Positions 1 to 45,552 of a DNA stretch of 45,552 nucleotides are shown piece after piece. The stretch is taken from the NCBI GenBank assembly GCA_022616275.1, contig JAKEFB010000305.1, positions 1 through 45,552 of the forward strand, given 5' to 3'. The stretch is from Chloroflexota bacterium (GTDB taxonomy: Bacteria; Chloroflexota; Anaerolineae; Promineifilales; Promineifilaceae). The notes under the pieces were generated by a model, which did not search any database, had not been told where the DNA came from, and worked only from the letters and a program-made list of their open reading frames with translations. Every line of letters starts with the position of its first letter. Position 1 is the first letter of the stretch. The position numbers were made by a program, and so were the translations under genes.

Positions 1-871
1 CAGACGTAATTCTCCTGCGGTGGCGGCCAGGTGAAGCCGCCGCTGCGCCGCTGGTCGTCCGGCAGCACCCCGTCTATCGAATACCCGTTCCTGGTGCAGC
101 CGGCCGGGTTGATGCCCACCGGGGCCGACGGGTTGCATTGCCAGTCCAGGTCGCCGTAGTTAAACCCGGCGTAGGCGTTGCGGTCACCCAACCAGCCCTG
201 GAAGACGGTGGCCGCGTCCTGCAGCTCGGCCGGGTCGCCCAGGTACAGGGCGATGGCTATCCGCGAGGCGCCGCAGTGAGTGCCAAAGTTATTCGGCCGG
301 ACCTCGTGGCAAGAAATAATCGAGTGGGGGGTGGTGCCGCTGAAGACGACGGTGCGGATGGTGGCCAGCCACTGGCGAAAGGTGGTGTTCAACACTGGGT
401 TGGCGGCCGGCAGGTTAATCAAATCGGCGGCAATGACGTAAGCCTGGAGATTGCGGGCCACGGCCAGGATGTCGGCTCCGCTCTCGGTGCCCATCGCCGC
501 CGTGATGGCCGTGATGACCTCGGTGCGGTACTGGCTCTGGCCGGTGCGGGCGTAGACCAGGGCTTTGGCCAGGACGTAGACGTCGGTCATGTCACTCAGG
601 TCGCTGATGTCGGGCGAGTTGGTGTTCTGCTGGGCCGCATCCCAGAGGTTGTTCCAGGCCGTGCCGGAGGTCGGCAGGCTGGCCAGGGTGGCGCTGGAAA
701 TCCACATCTGGCCGGCGCCCCCGCTGGCCTTGACCAGCGGCAGCAAGATCTTATAGCCCGCAGTGGGTGCGGCCGCCACAGTTTTAGGAGTTGATGAAAC
801 GATAGTGGCTGTTCCCAGAAGCAGCAAACCTGCCAATACGAGCAACCCCCCGGTCGCTGGTATTTTCTTCA
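1..871 (-). CDS. Secreted hypothetical protein (5'-partial in window; N-terminus present at 871), possible polysaccharide-lyase-like fold
   Basis: Manual reverse translation from ATG at 869-871: MKKIPATGGLLVLAGLLLLGTATIVSS... signal peptide, reading frame open to window edge; plus-strand ORF 138..794 is its shadow. Family assignment is a guess. Confidence 0.55.
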
Positions 872-1116
872 TTGTCTCGATCCTGCCTCTACTGACACCG
901 ATACGGTTACATGGTGGTAACTGCCCAACTCGTTAGCTGCGGCCGGTTGCACAACCGCGAGAGCAGTTACACAGGATGTAGGGTTTCGTCGGACTTCTAT
1001 GAAGCGAGACGCCAAAGTAGAATATACAAGAATGGACAATGAACCATAGGTTAAATGTACTGGTTCCCAGCTATGGCGCGCGCTCAACCACCCCGGAGAC
1101 GTAGGCCCAGGAACTC

Positions 1117-2148
1117 TTACTGCAGCGGCAGGGGGAGCTGCCAATGCTTGCCGCTGTCGTTGACCCACATCCGGCCGACCCACTTGACCCAGTTCACCCC
1201 GCGCTGCCCAGAGGCCACCAGCCGGGCCGGGAAGCCGTGGCCGTGGCTCAGCGGCTTACCACCTACGGCCGTAGCCAGCAAGTAGCCCTGCGCCTCGGCC
1301 AGCCAGAAGCGCCGCCTGTAGCCGGAGACAGCCTCAAAAGTGACGCTGCGGGCGCTTTCTTTGACCCCCGCCAGCTCCAGCAGCCGGGCCACCGGCACGC
1401 CCCGCCAGATTTGCTCCGAGTACCAGCCGCCGGTGCAGTCGAGGACAGCCGTTACTTCCCTATCAACCAGCTCCATCAGTTGCTCGTAGGTCAGGACTAG
1501 CGGCCGCTCGACCGCGCCGCCGACCACCAATTGCCAGCGCGCCAGGTCAACCGGCGGTGGATGGTCGGCAATCCAGCTCACCTGGGGGAAACGGCCGGTC
1601 AAACTGCCCGTTTCATAAGAGCCGGTAAAGCGCCGCCTGGCGCCCGGTAATTGCAGCAATTCTTTCGACCGGCCGGCGCTCTGCCACAGTAATAAACCGG
1701 CCAGCCCTGTCCCGGCCAGGCGCAAAAAGGCCCGCCGCCCGGCCGCCCGCGGCACGCGCCAGATCCAGCGAAAGTGCCAGGCGTGCCAGGCTAGCAGCAA
1801 AATGAGCGGTACGGCCAGGAAGATGTGGATAGTCACCAGCGTGAAGCCGAACAGGTACTTTGGACCGTCGAAGGTCCATAGCAGCCCGCTGAACAGGGTC
1901 GCCAGGAGCAGCAGCAATAACAGGGCAAAGGCCAGCCGCCGGCCGTTAAGCCCTGTGCCCCGCTGGTACACCCCCAGAATGATGCTCCCCTTCCATAGCA
2001 GAAGAAAGACGATGGCGTAAGCGCCAATGCTGTGCAGCCACAGCAGCCAGCGATTGGCCGCCAGGCCGTTGATAAAACCGAAAAAACCGGTTATAAGTTG
2101 CCCTATCAGCAACACAAGCAGGGCCACATTAGCCCACGGATGGCGCAT
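1117..2148 (-). CDS. Membrane-anchored molybdopterin-dependent oxidoreductase (sulfite-oxidase/MsrP-like catalytic domain fused to N-terminal His-rich TM domain)
   Basis: 343-aa ORF; N-terminal multi-TM segment with conserved His, C-terminal Mo-pterin oxidoreductase-like region (…GGWYSEQIWRGVPVARLL…GYLLATAVGGKPLSHGHGFPARLV…); start codon overlaps stop of upstream DsbA gene at 2148. Confidence 0.75.
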   Translation of the reverse strand: MRHPWANVALLVLLIGQLITGFFGFINGLAANRWLLWLHSIGAYAIVFLLLWKGSIILGVYQRGTGLNGRRLAFALLLLLLLATLFSGLLWTFDGPKYLFGFTLVTIHIFLAVPLILLLAWHAWHFRWIWRVPRAAGRRAFLRLAGTGLAGLLLWQSAGRSKELLQLPGARRRFTGSYETGSLTGRFPQVSWIADHPPPVDLARWQLVVGGAVERPLVLTYEQLMELVDREVTAVLDCTGGWYSEQIWRGVPVARLLELAGVKESARSVTFEAVSGYRRRFWLAEAQGYLLATAVGGKPLSHGHGFPARLVASGQRGVNWVKWVGRMWVNDSGKHWQLPLPLQ

Positions 2149-4088
2149 TACGATTGCGGTTCGCTCAACAGTTGGTCAATCGCCTGCTGGAACTGGCCAA
2201 ACGGCAGCGCTCCACTGACCAGGTTGCCATTCAGGAAAAAGCCGGGCGTGCCGGTAATCCCCAGGTTAATCCCTTCCTGCAGGTCGGCCGTCACCCCCGC
2301 CTGGTGTTTGTTGCTGTTCAGACATTGGCTAAAGACCTCTACGTCCAGCTCGAGCGTTTCGGCAAAACCAATGAAGATTTCTGGGGCGTTACCCTTGCCG
2401 CCCCACTCCTGCTGCCGGGCAAAGAGCATGTCGTGCATCTCCAGGAATGCCTCCTGGTCCCTGGCGCAGCGGGCTGCCTCGGCCGCTTTGGCCGCCTGGG
2501 GGTGAATGGACGTCAGGGGGAAGTCCTTGAAAACGTAGCGGACCAGCCCTTGCTCCACGTACTCGGTCATAATTTGCGGGTACGTCTCATTAAAGTGGCG
2601 GACGCAGTAGGGGCACTGGTAGTCCGTATATTCAACAATCGTCACCGGCGCGTCCGGATCGCCAAGGACGTAGGCGTCGCCAATCGGCACGTCCACCGGG
2701 CCGGCCGGTTGTTGTGGCTGGGCCGGCTGCTGTTGCGGGGCCAGCGCCTCGGCCAGTCGCCCTTCCTCGGCCAGGCCGACGGCAATCTCGAAATGTTCAT
2801 ACGGCCGGGCCCCGCTAAGCTGATAGCCGTCAATGAAAAAGGCCGGCGTGCCGCCCACGCCCAGCGACTGGCCTTCCACCAGGTTGGCCTGGACGGCGTC
2901 GTCGTACCGGCCGCTGGCCAGGCAGGTCGAAAAGTCGTCAGCGTCCAGCCCCAGGCTGGCAGCAAAGTTCACAAAGACCGGAGTGGCCCCCACTCCCTGG
3001 CCGGCCCATTCATTTTGCCGGCTGAAGAGCAGGTCGTGCATCCCCCAGTAGGCGTCCTGCTCCCCGGCGCAGCGGGCGGCCACGGCCCCGGCCCGCGCGT
3101 CGCGGTGGATCTGGTCCAGGGGGAAGTCCTTCAGGATGTAATAGACCCGGCCGTTTTCAACCATCTCGCTGATGATCTGGGGCATGGTCTGGGTCGAGTG
3201 GCGCTGGCAGTAGGGGCACTGGTAGTCGGTAAACTCGATGATAGTGATCGGCGCGTCGGGGTCGCCCATCGCCGCGGCGAAATCGCCGGAGAAGCTGGCC
3301 GGCGTGGGTGGCGGGCCGGCCTGGGTTGGCTGCTGCGGCTGGGTGGCGGTGTTAGCCGCGCTGGCCAGTTCCTGGCCGCTCTGCACGGCGACAATGGCTT
3401 GGTCAAAGGCAGCCACCGGCTGGGCGCCCACGAAAAGCTGGCCGTTAATAAAGAAGCTGGGCGTGCTGTTAATACCCCGCTCCACGCCGGCATTCAGGTC
3501 GGCCTGCACCTGATCGCGGTACTTGTTGTTTTGCAGGCAGGCGTTAAAGGCCTCCATCTCCAGGCCAATCCGTTCGCCGTAGCGGCTAAAGACGCCGTTG
3601 GCGTTGGGGCTAGACCACTCGGCCGGGTTGGCAAAGAGCAGGTCGTGCATGGCCCAGTAGGAGGCGGCGCTTTGCTCTCCGGCGCAACGGGCGGCGTTGG
3701 CGGCCACGCTGGCCTGGGGATGAATGCTGGTCAGGGGGAAGTCGTAGTACACTACCACGGCCTGGCCGTTGGCCACCTGGTTGGCGTCCAGGGCCGGCAT
3801 CGTCTCTTTAGAAAAGCGGGCGCAGAAGGGGCATTGAAAATCGGAATACTCCTCAATAACGACGGGCGCGTCCGGGTTGCCCCGGTAGGCGTGGCCGTCG
3901 GTGGTAAAGCCGACCGGGACGCCCTTGCTGTCCGTTTCGGTCTGGTTGGCGTCAATTTCCAGCCCACCGGGTTGATCTCCGGCCACGGCCGCCTCGGGGC
4001 CGGCCGAACCGGGAGCCTGGCCGCAGCCCACAGCCGCCAGCAGGAAAAAGACCAGGGCCAGGGGCCGCAGGTATGGACGTGTTTTCAT
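2148..4088 (-). CDS. Lipoprotein with three tandem DsbA-like thioredoxin domains (thiol:disulfide oxidoreductase)
   Basis: ORF 2148..4166; likely start ATG at 4088 (MKTRPYLRPLALVFFLLAAVGCGQ, lipobox AVGC; GGAG RBS 8 nt upstream). Three repeated ~190-aa units each with CxxC (CPFC, CPYC, CPYC) and FxDFPL…IHP motif. Confidence 0.85.
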   Translation of the reverse strand: MKTRPYLRPLALVFFLLAAVGCGQAPGSAGPEAAVAGDQPGGLEIDANQTETDSKGVPVGFTTDGHAYRGNPDAPVVIEEYSDFQCPFCARFSKETMPALDANQVANGQAVVVYYDFPLTSIHPQASVAANAARCAGEQSAASYWAMHDLLFANPAEWSSPNANGVFSRYGERIGLEMEAFNACLQNNKYRDQVQADLNAGVERGINSTPSFFINGQLFVGAQPVAAFDQAIVAVQSGQELASAANTATQPQQPTQAGPPPTPASFSGDFAAAMGDPDAPITIIEFTDYQCPYCQRHSTQTMPQIISEMVENGRVYYILKDFPLDQIHRDARAGAVAARCAGEQDAYWGMHDLLFSRQNEWAGQGVGATPVFVNFAASLGLDADDFSTCLASGRYDDAVQANLVEGQSLGVGGTPAFFIDGYQLSGARPYEHFEIAVGLAEEGRLAEALAPQQQPAQPQQPAGPVDVPIGDAYVLGDPDAPVTIVEYTDYQCPYCVRHFNETYPQIMTEYVEQGLVRYVFKDFPLTSIHPQAAKAAEAARCARDQEAFLEMHDMLFARQQEWGGKGNAPEIFIGFAETLELDVEVFSQCLNSNKHQAGVTADLQEGINLGITGTPGFFLNGNLVSGALPFGQFQQAIDQLLSEPQS

Positions 4089-4251
4089 TCCGTATACTCC
4101 CACATGTTCGTCAAAACGGGCCGGGGTTGCCGAACGAGCCAACCAGGCCGGCCGGGCGGTGTGCAAGCTTCAATGTTCCGTGGGGTGGCAGGCAACACAC
4201 GGCCGCCCCGCAAGAATTATGGCATATTGGGAGGGCGGTCGCAAGGAGGAA

Positions 4252-4671
4252 TTAGGCTGCCGGCCGGTCCAGTGTCCTCGCCGCCAGCGATGGCCCGACG
4301 ATCATCACCAGGGCGGCGATGGCCCGGCCGGTCTGCGTGGCGGCGAAAATGTCGGCGTAGCCGACCGAGGCACAGGTGGCAATGTAGTAAAAGGCGTCTA
4401 TATAGGTTTTGATCTTGGGGTTGGCGTCTTTTTCGGCCGCGTAGAAGGCGGCCGAAGCCGCGCCCAAAAAGAGAAAGGCTGAGTCCAGCGGGTTCCCCTC
4501 GAACCAGTCGAGAAAACGGCCTTCCAGCTTCTGCTTTTGGTTAAGCAGCGCCAGCAGCTTCCCCTGCACTTCCTGTTCAGAGAGTCCCAGCCACGTTTGC
4601 AGAAAGCCAGCCCCGTTGGCCTGCGGAGAAGCAATGGCCGGCCGTTCCCGGGCTACTGTCACCTGAACCAT
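4252..4671 (-). CDS. Small 2-TM ion-channel-like protein (K+ channel pore-like, selectivity-filter variant SVGYAD)
   Basis: C-terminal part of ORF 4252..4998: TM1–pore helix–TCASVGYADI–TM2; N-terminal 109 aa of the listed ORF overlap the upstream gene/repeat and are probably not translated; start set at ATG 4669-4671. Confidence 0.55.
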   Translation of the reverse strand: MVQVTVARERPAIASPQANGAGFLQTWLGLSEQEVQGKLLALLNQKQKLEGRFLDWFEGNPLDSAFLFLGAASAAFYAAEKDANPKIKTYIDAFYYIATCASVGYADIFAATQTGRAIAALVMIVGPSLAARTLDRPAA

Positions 4672-4712
4672 CAATTCACTTAAAGCCCGTTCCTGTTCAG
4701 GACTTAACGACA

Positions 4713-4760
4713 CTCTCCAATCTCCAATCCCTAATCTCCAATCTCTAATCTCTCTTCTCC
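4713..4760. repeat. Copy of dispersed CTCCAATCT/CTAATCTCC repeat family
   Basis: TCTCCAATCTCCAATCCCTAATCTCCAATCTCTAATCTCTCTTCTCC…TTCCCGCGCC; same motif and CTCTTCCC–TTCCCGCGCC tail as at 27518-27560; overlaps 3' end of gene 4745..5332. Confidence 0.7.
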
Positions 4761-5332
4761 ATCTCTTCCCGCGCCGCCGTCTTATCCTCCCGGCGAGCCA
4801 GCCGCTCCTTGCGCGCTTCCAGGTCGTCGCCGAGTTCCCTGCTGTCCTGGCGCTGTTCGCGGCGCAGCGTCTGCAGCTTTTCGACAGTGCCCACGCTGGC
4901 CTCACGCTCTGATAAGGTGCCAAGCTGCCGGCCGAGCGCATCCAGGTTGGCCGCCAGCCGGGTGATTTCGTCGCGCAGGGCGGCCGTGGCCTGGGCATAG
5001 GCCTGGTAACGCTCCCTGGCTTCGGCCGCCCGCGCCAGTGCTTGCTGCGCTTGCCGCAATTTCCTGGCCGCCGGCTCTTCCTGTCCGGCCACCAGGGCTT
5101 CGTCTACCGTCTGGTTGAGGGCCTGGGCTTCGGCCAGCGCCTTGCGCTCTTCCAGTTGCGCCCGTTTCTCGCGGGCCACCGCCGGGGCCAGTTCCCGCCG
5201 CAGCGCCTCCAACCGCTCCCGGCCGGCGGCCAGGGCGGCCGGGTCCTGTTGGGCCGGCGCAAACTCCTCCTCGCCAAACAGGTCGTGGACGGCCGCCCGC
5301 AGGGCGAACTTCACCTTATCACGCCACTTCAT
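4745..5332 (-). CDS. Coiled-coil protein, possibly PspA/IM30-like
   Basis: 195 aa, Ala/Glu/Arg/Leu-rich heptad-like sequence; begins 1 nt after flotillin stop; C-terminal residues (…EEMEKRD) encoded by the dispersed repeat. PspA assignment weak. Confidence 0.5.
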   Translation of the reverse strand: MKWRDKVKFALRAAVHDLFGEEEFAPAQQDPAALAAGRERLEALRRELAPAVAREKRAQLEERKALAEAQALNQTVDEALVAGQEEPAARKLRQAQQALARAAEARERYQAYAQATAALRDEITRLAANLDALGRQLGTLSEREASVGTVEKLQTLRREQRQDSRELGDDLEARKERLARREDKTAAREEMEKRD

Positions 5333-7399
5333 TTACTTCGCCGTTGCCCGCAAGTACAGCTCGTCAAAGGGCAAATCGTTGAGGATCGGCAGCATAGCCA
5401 GAGCCTGCTGCGCCTTTTCCACGACCGGCCGCTCCTCGGCCTTGACCTTCTCCTGCAGCGTGGCCAGCACTTCCTGGACGCTCTTGCCCTTCAGGCGGTC
5501 TATGTCCAACGTCTTGTCGGCCAGGCGAATGATTTCCGGGACCAACGTCGCCAGCTCGGTCACGCTGGTGGCCGGGCTGGCCGGCGCGCCGTTGGCCGCG
5601 CCATCGCCGAGCAGCCCGTCACCGGCGCTGTCGCCGGTCACCTTGTTAATGACCTGTTGGGCAATTTCGCGGACCGGCCGGGGCGCGGCGTTGATCGCCT
5701 CCCCCAGCCCGTCGGCCAGCGTCACCATCCGCAGCAGCGACGCGGCGGCGTTGGGGTCGCCGATGAGCTTGATGTTCATTGAGGCCATCGCCTCGCCCAG
5801 CGCCTGGGCTTTGGCCACCTCGATGCGCACCTGGGCGTCCAACTGGAGCTTCATGATCTCCACCCGCTGGGCCACGCCGTCGAAGGCGGCCAGCGCTTCG
5901 GCCTTGGCCTTTTCGCTTTCCGCCTGGGCCAGACCCTGGGCCTTGACCGCGGCCGCTTCCCGCAGGCCGGCTTCGGCTTTAGCCGTCAACACTTCGGCTT
6001 CGGCCAGACCAACGGCCGAGGCCTTGGCCCGGGCGGCGTCGGCCCGCAGTTTTTCCGCTTCCGTTTCAGCCTGGGCTTGGGTGCGCAGCGTTTCCGCCTG
6101 TTTCAAGGCCGCTTCCGCTTCGGCCGCGGCAATCTCTTTCAGCGCCTTGGCCTGGGCTTCGGCCTCACGCTGCTTGCGCAACGCCTCCAGCTCGATGCGG
6201 TTCTTTTGCTCGATGGCCGCTTTTTGCGCTTCCCGTTCCGCCTCGATGACGCTGATCTTCGCCTGGCGCTCGGCCTGCTGCGTCGCCTCGACCGTCTTCA
6301 CCGCCTGGGCGGCCTGCTCGCGTTGGGCTAGGACGAGGAGGCGCTCTTTTTCCGCGTTTTCCCGTTCCTGCTCGGCCTGGACCAGGGCAATCTGCCGTTC
6401 TTGCTCGGCCAGCTCGTTGGCCTTGCGGCGGGCGACTTCGGCCGTCATCACCTCTTGTTGTTTGTGTTCGTTCTGAATGGCCAGTTCCTGCTCGCGCTCC
6501 AGCTCGGCCAGGGCCAGCGCCCGCTCCTTGGAGATACGGGCCATTTCTGACTTTTGCTCTTCCTCGTACACCTTCTGGTCGGCCTCGGCCCTTTCGGTAG
6601 CTTGCAAAGTACGGACCTCCCGCTCCTGCGAAGCGGAGGCCATGGCCAGCTCGCGGTCCAGCTCCAGCCGCTGCTTGGCGGTGTCGGTGTCGCGCTGTTT
6701 GACCTCGATTTCCGTGCGCCGCTCAATGTCGTTGCGCTCGCGCAGCGCCTGTTGGATGACCTGGGCGTTGGCCCGCGCCACCTGCGCCCCGAAGACGTCG
6801 TCCGTGCCGAAGGAGCCTTGCCGGGCGGCGCGTAGCGTTAGAATGGAGACCGACTCCAGCATCAAGCCGTTTTCTTCCAGGTCGGTCTTCAGCCGGCTTT
6901 GCACTTCCTGGATGAACTTTTCCCGCTCCTGGTGCAGGCTCATCAGGCTGAAGGTCGCGGCCACGTCACGCAGCGCACCGTCCAGCTTGGCGTCCACCAA
7001 CTGCTTGACGGCGTTGGCGTCCACCTGCTTGCCGCCAATCGTCCGGGCGGCGTCAATGATCCCTTCCACCGTCGGGTTGACCTTGATGTAGAAGATGACC
7101 TTGATGTCGGCGTACTGCGGGTCAATGGTTAGCAGGGCGTTGTTCTCGGTCCGCTCAATTTCGATGGCCATCGTCCCCAGGTTCACCCAACTGATCTCGT
7201 GGATGGCCCGGAAGACCCACGAGCCGCCATTCATGACCACCTTGGGTGGGGCGTCTGACTTGCGGAAAATGCCGCCGGTGCGGACGAAAGCGCGGTTGGC
7301 CGGCGTCTTGATATAGGACCTGATAAGCGCAGCCAGCAAGATCAGGAGTACCAGGCCCACGAAAGGAATTAAGATAGCACCAATAACATACCAGCTCAT
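5333..7399 (-). CDS. Flotillin family protein (SPFH/Band-7 domain with long EA-rich coiled coil)
   Basis: 688 aa; N-terminal TM, SPFH domain, extended (E/A/Q/K)-rich repeats typical of bacterial flotillins. Confidence 0.9.
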   Translation of the reverse strand: MSWYVIGAILIPFVGLVLLILLAALIRSYIKTPANRAFVRTGGIFRKSDAPPKVVMNGGSWVFRAIHEISWVNLGTMAIEIERTENNALLTIDPQYADIKVIFYIKVNPTVEGIIDAARTIGGKQVDANAVKQLVDAKLDGALRDVAATFSLMSLHQEREKFIQEVQSRLKTDLEENGLMLESVSILTLRAARQGSFGTDDVFGAQVARANAQVIQQALRERNDIERRTEIEVKQRDTDTAKQRLELDRELAMASASQEREVRTLQATERAEADQKVYEEEQKSEMARISKERALALAELEREQELAIQNEHKQQEVMTAEVARRKANELAEQERQIALVQAEQERENAEKERLLVLAQREQAAQAVKTVEATQQAERQAKISVIEAEREAQKAAIEQKNRIELEALRKQREAEAQAKALKEIAAAEAEAALKQAETLRTQAQAETEAEKLRADAARAKASAVGLAEAEVLTAKAEAGLREAAAVKAQGLAQAESEKAKAEALAAFDGVAQRVEIMKLQLDAQVRIEVAKAQALGEAMASMNIKLIGDPNAAASLLRMVTLADGLGEAINAAPRPVREIAQQVINKVTGDSAGDGLLGDGAANGAPASPATSVTELATLVPEIIRLADKTLDIDRLKGKSVQEVLATLQEKVKAEERPVVEKAQQALAMLPILNDLPFDELYLRATAK

Positions 7400-7424
7400 G
7401 TCAATCTCCTTTAAGGCTTAGCGA

Positions 7425-8189
7425 TCATGAAGACCGGGTGACCGTGTATCGCTTTTGCTGGGGGTCGTAATCTACCAGGACCACGTCGCTGGCGCGGCCA
7501 ATCGGCTCTTCCCCCTCAACCACGGCGAAGACGCTAATCATCGTCCCGCCGGAATCTCGCAGGCGAACCATGCCGTATTTTTCGTCTACCGCCGGGCTGG
7601 TGACCACACCGATCTGGCCGACCAGGGCCCGGGCCGGTGTCGCGGTCGTGCTGATGGGCGGCAACGCCCGGCCGATCAGGCGAGCCGTGCGCGAGCTGAC
7701 CAGGCTACCGCTGACCAGCGCCACCGGCAAAACGGCGGCAAAAGCCACGGCCGGGTAAGCGCCCAAAACGCCCTCGACAATGCTGTTCAAAAACCAGCCG
7801 GCTAGGCCGATGGAACCAAACAAAATGACCAGGACGACCATCAGCGGCGCTTTGCCGACCCCCAGGTAAGCCAGCGCTGCCAGCGCCGAGGGCACGCCGT
7901 CAGCGTCGAAGTCGCCGTGATCGGCGTCCAGGTCGGCCTCCGCATCGGCATCTACGTCAACGTCGGCGTCGGCATCCAGGTCCAGGTCTGCGTCCACGTC
8001 CGCGTCCAGGTCGGCATCCAGGTCCAGGTCTGCGTCTACATCGGCGTCGAAGTCGGCGTCCAGGTCACCATCCTGCTCGCCGCCCAGCCCGACCAGTTGC
8101 AGGGCGGTCAGGAAGACGCACGTCCCCAGCAGGAAAGTAAACGGCAGGTTATACCAAGCCGAAATAAACAACCAGGCGTCGCGAAGCAT
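7425..8189 (-). CDS. NfeD-like membrane protein (flotillin partner) with acidic D-x-D-A repeat linker
   Basis: 254 aa; N-terminal TM helices, C-terminal OB-fold-like soluble domain; immediately upstream of flotillin as in nfeD–floT operons; low-complexity [15 protein letters not shown] stretch. Confidence 0.75.
7900..8068. repeat. Hexanucleotide-periodic GAC-GCN/GTC repeat encoding (D-A/L/V)n acidic linker inside nfeD-like gene
   Basis: Visible 6-nt periodicity (gtcggcgtccaggtc… on plus strand); encodes [17 protein letters not shown]…. Confidence 0.7.
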
Positions 8190-8432
8190 TTTTTATCAAC
8201 CTTTGGTCCGGCCGTAGAAGTTCAAGCAAGCAACCAGTAGATTCAAGCTGTGGCCGGTCTCCGACCGGGCCACTACGATGATTATATCAGAATCTAACAG
8301 GTAATACGCAGGATTTTCGTCCCAGGTTGCTGACTGTCACCGAACAAATCGTGCGGGCTGTCAAAAATCATTCGTCACCGGCTGGCGTTTGTGTTAGACT
8401 TTACTATTCGATGTTTTTTGTCACCTGGTTCT

Positions 8433-9260
8433 ATGGTCAACAATCGCAACCTATGGCAACAATGGCGCGCTAGAGCGCCAGGGACGCTAACAATCTTCTT
8501 TTTGTTTACACTCCTGGTGACCTGGCTGGCGGCCGGCCGGCCGCTGGTCCAGGCCCAGGCTCAAAACGGCATTACCAGCCCGGTGCCGGGCGACGTGCTT
8601 TCCGGCCTCGTCGTCGTCCAGGGGACGGCCGCCGACCCCAATTTCTTGCGTTACGAGCTGGCCTTTTCCCGCGACGGCAGCGAGTGGATCGTCTTTGCCC
8701 AGGGCGACCAGCAGGTGGTGGGCGGCGCCCTGGCCGTCTGGGATACGACCGTTGGTCGCAGCGCCAACCGGCCTGTCTTTCCCGACGGTCTCTACCAGTT
8801 GCGGCTGCGGGTGGTGCGCCAGGACTACAACTACGGCGAGTACTACGTCAACGACCTCATCGTCGCCAACGACACGGCCACCCCCTCGCCCACGCCCACA
8901 GTGGACGGGCCGGCCGGCGCAACCACGCCCCGGCCGCAGCCCGGGCCCACGCTGCCGGCCACGTTCCAGGTCGCGCCTGGCCTGCTGCCGTCGCTGACGC
9001 CCTTCCCCACGCCAACCCGCCAGCCAACGCCGGCCAACCAGCCGCTCGACCCGGCCGGCAATAATCCGGGAGACGGCCTGGCGGAGCGGCCGGGTCTGCT
9101 GGAGCGTCTGACGGCCATAGACACCGGCTCATTCGGCCGGGCCTTCTGGCAGGGCGTGATCGTCGTCGGCTATGCCTTTGCCTTCCTGGCTTTCTACCTG
9201 CTGCTGCGGGCCATTGTGCGTCGCGTCTGGCGGCTGGTGTGGACGAGATTACAAAGGTAG
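8433..9260 (+). CDS. Hypothetical secreted protein with Pro/Thr-rich linker and C-terminal TM helix plus basic tail
   Basis: ORF 8391..9260 (GTG); likely start ATG 8433 giving signal peptide MVNNRNLWQQWRARAPGTLTIFFLFTLLVTWLAAGRPLVQAQA; C-terminus …VIVVGYAFAFLAFYLLLRAIVRRVWRLVWTRLQR. Confidence 0.6.
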   Translation: MVNNRNLWQQWRARAPGTLTIFFLFTLLVTWLAAGRPLVQAQAQNGITSPVPGDVLSGLVVVQGTAADPNFLRYELAFSRDGSEWIVFAQGDQQVVGGALAVWDTTVGRSANRPVFPDGLYQLRLRVVRQDYNYGEYYVNDLIVANDTATPSPTPTVDGPAGATTPRPQPGPTLPATFQVAPGLLPSLTPFPTPTRQPTPANQPLDPAGNNPGDGLAERPGLLERLTAIDTGSFGRAFWQGVIVVGYAFAFLAFYLLLRAIVRRVWRLVWTRLQR

Positions 9261-9297
9261 GGATTGCGAACGGCTCCTCTTTCGCTCCAGTGGCTTA

Positions 9298-9903
9298 ATG
9301 GGAATGATGGGAGAGGCAGATAGTAACAGGTGTTTGATCGTCGGGCTGGGCAACCCGGGGCGGACGCACCGGGCCAACCGGCACAATATCGGCTTTATGG
9401 TCGTGGATGCGCTGGCCGAAAAGCACGGCATTGCCGTCGGCCGGGTCCAGCACAAGGCCCTCATCGGCGACGGCCGCATCGCTGGCCGGCCGGTGATCCT
9501 GGCCAAGCCCCAGACGTTCATGAACCTCAGCGGCGAGGCGGTGGGGCCGCTGGCCAACTACTACAAGGTCCCCCTGGCCAACCTGCTGGTAATTTACGAC
9601 GAGATAGATTTGCCTTTCGGTGCGCTCCGGCTGCGCGAAAAGGGCAGCTCCGGCGGCCACAACGGCATGCGCTCCATCATCAACCGCCTGGGACAGGATT
9701 TCCCCCGCCTGCGCCTGGGGATCGGCCGCCCGCCCGGCCGGATGCCGCCGGCCGCTTACGTGCTGCAAGATTTTGCCAAGGAGGAGTTGCCCCTGGCTGG
9801 CGAACTGATAGACCAGGCCATCCAGGCCATAGAGACGTTTCTGGTTGAAGGGATTGACCGGGCCATGACCCGCCACAACCGCCAACCGGTAGCCAACGAC
9901 TGA
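9298..9903 (+). CDS. pth: Peptidyl-tRNA hydrolase
   Basis: …CLIVGLGNPG…HNIGFMVVD…PQTFMNLSGEAV… conserved Pth motifs; start chosen at ATG 9298 within ORF 9172..9903 (upstream part overlaps previous gene). Confidence 0.9.
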   Translation: MGMMGEADSNRCLIVGLGNPGRTHRANRHNIGFMVVDALAEKHGIAVGRVQHKALIGDGRIAGRPVILAKPQTFMNLSGEAVGPLANYYKVPLANLLVIYDEIDLPFGALRLREKGSSGGHNGMRSIINRLGQDFPRLRLGIGRPPGRMPPAAYVLQDFAKEELPLAGELIDQAIQAIETFLVEGIDRAMTRHNRQPVAND

Positions 9904-9949
9904 CTCCGAGGTGCCAGGCACTTTGAAAGTGCCTGGCGCCTGACCAACG

Positions 9950-12900
9950 ATGAATATATCCGGCCTGCTCGACATCTTTGACCAGTTGCCGGCTTACCAG
10001 GCCTTCCAGGCTGCGGTAACCGGCGATTCATCGCTGCCACCACTGGGGCTGCCCCGCAGCGCCCGGCCGCCGCTGCTGGCCCGCCTTTTTGCCGATAGCC
10101 GGCGCACCATCCTCTTTGTCACCAGCCGGGTAGACGCCGTGCCCCTCTGGCAGCAGGCCTTAGAAGCTTGGCTGCCGGCCGGCTACCCGGTCACGCGCCT
10201 GCCCGAGCCGACGCCGCTGCCCTACGAGCGCGGTCCCTGGAGCGACCGCGTCCGCCACGGCCGGCTCGCTGTCCTGGCCCGCTTGGCGGCCGGCGAGCAC
10301 CCCCTGCTGCCCGGGCATAGTGACCCCTTACTGGTCCTGACCTCAATACGGGCCTTATCCTACAAAACGCTACCTAAGCGCCGCTTTATGGCTATGACCC
10401 GTGTCCTCCGGGCCGGCCAGGTGATTGACCTGGAGAGGCTGATCGAAAGCTGGCTGGAAGCCGGTTACGAATCGGTCAGCGTGGTCGAGGCGCCAGGCCA
10501 GTTCAGCCGGCGCGGCGGCATCCTGGACATTTATCCGGCCGGCAGCACCTACCCGGTCCGGGTGGAACTCTTTGGTGACGAAATTGAGACACTACGCGCC
10601 TTTAACCCGGCCACCCAGCGCTCCATAGACGTAGCCAGCGGCAACCTGGACCACGTACTCATTCCGCCGGCCCGGGAAATGCTGCCGGAGGACGCCCGGC
10701 CGCTGGGCCAGCGTTTGCAAACGGTCGTCTCTAAACGGGAAAGCGATCTGCCGTCCTGGGAAGACGACGTTCCCGGCCTGGCCCTGGGGGCGCTGTCGCC
10801 TAACCTGGAGTATTACCTGCCCCTGGCCTATTCCCATCCCGCCGGCCTGCTCGACTACCTGCCGGCCGGGGCCCTGGTGGTTTTTGACGATCTGGCCGAA
10901 GTGGCCGAAGCGGCCGACGAGCTACAAGCCCACGCCAGCCAGTTAGCCAACGAGCAGCCCGGCCTGCCGCCGGGCTACCCCAATCCTCTCTTCACCTGGG
11001 ACGAGTTGTCCGACCGGCTGGCCGGCCGGGCCTGCCTGGTGCTGGGCGAGGGAGTGGAAACAGAGAGCGCCCATCCTTCGGCGCTGGCCGAGGCCTTCCA
11101 GCCTGGGCCGCGTTATGGTGGCCAGGTCCGGCCGTTCTTGTTGCAATTGCGCTATGCCCAACGGGAGAAGGAGCGCACCGTCGTCGTCAGCCGGCAGGCC
11201 CACCGCCTGGCCGACCTGTGGCGAGAAGAAAGTGGCGCCGCGCTCGCTCTATCAAAGAACGGATCCACGCCAATCGAGCAGGTGGACCGCCTGCCGCCGG
11301 AAGGGACCCTCACCTTTGTCCAGGGCAGCCTGGCCGAGGGCTTCGCCCTGGAGCGGCGGGTGGAGGTTTCCCCGTATCGCGGCCCGGAGCGGGACAGGAT
11401 TTTGCTTAACCTGCTGACCGACGCCGAAATCTTTGGCTGGAGCCGGCCGGCGCCGCGCCGCCGCACCACGCCCCGCCCCTTGGCCCCGGAAGCGTACTAC
11501 GCCGACATCAACTCGGGCGATTACGTCGTCCACCTGGAGTTCGGCATCGGCCGCTTCGTGGGCCTGGTGGTGCGCAACATTGGCGGCATGGACCGGGAAT
11601 ACCTCCAGGTCCGCTATGCCAACAGTGACGTGCTCTACGTGCCTGTCCACCAGGCCGACCGCCTGAGCAAGTGGATCGGCCCTGACGACCGGCCGCCGGA
11701 CATTCACCGCCTGGGAGAAAAGACCTGGCGCCGGACCAAGGCCAAAGCTCAGGAAGCGGTGGACGAGCTGGCCGACGAGCTGCTGGAGTTGTATGCCGCC
11801 CGGGAAACGATTCCCGGCCACGCTTTTGCCCCGGATGGCGAATGGCAGGCCGAATTGGAGGCCAGCTTCCCCTACCAGGAAACGGAAGACCAGTTGCGGG
11901 CCATTGGCGAGGTCAAAGCCGACATGGAGCGGCCGTACCCCATGGACCGGCTGGTCTGTGGCGACGTGGGCTATGGCAAGACGGAGGTCGCCCTGCGGGC
12001 AGCCTTTAAGGCAGTCATGGACAATAAGCAGGTGGCCATCCTGGTGCCGACCACCGTGCTGGCCCAGCAACACGTCAACACCTTCCGGGAGCGATTGAAA
12101 ACATTCCCCGTTACCGTCGAAATGTTGTCCCGCTTCCGCACCCCAGCCCAACAGGAGCAAATAATCAAGAAGCTGCGCGAGGGTAAAATTGACATCGTCA
12201 TTGGCACCCACCGGCTGCTCTCTGACGACGTGTCGTTCAAGGACCTGGGGCTGTTGATCATTGACGAGGAACAACGCTTTGGCGTAGCCCACAAGGAAAC
12301 GCTCAAGCAATTGCGCACCGAGGTGGACGTGTTGACCATGACGGCCACGCCCATCCCGCGCACCCTCTACCTGAGCCTGGCCGGCGTGCGCGACGTCAGC
12401 ATCATTGACACGCCCCCGGCCGACCGGCTGCCGGTACAGACCTACGTCGGCGAGACCGAAGACACGCTTATCCGGCGGGCCATCCTGCGGGAGCTGGACC
12501 GGGGCGGCCAGGTCTTTTACGTCCACAATCGCGTCCAGACCATTAACAACGTCTATGCTAAACTCACTCACCTGGCGCCGGAAGCCGTCATTGCCATTGG
12601 CCACGGCCAGATGAACGAGCGCGACCTGGAAGAGGTGATGGTCCGCTTTGTAGAGGGGGAGATTGACGTGCTGTTGAGCACCACGATTATTGAAAGCGGG
12701 CTGGACATTCCCAACGCCAACACCCTGGTCGTGGACCGGGCCGACCAGTTTGGCCTGGCCCAACTGTACCAGTTGCGCGGCCGGGTCGGCCGGGGGGTGC
12801 GCCGGGCTTACGCCTATTTCCTGCATTCCCCCTGGAAGCGGCTGAACGCCGACGCCCAGGCTCGCCTGGAGATCATCGCTTCCCAGACCGAGCTGGGAGC

Positions 12901-13534
12901 CGGTTACACCATCGCCATGCGCGACCTGGAAATTCGCGGGGCAGGTGACCTGTTGGGAATGCGGCAGAGCGGCCACATTGCCGCCGTGGGCTTTGACCTC
13001 TATACCCGGCTGCTGGCCCAGGCGGTGAAGCAGCGCAAGGCGGCCCACAACGGCGAAAAGGTGGCCGTGGAAATACCCGAAGGGGTGCTGATTGACCTGC
13101 CGCTGGCGGCCTACATTCCCACCGATTACGTGCCTGACCCCTCGTTGCGCCTGCGCCTCTACCGGCGGATGGCGGTGCTGGACTCGATGGAGGCCATTGA
13201 CGAAATGGCCGCCGAGCTGGCCGACCGCTTTGGGCCAATCCCCGATCCGGCCGATAATTTGCTACTCCAGTTACGCATTAAGGTCCTGGCTATGGCGGCC
13301 AACGTGGCCGCCGTGACCACCGAGGTCGGCCAGATTCAGATTCGCCTGCCGGACCAGGAGAATATCAACCGCTTCCGCCTGCAACGTTTCCTCGGCGAGT
13401 CCGTGCGCGTCAGCCGCAAAGCCATCTGGATGGCCCGGGGAATGGCCACCTACGAGTGGCAGATAGCCCTGGTGCAGGTATTGGAGAAGCTGCAAAACTT
13501 TGAGCGCCAGGAAACGGCCGAACCCATCGTGTAG
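9950..13534 (+). CDS. mfd: Transcription-repair coupling factor
   Basis: 1194 aa; UvrB-homology N-terminus, CarD/TRCF domain, DEEQRFGV helicase motifs, TRCF C-terminal domain; classic pth–mfd adjacency. Confidence 0.95.
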   Translation: MNISGLLDIFDQLPAYQAFQAAVTGDSSLPPLGLPRSARPPLLARLFADSRRTILFVTSRVDAVPLWQQALEAWLPAGYPVTRLPEPTPLPYERGPWSDRVRHGRLAVLARLAAGEHPLLPGHSDPLLVLTSIRALSYKTLPKRRFMAMTRVLRAGQVIDLERLIESWLEAGYESVSVVEAPGQFSRRGGILDIYPAGSTYPVRVELFGDEIETLRAFNPATQRSIDVASGNLDHVLIPPAREMLPEDARPLGQRLQTVVSKRESDLPSWEDDVPGLALGALSPNLEYYLPLAYSHPAGLLDYLPAGALVVFDDLAEVAEAADELQAHASQLANEQPGLPPGYPNPLFTWDELSDRLAGRACLVLGEGVETESAHPSALAEAFQPGPRYGGQVRPFLLQLRYAQREKERTVVVSRQAHRLADLWREESGAALALSKNGSTPIEQVDRLPPEGTLTFVQGSLAEGFALERRVEVSPYRGPERDRILLNLLTDAEIFGWSRPAPRRRTTPRPLAPEAYYADINSGDYVVHLEFGIGRFVGLVVRNIGGMDREYLQVRYANSDVLYVPVHQADRLSKWIGPDDRPPDIHRLGEKTWRRTKAKAQEAVDELADELLELYAARETIPGHAFAPDGEWQAELEASFPYQETEDQLRAIGEVKADMERPYPMDRLVCGDVGYGKTEVALRAAFKAVMDNKQVAILVPTTVLAQQHVNTFRERLKTFPVTVEMLSRFRTPAQQEQIIKKLREGKIDIVIGTHRLLSDDVSFKDLGLLIIDEEQRFGVAHKETLKQLRTEVDVLTMTATPIPRTLYLSLAGVRDVSIIDTPPADRLPVQTYVGETEDTLIRRAILRELDRGGQVFYVHNRVQTINNVYAKLTHLAPEAVIAIGHGQMNERDLEEVMVRFVEGEIDVLLSTTIIESGLDIPNANTLVVDRADQFGLAQLYQLRGRVGRGVRRAYAYFLHSPWKRLNADAQARLEIIASQTELGAGYTIAMRDLEIRGAGDLLGMRQSGHIAAVGFDLYTRLLAQAVKQRKAAHNGEKVAVEIPEGVLIDLPLAAYIPTDYVPDPSLRLRLYRRMAVLDSMEAIDEMAAELADRFGPIPDPADNLLLQLRIKVLAMAANVAAVTTEVGQIQIRLPDQENINRFRLQRFLGESVRVSRKAIWMARGMATYEWQIALVQVLEKLQNFERQETAEPIV

Positions 13535-13699
13535 GGGCACGGCGCGCCATGCCCCTACGATGCATCGTGCCCCTACCTGGGTACGTGGATATAATACCAA
13601 CAGTTGCGTTGCGCCCTTCCGTGCCGGTTGGCGGCTGAGTGGCCTGCGACCCCTTTTTCCGGTTTTGTACGACTAATGTGGCAGCAAAAGATAAAGTCA

Positions 13700-14263
13700 A
13701 TGGCGGACCCTAAAGTCCCGAGCGATGAAGAGTTGATCCGCATGGTCCAGGAAGGGCGGATGGAGGCTTTTACCAACCTTTACCAACGCTATCTGCCGTC
13801 GGTTTACAACCGGGTACGTTACCGCATTCCAGATACGGATGTAGAGGACGTTACCCAGGAGATATTCATCAGCGCCTTGAAGTCGTTACAGGGTTTTCGC
13901 GGCCGGGCCCAATTCAGCACCTGGCTGCGAACGTTAACCGACCGGCGGGTGGCCGATTATTACCGTAACAGGAACCCGGCCGAAACTTCACTGGAGGAGC
14001 CTTCTGGCGAGTTCTCCACTGGCCAGACGGCCGGTCTGAACCTGGCCAGTAAACCGGCCGGCGCTGATGAGCGGGTCTTACTGCGCGAGGCACTCCAGGC
14101 TCTACCAGAGCATTATCAGGAAATTCTTCTACTCAGGTTCGCCGAAGGAATGAAGTTCAAGGATATTGCCCGCCTTCAGGGCCACTCCCTGGAGGCGACA
14201 AAATCTATGTTCCGGCGTGCTGTGGAAGCGCTCCGCACTGAGATTGGAGAATTTGATGCCTGA
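13700..14263 (+). CDS. RNA polymerase ECF-type sigma-70 factor
   Basis: sigma-70 region 2 (…VEDVTQEIFISALKSL…) and region 4 (…EILLLRFAEGMKFKDIARLQGHSLEATKSMFRRAVEALR); start at ATG 13700 inside ORF 13604..14263 (alt 13676). Confidence 0.88.
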   Translation: MADPKVPSDEELIRMVQEGRMEAFTNLYQRYLPSVYNRVRYRIPDTDVEDVTQEIFISALKSLQGFRGRAQFSTWLRTLTDRRVADYYRNRNPAETSLEEPSGEFSTGQTAGLNLASKPAGADERVLLREALQALPEHYQEILLLRFAEGMKFKDIARLQGHSLEATKSMFRRAVEALRTEIGEFDA

Positions 14264-16292
14264 CCCCATCGTTCCCGATTCCCCAGAATTCGATGATGAA
14301 CTGGCCGAATTCACCGATCGCTTGCTAGGCGGTGAGTTCGATAAAACGCCGGAGCTGGCCGAAACGCCCGAATTGCGCCGGTTGCAGGAGACGGTGCTAC
14401 GGATGCAGCGCGCCTTTGGCCAGGAGCAGCCTGACCTGGCTATGGCCCGGCGTGTGGAGAGCCGGCTGAAGCGGGAGTGGCCGAGAAGTGGCCTGGACCG
14501 GCCGAAACAATCGGCCTGGGCCCGTTGGTGGCAGGCGTTGACCGGTAGGGGGAGCTGGCAAGCGCCGCGCGCCCGGCGGCAAGCCCAGACCCGGGCTCTA
14601 GCCCTGGCCTTGCTGGTCTTGTTGCCGGTGGCCCTGGTTTTGCTGACCGGGACAGAGACCGGCCGGGAGTTGTTAAGTGGGGCTACTGTTCTGTTTGGTC
14701 TAGATCCAGATCCCTTGTTTGGCCAAAATGAGCGAATCAGCCTGACCTCCACCGGCCTGGAGGTCCAAAACGATAGCTGGGCGGCCTCGCTATCGGCCGA
14801 CGGCCGCACCATCGTCTTCCAGTCGGCCGCCAGCGACCTGGTCCCCAACGACGGCAACAACGCCTGGGACATTTTTATTCGTGACCGTTACGGGGCCACC
14901 ACTACCCGGTTGAGCCTGGGCGGCCAGGAGGCCAACGGCAACAGCCTGAACCCGGCCATCTCAGCCGGCGGCCGGTACGTGGCTTACGAATCTATGGCCA
15001 CCAACCTGGTTGGCGACGACGGCAACAACGTCCGGGATATTTTTGTCTACGACCGCCACACCGGCCTCACCCAGCGGGTCAGCCGGCACAGCAGCGGCCA
15101 GGAGAGCAACGGCGACAGCCGGGCGCCCGCCATTTCGGCCGACGGCCGCTGGGTCGTCTTCTACTCCGAGGCCAGCAACCTGGTAGACGGCGATGCCAAC
15201 AACCTCGGCGACGTCTTCCTCCACGACCGGCAAACCGGGCTGACGCAGCGCCTGAGCCTGGGGCTGGGCGGCCAGGAAGCGGACGGCGAAAGCCGCAACC
15301 CGGCCATCTCGGCCGACGGCCAGGTGGTTGTCTTTGAGTCAATGGCTGGCAACCTGGTCAACGGCGACGGCAACGGCAAGAGCGACATCTTTGCTTACGA
15401 GGTCCAGACCGGAGCCATCGGTCTGGTCAGCGTCGGCCAGGGTGGGCAGCCGGCCGATGGCGACAGCTTCAGCCCGGCCGTCTCGGCCGACGGCAGTCTG
15501 GTGGCCTTCCATTCCATGGCCGCCAACCTGGTAGCCGGCGATGATAACGAGGAGGCCGACGTCTTCGTCTACGACCGGGTCGGCGGCGTCATGGAGCGGG
15601 TCAGCGTCAACTCCAGTGAAGGCCAGGCCGACGACAGCAGCGGCTACGCCGCTATTTCGGCCGATGGCCGCATGGTGGCCTTCTCCTCTTTTGCCCGCAA
15701 TCTGCATCCCAACGACCAGCCCGGCGATAGAATGGACGTGTTTGTCCGCGACCGCCTGGCCGGAGAAACAGAGCTGGCCAGCGCCGACCTGACCAGCCAG
15801 GAGCCCGATGGGGCCAGCGTCAACGCCGCTCTGTCGGCCGACGGCCGCTTCGTGGTTTTTGACTCCACTGCCGGCGACCTGGTGGCCGGCGATACCAACG
15901 GCCGGGTGGACGTCTTTGTCCGCGACCGCCACCCCGCGCTTGTGCTCACCGCCAGCTACCCCGACGGCGCGCCGGGCAGCTACTTCACCATCACCGGGAC
16001 ACACCTCCTGCGAGAGATGGCCGCTACCATTTCTGTCAACGGCGTGGTCCTGGGCACGGTAGAGGGTAACGATGAACACCAGGTGGTCTTTAGACTGGAG
16101 ACGGCCGGGGCCACCCCGGGCGTTTACCTGCTGACGGCCGTGGCAGACGATGGTGGTCTGGCCGTTCTGCGAATTGTTCTCGACCCCAACGCCCCCAGCC
16201 GGCCGCAGCAGGGCAACCCGGACTTCACCATCCCGGCCGGGACGGTGGCCTACACCAACGCCACTTATTTACCCATCCTGCGACGAGACTGA
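14257..16292 (+). CDS. Anti-sigma factor with single TM helix and extracytoplasmic WD40-like (PD40/TolB-type) beta-propeller repeats
   Basis: ATG 14257 overlaps sigma stop (ATGCCTGA); N-terminal anti-sigma-like region, TM (ALALALLVLLPVALVLL), then ~8 repeats of …ISADGR.VVF.S.A.NLV..D.N…D.F..D…. Confidence 0.75.
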
Positions 16293-16346
16293 GTCATCGC
16301 TCCTGCTCCCGGCCGCACCGGACGCCCTGTCAGGGAGCTTCATGAA

Positions 16347-17459
16347 ATGGACGAGCTTATCACCCTGTTTATGTGCGGTGACGTCATGACGGGCAGAGGT
16401 ATCGATCAAGTATTACCTCATCCAGGCGATCCCCAACTCCACGAACCGTACGTCAAAAATGCCAAAGGATATGTAGAGCTTGCCGAAAGAGCCAACGGCC
16501 GGATTCCCCAGCCCGTTGATTTTGCTTACATGTGGGGAGACGCCCTCGACGAACTGGAACGCGTGGCGCCTGACGTACGGCTGATCAATTTAGAGACGAG
16601 CATAACCAGGAGTGACGGCTATTGGCCGGGCAAGCGCATCCATTACCGGATGAACCCGGAGAACATTGCCTGTCTCACAGCAGCGAAGCTAGATTGTTGC
16701 GCCCTGGCCAACAATCACGTTCTGGACTGGGGTTACGCCGGCCTGGCGGAAACGCTGGAAACGTTGCAGCCAGCCAATATCAGCATTGCCGGTGCGGGCG
16801 CGAATTTAGCAGAAGCGGAAGCGCCGGCCGTGCTGGCCATTGAAGGGCGAGGCAGAGTCATTGTGTTCTCCTTTGCATCCCACTCCAGTGGCGTTCCCTA
16901 CAGTTGGGCGGCGCTGCCGGACAAGCCTGGCGTGAACCTGTTAAGCGGCTGGTCAGATAAGACCGTCCGGCATATCAAAGACAGGGTTGAGGCAGTCAAG
17001 CAACCAGGAGATGTCGTCGTTGTTTCGATTCATTGGGGCGGTAATTGGGGGTACGACATCCCTCAGGCGCAACGAGAATTCGCTCATAAACTGATCCGTC
17101 GGGCTAACGTTGACGTCATTCACGGGCACTCCTCCCACCACGTCAAAGGAATCGAAGTGTATAAAGACCGGCCGATTATCTACGGTTGTGGCGATTTTTT
17201 AACCGACTATGAGGGGATCAAGGGCTACGAGGCCTATCGCGATGATCTGGGTTTGATGTACTTTGTCAGCGTCGAGCCACTGACCGGGAAGCTCGGCCGT
17301 TTGCAGATGACACCGACACGGATTAAGCGCTTCAAAGTCAACCGGGCCTCAACGCCAGAAGCGTTGTGGCTAAGAGATGTTTTAAATAGAGAGGGCCAGA
17401 AGCTGGGAACACAGGTGGAGATGGGTAAAGATTTGACCTTAAGCCTACAATGGGATTGA
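16347..17459 (+). CDS. CapA family protein (poly-gamma-glutamate capsule synthesis / metallophosphatase-like)
   Basis: 370 aa; MCGDVMTGRGIDQ…LINLETSIT…ANNHVLDWGYAGL…SIHWGGNWGYD… typical PGA_cap; GC visibly lower than flanks. Confidence 0.85.
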   Translation: MDELITLFMCGDVMTGRGIDQVLPHPGDPQLHEPYVKNAKGYVELAERANGRIPQPVDFAYMWGDALDELERVAPDVRLINLETSITRSDGYWPGKRIHYRMNPENIACLTAAKLDCCALANNHVLDWGYAGLAETLETLQPANISIAGAGANLAEAEAPAVLAIEGRGRVIVFSFASHSSGVPYSWAALPDKPGVNLLSGWSDKTVRHIKDRVEAVKQPGDVVVVSIHWGGNWGYDIPQAQREFAHKLIRRANVDVIHGHSSHHVKGIEVYKDRPIIYGCGDFLTDYEGIKGYEAYRDDLGLMYFVSVEPLTGKLGRLQMTPTRIKRFKVNRASTPEALWLRDVLNREGQKLGTQVEMGKDLTLSLQWD

Positions 17460-17465
17460 TTTCGT

Positions 17466-17600
17466 GGAGCGAGAGCTAGAGCGAGAGGGAGAGAGGGAGA
17501 CAAGGGGAGGGAAGAGGGAGAGGAGAGGGAGAGATGGAGTTAGAGTGAAGGGTAAGGGGGAGGTGAGCAGGTGATCAGGATGATAGGGGGTTTTTAGGAG
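17466..17600. repeat. ~130-nt polypurine (GA-rich) low-complexity tract
   Basis: gagcgagagctagagcgagagggagagagggagacaaggggagggaagagggagaggagagggagagatggag… immediately 3' of CapA gene; followed by AT-rich segment. Confidence 0.8.
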
Positions 17601-17837
17601 GGTGTTACCTGCTGTGGGGTGGGCAAGATGCTCAAGATGCGCAAGGAGATCATTATTATAATAAAACTTATTTGGGGATATTGGTCTTGCTTGAGCTTAG
17701 AAAACCCCCGTATGACGCTTTTGAAGCCAGGTTTACAGCTCAAGTCGCCATATGTGGCGGTGGATATGACCGGGGTACTATATGGTTGTATAGTTGTGTG
17801 GGGTGTAGGTGGTGGGGGTTGGGAGGGAGAGTGATCA

Positions 17838-17867
17838 TTGACCGGAACTGGAGCGATACCCTATAAT
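17838..17867 (+). promoter_or_regulatory. Near-consensus sigma70-type promoter (TTGACC–18 nt–TATAAT) upstream of gene 17956..18768
   Basis: TTGACC at 17838-17843, TATAAT at 17862-17867; GGGAGGTGG RBS at 17944-17952 before ATG 17956. Confidence 0.55.
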
Positions 17868-17955
17868 GCAAGTAGGGGTGGCTGACTACCCACAACAGTT
17901 ATTAGAGCCGCCGGTTAACGTGGTTCCTTGAGTCTCCAGTTTGGGAGGTGGTCAA

Positions 17956-18768
17956 ATGATCTATTCGCCGCCGGTGAACCAGCCTACGATCAGGGCCAAA
18001 CGGCCGTCTTTGTTGATCCTCCTGGCGCTGCTGTGCCTGTTACTCCTTCCTGCTACTACCGGCCGGCGCGGCAGCGACGCCAGCCCAGGGAGCGGCGCGC
18101 CGGCCGCCAGCGCCCTCGGTCGCTTGCTCTTCTCTTTCATCCCCAACGCCGGGCAGAGCAACCCGGCCGTGCGCTTCCAGGCCCACAGCGCCGGCAGCGC
18201 GCTCTTCTTCACCCAGGACGAGGTTGTTCTCACGTGGCTGGCCCCGGCCGCTTTGGATTGGCATGGCCAACGAGCCGGGCTTGCAGAGCCGGCTACAGAA
18301 CTCCTGGATAGCTCGGCCTGGCTCAGCGGCGAGGCTTTAGGGCCTGGCCTGAGCAGACCCACTGCCAGCCCGCAGGTCAATGACCGGCCGGCCGGCGAGA
18401 CGACTACACTGCGCCTGCGCTTCCTGGGGGTGGATACGCAGGCGGCCGTCGAGGGTGAGGAGAAACTGCCCGGCGTGGCCAATATCCTGCGGGGCAACGA
18501 CCCCGGCCGCTGGCAAACGAAGCTGCCGACCTTTGCCGCGGTCAGCTACGTGGAGCCGTACGAGGGCGTTTCCTTGCGTTTCAGCGGCCGGCCGCGAGCA
18601 CTGGTTGCCCGGTTGACGGTGGCCCCGCAGGCCGACCTGGGCCAGGTGCGCTGGCGCTACGATGGGACGGCCGGGTTAGAGCTAGCGCATGGCGAGTTGT
18701 TGTTGACATTGCCCGGACCGACGGGCGCGCCGGTGACGGCCGTGCAGAGTGCCCCGCTGGCCGTATGA
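17956..18768 (+). CDS. Hypothetical secreted protein
   Basis: ORF 17941..18768; ATG 17956 with strong RBS; signal-peptide-like N-terminus (…RPSLLILLALLCLLLLPATTG); no family recognised. Confidence 0.6.
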   Translation: MIYSPPVNQPTIRAKRPSLLILLALLCLLLLPATTGRRGSDASPGSGAPAASALGRLLFSFIPNAGQSNPAVRFQAHSAGSALFFTQDEVVLTWLAPAALDWHGQRAGLAEPATELLDSSAWLSGEALGPGLSRPTASPQVNDRPAGETTTLRLRFLGVDTQAAVEGEEKLPGVANILRGNDPGRWQTKLPTFAAVSYVEPYEGVSLRFSGRPRALVARLTVAPQADLGQVRWRYDGTAGLELAHGELLLTLPGPTGAPVTAVQSAPLAV

Positions 18769-19025
18769 CCCTCTCACAAGAAGCTGCGCAAGCGTTGATC
18801 CACGCTACCGCCCAACCCCTCGCCCTCGGCCACGACCTGACAGAACGGGAGCGTGATGTCCTGACCTTGATGGTTGCTGGCTTGAACAACACCGAGATCG
18901 CCGAGAAGCTGGTCGTCAGCCCGTCTACCATCAAATCTCACGTCAGCAACATCCTGGCCAAGTTGGGTGTCGGCGGCCGCACGGAAGCTATAGTCCTGGC
19001 CGTACGCCGCGGTCTCATCACTTAA
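18765..19025 (+). CDS. Small LuxR/GerE-family HTH transcriptional regulator (HTH domain only)
   Basis: 86 aa; …LTERERDVLTLMVAGLNNTEIAEKLVVSPSTIKSHVSNILAKLGV… canonical LuxR-type HTH; ATG overlaps upstream stop (ATGA). Confidence 0.7.
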   Translation: MTLSQEAAQALIHATAQPLALGHDLTERERDVLTLMVAGLNNTEIAEKLVVSPSTIKSHVSNILAKLGVGGRTEAIVLAVRRGLIT

Positions 19026-19094
19026 TCTCCCACTCTCCAATCCCCAAACCATATATCCCCCAACTGGGGGAGATAAACATCCCCTGACCGGCTG

Positions 19095-19463
19095 ATGGTG
19101 GCGAGGCTTGTCCATGTTAGCATAAGTAATGAGAAGACCTACTGGATCGCTATCGGCGCAATTATTCTCACGGTGGTGCTCGGCTTTTCTCGGGGTGGTT
19201 GGGTTACGGGTGGTACTGCCAGCCAAATGGCTGAAGCATCCGCTCAAAGTGCCGTCGTCGCACGGTTGGCACCCATCTGCGTTGCCCAGTTTAATGCAGA
19301 TGCCCAACGGGCGGTGAGGCTTGAGGAATTGAAGGCAACCACTTCTTATCAACGCACTGCTTACGTGAAGGAACAGGGCTGGGCCACGATGCCTGGCGAG
19401 ACAACTCCCGACAACCGGGTTGCGGCCGAATGCACTAAGCAGCTCGTGCTCCTTACCGAGTAA
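19095..19463 (+). CDS. Hypothetical small membrane-anchored protein (island cargo)
   Basis: 122-aa ORF with one TM (YWIAIGAIILTVVLGF); lower GC than genome; start uncertain. Confidence 0.4.
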   Translation: MVARLVHVSISNEKTYWIAIGAIILTVVLGFSRGGWVTGGTASQMAEASAQSAVVARLAPICVAQFNADAQRAVRLEELKATTSYQRTAYVKEQGWATMPGETTPDNRVAAECTKQLVLLTE

Positions 19464-19479
19464 GCGCAAGGAATATCGT

Positions 19480-19677
19480 ATGGAGCCAGGGAATGAATTG
19501 AAGCAGCAAGCTACCCATACTCGCCGTACTTACAAAATCAAAGACGACTTCTTGCGCTGGTGGAGAGAGCAGGACGCTCTCAAAAAGAAGGCAGCAGAAG
19601 AACAGATCACTCAAGCCGACCGCGCCATCTCGCCGGTGGTGATGGTTTGGGCTGATGACGGCGGCCCGACGGCTTAG
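19480..19677 (+). CDS. Hypothetical small basic protein (island cargo)
   Basis: ATG 19480 preceded by AAGGAA RBS within ORF 19420..19677; 65 aa, MEPGNELKQQATHTRRTYKIKDDFLRWWREQD…. Confidence 0.4.
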   Translation: MEPGNELKQQATHTRRTYKIKDDFLRWWREQDALKKKAAEEQITQADRAISPVVMVWADDGGPTA

Positions 19678-19831
19678 TTCAACCGTTGGGTCGGCTTGAG
19701 CGCAAGTTAGGCTCCGATTTTCATTCCGTCGTATGCTTTGCGTACGACATATCCGGCACGGAGTCCGCTATGTCTATACAACGGCAACCATATTTGAATT
19801 TCCTATACACCCTACACGAGGAGAAATGGTC

Positions 19832-28652: not shown

Positions 28653-30809
28653 TCAGGATTGGGGCGTGTGAAAGCGCAGGGCCGGGTCGCCTAGCAGGTT
28701 AAAGGTGTGAATGACGTCCTTGAGAAATTCGTCGTCGGCTCCGGCGGTCTTGGCCATTTGCAGCGCCTCGCCCAACGTTTGCGCCTGGCCTTCCAGCAAG
28801 ACCTGGTAAAAGACCTCGGCCAGGGGGAGCTGCTGGATGGTCAGGGAGCGGCCGGAGGGGGCCACGGCCGCCACCACACCACCATCTTCGGCCCACAGCA
28901 ACGTTTCCGCCAGCGCGTCGGCGTCGGGATGGTTGAAGTAGCCGTTCAAGCAGGTGAAAGTGGTAAAAATGGGCAGGCGTTCCCCGTTAATGAGCGTCTC
29001 CGCATCCTCGGCCTGGAAGACCCGCTCGTCGCCCCAGACTTCTATGCTGCCGTGCCCGACGTAGTTGATAATACCCACCCCCTGGTTGAGGGCGCTAATG
29101 ATCGCGTCGCGGATCTCCTCGTTTTCAGACATGTACAGTTTTTGTGTCTCGTAGCCAATCTCTCCCAGGTCGCCGGCCAGGTCGTCGGAAGCTTCGTCGA
29201 AATCTTTTTCGTCGTCGGCCACCAGCAAGGCCCGGTTGAGCCACTCGGTTTCGGCTGCTCGTTCGTAGGCCAACGTCTTATTGACCATTGTCGCCAACTG
29301 GCCGGCGGTCTGGGCCGGAAAACGGCCGATGGCCAGCTCTGGGGATAGAGAGTTATCGTCGAAAATGGTGAACCAGGTGTCGCTGGCCACGTAACCGGCA
29401 AACTCGGTGTACACCAGGTAAGTAGGCAGCAAGTTCTGGTTTTTGCCCTGAGAAAAATTGTAAAGGTCGTAGGAAGCGTCGCCGACCAGGAGGACAAAGC
29501 GTGGGGCCGGCTCCCACTCGGCCACGGCGTAAGCCAGGAAGTCGCGAATGGCCTGTGGCGTCCGCCGGCCGTAGCCAAACTCGTCAAAGACCTGGCTGGC
29601 CAGGACGGCTTCGACCTGCCAACCCTGCAAGCGGCGGTACTCCAGCAGTGGGTCGAGGAGTGGTAAGAAACCCTCGACGTCGGCGACGATGGCCACGTAA
29701 TCGGCGCCCCGGCCGCCGCCGGTCAGCGGCTCCCAGGATGGGGCCGGGCTAATCTCCGGCCGGATGACGTGCTCCTGGAGAAAAACAAAATAGGCCCGCT
29801 CCTGGCCCCGGCCGGCAAAGGCCAGTTCTTCGCCGGCGGCCTTGGTTCCGGCCAGTCGGACCGGCGCGGCCGGGTCGGTCACGTCAAATACCAGCGCATC
29901 GCCGTCCACTCCGGCCACGCGCAGGGTAGGGGCGCTGCTGCGGAACCAGAGGCTATCGTCCTGGACCTCCAGGCGGCCGTCGTAATCCAGGCGGACCCAG
30001 TCAATGTACAGCGCTTCGCCGGCTGCCCCGGTATCTCCAGGGGCGTTAATGGTCAGAACGTTCCCCGCAGGGAGCAGGGCGCCGGCCTCCAGGGAGACAG
30101 TAATGGTTTTCTGGGTAATACCGTCCCAATAATAATCGTCCGGGAGTTTGGCGCCGTTAAGCAGAAGCTCAATGTGGTGGTCGGGCTCTTGCTGGGCCCG
30201 GTTGTTGGACCAGATGCGGATCGTAAGCTGGCCGGAGCCACCGGCCGGCTGGATGCCTTCCAGGGCCACGTCCAGCGAATTAGGGGCAAATAACCGTTTA
30301 CCGAGCCAGACGTCGTCGCCGGCCGCCTGGGCCAGGAACGTCTCGTTCTCCTCCCACGTTTGCCTTCGCCAGGCCACGGATTCGGCCTCTTCGCCAGGAG
30401 CGGCCGGGTCCTCCTCCATCAACTGGCCCCGCCCAGGCGCCAGCCAGTAAACCGCCGGCGCGTCCAGGGTGTCGGTCACCGGTTGGGCGTAAAAATAAAG
30501 CGAAGCATTGCGCCCCTCGCCGGCCACATAAAAAGGCACCGGCTGCCCGTCGCGAGTCAACTGCAACGCGCCGGCCGAAAGTCCCTCCACGGGCAGGTTG
30601 GCCTGGCGCAGGTCGCCGGCCGTCACAACGGCGATACCAGATTGATACACGGTCAGCCGCAGGGCCTGGGGCGCTTCACCCAAGGGTAGCGGCTTGATAT
30701 CCAGGGGATCGTCTTGGATACGGCTGCCCAGGAAAACGTAGGCGGCCGCGCCAAAGAAAAAAATGGTCAGACCGGCCAGGCCAGCCAGGATCAGGTGTTG
30801 TCTATTCAT
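28653..30809 (-). CDS. Peptidase C25 (gingipain) family protein
   Basis: ORF 28653..30929; start ATG 30809 (MNRQHLILAGLAGLTIFFF signal/TM anchor); catalytic-domain motifs …NYVGHGS…W… and …TCLNGYF…. Confidence 0.8.
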   Translation of the reverse strand: MNRQHLILAGLAGLTIFFFGAAAYVFLGSRIQDDPLDIKPLPLGEAPQALRLTVYQSGIAVVTAGDLRQANLPVEGLSAGALQLTRDGQPVPFYVAGEGRNASLYFYAQPVTDTLDAPAVYWLAPGRGQLMEEDPAAPGEEAESVAWRRQTWEENETFLAQAAGDDVWLGKRLFAPNSLDVALEGIQPAGGSGQLTIRIWSNNRAQQEPDHHIELLLNGAKLPDDYYWDGITQKTITVSLEAGALLPAGNVLTINAPGDTGAAGEALYIDWVRLDYDGRLEVQDDSLWFRSSAPTLRVAGVDGDALVFDVTDPAAPVRLAGTKAAGEELAFAGRGQERAYFVFLQEHVIRPEISPAPSWEPLTGGGRGADYVAIVADVEGFLPLLDPLLEYRRLQGWQVEAVLASQVFDEFGYGRRTPQAIRDFLAYAVAEWEPAPRFVLLVGDASYDLYNFSQGKNQNLLPTYLVYTEFAGYVASDTWFTIFDDNSLSPELAIGRFPAQTAGQLATMVNKTLAYERAAETEWLNRALLVADDEKDFDEASDDLAGDLGEIGYETQKLYMSENEEIRDAIISALNQGVGIINYVGHGSIEVWGDERVFQAEDAETLINGERLPIFTTFTCLNGYFNHPDADALAETLLWAEDGGVVAAVAPSGRSLTIQQLPLAEVFYQVLLEGQAQTLGEALQMAKTAGADDEFLKDVIHTFNLLGDPALRFHTPQS

Positions 30810-30817
30810 GGGCGACG

Positions 30818-31831
30818 TTAACTCTTGCGACGGGACAGCCAGTACCAGGTGGTAGCGCCACCGCCCAGAACCAGCAGTACGCCGGAGATGAAAACCAACA
30901 GACCCACAGTGGCGCTGCGGTTGAGCCATTCGCCCTCTTGTCCTGAGGTCTGGTTATCGCCGGCGCTCTCCTGGCCATTGCCGCCAATGGGCGAGGCGGC
31001 GATAGCCGTGGCGGTAGCCGACCGGGCCGAGGTCACCACCTCAGCCACCGTATCCGGCGGGTTGCCGGGAGCGCCCAGGCTGGTGACGCTGACCGGGTCC
31101 TGGGAATCGCCAGTGCCGGCCGCCACTTCCTCCGCTGGCGGCTCCACGGTCTCGCCGGGGCCAGTCGCCGGCAACGCCGGCAGGCTGTCGTTTGGTTGGT
31201 TGCCAACCGGTGAGGCTGCCGGTGGGGCGCTTTGCGCCGGCCGGGTGGGGGTGGCGCTGGACAGCGCCGGCGCGGCCGTGGCCGACGGGGCAGACGTGTT
31301 GGCCGGGGGGCGGGTGGTGGTGGGCGTCGCTTCGGCCGTGTCGCCGGGCTGGACCGTTGGGCTGGGCGTGGGGGTCCGGGTGGGCGTGGCGGTGTTGTTG
31401 CCGGGAGGCGGCTCGGTGGGAATCGTGCTCCCGCCGCTCAACGAGGCTGTGTCTGGGAGGGAGAACTCACTGTTGCCGTAATTATCTACAGACTCCAGCC
31501 AGTAGGTGTAAACAATGTTGCCCTGGACGGCGGAATCCTCCCACTCGTAAAGAGCGCCTGTCGGTCCATTACAGACCTGGCAGGGAATGAGGGTATTGCC
31601 GTTAATTTTGATGGCGTCGTCCAGGTCGCCGGTCTCGCTGCGATGAATGTTAAAGCCGAGGTGGTCAATTTCTGAAGCGGTTTCCCATTCCAGGGTAATG
31701 GCGCTCGGCCCGCTCTGGGCGTCAAAATAGAGTAACTCGACGTTGGCCATGGCCAGGTCCAACGATAAGGCGGCCGCCAGCAAGATCACGACAGGGACCA
31801 GCAGCCACTTTAACTGTTTAAAAGATGACAT
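30818..31831 (-). CDS. Secreted FN3-like domain protein with Pro/Thr/Ala-rich stalk, C-terminal TM helix and RRKS tail
   Basis: 337 aa; signal peptide; domain ITLEWETASEIDHLGFNIHR…YTYWLESVDNYGNSE (paralog of 38514..38876); C-term VGLLVFISGVLLVLGGGATTWYWLSRRKS. Confidence 0.7.
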   Translation of the reverse strand: MSSFKQLKWLLVPVVILLAAALSLDLAMANVELLYFDAQSGPSAITLEWETASEIDHLGFNIHRSETGDLDDAIKINGNTLIPCQVCNGPTGALYEWEDSAVQGNIVYTYWLESVDNYGNSEFSLPDTASLSGGSTIPTEPPPGNNTATPTRTPTPSPTVQPGDTAEATPTTTRPPANTSAPSATAAPALSSATPTRPAQSAPPAASPVGNQPNDSLPALPATGPGETVEPPAEEVAAGTGDSQDPVSVTSLGAPGNPPDTVAEVVTSARSATATAIAASPIGGNGQESAGDNQTSGQEGEWLNRSATVGLLVFISGVLLVLGGGATTWYWLSRRKS

Positions 31832-32444
31832 TCTCTACTCCTCTACTCCCTGTTGCCGGCTGGCTGGCCAGGCCGGCGGCAACGGCCAACAGGGCAGCCC
31901 ACCCGTACAACAGGCGGCGCACCAGGCGGGTGGGCAGGTTGGGCAGTCCCTGGGCGGCAAACCGCCCGCCGGCCATCAAAGATGGCCAGTTGTCCTGCCC
32001 CTCATTGTAAACCGGCGCGCTAAAAAGGCGAATATCCAGCCTGGCCAGGCCGGCCAGGGAGTGGTTTAACCGGCGGCCGGGCCCCTCGCTCAGGCTCAAG
32101 AGGCGGTTCTGGCGGCGGCGGGCCACCACCCGGCCAACCAGGCTGGCTTCGGCGACTGGCCGGTCAAAGTGCCGTTGCCGGTCTCCCCGCGTCACCAGGC
32201 GGCGCCGGCCGTTCTGCTCCAGGCAACCCCAGTAGCGGTGGGTCACCAGCTCGCCCTGGCCCATCACCACGATCACGTCACCGGGCTGCAGTTCCTCCGG
32301 CCGGGCCGGGGCAATGCCGATCTGGTCGCCCCGGCGCACCAGGGGGGCCATGCTGTTGCTGGCAATGGTCAGGAAAGGCAACTGGCCACGGGCCATCGTT
32401 TCGCGCAGCAGCTCGGCCAGGAGCGACGGTTCGACGTTGGCCAT
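31818..32444 (-). CDS. Peptidase S24/S26 (signal peptidase I-like) family protein
   Basis: 208 aa; SNSMAPLVRRGDQI Ser-box resembling SGSMEP/GDSM of S26/S24; hydrophobic segment near C-terminus. Confidence 0.6.
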   Translation of the reverse strand: MANVEPSLLAELLRETMARGQLPFLTIASNSMAPLVRRGDQIGIAPARPEELQPGDVIVVMGQGELVTHRYWGCLEQNGRRRLVTRGDRQRHFDRPVAEASLVGRVVARRRQNRLLSLSEGPGRRLNHSLAGLARLDIRLFSAPVYNEGQDNWPSLMAGGRFAAQGLPNLPTRLVRRLLYGWAALLAVAAGLASQPATGSRGVENVIF

Positions 32445-32452
32445 ACCCTTCT

Positions 32453-35400
32453 TTACGGCTTGTTGATCGCCGGCAGGAAGGTTTCCAACACCTGCTCGGG
32501 AATATGGAGCTTCATGGCCGGGTCGCCCAGGAGGATAAAAGTATCCTGCAGATCGTCGTAGATGCCCGGCGGCGCGTTGTTAAACAGATTCAACTTACCC
32601 CCGTAGGTGGCATGGCCCAGCACATGATCGCCGTTGACGAAGACAGTCGTGTAAAACCCTTCCAGGAGGTAATCGTGCCCGGTCTGGACCTGGAAACCGG
32701 TCGGGGCGAAGCTGGCTACGGCCCCGGCCCCGTTCAGTTTCATCAATGTTTCCGACAGGCCTTTGCTTGTCCCAGGCGTATGGTACCAGCCTTCCAGGCA
32801 GGTCATGGGTAGCATGATTGGCGTGCGGTCGCCGTTGTTCAGGTTCAGGGCCAGGTTGGTGTCGAAAAATGTTTCCCCGCCCCAGACCTGGGTGCCGCTA
32901 TGGCCGGTGTAGATGACGAAGTTCTGGCCCAGGTTGAAATGGGCAACGAGGCGCTCTTGCATGTTGTTGCCGGGAGGGGTGTTAATCATGGTTGCGTAAT
33001 AAGGCTCAATCACCGGGTAGGTAGCATTGGGGAAGCAGGCAGCAGGGGCATAATAGAGCCGGTGCAGCAGTTGGCCGGCCGGGAAGTGGTTGGCAATAAA
33101 GTTATTGGTGACGGCAAAAAAATCACCGGCCAGGTCTGGAATACAAGTTGGCGGTGGATTTCCATTGGGGACGATGCTGTTATCGGCGACGAAGAAGTGC
33201 CGGCCGTGCCAGCCGGGGCTCAACGGGCTTGTCTCGTAGGTGATGATCTTATTGACCATCACCGTCAATTCGGCCGGGGTCTGGACCGGCAGGCGGCCGA
33301 GGAGCATGTCGGCCAGGTCGTTGCCGTCGAAATCTACGTACTGGTTATCGGCCGCCGCTTCGCCGAGCTTGCTGTCAACGCCGGAGCGCAGGTAGACGGG
33401 GACCCTATTGCTGGTCCCGTTTTGGCCGAGCACGTTGCGGTGGTCGTAGCTGGCGTCGCCGGCCAGGAGCACGTATTCCCGGTCGCCTTGCCAGGAGTTG
33501 TAGGCGAATTCGAGGAAATCTTTGATCGCTTCCGGCGCATAGAGGCCATAGCTCCACTCGTCAAAAATGTCCTGGACGTAGACGGTTTTTACCGCCAATC
33601 CCTGGCCGGCGCGCAGCGTGCGCAACGGAGTCAGGGCGGCGTCCAGGCTGGGGTCGGTGATGATGATGTAGTCGGCCGTATGGCTGGTGCTGCTCAACAG
33701 GGGGCTGGGCAGCGTATCCTTGACAATGGCCAGCGGGCTGAGACGGGCGCCGGCTGTGGTCAGTTGGTAAGCTGTTGGCCCCGATGTCGTGCGGTGGAAG
33801 GTCGCAACATCACCGGCGGCCGGTACCACCTGGATGGTCGGGTTCAACGGATCGGTCACGTTGTAAATCTGGACGTTGCTCCCAACCGTGAAGCCGCTGG
33901 TCGCAAAGGTCCATGTTCCGGCCGTGGGTTGGCTGAAGGCCAGGCGATTGCTGACGGCCACAAATTGCTGGCGGGGGGTAACTTCCACCCAGTTGACCAG
34001 CATCCGGTGGGCGTTGTTCGTGGGGTCGCCGTCATTGTCCAGAGCTTTCACGTGCATAATATTCGGGCCGTCGAGTACTGCCGAAGAAGGCGCGTTGACC
34101 TGGTAAAGGTAAGAAACGTCGGCCGTGCCCGCACCGGTAAACTGGCCGGTGCCAAGCAGCGTGCCGTTGAGCCGCACTTCAAAGACGTGCAGATCGTTGA
34201 GCAGGTGGCCCCATAGCTCGACGGCTACAGGCACGTTGTATACGCCGCCGGCCTTGTTATTCACGGTAAAAGTAACCGTCAGGGTGTCCTCGTAGGGGGG
34301 GGCGGGGGGCGGGGGGGGTGGCTGGTTGCCGGCGAGAGGGCCGCCCCAGAACCAGTGGTCGGTCAGGTCGCTCTTAGGGATCGGGGAGAGGTAGCTTGTG
34401 TCTGTTTCCAGGTGCAGCAAGGGCGAATGGTAATCAGGCGTCGTTCCAGGGGCGGAGTCGCTGGCTGCAGTTATGCGTAGCCCGTTTGGCCCGCCGGTGG
34501 AGTAGGTGAGCCAATAGACGTTAGTCGTGGTCTCCTGGGTCTTGATGGCCTGGCCGTAAAAGGCAATGGTATCGCTGCTGCCGAACGTGCCGTCACCGCC
34601 GTCTTCGACGCGAATGCGGATTTCCTGGTCCAGGTAGCACATCCGGATCTTGCTGGAAGGTACGCTGCCGGGGAAGCCCTGGGCAGCCAGTTGGGCGTGG
34701 CTGAGGGCATAAATGCCAGACTGGTCAAGGGTGATGCGGTAAGCGTTGGCGTCCATGCAGGGGGAGATTTGCGGCGGGGCCTGGCTCATATCGGGGGCTT
34801 CACGCCAGGCGCGGGCCTGCTCGTAGTTGAGCAGGTGGTCACCGAGAATTTTCTCAAAAGCGGGGCCTTCCGGCCGGGAACCGGCCGGGGTGGGGCGGCC
34901 GTCAGGATAATCAAAGCGGACGTGGATGCGCAGGCTGGTGTAGACCGTGAGGCGCTGTTGGGCCGGGTTGGCCAGCACCGGCCGGACCCAGACCTGGACC
35001 ACCCGTTGGTCGCGCAAACGGGAGGGCTGGCTTAGTTCCACCGGCCCGGCCGGGAACAGGCTGTCCTGGCTATAGGCGGCCTCGTCAACCGGGTAGCTGG
35101 TGGCGAATTCAGGGACGGAGTTGGGATTATCCCAATCGTAGGAAACGAGTTCCTGGTGGGCGGCCGGCAGCACGGCCACCCCCTCAAGCTGGAAGCTGTC
35201 GGCCTCCAGCAGGGAAACGGATGGCGCTGCCCCAGGCGGCAAGGCGACCAGGAAACTGGTGTGAGGTAAATCTGGCCGGCCGGGCTGCCCCAGATTTCCG
35301 TAACCGGGAAGGCGGATGCGCTCGAAACGGCCGTCCCCGGTCGTCACGGCCATTCGCTCCAGGGCCGGGGGAAGCACCTCGAAAATCAGGCCTTCGCCGG

Positions 35401-35554
35401 TGGATTCAATCACAGTGACACCATCGCGGTCGGGCTGGCCCGGCCCGGCCCCGGCTGTTTCCGGCCGAGGGAGCAGCAAAAAAAACAAAATGACAAGCAG
35501 GCCACCGCCGAAAACGAAGAGATGGCGGGAGTGGTGATAAACGGAAAAACGCAT
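32453..35554 (-). CDS. Large peptidase C25 (gingipain) family protein with N-terminal propeptide-like and C-terminal catalytic domain
   Basis: ORF 32453..35620; start ATG 35554 (MRFSVYHHSRHLFVFGGGLLVILFFLLL); …VIYTGHSGTQVWGGE… and …PMTCLEGWYH… motifs. Confidence 0.8.
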   Translation of the reverse strand: MRFSVYHHSRHLFVFGGGLLVILFFLLLPRPETAGAGPGQPDRDGVTVIESTGEGLIFEVLPPALERMAVTTGDGRFERIRLPGYGNLGQPGRPDLPHTSFLVALPPGAAPSVSLLEADSFQLEGVAVLPAAHQELVSYDWDNPNSVPEFATSYPVDEAAYSQDSLFPAGPVELSQPSRLRDQRVVQVWVRPVLANPAQQRLTVYTSLRIHVRFDYPDGRPTPAGSRPEGPAFEKILGDHLLNYEQARAWREAPDMSQAPPQISPCMDANAYRITLDQSGIYALSHAQLAAQGFPGSVPSSKIRMCYLDQEIRIRVEDGGDGTFGSSDTIAFYGQAIKTQETTTNVYWLTYSTGGPNGLRITAASDSAPGTTPDYHSPLLHLETDTSYLSPIPKSDLTDHWFWGGPLAGNQPPPPPPAPPYEDTLTVTFTVNNKAGGVYNVPVAVELWGHLLNDLHVFEVRLNGTLLGTGQFTGAGTADVSYLYQVNAPSSAVLDGPNIMHVKALDNDGDPTNNAHRMLVNWVEVTPRQQFVAVSNRLAFSQPTAGTWTFATSGFTVGSNVQIYNVTDPLNPTIQVVPAAGDVATFHRTTSGPTAYQLTTAGARLSPLAIVKDTLPSPLLSSTSHTADYIIITDPSLDAALTPLRTLRAGQGLAVKTVYVQDIFDEWSYGLYAPEAIKDFLEFAYNSWQGDREYVLLAGDASYDHRNVLGQNGTSNRVPVYLRSGVDSKLGEAAADNQYVDFDGNDLADMLLGRLPVQTPAELTVMVNKIITYETSPLSPGWHGRHFFVADNSIVPNGNPPPTCIPDLAGDFFAVTNNFIANHFPAGQLLHRLYYAPAACFPNATYPVIEPYYATMINTPPGNNMQERLVAHFNLGQNFVIYTGHSGTQVWGGETFFDTNLALNLNNGDRTPIMLPMTCLEGWYHTPGTSKGLSETLMKLNGAGAVASFAPTGFQVQTGHDYLLEGFYTTVFVNGDHVLGHATYGGKLNLFNNAPPGIYDDLQDTFILLGDPAMKLHIPEQVLETFLPAINKP

Positions 35555-35831
35555 AAAGTAATTACCCCTAGACAGCAACAAGGGCCAGATAATTGGTTTG
35601 ATTATCCAGCCCTTGTCCACTTAGTAAGGGTAGACACCCTCCTGAGAGCTGTATACGGTTGTCGTCACCAGGGACTACAAACCCTGTTTTCTACCACTTA
35701 CCTGGTCCACGATTTACCCAACAACGCACTAAGCCAGCCAACTCTGGGGGAAATCGCCGCAAAGCTGCACGAATGCAGCCTGGAGTAGCTGGGCGTTGTC
35801 AGGGTGAGTGGGTCGAAGAAAGAAAAAATTC

Positions 35832-35972
35832 TTAGCTGCTGGTAACCGTGCAGTTGTCGCCCGTGCCGGTCTTACCGTTGACAGGGTCCTGAGCATCGCA
35901 GGTACCGGCAATGCTTTCCATCAATTCACGATGGACAACAGCGGGCTTTTCATAAACTTTCTTTTCGTTCAT
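35832..35972 (-). CDS. RiPP precursor peptide candidate A1 (46 aa)
   Basis: Not in ORF track (too short). Manual reverse translation: MNEKKVYEKPAVVHRELMESIAGTCDAQDPVNGKTGTGDNCTVTSS; GGAGGA RBS 6 nt upstream on minus strand; 39 C-terminal residues identical to A2. Confidence 0.7.
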   Translation of the reverse strand: MNEKKVYEKPAVVHRELMESIAGTCDAQDPVNGKTGTGDNCTVTSS

Positions 35973-36016
35973 CTGAATCCTCCTTTAAATTGACTAAAAA
36001 TAATAAGACAAAAGGC

Positions 36017-36181
36017 CTAGCTGCTGGTAACCGTGCAGTTGTCGCCCGTGCCGGTCTTGCCATTGACAGGGTCCTGGGCGTCGCACGTGCCGGCAATGCT
36101 TTCCATCAATTCACGATGGACGACGGCCGGTTTTTCGTAAGCCTCTTTTTGCTCGTCAGTGGGATTAGTTGGATTAGGCAT
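36017..36181 (-). CDS. RiPP precursor peptide candidate A2 (54 aa)
   Basis: Manual reverse translation: MPNPTNPTDEQKEAYEKPAVVHRELMESIAGTCDAQDPVNGKTGTGDNCTVTSS; start overlaps 3' end of radical SAM gene by 8 nt (GGAGTG upstream). Confidence 0.7.
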   Translation of the reverse strand: MPNPTNPTDEQKEAYEKPAVVHRELMESIAGTCDAQDPVNGKTGTGDNCTVTSS

Positions 36182-37253
36182 GAGTCACTCCTTTTTCTAA
36201 ATATGCCTGGCGTCGCAGCCGCGCTTCGCGGTAGGCAACTGAGGAGCAGCCAAGCATGTCACCATCTTCAAACGCTGCCGTACCATGGCAGCGCACACAA
36301 AACTGGCGAAGCTCGCAAGTGGCGCAAACAGGTAAGTTGGCCAGATTGAGGTTGGTGGTCTGCTCCCACACCGGCGATTCTTTCCAAATCTGGTGGAGTG
36401 GCGCCTGGCGCACGTTGCCGGCCGAGACACGAGCGCCCACACAGGTGTAAATCTCACCATAGGGGCCAATGTCCAGGCTGTTCATGCCAATACTACAAAA
36501 CCGAAAATCGTCGTTATAGGGGTACAGGTGCCAGGTCTCCGGGGAAACGCGTTCTCGCAAAAAATCCAACAATTGGTCGTCTGTCGGCCGGTGTTTTAGG
36601 GGCGAAAGGTCGCCGGTATGTTTGGGGATAATGGTCAGGTCGTATTGAAAGGTAATACCCAGGTCAGCGGCCAACTGTTTCAGAGCCTCAATTTGATGGA
36701 TGTTTTCCTTCATGACCGGCGTTTTAATAATGCAACGAACGTTACGCTCTAAAAGCAATTTGACCGCGCGGAGAGTCAGGTCAAACGAGCCTGGCACCTG
36801 AGTAATACCGTCGTGCGTTTCCGCATCTACCCCATAGACGCTTAACTCAACGACGACGGGTTTAATGGCTGCTATCTTATCAGCAACAGGGGGTTTGATC
36901 AAGATACCGTTGGTAAAGAAGCGAACGGCAAAACCCTTCTTGCGGGCGTACCCGGCGATCTCAAAAATATCCTTGCGCAAGAACACTTCGCCGCCGGAAA
37001 AGCTGATTGTCAGCGCCCCCAACTCGGCCAATTGATCAATAACCCCTTTGGCTTCCTCGGTCGTCAGCTCGCCCGGCAACTGAGAGCCTGGGGGCAGCAC
37101 GTCCAGATAACAATGGGTGCAGCGCTCGTTGCAACGGTAAGTGATTTCCCAATGGGCGGACAACAGGCGGTGTTCTTTGCGCGTGCGCCGCAAAATTTCT
37201 TTGTAAGCGTCGGGGCGGGTATTGGTGTTAACGTCTACGTACTGATCGGTCAT
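36174..37253 (-). CDS. Radical SAM enzyme with C-terminal SPASM-like Cys-rich domain (RiPP maturase candidate)
   Basis: 359 aa; CNERCTHC (CxxxCxxC) at residues ~41-48; C-terminal cysteines …FCSIGMNS…YTCVGARV…LPVCATCELRQFCVRCHG…. Confidence 0.85.
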   Translation of the reverse strand: MTDQYVDVNTNTRPDAYKEILRRTRKEHRLLSAHWEITYRCNERCTHCYLDVLPPGSQLPGELTTEEAKGVIDQLAELGALTISFSGGEVFLRKDIFEIAGYARKKGFAVRFFTNGILIKPPVADKIAAIKPVVVELSVYGVDAETHDGITQVPGSFDLTLRAVKLLLERNVRCIIKTPVMKENIHQIEALKQLAADLGITFQYDLTIIPKHTGDLSPLKHRPTDDQLLDFLRERVSPETWHLYPYNDDFRFCSIGMNSLDIGPYGEIYTCVGARVSAGNVRQAPLHQIWKESPVWEQTTNLNLANLPVCATCELRQFCVRCHGTAAFEDGDMLGCSSVAYREARLRRQAYLEKGVTHA

Positions 37254-37256
37254 TGC

Positions 37257-37547
37257 TTACGCTTCCCTTGCATCACTGAAAACTAACACCCGGTGGTTGG
37301 CCAGTTGAGTCAGGAAATCAACCACGTCTTGCCGGGCCTGTTCGGCCGTCACCTCATATTCGGCCACAATTACCCCGGCAATGTCGGCCACAGTGCGGCT
37401 ACCATCGGCCAACTCAAAAACACGCGATCCGACACTGTTCAAAACGTTGACTTCACTGGCGTCGGATAAAATGAGAACGGCTTCACCGTCTATAACCCGA
37501 CCGGCCGTCTGAGGATGCGGCCTGGGGTATTTCTGCCATATCTCCAT
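37257..37547 (-). CDS. PqqD-family protein (RiPP recognition element / peptide chaperone)
   Basis: ORF 37257..37613; likely start MEIWQKY… at 37547; …GEAVLILSDASEVNVLNSVGSRVFELADGSRTVADIAGVIVAEYEVTAEQARQDVVDFLTQL… typical PqqD. Confidence 0.7.
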   Translation of the reverse strand: MEIWQKYPRPHPQTAGRVIDGEAVLILSDASEVNVLNSVGSRVFELADGSRTVADIAGVIVAEYEVTAEQARQDVVDFLTQLANHRVLVFSDAREA

Positions 37548-38376
37548 GAATAACCTTCCAAAAACCATCGTCACGCTTGAAGTGAAGTTCCTGCACTGGG
37601 ACCAGCCGGGCAATCTGATTGCAGACCGAGAGCAGCGTGCCGCTCAAGCTTAGCTCCCGGACGACAAAGGGCGAGGCTGCTACCAGGTCAGCCACTCCTT
37701 TGACGTGGGGAATGGGTTTCAGATAATGGGAAACATCCTGCTTCAAGCGAAAAAGCCCTCTCAATGGCGCTTGTAAATTGGCGCGCGGCGCATCGGAAAA
37801 CTCGCCTCGGAAAGGAACGCCATACAGAGTACAGCCTTCTTCGCCGGCGCGAATGATCACCAGGTCGTCACTGACCACGTGGGCCGCCCTGGCCGCCAGA
37901 CGGGAAGTGGTGGTCTTGCCCGCGCCGCTGGGGCCAAAGAAAACGTAACCCTGGCCATCCCGGATCACGCCGGCGGCGTGCAGCAGCAAGGCTTGGTTTT
38001 TCAGACACAACCAGGCATAGAGAACCCGCAGGAAGTTCTCTACCTGAGCTTCGGGAGCCATTTCCAGGACGCCGCGGCCGGCGACCAGATCTACTTCGCC
38101 CTGTTCCTGGTAGGAACAGTAGACCAGGCGATTGGCTTCGTAGCTGGCCTGAATGATCCAGGCCCCGGGTTCTGGTGTAATGAACAGCGCGCCAGGCGTA
38201 ACTTTTAAGGTAACGGTAATAAGCGGCGGCTCTGTAGGGCTAAGAAACTCCTGGTAATGGCTGTAGAGCCGGCCAACAACGGCCTGGTCATCCGTCTCCA
38301 AAGCAACGACAAAATCAGCGATGTTGATGAGAAAACGATGGCGACTTTGTTCGTTAATTGTCAAGAGAACCCTCAC
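37483..38376 (-). CDS. HprK-related kinase-like protein (HPr kinase C-terminal-like P-loop domain)
   Basis: 297 aa, GTG start; …LLLHAAGVIRDGQGYVFFGPSGAGKTTTS… Walker A in HprK-C-like context. Confidence 0.65.
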   Translation of the reverse strand: MRVLLTINEQSRHRFLINIADFVVALETDDQAVVGRLYSHYQEFLSPTEPPLITVTLKVTPGALFITPEPGAWIIQASYEANRLVYCSYQEQGEVDLVAGRGVLEMAPEAQVENFLRVLYAWLCLKNQALLLHAAGVIRDGQGYVFFGPSGAGKTTTSRLAARAAHVVSDDLVIIRAGEEGCTLYGVPFRGEFSDAPRANLQAPLRGLFRLKQDVSHYLKPIPHVKGVADLVAASPFVVRELSLSGTLLSVCNQIARLVPVQELHFKRDDGFWKVIHGDMAEIPQAASSDGRSGYRR

Positions 38377-38397
38377 AAAACCTGGCTCAATAATACC

Positions 38398-38426
38398 ATA
38401 GTACCATAGGTACTGGTGCAGGTCAA
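38398..38426 (-). promoter_or_regulatory. sigma70-like promoter for RiPP-like operon (minus strand: TTGACC–17 nt–TACTAT)
   Basis: Reverse complement of 38421-38426 = TTGACC; of 38398-38403 = TACTAT; GTG start at 38376. Confidence 0.45.
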
Positions 38427-38445
38427 AAAGGTTGGCTCATGTCAC

Positions 38446-38506
38446 AAGTGCCAGGCACTTCAACTGACATTGACCGCTGCTCAAAATGGACAACTGCCTG
38501 GCACTT
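38446..38506. promoter_or_regulatory. Two 15-bp palindromic operator-like sites (AAGTGCCAGGCACTT and AACTGCCTGGCACTT), 46 bp centre-to-centre, immediately upstream of the -35
   Basis: Sites at 38446-38460 and 38492-38506; each internally palindromic; together also a 12-bp inverted repeat. Confidence 0.5.
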
Positions 38507-38513
38507 TCACAGG

Positions 38514-38876
38514 TTATCCTCCGGCCGTCAAAGCAATAGGGTCCGTGCGGGTGGCGTTGCCGTTACGGTCAATGGTTTCGAGCAGGTAATAGTAAGTCTT
38601 GCCCCGGACTATGTCTCGGTCTACGTAGGTATGCCGGTCACCAATAAAGGGATCAGCCGCCGGCGGAATTAGCTCGTTATTAACTTTAACGAACTCACCA
38701 TCCGCTGCTTCGGCCCGATAAAGGTTGAAACCAATAATGTCCAGCTCGCTCTCTGTTGTCCAGGTGATAGTAAGCTCGGCCGGCCGCAGGACACAGGCTA
38801 CCAGGCCAGCCATACTGGTAGTGAAACAAAGGAAGGTGAGCAGGAGGTGATAGACAGATGATAACTTCTTGAACAC
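38514..38876 (-). CDS. Small secreted FN3-like domain protein (paralog of N-terminal domain of 30818..31831)
   Basis: Within ORF 38514..39080; probable GTG start ~38876 giving signal peptide VFKKLSSVYHLLLTFLCFTT…; LTITWTTESELDIIGFNLYR…YYYLLETIDRNGN. Confidence 0.55.
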   Translation of the reverse strand: MFKKLSSVYHLLLTFLCFTTSMAGLVACVLRPAELTITWTTESELDIIGFNLYRAEAADGEFVKVNNELIPPAADPFIGDRHTYVDRDIVRGKTYYYLLETIDRNGNATRTDPIALTAGG

Positions 38877-38899
38877 GTGTGGATTGTAAAAAAGGAGTT

Positions 38900-38958
38900 G
38901 CAAACTCGCAACCTTGCAAACTCGCAACCTCGCAACCTCGCAAACTCGCATACTTGCC
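38900..38958. repeat. Octanucleotide tandem repeat (GCAAMCTY)x7 in divergent intergenic region
   Basis: GCAAACTC GCAACCTT GCAAACTC GCAACCTC GCAACCTC GCAAACTC GCATACTT GCC. Confidence 0.8.
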
Positions 38959-39008
38959 CCCTGCCCTTTGCACCCTGGCCAACTCACCTTACAATCGAAG
39001 TGACGGTT

Positions 39009-40142
39009 ATGAAGATTGCTTTTGTCTCCGCCCTTGATCCCCGCTATCACGTTGATTACTTTTCGGGTATCCCCTACCATCTGTTTCGGGCGCTGGCCCG
39101 GCGGGTGGAGATTGTGCCTGTGCCTGTGGCGGCCGAAAGGCCACCGGCCTGGTATCGCCTCTACACCCGGCTGCGGCGAAGGCTGGCCGGCCGGCCGGAC
39201 ACCTGGGGGCTGCGGCCGGGTGTGCTACAGCGCCTGGCCCATGGCGCGGCCGCGGCCGTCGCTCAGTCTGGGGCCGACGTCGCTCTATCTATTGGCCAGG
39301 GCTGCCTGGCCTTTTGGGCCGGGCCGGTCCCGATGGCCTCGTTTTCTGACGTGCTCTATGGCGGTCTCAACCCCTTTCCCGACCAGCAAGGGCAGCCGCG
39401 CCCCCTGGCCCAAGCCTATCGGGAGCAACTGGCTCGCATTGCCCAACGAGCCGCCGATAACGCCGTCCGCGTTTTTATTACGTCCGAATTTGCCTTGCAA
39501 GGAGCGTTGGCCTTTGGCACGCGCCTGCCCCGGGAAAAGGTAGTGATCACCCAGATAGGGGCTAACTTCGAGGAGTGGCCGCCAGCTCCCGGGCCACGCC
39601 GGCCGCCGCCGCCGTTAAAACTATTGTGGGTGGGTACTGGTTGGGCTGGCAAGGGTGGCGAAGATTGCCTGGCCGTCCTCGACGCTCTGCACCGGGCCGG
39701 CGTGGAAGCTGAGTTGAGCCTGGCCGGCCGGGTCCCGTCCGGGCTGGCCCGTCCCCACGTCGTCTACCACGGTTTTCTGCATAAGGATGTGCCCGAGGAA
39801 CAGCAGCGCCTGTTGGCCCTTTACCGGGAGGCGCACCTGTTCCTGCTGCCCACCCGCAAGGACTTCACTCCCTGCGGGCTGGCCGAAGCGGCGGCGATGG
39901 GCCTGCCGGCCGTCACCACGCTGGTGGGTGGCATTCCCGGCATGTTTGCCGCCGACGAAGTGGTTCTGCTAGATATAGCTCACTATCGAGAGCAGGCTCC
40001 GGCCGCCATTAACCAACTGCTTCAGGACGGCCGGTTGGAAGAAATGGCCGGCAAAGTCCGCCACCGTTTCGAGTCTACGCTCAATTGGGATACGATTGCT
40101 GCTATAATAATTAGTGAGTTAGAACGTGCTCTTAAGAGGTGA
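39009..40142 (+). CDS. Glycosyltransferase family 1 (GT4-type)
   Basis: ORF 38877..40142; conserved-looking start MKIAFVSALDP at 39009; C-terminal GT1 region …LLPTRKDFTPCGLAEAAAMGLPAVTTLVGGIP…. Confidence 0.8.
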   Translation: MKIAFVSALDPRYHVDYFSGIPYHLFRALARRVEIVPVPVAAERPPAWYRLYTRLRRRLAGRPDTWGLRPGVLQRLAHGAAAAVAQSGADVALSIGQGCLAFWAGPVPMASFSDVLYGGLNPFPDQQGQPRPLAQAYREQLARIAQRAADNAVRVFITSEFALQGALAFGTRLPREKVVITQIGANFEEWPPAPGPRRPPPPLKLLWVGTGWAGKGGEDCLAVLDALHRAGVEAELSLAGRVPSGLARPHVVYHGFLHKDVPEEQQRLLALYREAHLFLLPTRKDFTPCGLAEAAAMGLPAVTTLVGGIPGMFAADEVVLLDIAHYREQAPAAINQLLQDGRLEEMAGKVRHRFESTLNWDTIAAIIISELERALKR

Positions 40143-40145
40143 AAC

Positions 40146-40349
40146 GTGAACGTCCGTTGTTCTTACTGTAGCCATACCTTCACTCTATCACGGGAGTACA
40201 TGGCCCAGGCTGTGGCCGGGGCGGCCGAGAAGCGCCAGAAGTATCACGCTATGGAGTGCATCAACTGCCGCAAGCTGATTAAAGTGTCGGTTTCCCAGAT
40301 GAGGCGGTACGTCCCGGAGCCGGAAAGCCCGGCCGGAGAGGAAGGGTGA
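40146..40349 (+). CDS. Small zinc-ribbon protein (CxxC…CxxC)
   Basis: 67 aa; GTG start 3 nt after GT stop, AAGAGG just upstream; Cys5/Cys8 and Cys38/Cys41. Confidence 0.5.
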   Translation: MNVRCSYCSHTFTLSREYMAQAVAGAAEKRQKYHAMECINCRKLIKVSVSQMRRYVPEPESPAGEEG

Positions 40350-40410
40350 TTGGAGATTGGAGACTTCGCCCTGAGACTCAGTCCGAAGGATTAGAGATTG
40401 GAGATTGGGG
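40348..40410. repeat. Two direct copies of GATTGGAGATTGGAG-type repeat flanking a hairpin (CTTCGccCTGAgacTCAGtcCGAAG); terminator-like, between convergent genes
   Basis: 40348-40364 and 40388-40410 motif copies; hairpin 40364-40388. Confidence 0.6.
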
Positions 40411-40417
40411 TGTTGAG

Positions 40418-41017
40418 TTAGGGTTGGTAGAGTCTTTGTTGGGTGATGTACTCCAGCACGGCGGCCGGGACCAGGTAGCGGGGTGAGTGGCCGGAGGCGA
40501 CCCAGCGGCGGATGGCCGTGGCCGAAACATCCAACGATGGCCCGGCCAGGGGGTCTACGACGGCGTCCACGCCGGGGACGGCCAGGGTTAGCGACACCCA
40601 ATCTACCACCACCCCCGGCCGGGGCAACACGCCTAACCGGCACTGGCTAATGACCTGGCGCGGTTGGCGCCAGGTGGGCAAATCGTGCAGCGAATCGGAG
40701 CCAAGGAGCAACCACAGGGCGGCATCCGGGTGGGCCTGGCGCACCAGGGGCAGCAATGTGACCGTGTAATGGGGTAGCGGCCGGCGGATATCGCTTTCGT
40801 CCAGCGCCAGGTGGAGGTTGCCCTGGATAGCCAGGGCCGTCATGGCCAGGCGGTGGTGAGCCGCCGTTACCGGGTCATCCGCTTTGTGGGGCGGCCGGCC
40901 GGCGGGCATAAAAAGCACACGGTCCAGGTTTAGCTGTTGCCGGGCGGCTTCCGCCAGCCACAGATGGCCGATGTGCGGCGGATCAAACGTCCCCCCCAGC
41001 AGCCCTATTCGCTCCAC
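40418..41017 (-). CDS. nadD: Nicotinate-nucleotide adenylyltransferase
   Basis: MERIGLLGGTFDPPHIGHLWLAEAA… (H/T)xGH motif; 199 aa. Confidence 0.9.
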   Translation of the reverse strand: MERIGLLGGTFDPPHIGHLWLAEAARQQLNLDRVLFMPAGRPPHKADDPVTAAHHRLAMTALAIQGNLHLALDESDIRRPLPHYTVTLLPLVRQAHPDAALWLLLGSDSLHDLPTWRQPRQVISQCRLGVLPRPGVVVDWVSLTLAVPGVDAVVDPLAGPSLDVSATAIRRWVASGHSPRYLVPAAVLEYITQQRLYQP

Positions 41018-42267
41018 TCCAGGACCTCGTCGCCGATGTAGACCGTGTCGCCCGGTTCAATACCGGCCTCGGTGAGGGCCTCGCTGATGCCCATTTTCTC
41101 CAGGATGTGCTGGAAGCGCCGGGCCGTGGCTTCAAACTCCCAGTAGGTCATGGCGGCGATGCGCTCAATCTTCTGGCCCTGCACCCGCCAGCCGCCCGCC
41201 TGGCGGCTGATGGTGAAGGCCTCCTCGTCCGGCTCCGGCCGGATCACGACCACGTCGCTGACGGCCGGTTGGGGCGGCGGCGTTTCGTCCACCATTTGCT
41301 TCGCCTGGTAGAGCATCTCGCGCACTCCCTGCCCGGTGGCGGCTGAAATAGCGCAGAAGGGATAACCGGCGGCCATCACCCGCTCGCGTACCAGCGGCTT
41401 CCAGGCCACCGCTTCCGGCAGGTCCATTTTGTTGAGGGCGACCAGTTGTGGTTTTTGGTCCAGGGGAGGATGGTAAAGGGCCAGTTCCTGGTTGATCATC
41501 GCCCAATCTTCCAGCGGGTCGGTGGCGTTGCCGTCCAACAGGTGAACGAGCACCCGTGTCCGTTCGATGTGGCGCAGGAAATCGTGTCCCAGGCCGGCCC
41601 CGGCCGCGGCTCCTTCGATCAGGCCGGGAATGTCGGCCATAACCATCGTCTCGTAATCGTCCAGCTCGACCACCCCCAGGTTGGGCTGGAGGGTGGTGAA
41701 TGGATAATCGGCGATTTTTGGCCGGGCGGCGCTGACCACCGACAGTAAAGTGGACTTGCCGGCGTTAGGCACGCCGACAATACCCACGTCGGCAATCAGC
41801 TTCAGCTCCAGCAGCAGCCACGCCTCCTGACCCGGCTCGCCCCGCTCGGCCAGGCGCGGCGCCTGGTTGACGCTGGTAGCAAAGCGGGTGTTGCCCTTGC
41901 CGCCCCGGCCGCCCTCCAGCACGACGACTGCTTGATCCGGGACAATTAAATCGGCGAGGATGGCGCCCGTTTCAGCCTCGCGGATCAATGTGCCGGGAGG
42001 CACTTCCAGGCGCAGGCTGTCGCCGTTAGCGCCGCTCATCTTCTTGCGGCCGCCGTGGCCACCATTGCCGGCGCGGAAATGGACGTTGCGATGGAAACGG
42101 ACCAGGCTGTTGAGGTTGGGGTTGACGACAAAGATAACGTCCCCACCCCGGCCGCCGTCGCCGCCGTCTGGCCCGCCCCGGGGCACGTGCTTTTCGCGGC
42201 GGAAGCTAATCATGCCGTCGCCGCCGTCGCCGCTGCGGACGTAGATTTTGGCTTGGTCGTAGAACAT
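41005..42267 (-). CDS. obg: GTPase Obg
   Basis: ORF 41005..42312; conserved start MFYDQAKIYVRSGDGGDGMISFRREK… at 42267; Obg fold Gly-rich repeats, G1 GVPNAGKST, G3 DIPG, OCT-like C-terminus. Upstream 15 codons of the ORF lie in the repeat. Confidence 0.9.
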   Translation of the reverse strand: MFYDQAKIYVRSGDGGDGMISFRREKHVPRGGPDGGDGGRGGDVIFVVNPNLNSLVRFHRNVHFRAGNGGHGGRKKMSGANGDSLRLEVPPGTLIREAETGAILADLIVPDQAVVVLEGGRGGKGNTRFATSVNQAPRLAERGEPGQEAWLLLELKLIADVGIVGVPNAGKSTLLSVVSAARPKIADYPFTTLQPNLGVVELDDYETMVMADIPGLIEGAAAGAGLGHDFLRHIERTRVLVHLLDGNATDPLEDWAMINQELALYHPPLDQKPQLVALNKMDLPEAVAWKPLVRERVMAAGYPFCAISAATGQGVREMLYQAKQMVDETPPPQPAVSDVVVIRPEPDEEAFTISRQAGGWRVQGQKIERIAAMTYWEFEATARRFQHILEKMGISEALTEAGIEPGDTVYIGDEVLEWSE

Positions 42268-42274
42268 GGAGGGA

Positions 42275-42331
42275 GGTTGGAGATTAGAGATTAGAGATTG
42301 GAGGTCAAACAATCTCCAATCTCTAATCTCC
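42275..42331. repeat. Inverted copy pair of the dispersed repeat forming a 17-bp perfect-stem hairpin (GAGATTAGAGATTGGAG … CTCCAATCTCTAATCTC)
   Basis: Left arm 42287-42303, loop ~gtcaaaca, right arm ~42312-42328; lies between yceD-like stop and obg start. Confidence 0.7.
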
Positions 42332-42340
42332 TTTTGTTTC

Positions 42341-42850
42341 TCAATCTAACAGTGATCGAAGGGCGGCCAGCCGAGGGTCAATGTCGTCCTTTTCGCAGTC
42401 GCAACTGCCTTCGTTCCAATTCTGGCCGCACTCTGGGCACAGGCCCTTGCAATCCGGCCGGCAGAAAGGCTGCATGGGAATTTCCAGCAGGCTCAGTTCC
42501 CGCACCAGTGGGGCCAGGTCAAGGAAGCCGTCTTCGCCGACGACAAACTCGCCGGGCGGGGCTGTGTAGGGCGGATAGTAAAAGAGGTCGTCCAGTTGAA
42601 TGGTGATGGGAACGGTGACGCTGTCCAGGCAGCGGGCGCACTCAGACTCCATCTTACTGTGCAACGGCCCGGTGATGTAAATACCCTTAGAGTTGCGGAT
42701 GGCCGTGAACGTCCCCGTCAGGGGCGTCAGGGTGATGTCCTCTACCTGGATGGTAGGGTACCTCAGCTCAATCGTCCGGCTTGTGCCCAGGTCGGCCTCG
42801 AACATAAAGCCGAAGTTGAAGCGTAATCTGGAAGCTCGTTTCTCGCTCAC
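42341..42850 (-). CDS. YceD/DUF177 family protein (large-subunit ribosome-assembly associated)
   Basis: 169 aa; C-terminal CxxC…CxxC (…CRPDCKGLCPECGQNWNEGSCDC…) typical of DUF177. Confidence 0.75.
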   Translation of the reverse strand: MSEKRASRLRFNFGFMFEADLGTSRTIELRYPTIQVEDITLTPLTGTFTAIRNSKGIYITGPLHSKMESECARCLDSVTVPITIQLDDLFYYPPYTAPPGEFVVGEDGFLDLAPLVRELSLLEIPMQPFCRPDCKGLCPECGQNWNEGSCDCEKDDIDPRLAALRSLLD

Positions 42851-43080
42851 GGGTTTGCCCTCTTTTCAGGCGGCCGGCGCTCACCGCCGGCCGCCTGAAA
42901 AGAGTATAACATGGGTAGTTGGTACGTCAACGCGAGGCGGCCGTTTCTAACGTGACATATACTCAGCGCAAAGCCTAACCTCTGAGATTTGTTAGACAGT
43001 AAGAGCACACCCTGACAAGCGGCCGGTCCTACGTTATAATCTCAAAAGCTCGATCCAATGAAACTAATCACGAGGAAATT

Positions 43081-43422
43081 ATGGAGTTAGAACGCTATTT
43101 TGAATTCATCAACGACAAGGCTATCCGTATTGCCGGTACTCGCGTGGGTATTGAAACTGTTGTCTCTGACTATCAGGAAGGGGCCAGCCCAGAGGAGATC
43201 GTCCTGCATTATCCGACTCTCTTCCTTGAACAGGTTCACGCGACCATTACCTACTACTTGGCAAATCGGGAAAAGGTTGAAGCCCACTTGGAGCGTATCT
43301 GGCAGGAACAGGAGGAAGCCTGGCAGGAACAACAAGAGCATCCTTCAGAATTCGTGCGTGAACTACGGAAACGGTTGGAGCAAAAACAACTAGAACTAAG
43401 TAAAGCAGAAACACTTCTATAA
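43081..43422 (+). CDS. DUF433-domain protein with C-terminal coiled-coil tail
   Basis: …NDKAIRIAGTRVGIETVVSDYQEGASPEEIVLHYPTLFLEQVHATITYYL… matches DUF433 pattern; AT-richer than flanks. Confidence 0.6.
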   Translation: MELERYFEFINDKAIRIAGTRVGIETVVSDYQEGASPEEIVLHYPTLFLEQVHATITYYLANREKVEAHLERIWQEQEEAWQEQQEHPSEFVRELRKRLEQKQLELSKAETLL

Positions 43423-44042
43423 TGCGGGATATGGTAGGGCAAGTATTGGTGGCAACCCGCAACACAGGCAAAGTAGCCGAGCTGGCCGACCTGCTGCGTG
43501 ATCTGGACGTGGCCTGGTTGAGCCTGGACGAGGCCGGCGTTGCCTTTGAGGTCGAGGAGACAGGGGAAACTTTCGAGGAAAACGCTGTGCTCAAGGCCAC
43601 TACCTACGCCGGAGCCACCGGTCTGCTGACCCTGGCCGACGATTCGGGATTAGAAGTAGACGCGCTCGGCGGCCGGCCGGGGGTCTATACGGCCCGTTAC
43701 GGCGGCGCAGGGCTGACCTCTATCCAGCGCTACGAGCGATTGCTGCAAGAGCTGGCCGGCGTTCCCTGGAAGCGGCGAACGGCCCGTTTCCGCTGCATGA
43801 TTGCCCTGGCTGGGCCCGACGGTCTCATCGGCACGGCCGCCGGGGTATGCGAAGGAAGGATTGCCTGGGAGCCGGCTGGTTCGGGTGGTTTCGGTTACGA
43901 CCCGGTTTTCTATCTGCCGGACCAGGGATTGACCATGGCCCAATTGCCGGCCGAAGAGAAACATAAAATCAGCCACCGCGGCCGGGCCGTGGCCGCGGTG
44001 GCCCCCCTTCTCCGCCGGGCAGTTAAGGATGGTGAACGATGA
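43422..44042 (+). CDS. rdgB: Non-canonical purine NTP pyrophosphatase (RdgB/Ham1 family)
   Basis: …VLVATRNTGKVAEL…TFEENAVLKA…LADDSGLEVDALGGRPGVYTARY…GFGYDPVFY…; possible alternative start at 43431. Confidence 0.88.
   Translation: MRDMVGQVLVATRNTGKVAELADLLRDLDVAWLSLDEAGVAFEVEETGETFEENAVLKATTYAGATGLLTLADDSGLEVDALGGRPGVYTARYGGAGLTSIQRYERLLQELAGVPWKRRTARFRCMIALAGPDGLIGTAAGVCEGRIAWEPAGSGGFGYDPVFYLPDQGLTMAQLPAEEKHKISHRGRAVAAVAPLLRRAVKDGER

Positions 44043-45552: not shown

Follow-up and report, generated by a model that had tools for sequence, protein, structure and literature searches.

A predicted radical SAM peptide-modifying cassette joined to gingipain/PorU-like peptidases and FN3 surface proteins in the Anaerolineae

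Related systems and the extent of the cassette

The C25 cysteine peptidases include the gingipains Kgp and RgpB as well as PorU, and in Bacteroidota the lipoprotein pilins of type V pili enter donor-strand polymerisation once a gingipain (C25) has cut them. Leader removal of lanthipeptides is completed by extracellular, prodomain-bearing proteases such as NisP and LicP, which are secreted, anchored zymogens of the subtilisin-like (S8) type, encoded in the peptide's own operon and accompanied by a dedicated exporter. In paeninodin-type lasso clusters, HprK-like kinases occur with PqqD and the leaders carry a Y-x-x-P motif similar to the one described below. The SynChlorMet (ScmC/D/E/F, Haft), sactipeptide and ranthipeptide systems share with the present locus an HprK-like ScmC-type protein, a discrete PqqD, a radical SAM (rSAM)/SPASM enzyme and a Cys-containing precursor encoded right after the maturase, and none of them is known to include FN3 surface proteins or peptidases of the C25 or S26-like kind.

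The window, that is the whole 45,552-nucleotide stretch of DNA that was analysed, contains four ORFs at 28653-35554, all on the minus strand, that encode a C25 peptidase (C25-A), an S24/S26-like peptidase, an FN3 protein and a second C25 peptidase (C25-D). From C25-A to C25-D, the first and last pairs of neighbours are 8 nt apart and the middle pair overlaps by 14 nt, which confirms the tight packing described in the earlier note, and public assemblies that contain this sequence list the same four products from independent gene calls. The note had described these four genes as an operon. The operon continues upstream of 35554 through the precursors, rSAM/SPASM, PqqD, kinase and lipoprotein genes, and the four genes form the 3′ half of a minus-strand cassette of ten genes that runs from 38951 to 28653 (Table 1). 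Judged by its sequences, the cassette consists of a predicted radical-SAM peptide-modifying unit with its own small precursors, joined to FN3 surface proteins and to gingipain/PorU-like cysteine peptidases that carry a membrane anchor. It is conserved in the Anaerolineae (Chloroflexota) and apparently has no earlier description.

Table 1. The ten cassette genes in cassette order, with positions in the window
Feature	Coordinates	Strand	Evidence
Small WET-type FN3 lipoprotein, 145 aa as called	38514..38951	-	First cassette gene; WET profile hmmsearch 8e-24
HprK-related, ScmC-like P-loop protein, putative peptide kinase	37483..38364	-	Pfam PF27840 ScmC; motif GPSGAGKTT
PqqD-family peptide chaperone (RRE)	37257..37547	-	Pfam PqqD 5.7e-15
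Radical SAM/SPASM peptide maturase	36174..37253	-	Pfam Radical_SAM 2.2e-23, SPASM 6.5e-7
Precursor peptide 1, 54 aa	36017..36181	-	ORF with GGAG ribosome-binding site; precursor HMM 5.6e-19
Precursor peptide 2, 46 aa	35832..35972	-	ORF with AGGAGG ribosome-binding site; precursor HMM 6e-20
C25-A, 1033 aa	32453..35554	-	Pfam Peptidase_C25 2e-73; Propeptide_C25 9.6e-21
ER/archaeal-type S26-like serine peptidase, 208 aa	31818..32444	-	Peptidase_S24 1.2e-6; NCBIfam sigpep_I_arch 53.1 bits
FN3-stalk-TM protein, 337 aa	30818..31831	-	WET-type FN3 domain on stalk
C25-D, 718 aa	28653..30809	-	Pfam Peptidase_C25 3.5e-86

The larger cassette, in which C25-A is linked to the rSAM/peptide unit, is present in 17 of the 17 related loci with enough flanking sequence (the window, L008, L012-L015, L023, L027, L030, L032, L044, L050, L070 and L089-L092) and on one further annotated contig, and the cassette-bearing loci include all four for which the peptide was the only seed. 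This linkage spans two gene orders and sequences down to ~30% identity, with gaps of a few nucleotides; in cassettes of layout b the HprK-like gene is conserved beside C25-A, at a distance of ~4 nt. The S26-C25-D-FN3 module is found without an rSAM gene within 10 kb in L022, L072 and L081, and L009 has kept only PqqD and S26.

The predicted peptide-modifying unit

Precursor peptide 1 comprises a leader (...KEAYEKPAVVHRELMESIAGT) and the core CDAQDPVNGKTGTGDNCTVTSS. Precursor peptide 2 is a tandem copy with an identical C-terminal stretch of 40 aa, and the 40 codons shared by the two copies show 11 synonymous and 0 nonsynonymous differences. Wherever the flank is long enough, a precursor ORF follows the rSAM gene. 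The search gathered 119 clusters of precursor peptides, 45-78 aa long and all of them unnamed; the family has no match to any model. The substitution pattern, the ORF after each evaluable rSAM gene and the 119 clusters together indicate that the precursors are real genes. Within the family Y, P and C are invariant (family alignment A6), and the leader has the motif K-K-x-Y-x-K/A-P-x-V-x-x-V-x-L. At the leader/core junction no cleavage motif is conserved except for a frequent Lys at -7. The window cores end in Ser, the residue that the kinases of paeninodin-type clusters phosphorylate, and most layout-b cores end otherwise.

The rSAM enzyme carries the sequence CNERCTHC (CX3CX2C) and a C-terminal Cys-rich SPASM domain, and its NCBIfam matches (AhbD, mycofactocin, StsB, ScmE/F, PqqE and AlbA) are all below cutoff. 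The PqqD protein matches the NCBIfam models for lasso-type PqqD (6.2e-9) and ScmD (1.4e-6), likewise below cutoff. Its start codon is uncertain, as the ORF extends to 37613 and the public gene call begins at 37442. For the kinase-like protein the NCBIfam matches HprK_rel_B (2e-15), HprK_rel_A (4.5e-6) and ScmC (1.3e-5) again lie below the cutoffs. The locus therefore has the parts by which RRE-dependent rSAM/SPASM cassettes are recognized, namely an rSAM core with SPASM, a PqqD-like element and an adjacent short precursor with conserved leader and variable core, and the unit is probably a RiPP-like peptide-maturation cassette with a predicted role in peptide modification.

Two established classes were considered for this unit and rejected. 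Membership in the SynChlorMet cassettes is contradicted by scores that miss the equivalog cutoffs (24.7 vs 125 bits for ScmC, 28.4 vs 100 for ScmD and 94 vs 400 for ScmE/F), so that only the looser Pfam ScmC family matches, and by a single rSAM gene here as opposed to two there. Paeninodin-type lasso clusters are alike in the leader (K-K-x-Y-x-K-P-x-(V/L)), the stand-alone PqqD and the HprK-like kinase, but the ten cassette genes include neither an Asn-synthetase-like lasso cyclase nor a B2 transglutaminase-type cysteine protease domain, and have the rSAM/SPASM enzyme and the S26-like peptidase instead. The cassette also contains no transporter for the peptide, which leaves the route of a modified peptide to extracellular C25 enzymes unexplained.

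Peptidases and FN3 surface proteins

Both C25 proteins belong to MEROPS family C25, with Peptidase_C25 (PF01364) scores of 248 bits (C25-A) and 290 bits (C25-D) vs a cutoff of 23. The His and Cys of each are in register with H211/C244 of RgpB and with the PorU dyad in alignments to 1cvr and 6za2, and the dyad is retained in 28 of 28 orthologues examined. In C25-A a signal-anchor helix at the N-terminus is followed by a gingipain-type propeptide, by PorU-like domains in the middle and by the catalytic domain (His in YTGHSG, Cys in PMTCLEG). C25-D carries its membrane anchor at the N-terminus, then a PorU-like region and the catalytic domain (His in YVGHGS, Cys in FTCLNG), and it has no propeptide. 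Since an N-terminal helix anchors both proteins, their site of action should be outside the membrane.

For both C25 proteins the best relative among solved structures is PorU (PDB 6ZA2; 1.1e-19 and 2.5e-13), and the likeness reaches N-terminally past the catalytic domain. The NCBIfam T9SS_sortase model (NF033707) matches C25-A at 7.5e-63 (212.6 bits) and C25-D at 2.8e-77 (260.4 bits), but neither attains the PorU equivalog cutoff of 420 bits. The cassette enzymes differ from PorU also in their N-terminal helix anchor, in their Chloroflexota host and in the rSAM/peptide unit that is always attached; the window and the examined cassettes contain neither T9SS genes nor Por_Secre_tail matches. A further likeness to T9SS is that many candidate clients end in a beta-sandwich of ~100 aa, as T9SS cargo does. 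With gingipains C25-A shares the catalytic fold and a propeptide related to the Kgp and RgpB prodomains (~7e-6 and ~8e-6), but it is membrane-anchored, has a PorU-like middle and lacks haemagglutinin/adhesin and CTD regions. Its logic resembles that of NisP and LicP, with the differences that the enzyme is of the C25 and not the S8 type and that the exporter is missing.

The S26-like peptidase scores 53.1 bits with NCBIfam sigpep_I_arch (TIGR02228), just over the cutoff of 51.85. Its catalytic set (Ser31 in SMAP, His69 in THR and Asp88 in GD) is invariant in the family (n=14) and aligns to the ER-type set of SEC11A/C. SEC11C and SEC11A are its best sequence matches, SEC11C is the best fold match, and Streptococcus pyogenes SipA is among the fold matches. 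It thus shares catalytic residues and fold with the ER/archaeal-type signal peptidases (SEC11, SipW; S26B), but an N-terminal hydrophobic segment or membrane anchor is absent from all 14 family members, and the TIGR02228 and SEC11 matches begin after the anchor of those references. In place of it there is a C-terminal hydrophobic helix (residues 178-194) as a tether, or a fusion: in P0015, L022, L072 and L081 the peptidase is fused ahead of the signal peptide of the FN3-stalk-TM protein, and in all four fusions K/R residues flank the helix on the side of the peptidase. Charge and hydropathy rules, the absent anchor and these fusions lead to a predicted cytoplasmic location of the catalytic domain and therefore to no role as a classical signal peptidase, which goes against the dedicated signal peptidase of the earlier note. 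In L009, L010, L027 and L056 the S26-like gene adjoins PqqD.

The FN3-stalk-TM protein consists, as had been described, of a signal peptide, an FN3 domain (~30-133), a Pro/Thr/Ala-rich stalk (~170-200 aa), a TM helix (305-328) and a basic WYWLSRRKS tail. The FN3 domain model has a pLDDT of 94, a seven-strand beta sandwich with FN3 topology and FN3 domains as top fold matches. The only Pfam matches of this WET domain are weak ones to fn3 and Pur_ac_phosph_N, and no dedicated family for it was matched in Pfam or NCBIfam. Every FN3-stalk-TM relative with enough flank (window, L007, L008, L013, L014, L022, L072, L081 and the P0008 contig) has a C25 gene beside it, as the proposed linkage of C25 genes to such tails predicts, and C25-D directly adjoins each evaluable FN3-stalk-TM gene in a strict 1:1 relation. 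The tripartite sorting signal that had been proposed for the C-terminus fares less well. A helix and a few basic residues are all that the tails of the subfamily have in common, and among the tails of at least 14 relatives no recognition motif just before the helix is common across subfamilies, so the first part of such a signal is missing. The window protein has an internal LPATG at a distance of ~85 aa from the helix, and P0002 and P0003 lack it. The protein at 8391/8433..9260, cited earlier for its similar end, indeed combines a signal peptide with a stalk, a TM helix and a basic tail, but it is unrelated, lacks the cassette-subtype FN3 domain and is located 19 kb off, between YqiJ/SPFH-type genes and Mfd; the architecture is therefore generic in this organism.

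The WET domain is more widely the C-terminal domain of secreted proteins of 200-2800 aa, with several per genome, and it also terminates some C25 proteins (L030, L037 and L039). WET proteins end in three ways: right after the domain, in a P(S/T)AVxLxxFxA strand followed by a short helix and KRRK, or in YLPL(V/I)xR. The second ending, motif plus helix plus basic cluster, terminates ~25 WET proteins and resembles a tripartite sorting signal. The strand-A consensus of 106 WET domains is P-T-A-V-x-L-x-x-F-x-A, so that the tail motif equals the canonical first FN3 strand and its conservation may be structural; in these terms, other WET proteins bear an additional orphan strand A ahead of the helix. 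The small cassette lipoprotein has a lipobox-like LVAC and an FN3 domain that begins at strand B (its WET profile match spans positions 14-100 only). Both the lipobox and the absence of strand A recur in the aligned orthologues of L012-L014, and layout-b cassettes have no such strand-A-less lipoprotein. In layout b the protein encoded directly upstream of PqqD is homologous from cassette to cassette and has a choice-of-anchor K/THxN-PEP-CTERM-like domain above the NCBIfam cutoff. The choice-of-anchor-type domain precedes LPXTG, PEP-CTERM or T9SS signals in other lineages (bioRxiv 10.1101/2023.03.06.531300). The choice-of-anchor K proteins of other cassettes end in the cassette's WET-type FN3 domain, which by sequence sits where those signals stand elsewhere. 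The WET domain has no match to T9SS CTD models, and in P0014 it stands ahead of a genuine T9SS CTD and is therefore not itself a CTD.

Possible functions of the cassette

The reading that is tentatively preferred, at somewhat less than even confidence, is that maturation of the peptide takes place in the cytoplasm and is followed by a cut at the inner face of the membrane, after which the anchored C25 peptidases and their FN3 partners process it outside. Here PqqD would bind the leader motif, the rSAM/SPASM enzyme would cross-link the core with its 2-3 Cys and the kinase may phosphorylate the peptide. The S26-like peptidase, held on the cytoplasmic membrane face by its C-terminal helix, would make the first leader cut, and both N-terminally anchored C25 peptidases would finish processing outside the membrane. 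C25-A would be made as a zymogen with its gingipain-type prodomain, in a role analogous to that of NisP for nisin, and C25-D would be permanently paired with the FN3-stalk-TM protein, which would serve as a docking partner or stalked adaptor and would not be a sortase substrate. The other WET proteins (the small lipoprotein here, choice-of-anchor-K proteins elsewhere) would be surface partners or further C25 substrates. This maturation scheme gives no account of why WET proteins, including the choice-of-anchor-K proteins, are obligatory cassette members. The missing transporter and the leader/core junction, where apart from the frequent Lys no cleavage motif speaks for a C25 substrate, count against it as well. 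So does the occurrence of the S26-C25-D-FN3 module away from rSAM genes, and the same loci, with the reduced L009, could be taken to mean that the peptidase genes have no functional relation to the RiPP-like unit and adjoin it by chance. Such a coincidence is extremely improbable, as conserved synteny speaks strongly against it, given the linkage in every evaluable locus, across both gene orders, at low sequence identity and with very short gaps. It is also very unlikely that the cassette works by strand exchange, with the strand-A-less FN3 lipoprotein completed by a PSAV-type strand donated from another WET protein after a C25 cut. The missing strand in the lipoprotein and three orthologues, the orphan strands elsewhere and the constant presence of C25 peptidases would suit this idea, but the fit to type V pili is pattern matching by analogy, layout-b cassettes lack the acceptor and the rSAM unit is left without a role.

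The sortase-like module of the earlier note, in which C25-A and/or C25-D would act as a transpeptidase that anchors the FN3-stalk protein to the envelope after cleavage of its helix and tail and the S24/S26 protein as its signal peptidase, is improbable. PorU-like, anchored enzymes with intact dyads, strict adjacency of the FN3-stalk-TM and C25-D genes and a helix with basic tail in every subfamily member are consistent with it, and SipA of S. pyogenes provides a precedent for a signal-peptidase homologue in a sortase/pilin operon. Against these stand the longer operon, the variable pre-helix sequence, the predicted cytoplasmic S26-like domain, the distant and inconstant LPATG, the generic stalk-helix-tail architecture and the fact that each cassette encodes a single such protein, not a family of substrates. 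A broader alternative to the maturation scheme, less likely than not by a clear measure and yet worth weighing, makes the PorU-like C25 enzymes the sortase or processing peptidase for the many Anaerolineae secreted proteins that have WET as their last folded domain, with the rSAM-made peptide as an accessory (cofactor, acceptor or regulator). The size range and number of WET-terminated proteins, the tails of the second type, the WET-terminated C25 proteins and the replacement of known sorting signals in choice-of-anchor K proteins argue for it, as does a search of the neighbours of tail-bearing proteins, in which neither an exosortase-like enzyme nor another known sorting enzyme turned up. On the other side, only 3 of 27 tail-bearing proteins have a C25 gene within 10 kb, the tail motif is an FN3 strand, the order of domains in P0014 shows that WET is not a CTD, and no known sorting system has a role for the always-present rSAM/peptide unit. 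Its specific form is doubtful: membrane-anchored PorU-like C25 peptidases would cleave the WET domain, or the strand, helix and KRRK tail, and attach the cargo, choice-of-anchor-K proteins and giant adhesins included, to the envelope, with the rSAM-modified peptide as an essential acceptor, cofactor or licensing signal. If true, the Anaerolineae would possess a C-terminal sorting pathway of their own, built on a RiPP-type peptide.

The ten-gene cassette and its conservation

The two C25 (gingipain/PorU-family) peptidases, C25-A and C25-D, are encoded together with an S24/S26-fold peptidase (S26-like) and an FN3 protein in a tightly packed minus-strand operon, as the earlier note had described and as coordinates, public gene calls and Pfam confirm. 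Eight nucleotides separate C25-A from the S26-like gene and the FN3 gene from C25-D, and the S26-like and FN3 genes overlap by 14 nt; the public gene calls concur. The window sequence is also present in GCA_973789855.1, and its nearest relatives carry the label Candidatus Promineifilaceae. Six further genes on the same strand lie upstream of C25-A and extend the operon past these four, which very probably belong to a RiPP-like cassette.

The two small ORFs of the upstream half, referred to as precursors, both have strong ribosome-binding sites and are identical in their C-terminal 40 residues; over the shared 40 codons there are 11 synonymous and no nonsynonymous differences, which points clearly to purifying selection. 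The radical-SAM (rSAM) gene is followed by a small ORF of this family in all related loci with sufficient flank, and the alignment consists of a leader, K-K-x-Y-x-(K/A)-P-x-V-x-x-V-x-L…(I/V)-L-x-x-C, and a core of variable sequence that contains two or three Cys. Reading the junction (…L-x-x-C) as a lipobox was ruled out because the leader is charged rather than hydrophobic. A profile search with the family returned 119 clusters of 45 to 78 aa, all unnamed, whose few organism labels are Chloroflexi/Anaerolineae. NCBIfam models gave no match to the precursors, and in the window cassette no equivalog-level match was found for Scm proteins or any named rSAM maturase. The 278-nt spacer between precursor 2 and C25-A (window 35555..35840, minus strand) folds at -105 kcal/mol (z = -3.55 vs shuffles), contains a 17-bp hairpin immediately 5′ of the C25-A start, and shares a sequence block (…CTCAGGAGGGTGTCTACCC…) with loci L012 and L013. 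It was rejected as a conserved RNA structure: folding is unusually strong, yet the structure is not kept in relatives. An Rfam scan of the window gave no match.

A scan of one genome per species, using an FN3-domain query from a five-sequence alignment, recovered 263 relatives, nearly all from Anaerolineae and often several per genome. Six-frame ORFs of 78 loci kept from this set were searched with the window proteins, and about a quarter of the loci contain C25, S26-like, PqqD, rSAM and ScmC-like genes. Two layouts can be recognized. In layout (a), comprising the window and L012-L014, the order is small FN3 lipoprotein, kinase (the HprK-like protein), PqqD, rSAM, precursor(s), C25-A, S26-like, the stalked FN3 protein (FN3-stalk-TM) and C25-D, followed downstream by an Xer-like gene, a DUF6812 gene and a Ser/Thr kinase. 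In layout (b) (L015, L023, L027, L030, L032, L044, L050, L056, L070, L087) a secreted FN3-ending protein is followed by PqqD, rSAM, precursor, kinase and C25-A, with an S26-like gene sometimes before PqqD and sometimes after C25-A, and about 4 nt separate kinase and C25-A. All four long contigs picked from the peptide side alone (L089-L092) show layout (b), with the FN3-ending protein immediately upstream of PqqD. The rSAM unit is linked to a propeptide-bearing C25 gene in 17 of 17 loci with enough flank, the window included, and the same linkage occurs in an annotated JGI contig. The cassette behaves as a variable insert at the window-type site, since L009 shares the window's flanks (Obg, NadD … Xer-like, DUF6812, Ser/Thr kinase) but holds between them only PqqD and S26-like genes (9573-10576) and no precursor; these are either a cassette remnant or a minimal unit.

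Features of the window and of related loci
Feature	Sequence	Coordinates	Strand	Remark
Small FN3 lipoprotein	window	38514..38951	minus	first cassette gene
HprK-like "ScmC" P-loop protein	window	37483..38364	minus
PqqD	window	37257..~37547	minus
rSAM/SPASM gene	window	36174..37253	minus
Precursor 1 (small ORF)	window	36017..36181	minus
Precursor 2 (small ORF)	window	35832..35972	minus	tandem
C25-A	window	32453..35554	minus
S24/S26-like peptidase	window	31818..32444	minus
FN3 protein	window	30818..31831	minus
C25-D	window	28653..30809	minus
Xer-like protein	window	27523..28527		good N-terminal SAM-like domains, weak catalytic-domain match
DUF6812 protein	window	26960..27469
Ser/Thr kinase	window	24812..26947		C-terminal N_BRCA1_IG domain
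Small FN3 lipoprotein	L012	3128-3568
Small FN3 lipoprotein	L013	1049-1465
Small FN3 lipoprotein	L014	2768-3196
Choice-of-anchor K-like, upstream of PqqD	L027 (= P0007)	565-1839
Choice-of-anchor K-like, upstream of PqqD	L089	6398-8428
Choice-of-anchor K-like, upstream of PqqD	L091	6841-8064
Choice-of-anchor K-like, upstream of PqqD	L050	672-1970
Class 2 tail	L087	3271-4992, 9875-10411, 10490-14185
Class 2 tail	L048	7328-10417, 10667-11938
Class 2 tail	L063	5680-6987
Class 2 tail	L043	1523-2626
Class 3 ending	L065	6869-10342
Class 3 ending	L046	9245-10351
Class 3 ending	L010	1-678
Class 3 ending	L072	1-8394
Class 3 ending	L089	15763-18129
Class 3 ending	P0019

The surroundings of the cassette also recur. 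Three genes at window 24812..28527 are kept beside it in L007, L009, L013 and L014. L013 (DASRZI010000158.1), labelled Candidatus Zixiibacteriota, has the complete Promineifilaceae-type cassette with its flanks in the same gene order, with E-values against the window proteins down to 0, and the label is probably a binning error. In the flanks of L089-L092, envelope-polysaccharide genes (Bac_transf, epimerase, NTP_transferase, Wzz, LMW phosphatase), NTP_transf_5 genes and giant cadherin/Big_9 adhesins of 2000 to 3100 aa tend to neighbour the cassette, and in the window a glycosyltransferase (39009..40142) lies beside it. Elsewhere in the window, two adjacent ORFs (22891..23538 and 23638..24108, converted from L001 coordinates), both of the ISAZ013-type DDE transposase family, look like a split or frameshifted insertion sequence, and a 672-aa protein (2148..4166, minus strand) with three tandem DsbA/thioredoxin-like domains (Thioredoxin_4, 1e-105, three stretches) adjoins a molybdopterin oxidoreductase-domain protein.

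Peptidases and the stalked FN3 protein

Both C25 proteins match Pfam Peptidase_C25 (2e-73 for C25-A, 3.5e-86 for C25-D), and C25-A also carries Propeptide_C25 (9.6e-21). NCBIfam similarity to PorU extends over roughly 500 to 600 residues (7.5e-63 and 2.8e-77, respectively), with both proteins under the 420-bit cutoff of the PorU equivalog. The catalytic residues on which the earlier note's proposal depended are in place: the His/Cys dyad of both proteins is in register with RgpB and PorU and is retained in 28 of 28 C25 orthologues collected. The Asp of the RgpB S1 pocket could not be mapped reliably onto C25-A or C25-D.

The S26-like peptidase matches Pfam Peptidase_S24 (1.2e-6) and the NCBIfam archaeal-type signal peptidase I model (53.1 bits vs a cutoff of 51.85). 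Ser (SMAP), His (THR) and Asp (GD) are invariant in the family and align with those of its best solved profile relatives, the human SEC11C and SEC11A catalytic subunits; the predicted model (pLDDT 84.5) matches the folds of SEC11C, the LexA C-domain and Streptococcus pyogenes SipA. Signal peptidases have an N-terminal anchor that places them on the trans side, whereas this anchor is absent in 14 of 14 S26-like members, whose alignments to the NCBIfam model and SEC11 start just past it. The sole hydrophobic segment is found near the C-terminus (178-194), flanked on its N-terminal side by three Arg, and in P0015, L022, L072 and L081 the peptidase is fused ahead of the FN3 protein's signal peptide (…RR…h-region…VWA|AV…), with the charges on the peptidase side. 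Because the anchor is missing and both the C-terminal helix and the fusions have their charges on the peptidase side, the catalytic domain is predicted to be cytoplasmic and membrane-tethered, which does not agree with the dedicated signal peptidase proposed earlier. Lasso clusters have a split B1/B2 arrangement, which the adjacency of S26-like and PqqD in L009, L010, L027 and L056 resembles; by this analogy, a role as leader peptidase would be the simplest reading.

The FN3 protein has the stalk, C-terminal helix and RRKS tail that had been described, and its N-terminal domain is modelled (pLDDT 94) as a seven-strand sandwich whose top structural matches are FN3 domains. Its relatives share the build of signal peptide, FN3, long Pro/Thr linker, helix and few basic residues. 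Their genes lie beside a C25-D-type gene in the window, L007, L008, L013, L014, L022, L072 and L081; in L019 and L035 contig ends interrupt, with weak C25 matches there. The earlier note likened the tail to a tripartite sorting signal and saw a similar end in a second protein (8391/8433..9260). The helix-adjacent segments are, however, conserved within subfamilies only, and the second protein is unrelated, having the generic stalk, helix and basic tail without this FN3 subtype. This pattern, with the adjacency to C25-D and one copy per cassette, fits a dedicated C25-D partner better than a sortase substrate; a pilin-like 1:1 substrate is less probable. An internal LPATG in the window protein was dismissed as a sortase motif, being unconserved and some 85 aa away from the helix.

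The WET domain and its C-terminal endings

The FN3 subtype concerned is referred to as WET, after its signature …L-x-W-E-T-x-S-E-x-D-x-x-G-F-x-x-Y-R…, and in most loci no other folded domain comes after it in the secreted proteins, 200 to 2800 aa long, that carry it. Four classes of ending follow it: nothing or a short basic end (class 1, 31 proteins); P(S/T)AVxLxxFxA, a short Gly/Ala/Leu-rich helix and KRRK/RRRR (class 2, about 25 proteins); an extreme C-terminal YLPL(V/I)xR (class 3, about nine proteins); and a long-linker helix (class 4), as in the window protein. The wider form of class 3, (Y/F)LP(L/T)(I/V)x(R/K), as in …YLYLPLVLRP and …VYLPLILR, may be another C-terminal signal. Class 2 looks like a tripartite sorting signal, and its motif coincides exactly with the strand-A consensus derived from 106 WET domains (P74 T66 A71 V82 x L86 x x F89 x A82), which makes the tails an orphan first strand followed by helix and basic cluster. 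In the small cassette lipoprotein and its orthologues (lipobox-like LVAC, LAGC, LTSC) the FN3 domain starts at strand B, and strand A would thus be missing from the mature lipoprotein. NCBIfam holds no model matching class 2 tails, the other tails or the WET domain. A WET profile run against 1.84 billion representatives gave 98,025 matches topped by giant multi-repeat proteins; the profile detects generic FN3 repeats, and the result is uninformative on subtype or tails.

The layout (b) proteins directly upstream of PqqD are mutually homologous (30-67% identity) and contain a choice-of-anchor K/THxN-PEP-CTERM-like domain above the NCBIfam cutoff. Choice-of-anchor domains are named for the LPXTG, PEP-CTERM or T9SS signals that follow them and vary by lineage (bioRxiv 10.1101/2023.03.06.531300); here, the WET domain sits where other phyla have such a signal. 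No exosortase, archaeosortase or other known sorting enzyme was found beside the tail-bearing proteins, whose neighbours include MFS and FtsX/MacB transporters, histidine kinases and a UbiA-family protein. In two syntenic loci, proteins of 307 to 311 aa with seven to nine predicted helices (L054 6120-7040 and L067 5745-6677, both minus strand) are encoded near tail-bearing WET proteins; they have no Pfam or NCBIfam match and are of a size and topology that an unknown intramembrane processing enzyme could have. The linkage of C25 genes with tailed proteins envisaged in the earlier note holds for FN3-stalk-TM genes, which always adjoin a C25-D-type gene where the contig permits. Of the tail-bearing WET proteins, only 3 of 27 are encoded within 10 kb of a C25 gene.

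Possible mechanism and significance

Tool results show which genes the cassette contains and how they are conserved, along with the catalytic residues, the folds, the fusions and the purifying selection acting on the precursors; the steps that may connect them are as follows. In the cytoplasm, the rSAM enzyme, guided by PqqD, would cross-link Cys residues of the peptide, possibly with phosphorylation, and the tethered S26-like peptidase would cut at the membrane's inner face. Outside the membrane two anchored C25 peptidases would act, C25-A as a zymogen analogous to NisP and C25-D paired with the stalked FN3 protein, and the remaining WET proteins would be partners or further substrates. Taken whole, this mechanism is proposed tentatively, as somewhat short of probable; its main weaknesses are that the cassette contains no exporter for the peptide and that the requirement for FN3 proteins is left without explanation.

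The main alternative, that PorU-like C25 enzymes sort WET-domain proteins, draws its best argument from the choice-of-anchor K proteins, with WET at the signal position. It is nevertheless judged unlikely, as so few tail-bearing proteins are encoded near a C25 gene, conservation of the class 2 motif may be structural, and in P0014 the WET domain precedes a true T9SS CTD; its main weakness is that it leaves the rSAM peptide unexplained. A new sorting pathway is rather improbable, and the exact sortase-like surface-processing module of the earlier note very much so. Under either peptide maturation, the preferred reading, or sorting, an ER-type signal-peptidase fold acting from the cytoplasmic side would be unusual.

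Each part is of a known kind (C25 peptidase family, S26B fold, RRE/rSAM/SPASM cassette, FN3), and nothing was found in the literature on this combination. To our knowledge, Porphyromonas gingipains and the T9SS sortase PorU account for almost all that is known of C25 peptidases. The present cassette has them as constant components of a radical-SAM peptide system in another phylum, the Chloroflexota, which are abundant in sludge and sediments. The cassette is a small, defined gene set amenable to co-expression. If the peptide is the C25 substrate, the cassette would contribute a new type of leader or maturation protease, and a new family of at least 119 Cys-cross-linked peptides would become available for mining; if C25 enzymes act on the FN3-domain proteins, this would be a new surface-sorting pathway and would account for the display of choice-of-anchor proteins and adhesins by Chloroflexota.

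Follow-up and report, generated by a model that had tools for sequence, protein, structure and literature searches.

The window, i.e., the whole 45,552-nucleotide stretch of DNA analyzed, contains one minus-strand operon for a modified ribosomal peptide. The operon begins at about 38.4 kb and continues to 31.8 kb or lower, its probable end being at 28.65 kb. The explanation that we favor, moderately probable as a whole and with its chemistry inferred throughout, is a pathway resembling that of the linear polyphosphorylated peptides (LPPs) to which a SPASM radical SAM enzyme has been added. All genes lie on the minus strand. The kinase-like gene (37483–38376, 297 aa) is preceded, about 22 nt upstream of its start codon, by a putative promoter-like site found by consensus scan (TTGACC–17 nt–TACTAT, with TG; 38398–38426). 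It is followed by the genes for a PqqD protein (37257–37547, 96 aa, ATG after GGAAGG), a radical SAM/SPASM enzyme (36174–37253, 359 aa), precursor peptide A2 (36017–36181, 54 aa, MPNPTNPTDEQKEAYEKPAVVHRELMESIAGTCDAQDPVNGKTGTGDNCTVTSS, ribosome-binding site GGAGTG), and precursor peptide A1 (35832–35972, 46 aa, ribosome-binding site GGAGGA, strong AAAGGAGGA). The preliminary description had placed these five genes correctly and was also right that the radical SAM gene and A2 overlap by 8 nt. However, the 65 nt that it gave as the distance from the kinase gene to the PqqD gene is an overlap, and its upper bound of 38526 runs 150 nt past the kinase start codon. Nor do the five genes form a self-contained unit, as it had assumed. 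A signal peptidase I-like (SpI-like) protease (31818–32444, 208 aa; NCBIfam and Pfam), two PorU-like C25 peptidases, and two FN3 membrane proteins, all missing from that description and outside its coordinates, share the same conserved neighborhood.

A profile scan for the kinase over 185,579 species genomes gave 203 relatives, 80 of which were kept. Among the 42 loci with full flanks, a PqqD gene is found in 40, the peptide in 39, a neighboring C25 peptidase in 37 (across phyla and in varied orientations), the radical SAM enzyme in 34, and the SpI-like peptidase in 32 (across phyla and at three different positions). The co-occurrence of the peptide with radical SAM, PqqD, and HprK-like genes, suggested earlier as a check, is borne out. 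Synteny alone does not account for the association, since Chloroflexota, Blastocatellia, and other Acidobacteriota differ in gene order. The cluster is widespread in uncultured Chloroflexota and Acidobacteriota.

A1 and A2 are the products of a 146-nt duplication (87% identity) and share an identical C-terminal stretch of 40 residues, one more than previously counted; in these 40 codons there are 11 synonymous and no non-synonymous changes. Although the two genes had been regarded as too short for the open reading frame track, GenBank lists both as hypothetical proteins of a Chloroflexi MAG (L0332_31385 and L0332_31390). Homologous peptides stand beside homologous enzymes in 66 of the fetched loci (about 60 genomes), as the preliminary description would predict, and the family forms 31 clusters in metagenomes. 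The small size of the frames is the sole feature that fits chance open reading frames, with something else as the substrate of the enzymes; the purely synonymous divergence, the strong ribosome-binding site of each gene, and the retention of the peptides beside the enzymes across phyla already refute that idea, to which we give practically no credence.

Sixty-nine unique homologous peptides were analyzed, and a residue logo was built from 71 sequences passing a slightly different filter. With Tyr as position 0, the logo contains Y0 (70/71), P3 (71/71), E12 (67/71), A15 (70/71), and C18 (65/71). The leader motif, overlooked previously, is of the lasso/LPP type, YxxPx[IV][IV]…ΦE[AST]xA. Among the 63 unique Cys-type peptides, 60 have exactly two cysteines, 62 have Lys or Arg between them, 60 have the last Cys 5–7 residues from the C-terminus, and 61 end in Ser.

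The PqqD assignment is confirmed by Pfam (PqqD, 5.7e-15), and the protein is a discrete RRE. In NCBIfam it matches the lasso PqqD chaperone best, and in the PDB its top matches are the lasso RRE TbiB1 (2.8e-6) and LppB (9x8z, 1e-3). It is closest to lasso B1 proteins and LppB, and in an alignment its N37 and D74 match the LppB residues by which the Pro and Tyr of the leader are held (PMC13381572). After translation of the two near-identical precursors, the RRE would bind the leader KKxYEKPxVV..LMES-IAG through Tyr-x-x-Pro, as in lasso peptides and LPPs, and would present the core to three cytoplasmic enzymes.

The first of these enzymes is the kinase, which belongs to the ScmC/HprK-like group. 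The earlier assignment as an HprK-like P-loop kinase is supported by an HprK/PEPCK fold: the AF2 model (pLDDT 90.4) retrieves PEP carboxykinase (E 3e-8) and HPr kinase/phosphatase (E 3e-5) in Foldseek. Its Walker A motif, GPSGAGKTT, spans residues 148–156. In an alignment of 20 sequences, H133, G148-x-S-G-x-G-K-T-T156, and S169-D170-D171 are invariant. The kinase passes no curated NCBIfam model, its best matches being HprK_rel_B (2e-15), HprK_rel_A, and ScmC, all under cut-off. Phosphorylated lasso peptides (paeninodin, pseudomycoidin) likewise rely on an HprK-like kinase with an essential DD motif, the pair being required in PsmK (PMC6993621), and on a B1-type RRE with a YxxP leader. Their precursors end in an obligatory Ser, which is precisely the residue phosphorylated by the kinase (PMC8498205, PMC6993621). 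The previous guess that the C-terminal serine is the target gains support from this parallel and from the Ser-ending peptides here, and the phosphorylated residue would probably be this invariant Ser. However, the kinase is also present where a C-terminal Ser is absent (L055, L069, L077, and three of five Cys-free peptides), so its target is not universally the C-terminal residue. A difference from the lasso systems is that neither the window nor the conserved neighbors include a lasso cyclase or a B2 transglutaminase-type protease; the product is expected to be Cys-cross-linked rather than threaded.

The SynChlorMet cassette (ScmC/ScmD/ScmE/ScmF; TIGR04248-04251) also combines an HprK-related protein, a PqqD homologue, and a PqqE-like SPASM enzyme, and the kinase homologues here carry the precomputed Pfam domain PF27840 (ScmC). 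Yet, the four curated models score far under cut-off (24.7/125, 28.4/100, 94/400, and 94/400), and one radical SAM gene is present instead of two. Moreover, a precursor is evident here, whereas we know of none assigned to SynChlorMet.

The closest overall parallel is the LPP family, reported from Bacillota only and without a radical SAM enzyme (Popov et al., Nat Commun 2026, PMC13381572). The experimentally characterized LPP system has the same enzyme trio of kinase, RRE, and SpI-like peptidase, with the leader YxxPxVLxHQxIxFETxxS (PMC13381572). As these enzymes and a YxxP leader constitute the LPP core, the window would hold an LPP-like pathway. In both cases, a cluster has one to three precursor genes, and the leader places a hydrophobic residue, then Glu, then a small residue after YxxPx[VI][VIL]; here it is two residues shorter from Pro to Glu. 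The SPASM enzyme and two invariant cysteines are additional here, as is the association with C25 peptidases and FN3 proteins, and the hosts are Chloroflexota and Acidobacteriota instead of Bacillota. Two differences count against the favored explanation: unlike in LPP clusters, no NTP-transferase or exporter (MsbA-type in LPPs) occurs among the conserved neighbors, and the position equivalent to core Ser3, the phospho-acceptor in LPPs, is not conserved.

A model drawn from the preliminary description envisages a wholly new RiPP class, a five-gene cassette built on an HPr-rel-A pair in which phosphate is the leaving group for dehydration, followed by lanthionine-like or radical thioether bridges. 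The five genes are indeed tightly packed and kept together, and Ser/Thr and Cys are close to each other in the NCTVTSS tail. This model is nevertheless improbable. Membership in the HPr-rel-A system was rejected, with HprK_rel_A at 26 bits versus a cut-off of 200 and no match to the HPr-rel-A PqqD model; no lyase or other eliminating enzyme is found among the conserved neighbors, and there is no support for a phosphorylation step that prepares dehydration; the conserved SpI-like and C25 peptidases are encoded beyond the five genes; and the enzyme core, with its YxxP leader, matches the published LPP family (PMC13381572), which makes "new class" too strong a term. What stands is a RiPP-type cassette of conserved precursors, a PqqD-type RRE, a SPASM radical SAM enzyme, and an HprK-like kinase.

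The SpI-like protease, the proposed leader peptidase, is of the archaeal/SipW type, with S31 (in SNSMAP), H69 (in THR), and D88/D94. It passes the archaeal-type SPase I model TIGR02228 (53.1 versus 51.85), matches Pfam S24, and aligns with SEC11. It could alternatively process neighboring secreted proteins. Its absence from 10 of the 42 full loci counts against the leader-peptidase role, and a different, rather unlikely, arrangement would have it serve as signal peptidase for the adjacent C25 and FN3 proteins, like SipW for TasA, while C25 removes the leader outside the cell. The Chloroflexota gene does sit between C25 and FN3-protein genes; the C25, 337-aa, and 129-aa proteins all have N-terminal signal sequences or anchors; and gingipains cut after Lys and Arg, residues found between the cysteines. 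True SipW-type enzymes, however, have an N-terminal membrane anchor, and every SpI-like homologue here lacks a hydrophobic segment before the catalytic Ser. The peptidase is also retained in minimal loci without a C25 or FN3 gene (L055, L069, L077, and L085), and in Blastocatellia and other Acidobacteriota its gene is the immediate neighbor of the peptide gene or the kinase gene. Furthermore, RRE-dependent removal of the leader has been demonstrated for LppS, whose catalytic Ser and His (S29 and H68, with D93) lie almost where S31 and H69 do here and which likewise lacks an N-terminal anchor (PMC13381572). In the favored pathway, the unanchored protease would remove the leader at one of two sites: after Glu-Ser, which is homologous to the LPP site, or after the invariant Ala two residues further on (classical -3/-1 rule).

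The radical SAM enzyme has a full SPASM domain and no fused RRE (Pfam Radical_SAM 2.2e-23, SPASM 6.5e-07). Its CNERCTHC motif provides C41/C45/C48, and this CX3CX2C together with five SPASM cysteines is conserved in 61 homologues, in keeping with the preliminary description. The enzyme would act on the two invariant cysteines, most probably forming thioether cross-links. As in sactipeptide, ranthipeptide, and mycofactocin systems, an RRE-dependent SPASM enzyme meets a short Cys-containing core, and the closest curated or solved relatives include StsB, SkfB, AlbA, and MftC. The enzyme here, in contrast, falls short of every curated maturase model and occurs together with a kinase and an SpI-like protease; the RRE is discrete and lasso-type, and there are only two cysteines. 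The nearest curated families (AhbD, NirJ2, MftC, and StsB) all score far under cut-off, and the nearest solved structures are SkfB and PqqE. That the enzyme is no nearer to thioether synthases than to AhbD, NirJ, and MftC counts against the thioether model. In the same pathway, the enzyme might instead form a C–C cross-link, epimerize, or perform MftC-like C-terminal chemistry, with the cysteines forming a disulfide or binding metal after export. This has a minor but real chance: MftC is the best full-length curated match (141 bits, residues 34–321), PqqE is a solved relative, the constant spacing from the last Cys to the C-terminal Ser could reflect C-terminal chemistry, and disulfides could form in the extracytoplasmic setting in which the product presumably encounters the C25 enzymes. 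On the other hand, the sactipeptide maturases StsB, SkfB, and AlbA have scores of similar size, and cysteine-free peptides occur exactly where the enzyme is missing, namely in five loci (L057, L058, L060, L066, and L072) that have kinase, C25 peptidase, and peptide, with PqqD in the fetched stretch in four. Since this covariation is probably a single evolutionary event in one clade, it counts as roughly one observation.

The first C25 (gingipain/PorU-type) cysteine peptidase (32453–35620, 1055-aa ORF) has an N-terminal signal anchor and Pfam matches to Peptidase_C25 (2.1e-73) and Propeptide_C25 (1e-20). Its His (YTGHSG) and Cys (MTCLEG) motifs, presumably the catalytic dyad of clan CD, align with the GH and TC motifs of PorU (6za2). 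The second, PorU-like peptidase (28653–30929, 758-aa ORF, Pfam Peptidase_C25 4e-86) probably starts near 30810 and has the same position in L001 and L005. Both share the C25 fold of PorU and the gingipains, the first with a gingipain-type propeptide, but stay under the cut-off for the type IX secretion sortase PorU (212 and 260 versus 420 bits); their hosts here are Chloroflexota, which to our knowledge lack that secretion system. We are aware of no other RiPP cassette associated with a C25 enzyme, and a search of the literature turned up no example. The FN3-like surface protein (30818–31831, 337 aa) comprises, by translation, a signal peptide, an FN3-like domain, a long Pro/Thr/Ala-rich linker, a C-terminal membrane helix, and then RRKS; it matches no Pfam or NCBIfam model and has homologues in 47 loci. 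The single-pass 129-aa protein with one FN3 domain (38514–38903, L0332_31410) is encoded directly upstream of the kinase gene, as are most of its homologues in 43 fetched loci, and is modeled as a long N-terminal helix and an FN3 fold (AF2 pLDDT 90). The two proteins have an 80-aa domain in common (35% identity, E 3e-12). The predicted product of the pathway would be a doubly cross-linked phosphopeptide of 24–26 residues, and the conserved presence of secreted C25 peptidases and FN3 membrane proteins suggests that an additional step takes place at the cell surface. Collectively, the cluster joins an LPP-type kinase/chaperone/signal-peptidase-like core with a radical SAM enzyme and gingipain-type proteases.

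Five genes lie together on the minus strand at 35832–38376 of the window, and their presence, as proposed in the preliminary description, was confirmed at the locus by translation and by Pfam, where Radical_SAM, SPASM, and PqqD (5.7e-15) were all matched. The most upstream gene encodes a 297-aa kinase-like P-loop protein with the motif GPSGAGKTT. The next gene, for a 96-aa PqqD protein, overlaps it by 65 nt and starts with an ATG at 37547, behind GGAAGG. The gene for a 359-aa radical SAM protein (CNERCTHC) starts 3 nt past the PqqD stop, and its own stop is overlapped by 8 nt by the gene for peptide A2 (54 aa). The gene for peptide A1 (46 aa) follows 44 nt past A2 and is preceded by AAAGGAGGA. 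In GenBank, where the source is a Chloroflexi MAG, the peptides and the kinase-like protein are already labelled "hypothetical protein" and the radical SAM enzyme "radical SAM protein". The two peptide genes represent a 146-nt duplication with 87% identity. Over the last 40 codons they differ at 11 sites, all of them synonymous, which indicates that the peptides are under purifying selection; their reading as chance ORFs is excluded. No proper terminator was found after A1. A hairpin (GGCUGCA-UUCG-UGCAGCU, 35763–35780) situated ~50 nt past the A1 stop and before the next gene, a C25 peptidase gene, lacks a proper U-tract, and the regional folding z-score is −1.4; it could damp read-through.

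Homologues of the peptides formed 31 clusters, all metagenomic and all unnamed, in a search of 5.8 billion proteins, and numbered 35 when 1.84 billion representatives were searched exhaustively with a profile; short genes are clearly under-called. A kinase profile searched against GTDB species genomes gave 203 relatives, from which 80 loci were kept, and a peptide profile was then run on the six-frame ORFs of these loci. The putative precursors are indeed conserved beside homologous enzymes, as 66 loci carry a peptide (from the 80 GTDB loci, six metagenome loci, and the window), with 69 unique sequences. The residue logo, calculated from 71 sequences owing to a slightly different length filter, reads K(−3) K(−2) x Y0 E K P3 x [IV] [IV] [HY] x x x [LMI]11 E12 [AST]13 x A15 x x C18, with Tyr as position 0. 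Conservation is high at Y0 (70/71), P3 (71/71), E12 (67/71), A15 (70/71), and C18 (65/71). Exactly two cysteines are present in 60 of the 63 cysteine-containing peptides. A Lys or Arg lies between the cysteines in 62, the C-terminal residue is Ser in 61, and the last Cys is located 5–7 residues from the C-terminus in 60. A PDB search with the peptide profile returned no meaningful match, and the LppA leader chain of the linear polyphosphorylated peptides (LPPs) discussed below was not among its hits.

The cassette extends beyond the limits first assigned to it (35832–38526), as conserved genes for a SpI-like (signal-peptidase-I-like) protease, C25 peptidases, and FN3 proteins fall outside them. 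The first C25 peptidase (32453–35620) has a propeptide, an N-terminal signal anchor, and His/Cys-containing motifs that align with PorU; a large C25 peptidase with a C25 propeptide follows the peptide genes in six metagenome contigs and in most genome loci. Downstream of it are the SpI-like protease (208 aa, 31818–32444), a 337-aa protein (30818–31831), and a second, PorU-like C25 peptidase (28653–30929), the latter two genes being in the same order in the homologous loci L001 and L005. The two C25 proteins score 212 and 260 bits on the model of PorU, the type IX secretion sortase, below its cut-off of 420. The 337-aa protein starts with a signal peptide, followed by an FN3-like domain and a long Pro/Thr/Ala linker; its C-terminal membrane helix, with RRKS as the last residues, resembles a sorting signal. 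Its FN3-type domain is homologous to that of a 129-aa single-pass membrane protein encoded upstream of the kinase gene, for which a fold search gave generic FN3 domains only. Among the 42 loci with full flanks (at least 5 kb upstream and at least 6 kb downstream of the kinase gene), PqqD was found in 40, the peptide in 39, C25 in 37, the radical SAM enzyme in 34, and the SpI-like protease in 32. All-against-all clustering of the larger ORFs revealed no further conserved family among the neighbours, and no transporter, nucleotidyltransferase, lyase, lasso cyclase, or B2 protease is present among the conserved neighbours or in the rest of the window. C25 does not covary strictly with the inter-cysteine Lys/Arg or the C-terminal Ser: a trend is present, but since it has exceptions, no claim is drawn from it.

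Homologues of the kinase carry Pfam PF27840 (ScmC), a label that is a precomputed annotation on these homologues and not on the window protein itself. Local Pfam analysis of the 297-aa protein gave no kinase family, the sole match being PEPCK_ATP (7e-4). With the confident AF2 model (pLDDT 90), a fold search reached PEP carboxykinases (E 3e-8) as well as HPr kinase/phosphatase (E 3e-5), while a PDB sequence search with the kinase profile gave P-loop matches only. In an alignment of 20 sequences, H133, the P-loop, and S169-D170-D171 are invariant, with the His-15-P-loop-22-DD spacing of HprK/P. The lasso kinase PsmK requires its DD pair (PMC6993621), and the HprK-like kinases of lasso peptides show little regard for residues beyond their target (PMC8498205, PMC6993621). 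On the NCBIfam models, the kinase scored 57 bits for HprK_rel_B and 26.0 bits for HprK_rel_A (TIGR04352), both with a cut-off of 200, and 24.7 bits for ScmC (cut-off 125). The PqqD protein, in turn, had no match to the PqqD model specific to the HPr-rel-A system at E ≤ 0.01. A five-gene model of HPr-rel-A plus SPASM with peptide dehydration, as suggested in the preliminary description, is improbable: it fails this family test, and there is no conserved lyase. What stands of that description is the association of an RRE, a SPASM enzyme, a kinase, and peptides; the HPr-rel-A membership, the five-gene limits, and the dehydration are not supported.

The top NCBIfam match of the PqqD protein is lasso_PqqD_Bac, and its PDB matches are TbiB1 (2.8e-6), followed by LppB (9x8z, 1e-3), the RRE of LPPs, and PbaB1 (9x90). 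Judged by these matches, it is closest to lasso-type RREs. Its N37 and D74 probably correspond to the LppB Asn and Asp holding the leader Pro/Tyr, given a constant numbering offset of 18. The radical SAM enzyme contains CX3CX2C and five SPASM cysteines, each kept in at least 82% of 61 homologues; the set of SPASM cysteines is complete. As in sactipeptide and ranthipeptide systems, a SPASM maturase with all auxiliary-cluster cysteines is present; it has no fused RRE, this function being assigned to the separate PqqD protein. In Blastocatellia, an extra radical SAM ORF of ~490 aa occurs (L032 1392–2885, L033 3120–4604, L047 2833–4311), only distantly related to the window enzyme (E about 1e-18 to 1e-19) and placed between the peptide and kinase genes in the two loci with a peptide gene, L033 and L047.

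In five loci, the surrounding 7 kb contain no radical SAM gene, and the peptides are free of cysteine (L057 7916–8107, L058 7910–8065, L060 7740–7886, L066 7881–8069, and L072 5036–5281). These loci, from Chloroflexota, have the kinase, C25, and mostly the SpI-like and PqqD genes; they probably form one clade and therefore amount to roughly one evolutionary observation. Their leader is retained (Y-x-K-P-x-I-I...L-E-T-R-A-G), and their cores are Pro/Asp-rich and start with an invariant Ser-Pro. The lack of cysteines where the enzyme is absent is indirect support for thioether bridges, from Cys sulfur to an acceptor carbon, in the window peptide, the simplest reading. The enzyme may instead serve a non-thioether role, which we consider possible yet less likely. 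It passed no curated sactipeptide or ranthipeptide maturase model in NCBIfam, and its relatives, whether curated (AhbD, NirJ2, MftC, StsB) or solved (SkfB, PqqE), are all distant.

The closest parallel is offered by the LPPs, described in Bacillota in 2026 (PMC13381572). Their leaders follow the consensus YxxPxVLxHQxIxFETxxS, LppK polyphosphorylates Ser3 of the core, and the peptidase LppS cuts after Phe-Glu-Thr only when LppB presents the leader (PMC13381572). According to the same authors, SpI-like peptidases had not previously been seen in RiPP pathways and LPPs are restricted to Bacillota; a radical SAM enzyme, Chloroflexota, and Acidobacteriota are not mentioned (PMC13381572). The window shares with LPPs a putative kinase with an HprK-like fold and catalytic motifs, a discrete RRE that matches LppB and is predicted to bind a YxxP leader, and a SpI-like peptidase (Ser/His/Asp) that is conserved with the cassette and predicted to be the leader peptidase. 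YxxPxΦΦ and Φ-E-small are common to both leaders, but that of the window is two residues shorter and its Ser is not conserved. Two further differences are apparent: the NTP-transferase and the MsbA-like exporter are absent from the window and the conserved neighbours, and a radical SAM/SPASM enzyme is present, whereas LPP peptides are linear.

The 208-aa protein passed TIGR02228 (archaeal-type signal peptidase I; 53.1 against a cut-off of 51.85), aligns with SEC11, and contains the motifs SNSMAP (S31), THR (H69), and GD...D (D88/D94). A hydrophobic segment ahead of the catalytic Ser was found neither in it nor in any homologue. The gene occupies three positions: after C25 (Chloroflexota), directly after the peptide gene (L030, L031, L035, L043, L048, L055, L069, L077), or directly before the kinase gene (many Acidobacteriota). 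The protein could instead be a SipW-like signal peptidase processing the secreted neighbours, with C25 removing the peptide leader. This is improbable, as the protein has no N-terminal anchor, is encoded in minimal loci without a C25 gene, and has a precedent as leader peptidase in LppS.

Under the LPP-like reading, which we favour, the RRE would bind the YEKP motif of the leader and present the core, the kinase would phosphorylate a Ser, and the radical SAM enzyme would modify the two invariant cysteines, with thioether formation as the simplest outcome. The anchor-less SpI-like protease would take off the leader at one of two sites. A cut after M-E-S, which is homologous to F-E-T of LPPs, would leave a 26-residue core; a cut behind the invariant Ala15, in keeping with the classical −3/−1 rule ([AST]-x-A), would leave 24 residues. 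The best candidate for the phosphorylated residue here would be the invariant C-terminal Ser. The position equivalent to the LPP phospho-acceptor (17) is variable in the window family (A, V, T, S, or I); it is an invariant Ser in the cysteine-free sister clade. In L060 from this clade, the core has no hydroxyl residue other than this Ser, which is thus the likely kinase target, comparable to Ser3 of LPPs.

Other known systems differ more. For SynChlorMet (TIGR04248–04251), the scores are 24.7/125, 28.4/100, 94.1/400, and 94.1/400 (bits/cut-off), and there is one radical SAM gene instead of two, although the kinase homologues share the broader PF27840 ScmC. NCBIfam scans of the window proteins and of distant relatives (L069, L077, L085, L063, L054) found no cassette model above its cut-off, and the idea that some of these relatives are the true SynChlorMet cassette was therefore rejected; the window family carries no curated name. 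Unlike lasso clusters, the conserved neighbours and the larger ORFs of the window include no asparagine-synthetase-like cyclase and no B2 transglutaminase-type peptidase. The mycofactocin precursor ends in Gly-Val-Tyr, whereas those of the window family end in Ser, and the MftC score was 141.1 bits, the cut-off being 265. Literature searches on SynChlorMet, on HprK with PqqD and radical SAM, on C25 with radical SAM, PqqD, and kinase RiPPs, and on SipW with radical SAM and leader peptide gave nothing relevant, "ScmC" returning unrelated acronyms only. RREs with SPASM maturases and HprK-like peptide kinases are each known on their own, as are, since 2026, leader peptidases of the SpI-like type. 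In these searches and scans, neither a paper nor a curated model was found that joins the kinase, RRE, SPASM, SpI-like, and C25 proteins with a two-Cys, Ser-ended precursor in Chloroflexota and Acidobacteriota.

Several other features of the window were recorded. A run of about eight copies of the 8-nt unit GCAA[AC]CT[CT] (38900–38963) lies where the FN3 membrane-protein gene and a GT4 glycosyltransferase gene (38877–40142, plus strand) diverge; a scan also flagged this repeat as a terminator-like hairpin. An ISAZ013-type DDE transposase split into two ORFs (215 and 156 aa; 22891–24108) is probably a decayed insertion sequence. The stretch 17001–18000, flanked by a PGA_cap capsule-synthesis gene and a DUF7948 gene, has an unusually low GC content of 0.515, compared with about 0.62 for the window, and a strong GC skew of +0.29. 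Rfam and tRNA scans of the whole window, including this stretch, gave no matches. A 672-aa protein with three DsbA/thioredoxin-like domains (2148–4166; Thioredoxin_4, 1e-105) is mentioned only because the predicted peptide has two cysteines.

In 23 sources, namely the window and 22 loci, the flank fetched around the kinase gene includes obg (41005–42312 in the window); L044 is acidobacterial, and all the others are contigs of Chloroflexota type. In the maps inspected (six metagenome loci and the window), the order yceD-obg(-nadD) is found just upstream of the cassette. This linkage suggests long vertical inheritance and not the patchy distribution typical of antibiotic clusters. A highly speculative extension, to which we give little credence, is that the predicted cross-linked phosphopeptide is a cell-envelope component working with the PorU-like C25 enzymes instead of a diffusible antibiotic. 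It could be an acceptor or anchor to which sortase-like C25 transpeptidases attach FN3 surface proteins, with its conserved Lys or new N-terminus as the nucleophile; a role as a constrained-loop regulator of the C25 enzymes is just as conceivable. Work with the C25 enzymes at the envelope would explain the vertical conservation next to obg in Chloroflexota, the absence of an exporter or immunity gene, and the retention of C25 and FN3 genes across phyla, and, if true, protein sorting in Chloroflexota and Acidobacteriota would make use of a RiPP.

With four enzymes and a 46-aa peptide, the system is small, widespread, compact, and directly testable, and the 69 natural precursor variants already mark positions for mutation. 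If the proposed pathway is true, it would provide a peptide scaffold with both phosphate and cysteine cross-links and tie C25/PorU-like proteases to a RiPP pathway for the first time. The LPP-type pathway would then reach beyond Bacillota into two large phyla that are mostly uncultured, with its core combined with radical SAM chemistry.

Follow-up and report, generated by a model that had tools for sequence, protein, structure and literature searches.

Two tandem two-cysteine peptides as probable RiPP precursors in a radical SAM, kinase-like and C25 peptidase locus of Chloroflexota and Acidobacteriota

PQQ and mycofactocin are peptide-derived cofactors, and QhpC is a small cross-linked subunit of quinohemoprotein amine dehydrogenase that is matured by the radical SAM enzyme QhpD. 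To our knowledge, the characterised sactipeptide and ranthipeptide synthases have the recognition domain fused to the enzyme, and we know of no precedent among RiPPs for a leader peptidase of the signal-peptidase type. Cassettes that combine an ScmC-type protein, a PqqD homologue and a radical SAM enzyme have database models; our literature searches found no paper on them, nor on the SynChlorMet or HprK-related kinase A/B cassettes in particular. We are aware of no substrate or product described for such cassettes, and as far as we know the TIGRFAM text for SynChlorMet and the HprK-related cassettes leaves the substrate undefined. In the phosphorylated lasso peptides, the kinases PadeK and PsmK add a phosphate to the precursor's C-terminal Ser before the leader is removed. 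Lasso leaders carry a YxxPxL motif at positions -17 to -12 that is required for binding (PMC10368454; PMC6784204), and the recognition protein accelerates the lasso kinase BsfK (PMC10368454).

Here we describe a locus in a metagenome-assembled Chloroflexota genome, contained in a 45,552-nt stretch of DNA (hereafter, the window), in which two short tandem genes, A1 and A2, lie beside a radical SAM/SPASM gene. The best explanation as a whole, to which we assign a probability of about 0.7, is that A1 and A2 are translated RiPP precursors modified by the neighbouring enzymes. The locus and its relatives have the generic features of an RRE-dependent radical SAM/SPASM RiPP system, namely adjacent short ORFs conserved at the protein level, a PqqD protein, the enzyme's cysteine motifs and a leader/core pattern in the peptide.

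Precursor genes and the peptide family

Translation, homologues and alignment together delimit A1 at 35832..35972 on the minus strand (46 aa; NCBI L0332_31385), with a predicted leader from M1 to A22/G23 (35904..35972, minus) and a predicted core from T24 to S46 (35835..35903, minus). A2 occupies 36017..36181 on the same strand (54 aa; NCBI L0332_31390), with its predicted core at 36020..36088 (minus). Both ORFs are already present in the NCBI record as 'hypothetical protein', and re-translation of the minus strand gave exactly the two peptides whose frames the initial annotation had derived by hand. That annotation had also described an identical 39-aa C-terminal region with divergent N-termini; the identity and the divergence were borne out, and the common part was found to be 40 aa long, counted from the Tyr (YEKPAVV...TVTSS). 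The N-terminus of A2 is longer than that of A1 and unrelated to it, with identity beginning at A2 Tyr15. An AGGAG-type ribosome-binding site precedes each gene, the start of A2 and the stop of the radical SAM gene lie in an 8-nt overlap, and the window contains only these two copies.

The two copies were compared codon by codon. Over the 40 shared codons there were 11 nucleotide differences, all in third positions and all synonymous (26.3 synonymous sites, pS 0.42, dS 0.61 and dN 0 by the Nei-Gojobori method); the probability that 11 randomly placed changes would all be synonymous is approximately 6e-8. The copies are thus old and protein-constrained, as had been proposed from the first inspection of the sequence, where purifying selection was preferred over a recent dead duplication. 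Immediately upstream of the Tyr, the amino acid was changed in 4 of 6 aligned codons (5 of 7 if the A1 start codon is included), so the boundary of constraint is sharp. The stop codons also differ (TAA and TAG). Two other two-copy loci showed the same pattern, with 19 synonymous and one non-synonymous difference in L001 and 18 and none, respectively, in L016. The core is the same in both copies of the window, and having two is probably a matter of dosage.

The same comparison bears on whether the two ORFs might instead be a recent product of duplication or gene conversion lacking a peptide function, or a conserved RNA or regulatory element. The tandem copies are 91% identical over 120 nt of DNA, as such an origin would suggest, and some gene conversion is indicated elsewhere in the family, since the within-locus copies of L007 and of L008 differ at only 3 to 4 nt, less than the two genomes differ from each other. 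We nevertheless regard this origin as highly improbable: the exclusively synonymous substitutions refute it, each copy has its own ribosome-binding site, the amino acid sequence is conserved across two phyla despite DNA divergence, and the frame, stop position and terminal Ser are retained in 86 of 91 sequences. An Rfam scan of the whole window returned zero matches, which leaves the RNA explanation without support, and amino acid conservation holds in approximately 90 distinct homologues, drawn from Chloroflexota, from Acidobacteriota and from unassigned metagenome contigs, in line with the original proposal of a conserved peptide. A short hairpin, GGCTGCA-TTCG-TGCAGCT (35763..35780, minus), lies about 50 nt after the A1 stop and may be a partial terminator that separates the precursor genes from the C25 peptidase gene, a weak assignment given that the surrounding 96 nt have a folding energy of -21.3 kcal/mol with a z of only -1.85.

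Searches for further members recovered 31 homologues from a set of 5.8 billion proteins, a set of 1.84 billion yielded 34 cluster representatives, and the family comprises 92 distinct sequences. Genome loci bearing the peptide gene (n = 33) came from Acidobacteriota and from the Anaerolineae families Promineifilaceae and Ardenticatenaceae, which are filamentous bacteria of wastewater sludge. Scans of 51 family peptides against Pfam and NCBIfam gave chance-level matches only, neither database having a model for the family, and our literature search turned up no publication about it. Conservation extends over the whole peptide and takes in the core, with 64-93% identity among the first 33 sequences.

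Members of the family share the signature K-x-YEKPx[VI], and the distance from its Tyr to the first cysteine (Cys1) is exactly 18 residues in 90 of 91 sequences. Immediately before the core, Ala occupies Cys1-3 in 89 of 91 and a small residue (S/A/G/T) occupies Cys1-5 in 87 of 91. Exactly two Cys are present in 87 of the 92 sequences, and the final residue is Ser in 86 of 91, the remaining five ending otherwise. The loop between the cysteines varies in sequence and also in length, with a range of 2 to 17 residues that narrows to 6 to 17 when a single sequence is set aside. In the alignment, only the two Cys and the terminal Ser of the core are conserved, with no conserved Tyr or Glu pair; none of the possible acceptor residues is invariant, Cys1+4 being Asp or Glu in just 56 of 91 sequences. 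An invariant YxxP leader motif at a fixed distance from Cys1, followed by a more variable core, is the leader/core pattern of a RiPP precursor.

Recognition, modification and leader removal

A discrete PqqD-family recognition protein (RRE) is encoded at 37257..37547 on the minus strand (about 96 aa; open frame to 37613), with a Pfam PqqD match above the gathering score (5.7e-15). Its best solved relative was the lasso RRE TbiB1 (2.8e-06). The best NCBIfam match was likewise the lasso PqqD chaperone, below its cut-off; scores for the lasso PqqD models were 35.9 versus 80 and 45.1 versus 80. If A1 is cleaved after Gly23, its Tyr, Pro and Val fall at exactly -17, -14 and -12. We consider it likely that the N-terminal 22-23 residues form a leader whose YEKPAV motif would be bound by the PqqD protein, which would present the peptide to the other enzymes. 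The initial annotation had read the conserved stretch as a leader or recognition helix: the invariant YxxPx[VI] motif, 18 residues from Cys1 and of the type that PqqD-type domains bind in lasso leaders, supports recognition, and the helix found no backing in an AlphaFold2 model of the free precursor, which showed no helix in the leader but whose confidence was low (pLDDT 61), so that it weighs neither for nor against one.

These lasso-like traits raise the question of whether the peptides could themselves be lasso precursors comparable to that of paeninodin, with a lasso-type leader, a B1-type protein, a kinase and a terminal Ser. The lasso-like spacing of YxxPx[VI], the proximity of the PqqD protein to TbiB1 and the lasso models, and a kinase motif and a C-terminal Ser that are shared with paeninodin and pseudomycoidin all point in that direction. 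Against it, the lasso PqqD models were matched below cut-off only, no Asp/Glu is conserved at core position 7-9 for ring formation with a Gly/Ala/Ser/Cys at position 1, and a radical SAM/SPASM gene stands in place of the cyclase and B2 genes in 32 of 38 first-fetched and 5 of 6 distant loci. Pfam matches of the window ORFs that were scanned and of the syntenic loci included neither an asparagine-synthetase-like cyclase nor a B2 transglutaminase-like peptidase, on which ground lasso membership was rejected; we give it very little credence.

The RiPP-precursor reading assigns modification of the core in part to the radical SAM/SPASM enzyme, the presumed maturase, encoded at 36174..37253 on the minus strand (359 aa; Pfam Radical_SAM 2.2e-23 and SPASM 6.5e-07). 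Its CX3CX2C motif (C41, C45 and C48) and SPASM cysteines (C253, C271, C319 and C322) are conserved across both phyla, and its closest solved sequences were SkfB, the best match, and PqqE. An NCBIfam scan placed the enzyme in no family above that family's cut-off: scores were 135/625 for StsB, 89/850 for AlbA and 57/300 for SkfB, with full-length matches to MftC (141/265) and PqqE (91/381), and the L026 homologue scored 58 against a cut-off of 340 for PapB. The ranthipeptide or sactipeptide type put forward in the initial annotation did not hold up as an assignment; the enzyme lies far below every curated cut-off of those families, so the class remains a guess. Thioether cross-links of the sacti- or ranthipeptide type would still be the likeliest modification if the enzyme acts on the core via the two invariant Cys, a step to which we give slightly less than an even chance. 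A simple disulfide loop combined with some other radical SAM chemistry would fit the two-Cys pattern equally well. A lanthipeptide-like route (kinase, elimination and Cys addition) was rejected, as no lyase or cyclase was found and the radical SAM enzyme would be left without a role.

A further gene of the locus, at 37483..38364 on the minus strand (293 aa according to the NCBI annotation; open frame to 38376), encodes an ScmC-like P-loop phosphotransferase. An HPr-kinase/PEPCK fold was seen by fold comparison only; single-sequence and profile searches of solved structures gave generic P-loop matches only, and there was no Pfam Hpr_kinase match. A precomputed match to Pfam PF27840 (ScmC) exists for the identical protein P0032 and for all listed homologues. 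The conserved residues, H133, G148, G151, G153, K154, T155/T156, D170 and D171, were compared with the published BsfK motif H148-G163-G166-G168-K169-S170-D186-D187, whose residues have been shown to matter (PMC10368454); the order is the same, as is the spacing up to the Lys, and the distance from the Lys to the Asp-Asp pair is one residue shorter. By analogy with paeninodin and pseudomycoidin, the kinase-like protein might phosphorylate the invariant C-terminal Ser while the leader is still attached, a step that we rate a shade below an even bet. BsfK phosphorylates Ser3 and not the terminal Ser (PMC10368454), so the site of phosphorylation is not readable from the kinase fold.

A candidate leader peptidase, a Sec11/SipW-type signal-peptidase-like protease of 208 aa, is encoded at 31818..32444 on the minus strand. 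It scored above the cut-off for TIGR02228, the archaeal-type signal peptidase I (53.1 bits versus 51.85; 55.1 for the L026 homologue). Its alignment with its best solved relatives, human SEC11C and SEC11A, spans the motifs of the catalytic Ser, His and Asp, and conservation of SxSMxP, HR and GD extends over 21 loci. A hydropathy scan for an N-terminal membrane helix found no TM-like window in the window protein or in the L026 homologue, which points to a soluble, re-purposed family member, and from its sequence the protein is probably such a member of the archaeal/ER-type signal peptidase I family. It is tentatively proposed, somewhat short of even odds, that this cytoplasmic protease would cut the leader after the small-x-Ala site, two residues before Cys1. 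A soluble Sec11/SipW-like enzyme in that role would possibly represent a new type of leader peptidase. For this and the preceding steps, we infer the chemistry on the peptide from homology and conservation.

Conserved neighbourhood and the C25 peptidases

Across the loci with sufficient flanking sequence, a constant gene set accompanied the peptide gene in any order: radical SAM/SPASM, PqqD, ScmC-like, signal-peptidase-like and C25. The radical SAM/SPASM gene adjoined the peptide gene in 32 of the 38 first-fetched loci and in 5 of the 6 distant loci fetched later, and the discrete PqqD gene was also present where the flank was long enough, upholding the earlier description of A1 and A2 as precursor peptides beside a maturase. 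The order ScmC-like, PqqD, radical SAM, precursor(s) and C25 is common to Chloroflexota and Acidobacteriota, with radical SAM enzymes that are 63-87% identical in the order-keeping Chloroflexota loci and about 30% identical in those of Acidobacteriota. Other gene orders with the same set were found in L039, L040 and L042-L044, and L026 and L037 have the gene for the signal-peptidase-like protein immediately upstream of that for the ScmC-like protein. The HPr-kinase-like gene, the invariance of the C-terminal Ser, the signal-peptidase-like gene and the conserved C25 peptidase had not featured in the initial annotation, and it is these that make the locus unusual.

Two C25 (gingipain/PorU-like) peptidases are encoded in the window, both on the minus strand. 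The first (32453..35620; up to 1,055 aa, start uncertain) has a propeptide domain and an N-terminal membrane helix (Pfam Peptidase_C25 2.1e-73 and Propeptide_C25 1e-20; TM-like segment at residues 31-54). The second (28653..30809; about 718 aa from the ATG at 30809; Pfam Peptidase_C25 4e-86) is conserved in Chloroflexota loci. Additional envelope proteins accompany them. An FN3-like secreted protein with a Pro/Thr-rich linker and a C-terminal membrane anchor (30818..31831, minus, 337 aa), conserved in position in Chloroflexota loci, has a TM-like segment at each end and no Pfam match. A small lipoprotein-like protein with the same FN3-like domain (38514..38876, minus; GTG codon at 38876, open frame to 39080) is encoded directly upstream of the ScmC-like gene and has homologues in nearly all Chloroflexota loci, with the lipobox-like motif L-V-A-C in the window protein and L-T-G-C and A-A-G-C in homologues. 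Together, the peptide and its neighbours define an undescribed system that is conserved in both Chloroflexota and Acidobacteriota and always has a cell-surface protease linked to it.

The link to C25 peptidases is strict and crosses phyla: a C25 gene sits beside the maturation genes in Chloroflexota, in Acidobacteriota and in rearranged metagenome loci. Literature searches found nothing on a link between C25 peptidases or gingipains and radical SAM RiPP loci, on an HPr kinase with radical SAM/PqqD precursor systems, or on a Chloroflexi signal peptidase in RiPPs. As the last step of the preferred reading, the C25 peptidase might act on or with the product outside the cell. No transporter was found in any examined peptide locus, an absence that sits badly with such an extracellular role.

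These observations also bear on what the peptide is for. The precursor status proposed above would be unchanged, and the purpose different, if the peptides gave rise to a small modified subunit, cofactor, anchor or regulator working with the envelope C25 peptidases, in the manner of QhpC, PQQ or mycofactocin. The linkage of C25 and maturation genes, which holds in two phyla and also where loci are rearranged, suggests such a purpose, as does the co-conservation of the lipoprotein-like and anchored FN3-like proteins. Neither a transporter nor an immunity gene was seen in the examined loci, the Chloroflexota loci keep a fixed housekeeping neighbourhood (obg and nadD) with apparently vertical inheritance, and the conservation of the whole peptide noted above is unusual. 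Moreover, a discrete PqqD protein paired with a SPASM enzyme is the arrangement of PQQ and mycofactocin, and MftC was among the better full-length NCBIfam matches. On the other hand, the C25 proteins come with a propeptide domain of their own and a full catalytic domain, a route across the membrane is missing here too, and a variable Cys-Cys loop of 2 to 17 residues fits a diversifying product better than a cofactor. On balance, we hold a subunit or cofactor purpose to be rather unlikely.

The system as a whole looks like a vertically inherited physiological trait and not a mobile antibiotic cluster. Speculatively, and with low expectation that every part is right, the peptide could be the non-antibiotic centre of a vertically inherited envelope system of filamentous Chloroflexota and Acidobacteriota. 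It would be cross-linked and phosphorylated on its C-terminal Ser in the cytoplasm by a lasso-derived recognition protein and kinase together with the radical SAM enzyme, released by the re-purposed signal-peptidase homologue, and used by the PorU-like C25 peptidases, which it might serve as an acceptor, a small subunit or a regulator, for instance, when surface proteins are processed or anchored. If this were true, it would be the first signal-peptidase homologue to act as a RiPP leader peptidase.

Comparison with known systems

The PQQ and mycofactocin pathways (PqqA/D/E and MftA/B/C) resemble the locus in having a discrete PqqD-family chaperone and a SPASM enzyme that act on a short precursor with strictly conserved C-terminal residues, and in lacking a transporter. 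The conserved residues differ, being Cys...Cys...Ser here and Glu...Tyr or Val-Tyr in PQQ and mycofactocin, and the other genes of those pathways are absent here. Membership in either pathway was rejected on the precursor sequence, which ends in Ser and has neither a terminal Val-Tyr nor a conserved Glu...Tyr, and on the MftC and PqqE scores below cut-off.

Sactipeptide and ranthipeptide systems (AlbA, SkfB, StsB, CteB and PapB) likewise place a SPASM enzyme beside Cys-containing precursors that are often multicopy, and use a PqqD-like domain for leader recognition, with SkfB the best solved match to the enzyme described here. Unlike those systems, this one has a separate recognition protein, only two Cys per peptide and no conserved acceptor position, and its kinase-like, signal-peptidase-like and C25 genes are foreign to both classes.

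The SynChlorMet (ScmC, ScmD, ScmE and ScmF) and HprK-related kinase A/B systems are built from the same blocks, an ScmC-type P-loop protein, a PqqD homologue and a PqqE-like SPASM enzyme. Scores for the proteins described here were far from the SynChlorMet cut-offs (ScmC 24.7/125, ScmD 28.4/100, ScmE 94.1/400 and ScmF 94.1/400), and SynChlorMet has two radical SAM genes whereas this locus has one; membership was rejected on both counts. Unlike in SynChlorMet, a precursor family is evident here, and a cassette of the ScmC-type, PqqD and radical SAM kind has thereby been given a clearly defined substrate family.

The phosphorylated lasso peptides (paeninodin PadeA/K, pseudomycoidin PsmA/K and Bradymonas BsfK) share the most particular traits with this system: a short precursor with a K-K-x-YxxPx(L/V) leader, a discrete PqqD-type recognition protein and a P-loop kinase with the H...GxxGxGK[ST]...DD motif. 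In paeninodin and pseudomycoidin the last-residue Ser is the phosphorylation site, and the peptides here also end in Ser. The locus departs from the lasso systems in encoding radical SAM/SPASM, signal-peptidase-like and C25 proteins and no cyclase, B2 protein or ABC transporter; its peptides have two invariant Cys and no ring-forming Asp/Glu, and its kinase is related to theirs at the fold and motif level only. Parts from separate contexts are thus joined in one locus, where a leader, recognition protein and kinase like those of the phosphorylated lasso peptides occur with a SPASM enzyme in place of the lasso cyclase, which shows peptide maturation modules being exchanged in nature.

Selection on the twin precursor peptides

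Re-translation of the minus strand of 35832..36181 matched exactly the reading frames proposed in the initial annotation. The NCBI entry for this metagenome-assembled Chloroflexota genome already annotates A1 (35832..35972, minus strand; 46 aa, MNEKKVYEKPAVVHRELMESIAGTCDAQDPVNGKTGTGDNCTVTSS) and A2 (36017..36181, minus strand; 54 aa, MPNPTNPTDEQKEAYEKPAVVHRELMESIAGTCDAQDPVNGKTGTGDNCTVTSS) as hypothetical proteins (L0332_31385 and L0332_31390, respectively). Each is preceded by an AGGAG-type ribosome-binding site, and the A2 start lies inside the upstream radical SAM gene, whose stop it overlaps by 8 nt. The identical part of the two peptides described initially is present, and comprises 40 residues, starting at a Tyr, rather than 39. 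Across these shared codons we observed 11 nucleotide differences, every one synonymous and at a third codon position (26.3 synonymous sites, dS 0.61, dN 0), an outcome with a probability of ~6e-8 for randomly placed changes; the purifying selection on the peptide that had been proposed was thus borne out. Immediately 5' of the Tyr, four of six aligned codons were non-synonymous (five of seven with the A1 start codon). This substitution pattern, together with conservation across phyla, rules out both a dead duplication and an RNA element. The window contained no third precursor copy and no Rfam families. Between A1 and the downstream C25 peptidase gene, ~50 nt past the A1 stop, lies a perfect 7-bp hairpin with a TTCG loop (35763..35780, minus strand), which might reduce read-through out of the precursor genes; the surrounding 96 nt gave a weak fold statistic (z -1.85).

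Two-copy loci were observed in the window (35832..36181) and in the homologous loci L001 (9971..10348), L016 (5255..5654), L007 (8750..9123), and L008 (9749..10135). In two-copy genomes, both copies encoded the same peptide from the Tyr onward, even at 12-19 synonymous differences, while between genomes, at comparable synonymous distances, peptides differed at 4-9 residues. Within-genome copies therefore seem to be kept identical at the protein rather than the DNA level; in L007 and L008, the presence of only 3-4 differences between copies points instead to gene conversion. In the acidobacterial locus L037, the two copies are divergent, with 12 non-synonymous codons.

Relatives of these peptides are few, with 31 (all unnamed) recovered from 5.8 billion proteins, only 34 profile matches among 1.84 billion cluster representatives, and 33 loci across the 185,579 species genomes scanned. 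Hosts of the latter were Anaerolineae (Promineifilaceae, Ardenticatenaceae, and Ca. Trichofilum) and the more distant Acidobacteriota. None of 51 family members matched a Pfam or NCBIfam model. Among 91-92 distinct sequences, the family signature starts with K-x-Y-E-K-P-x-[VI], and the Tyr lies exactly 18 residues from the first cysteine (Cys1) in 90/91. The residue three before Cys1 is Ala in 89/91 and that five before it is small (S/A/G/T) in 87/91. Exactly two Cys occur in 87/92, with a gap of 2-17 residues (6-17 if a single sequence is set aside); the tail beyond the last Cys has 5-9 residues, the final one being Ser in 86/91. The N-terminus ahead of the Lys-rich stretch varies freely across the family, A1 and A2 being one example. 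AlphaFold2 predicted no helix for the free peptide in a low-confidence model, as is usual for such precursors. Orphan precursor-like ORFs with the full signature (YEKPAV...C...C...S-stop) were also detected in L033 (~10001..10117), L034 (~10001..10114), and L038 (~10001..10111), and lacked radical SAM, PqqD, and ScmC-like genes to a distance of 10 kb; these may be second, remote precursor copies.

Linkage to a conserved gene set

Upstream of A2, on the same strand, are a radical SAM/SPASM enzyme (36174..37253), a discrete PqqD protein (37257..37547; Pfam 5.7e-15), and a ScmC-like, HPr-kinase/PEPCK-fold P-loop protein (37483..38364). The radical SAM enzyme carries CX3CX2C and SPASM cysteines that are conserved across phyla; its nearest solved sequences are SkfB and PqqE, and it reaches the cut-off of no curated maturase family. 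The closest solved relative of the PqqD protein is the lasso-peptide leader-binding protein TbiB1 (2.8e-06), and its top NCBIfam model is the lasso PqqD chaperone, with a score under the cut-off. Downstream, also on the minus strand, are a C25 peptidase with a propeptide domain and N-terminal membrane helix (32453..35620), a 208-aa Sec11/SipW-type signal-peptidase homologue (31818..32444), an anchored FN3-like surface protein (30818..31831), and a second C25 peptidase (28653..30809). The signal-peptidase homologue scores above the curated TIGR02228 cut-off, its Ser, His, and Asp motifs align with those of human SEC11A and SEC11C, and it has no N-terminal membrane helix.

Among the 24 Chloroflexota-type loci (L001-L024), all contigs that reach far enough show ScmC-like, PqqD, radical SAM, one or two precursors, and C25 in this order, followed, given enough downstream sequence, by the signal-peptidase-like gene, FN3-like protein, and second C25; this locus adjoins obg and nadD. 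The Acidobacteriota have the same genes even though their radical SAM enzyme is only ~30% identical, with the signal-peptidase-like gene immediately upstream of the ScmC-like gene in L026 and L037. Distant metagenome loci retained the gene set in different orders. In L042 and L043, C25, precursor, PqqD, and radical SAM share one strand and the ScmC-like and signal-peptidase-like genes the other; in L039 the precursor follows radical SAM and C25 is on the other strand; L040 has radical SAM, precursor, and signal-peptidase-like gene; and in L044 the precursor faces the radical SAM, PqqD, and ScmC-like genes. The same set in rearranged orders indicates that six genes (precursor, radical SAM/SPASM, PqqD, ScmC-like, signal-peptidase-like, and C25) travel together, and their linkage is no accident of shared ancestry. 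A1 and A2 are constrained as protein and linked to genes for a recognition protein and a radical SAM/SPASM enzyme, which supports the initial interpretation as RiPP precursors and is what defines RRE-dependent radical SAM RiPP loci.

Several other features were observed nearby. A small lipoprotein-like protein (38514..38876, minus strand) precedes the ScmC-like gene. A ~90-residue FN3-like domain (W-T-x-E-x-D-x-x-G-F-N-[LVI]-[YH]-R ... Y-x-Y-x-L-E) occurs in this protein, in the anchored Pro/Thr-rich protein at 30818..31831, and in an acidobacterial C25 (L026 9928..10107), and Pfam does not recognize it in either window protein. Two tandem GGTTGCGAGTTTGCAA copies (38896..38929, minus strand), also flagged as a terminator-like hairpin in a terminator scan, lie where the lipoprotein-like gene diverges from a GT4 glycosyltransferase gene (38877..40142, plus strand). 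A small zinc-ribbon protein (MNVRCSYC...CINCRK; 40146..40349, plus strand; L001 6797..7024, minus strand) is conserved in Chloroflexota between nadD and the precursor locus, and larger proteins downstream of C25 in the acidobacterial L025 and L028 have a similar motif, M-x-VQCPNCLKRYRL, at their N-terminus. Just past the second C25 gene, a XerC-like integrase gene (27523..28527, minus strand) is kept at the same place in L001 and L005 and so is probably no sign of recent mobility. Elsewhere is an ISAZ013-type DDE transposase fragment (22891..23538, plus strand). A 672-aa protein with three DsbA/thioredoxin-like domains (2148..4166, minus strand; Thioredoxin_4 1e-105), adjoining a molybdopterin-oxidoreductase-domain protein, showed no link to the precursors.

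Proposed maturation and comparison with known systems

No locus encoded a transporter, and neither a lasso cyclase nor a transglutaminase-like (B2) peptidase was among the Pfam hits of the scanned window ORFs or the syntenic loci; the absence of the cyclase and B2 peptidase rules out lasso-peptide membership. A less likely reading, compatible with all the data, gives the peptide the same precursor status and a different purpose, as a cofactor, small subunit, or anchor working with C25; the lack of a transporter, apparently vertical inheritance, and high peptide conservation speak for it.

For maturation of the RiPP precursor, we propose that YEKPAV would be the recognition site in the leader. 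Lasso precursors carry YxxPxL at -17 to -12, which is required for B1 recognition-protein binding, leader removal, and kinase action (PMC10368454; PMC6784204). A leader-core boundary after Gly23 would place Tyr, Pro, and Val at exactly -17, -14, and -12. The terminal Ser may be phosphorylated by the ScmC-like protein, in which H133, G148, G151, G153, K154, T155/T156, D170, and D171 are conserved. These residues match the motif H148-G163-G166-G168-K169-S170-D186-D187 of the lasso kinase BsfK, which is important by mutagenesis and common to known lasso kinases (PMC10368454); the spacing is equal as far as the lysine, and from there to the two Asp the ScmC-like protein is one residue shorter. PadeK and PsmK, of the HPr-kinase family, phosphorylate the precursor C-terminal Ser ahead of leader removal (PMC6993621; PMC12639078; PMC10368454). 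The two invariant Cys would be the targets of the radical SAM enzyme, with thioether formation as the simplest option, and the leader would be cut at the conserved small-x-Ala site two residues ahead of Cys1. Type I signal peptidases classically recognize this -3/-1 pattern, which makes the soluble signal-peptidase homologue a natural candidate leader peptidase. C25 may act in extracellular processing, as a PorU-like transpeptidase using the peptide, or as a partner protein.

There are many uncharacterized radical SAM peptide loci; the A1/A2 locus stands out by its unusually sharp, testable predictions and by an unexplained C25 protease link conserved across phyla. We found no description of the system in literature that excluded most subscription journals, so that an earlier description is possible. 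New features are the precursor family, the kinase-like partner with an invariant terminal Ser, the signal-peptidase-like gene, and the obligate C25 peptidase. The SynChlorMet cassette has similar building blocks but two radical SAM genes; the A1/A2 locus has one and falls below the cassette's curated scores, and is therefore filed only under a generic RRE-dependent radical SAM/SPASM RiPP system. The system is like a hybrid: its leader, recognition protein, kinase, and terminal Ser are similar to those of phosphorylated lasso peptides, and its SPASM radical SAM enzyme recalls sactipeptides, ranthipeptides, PQQ, and mycofactocin.
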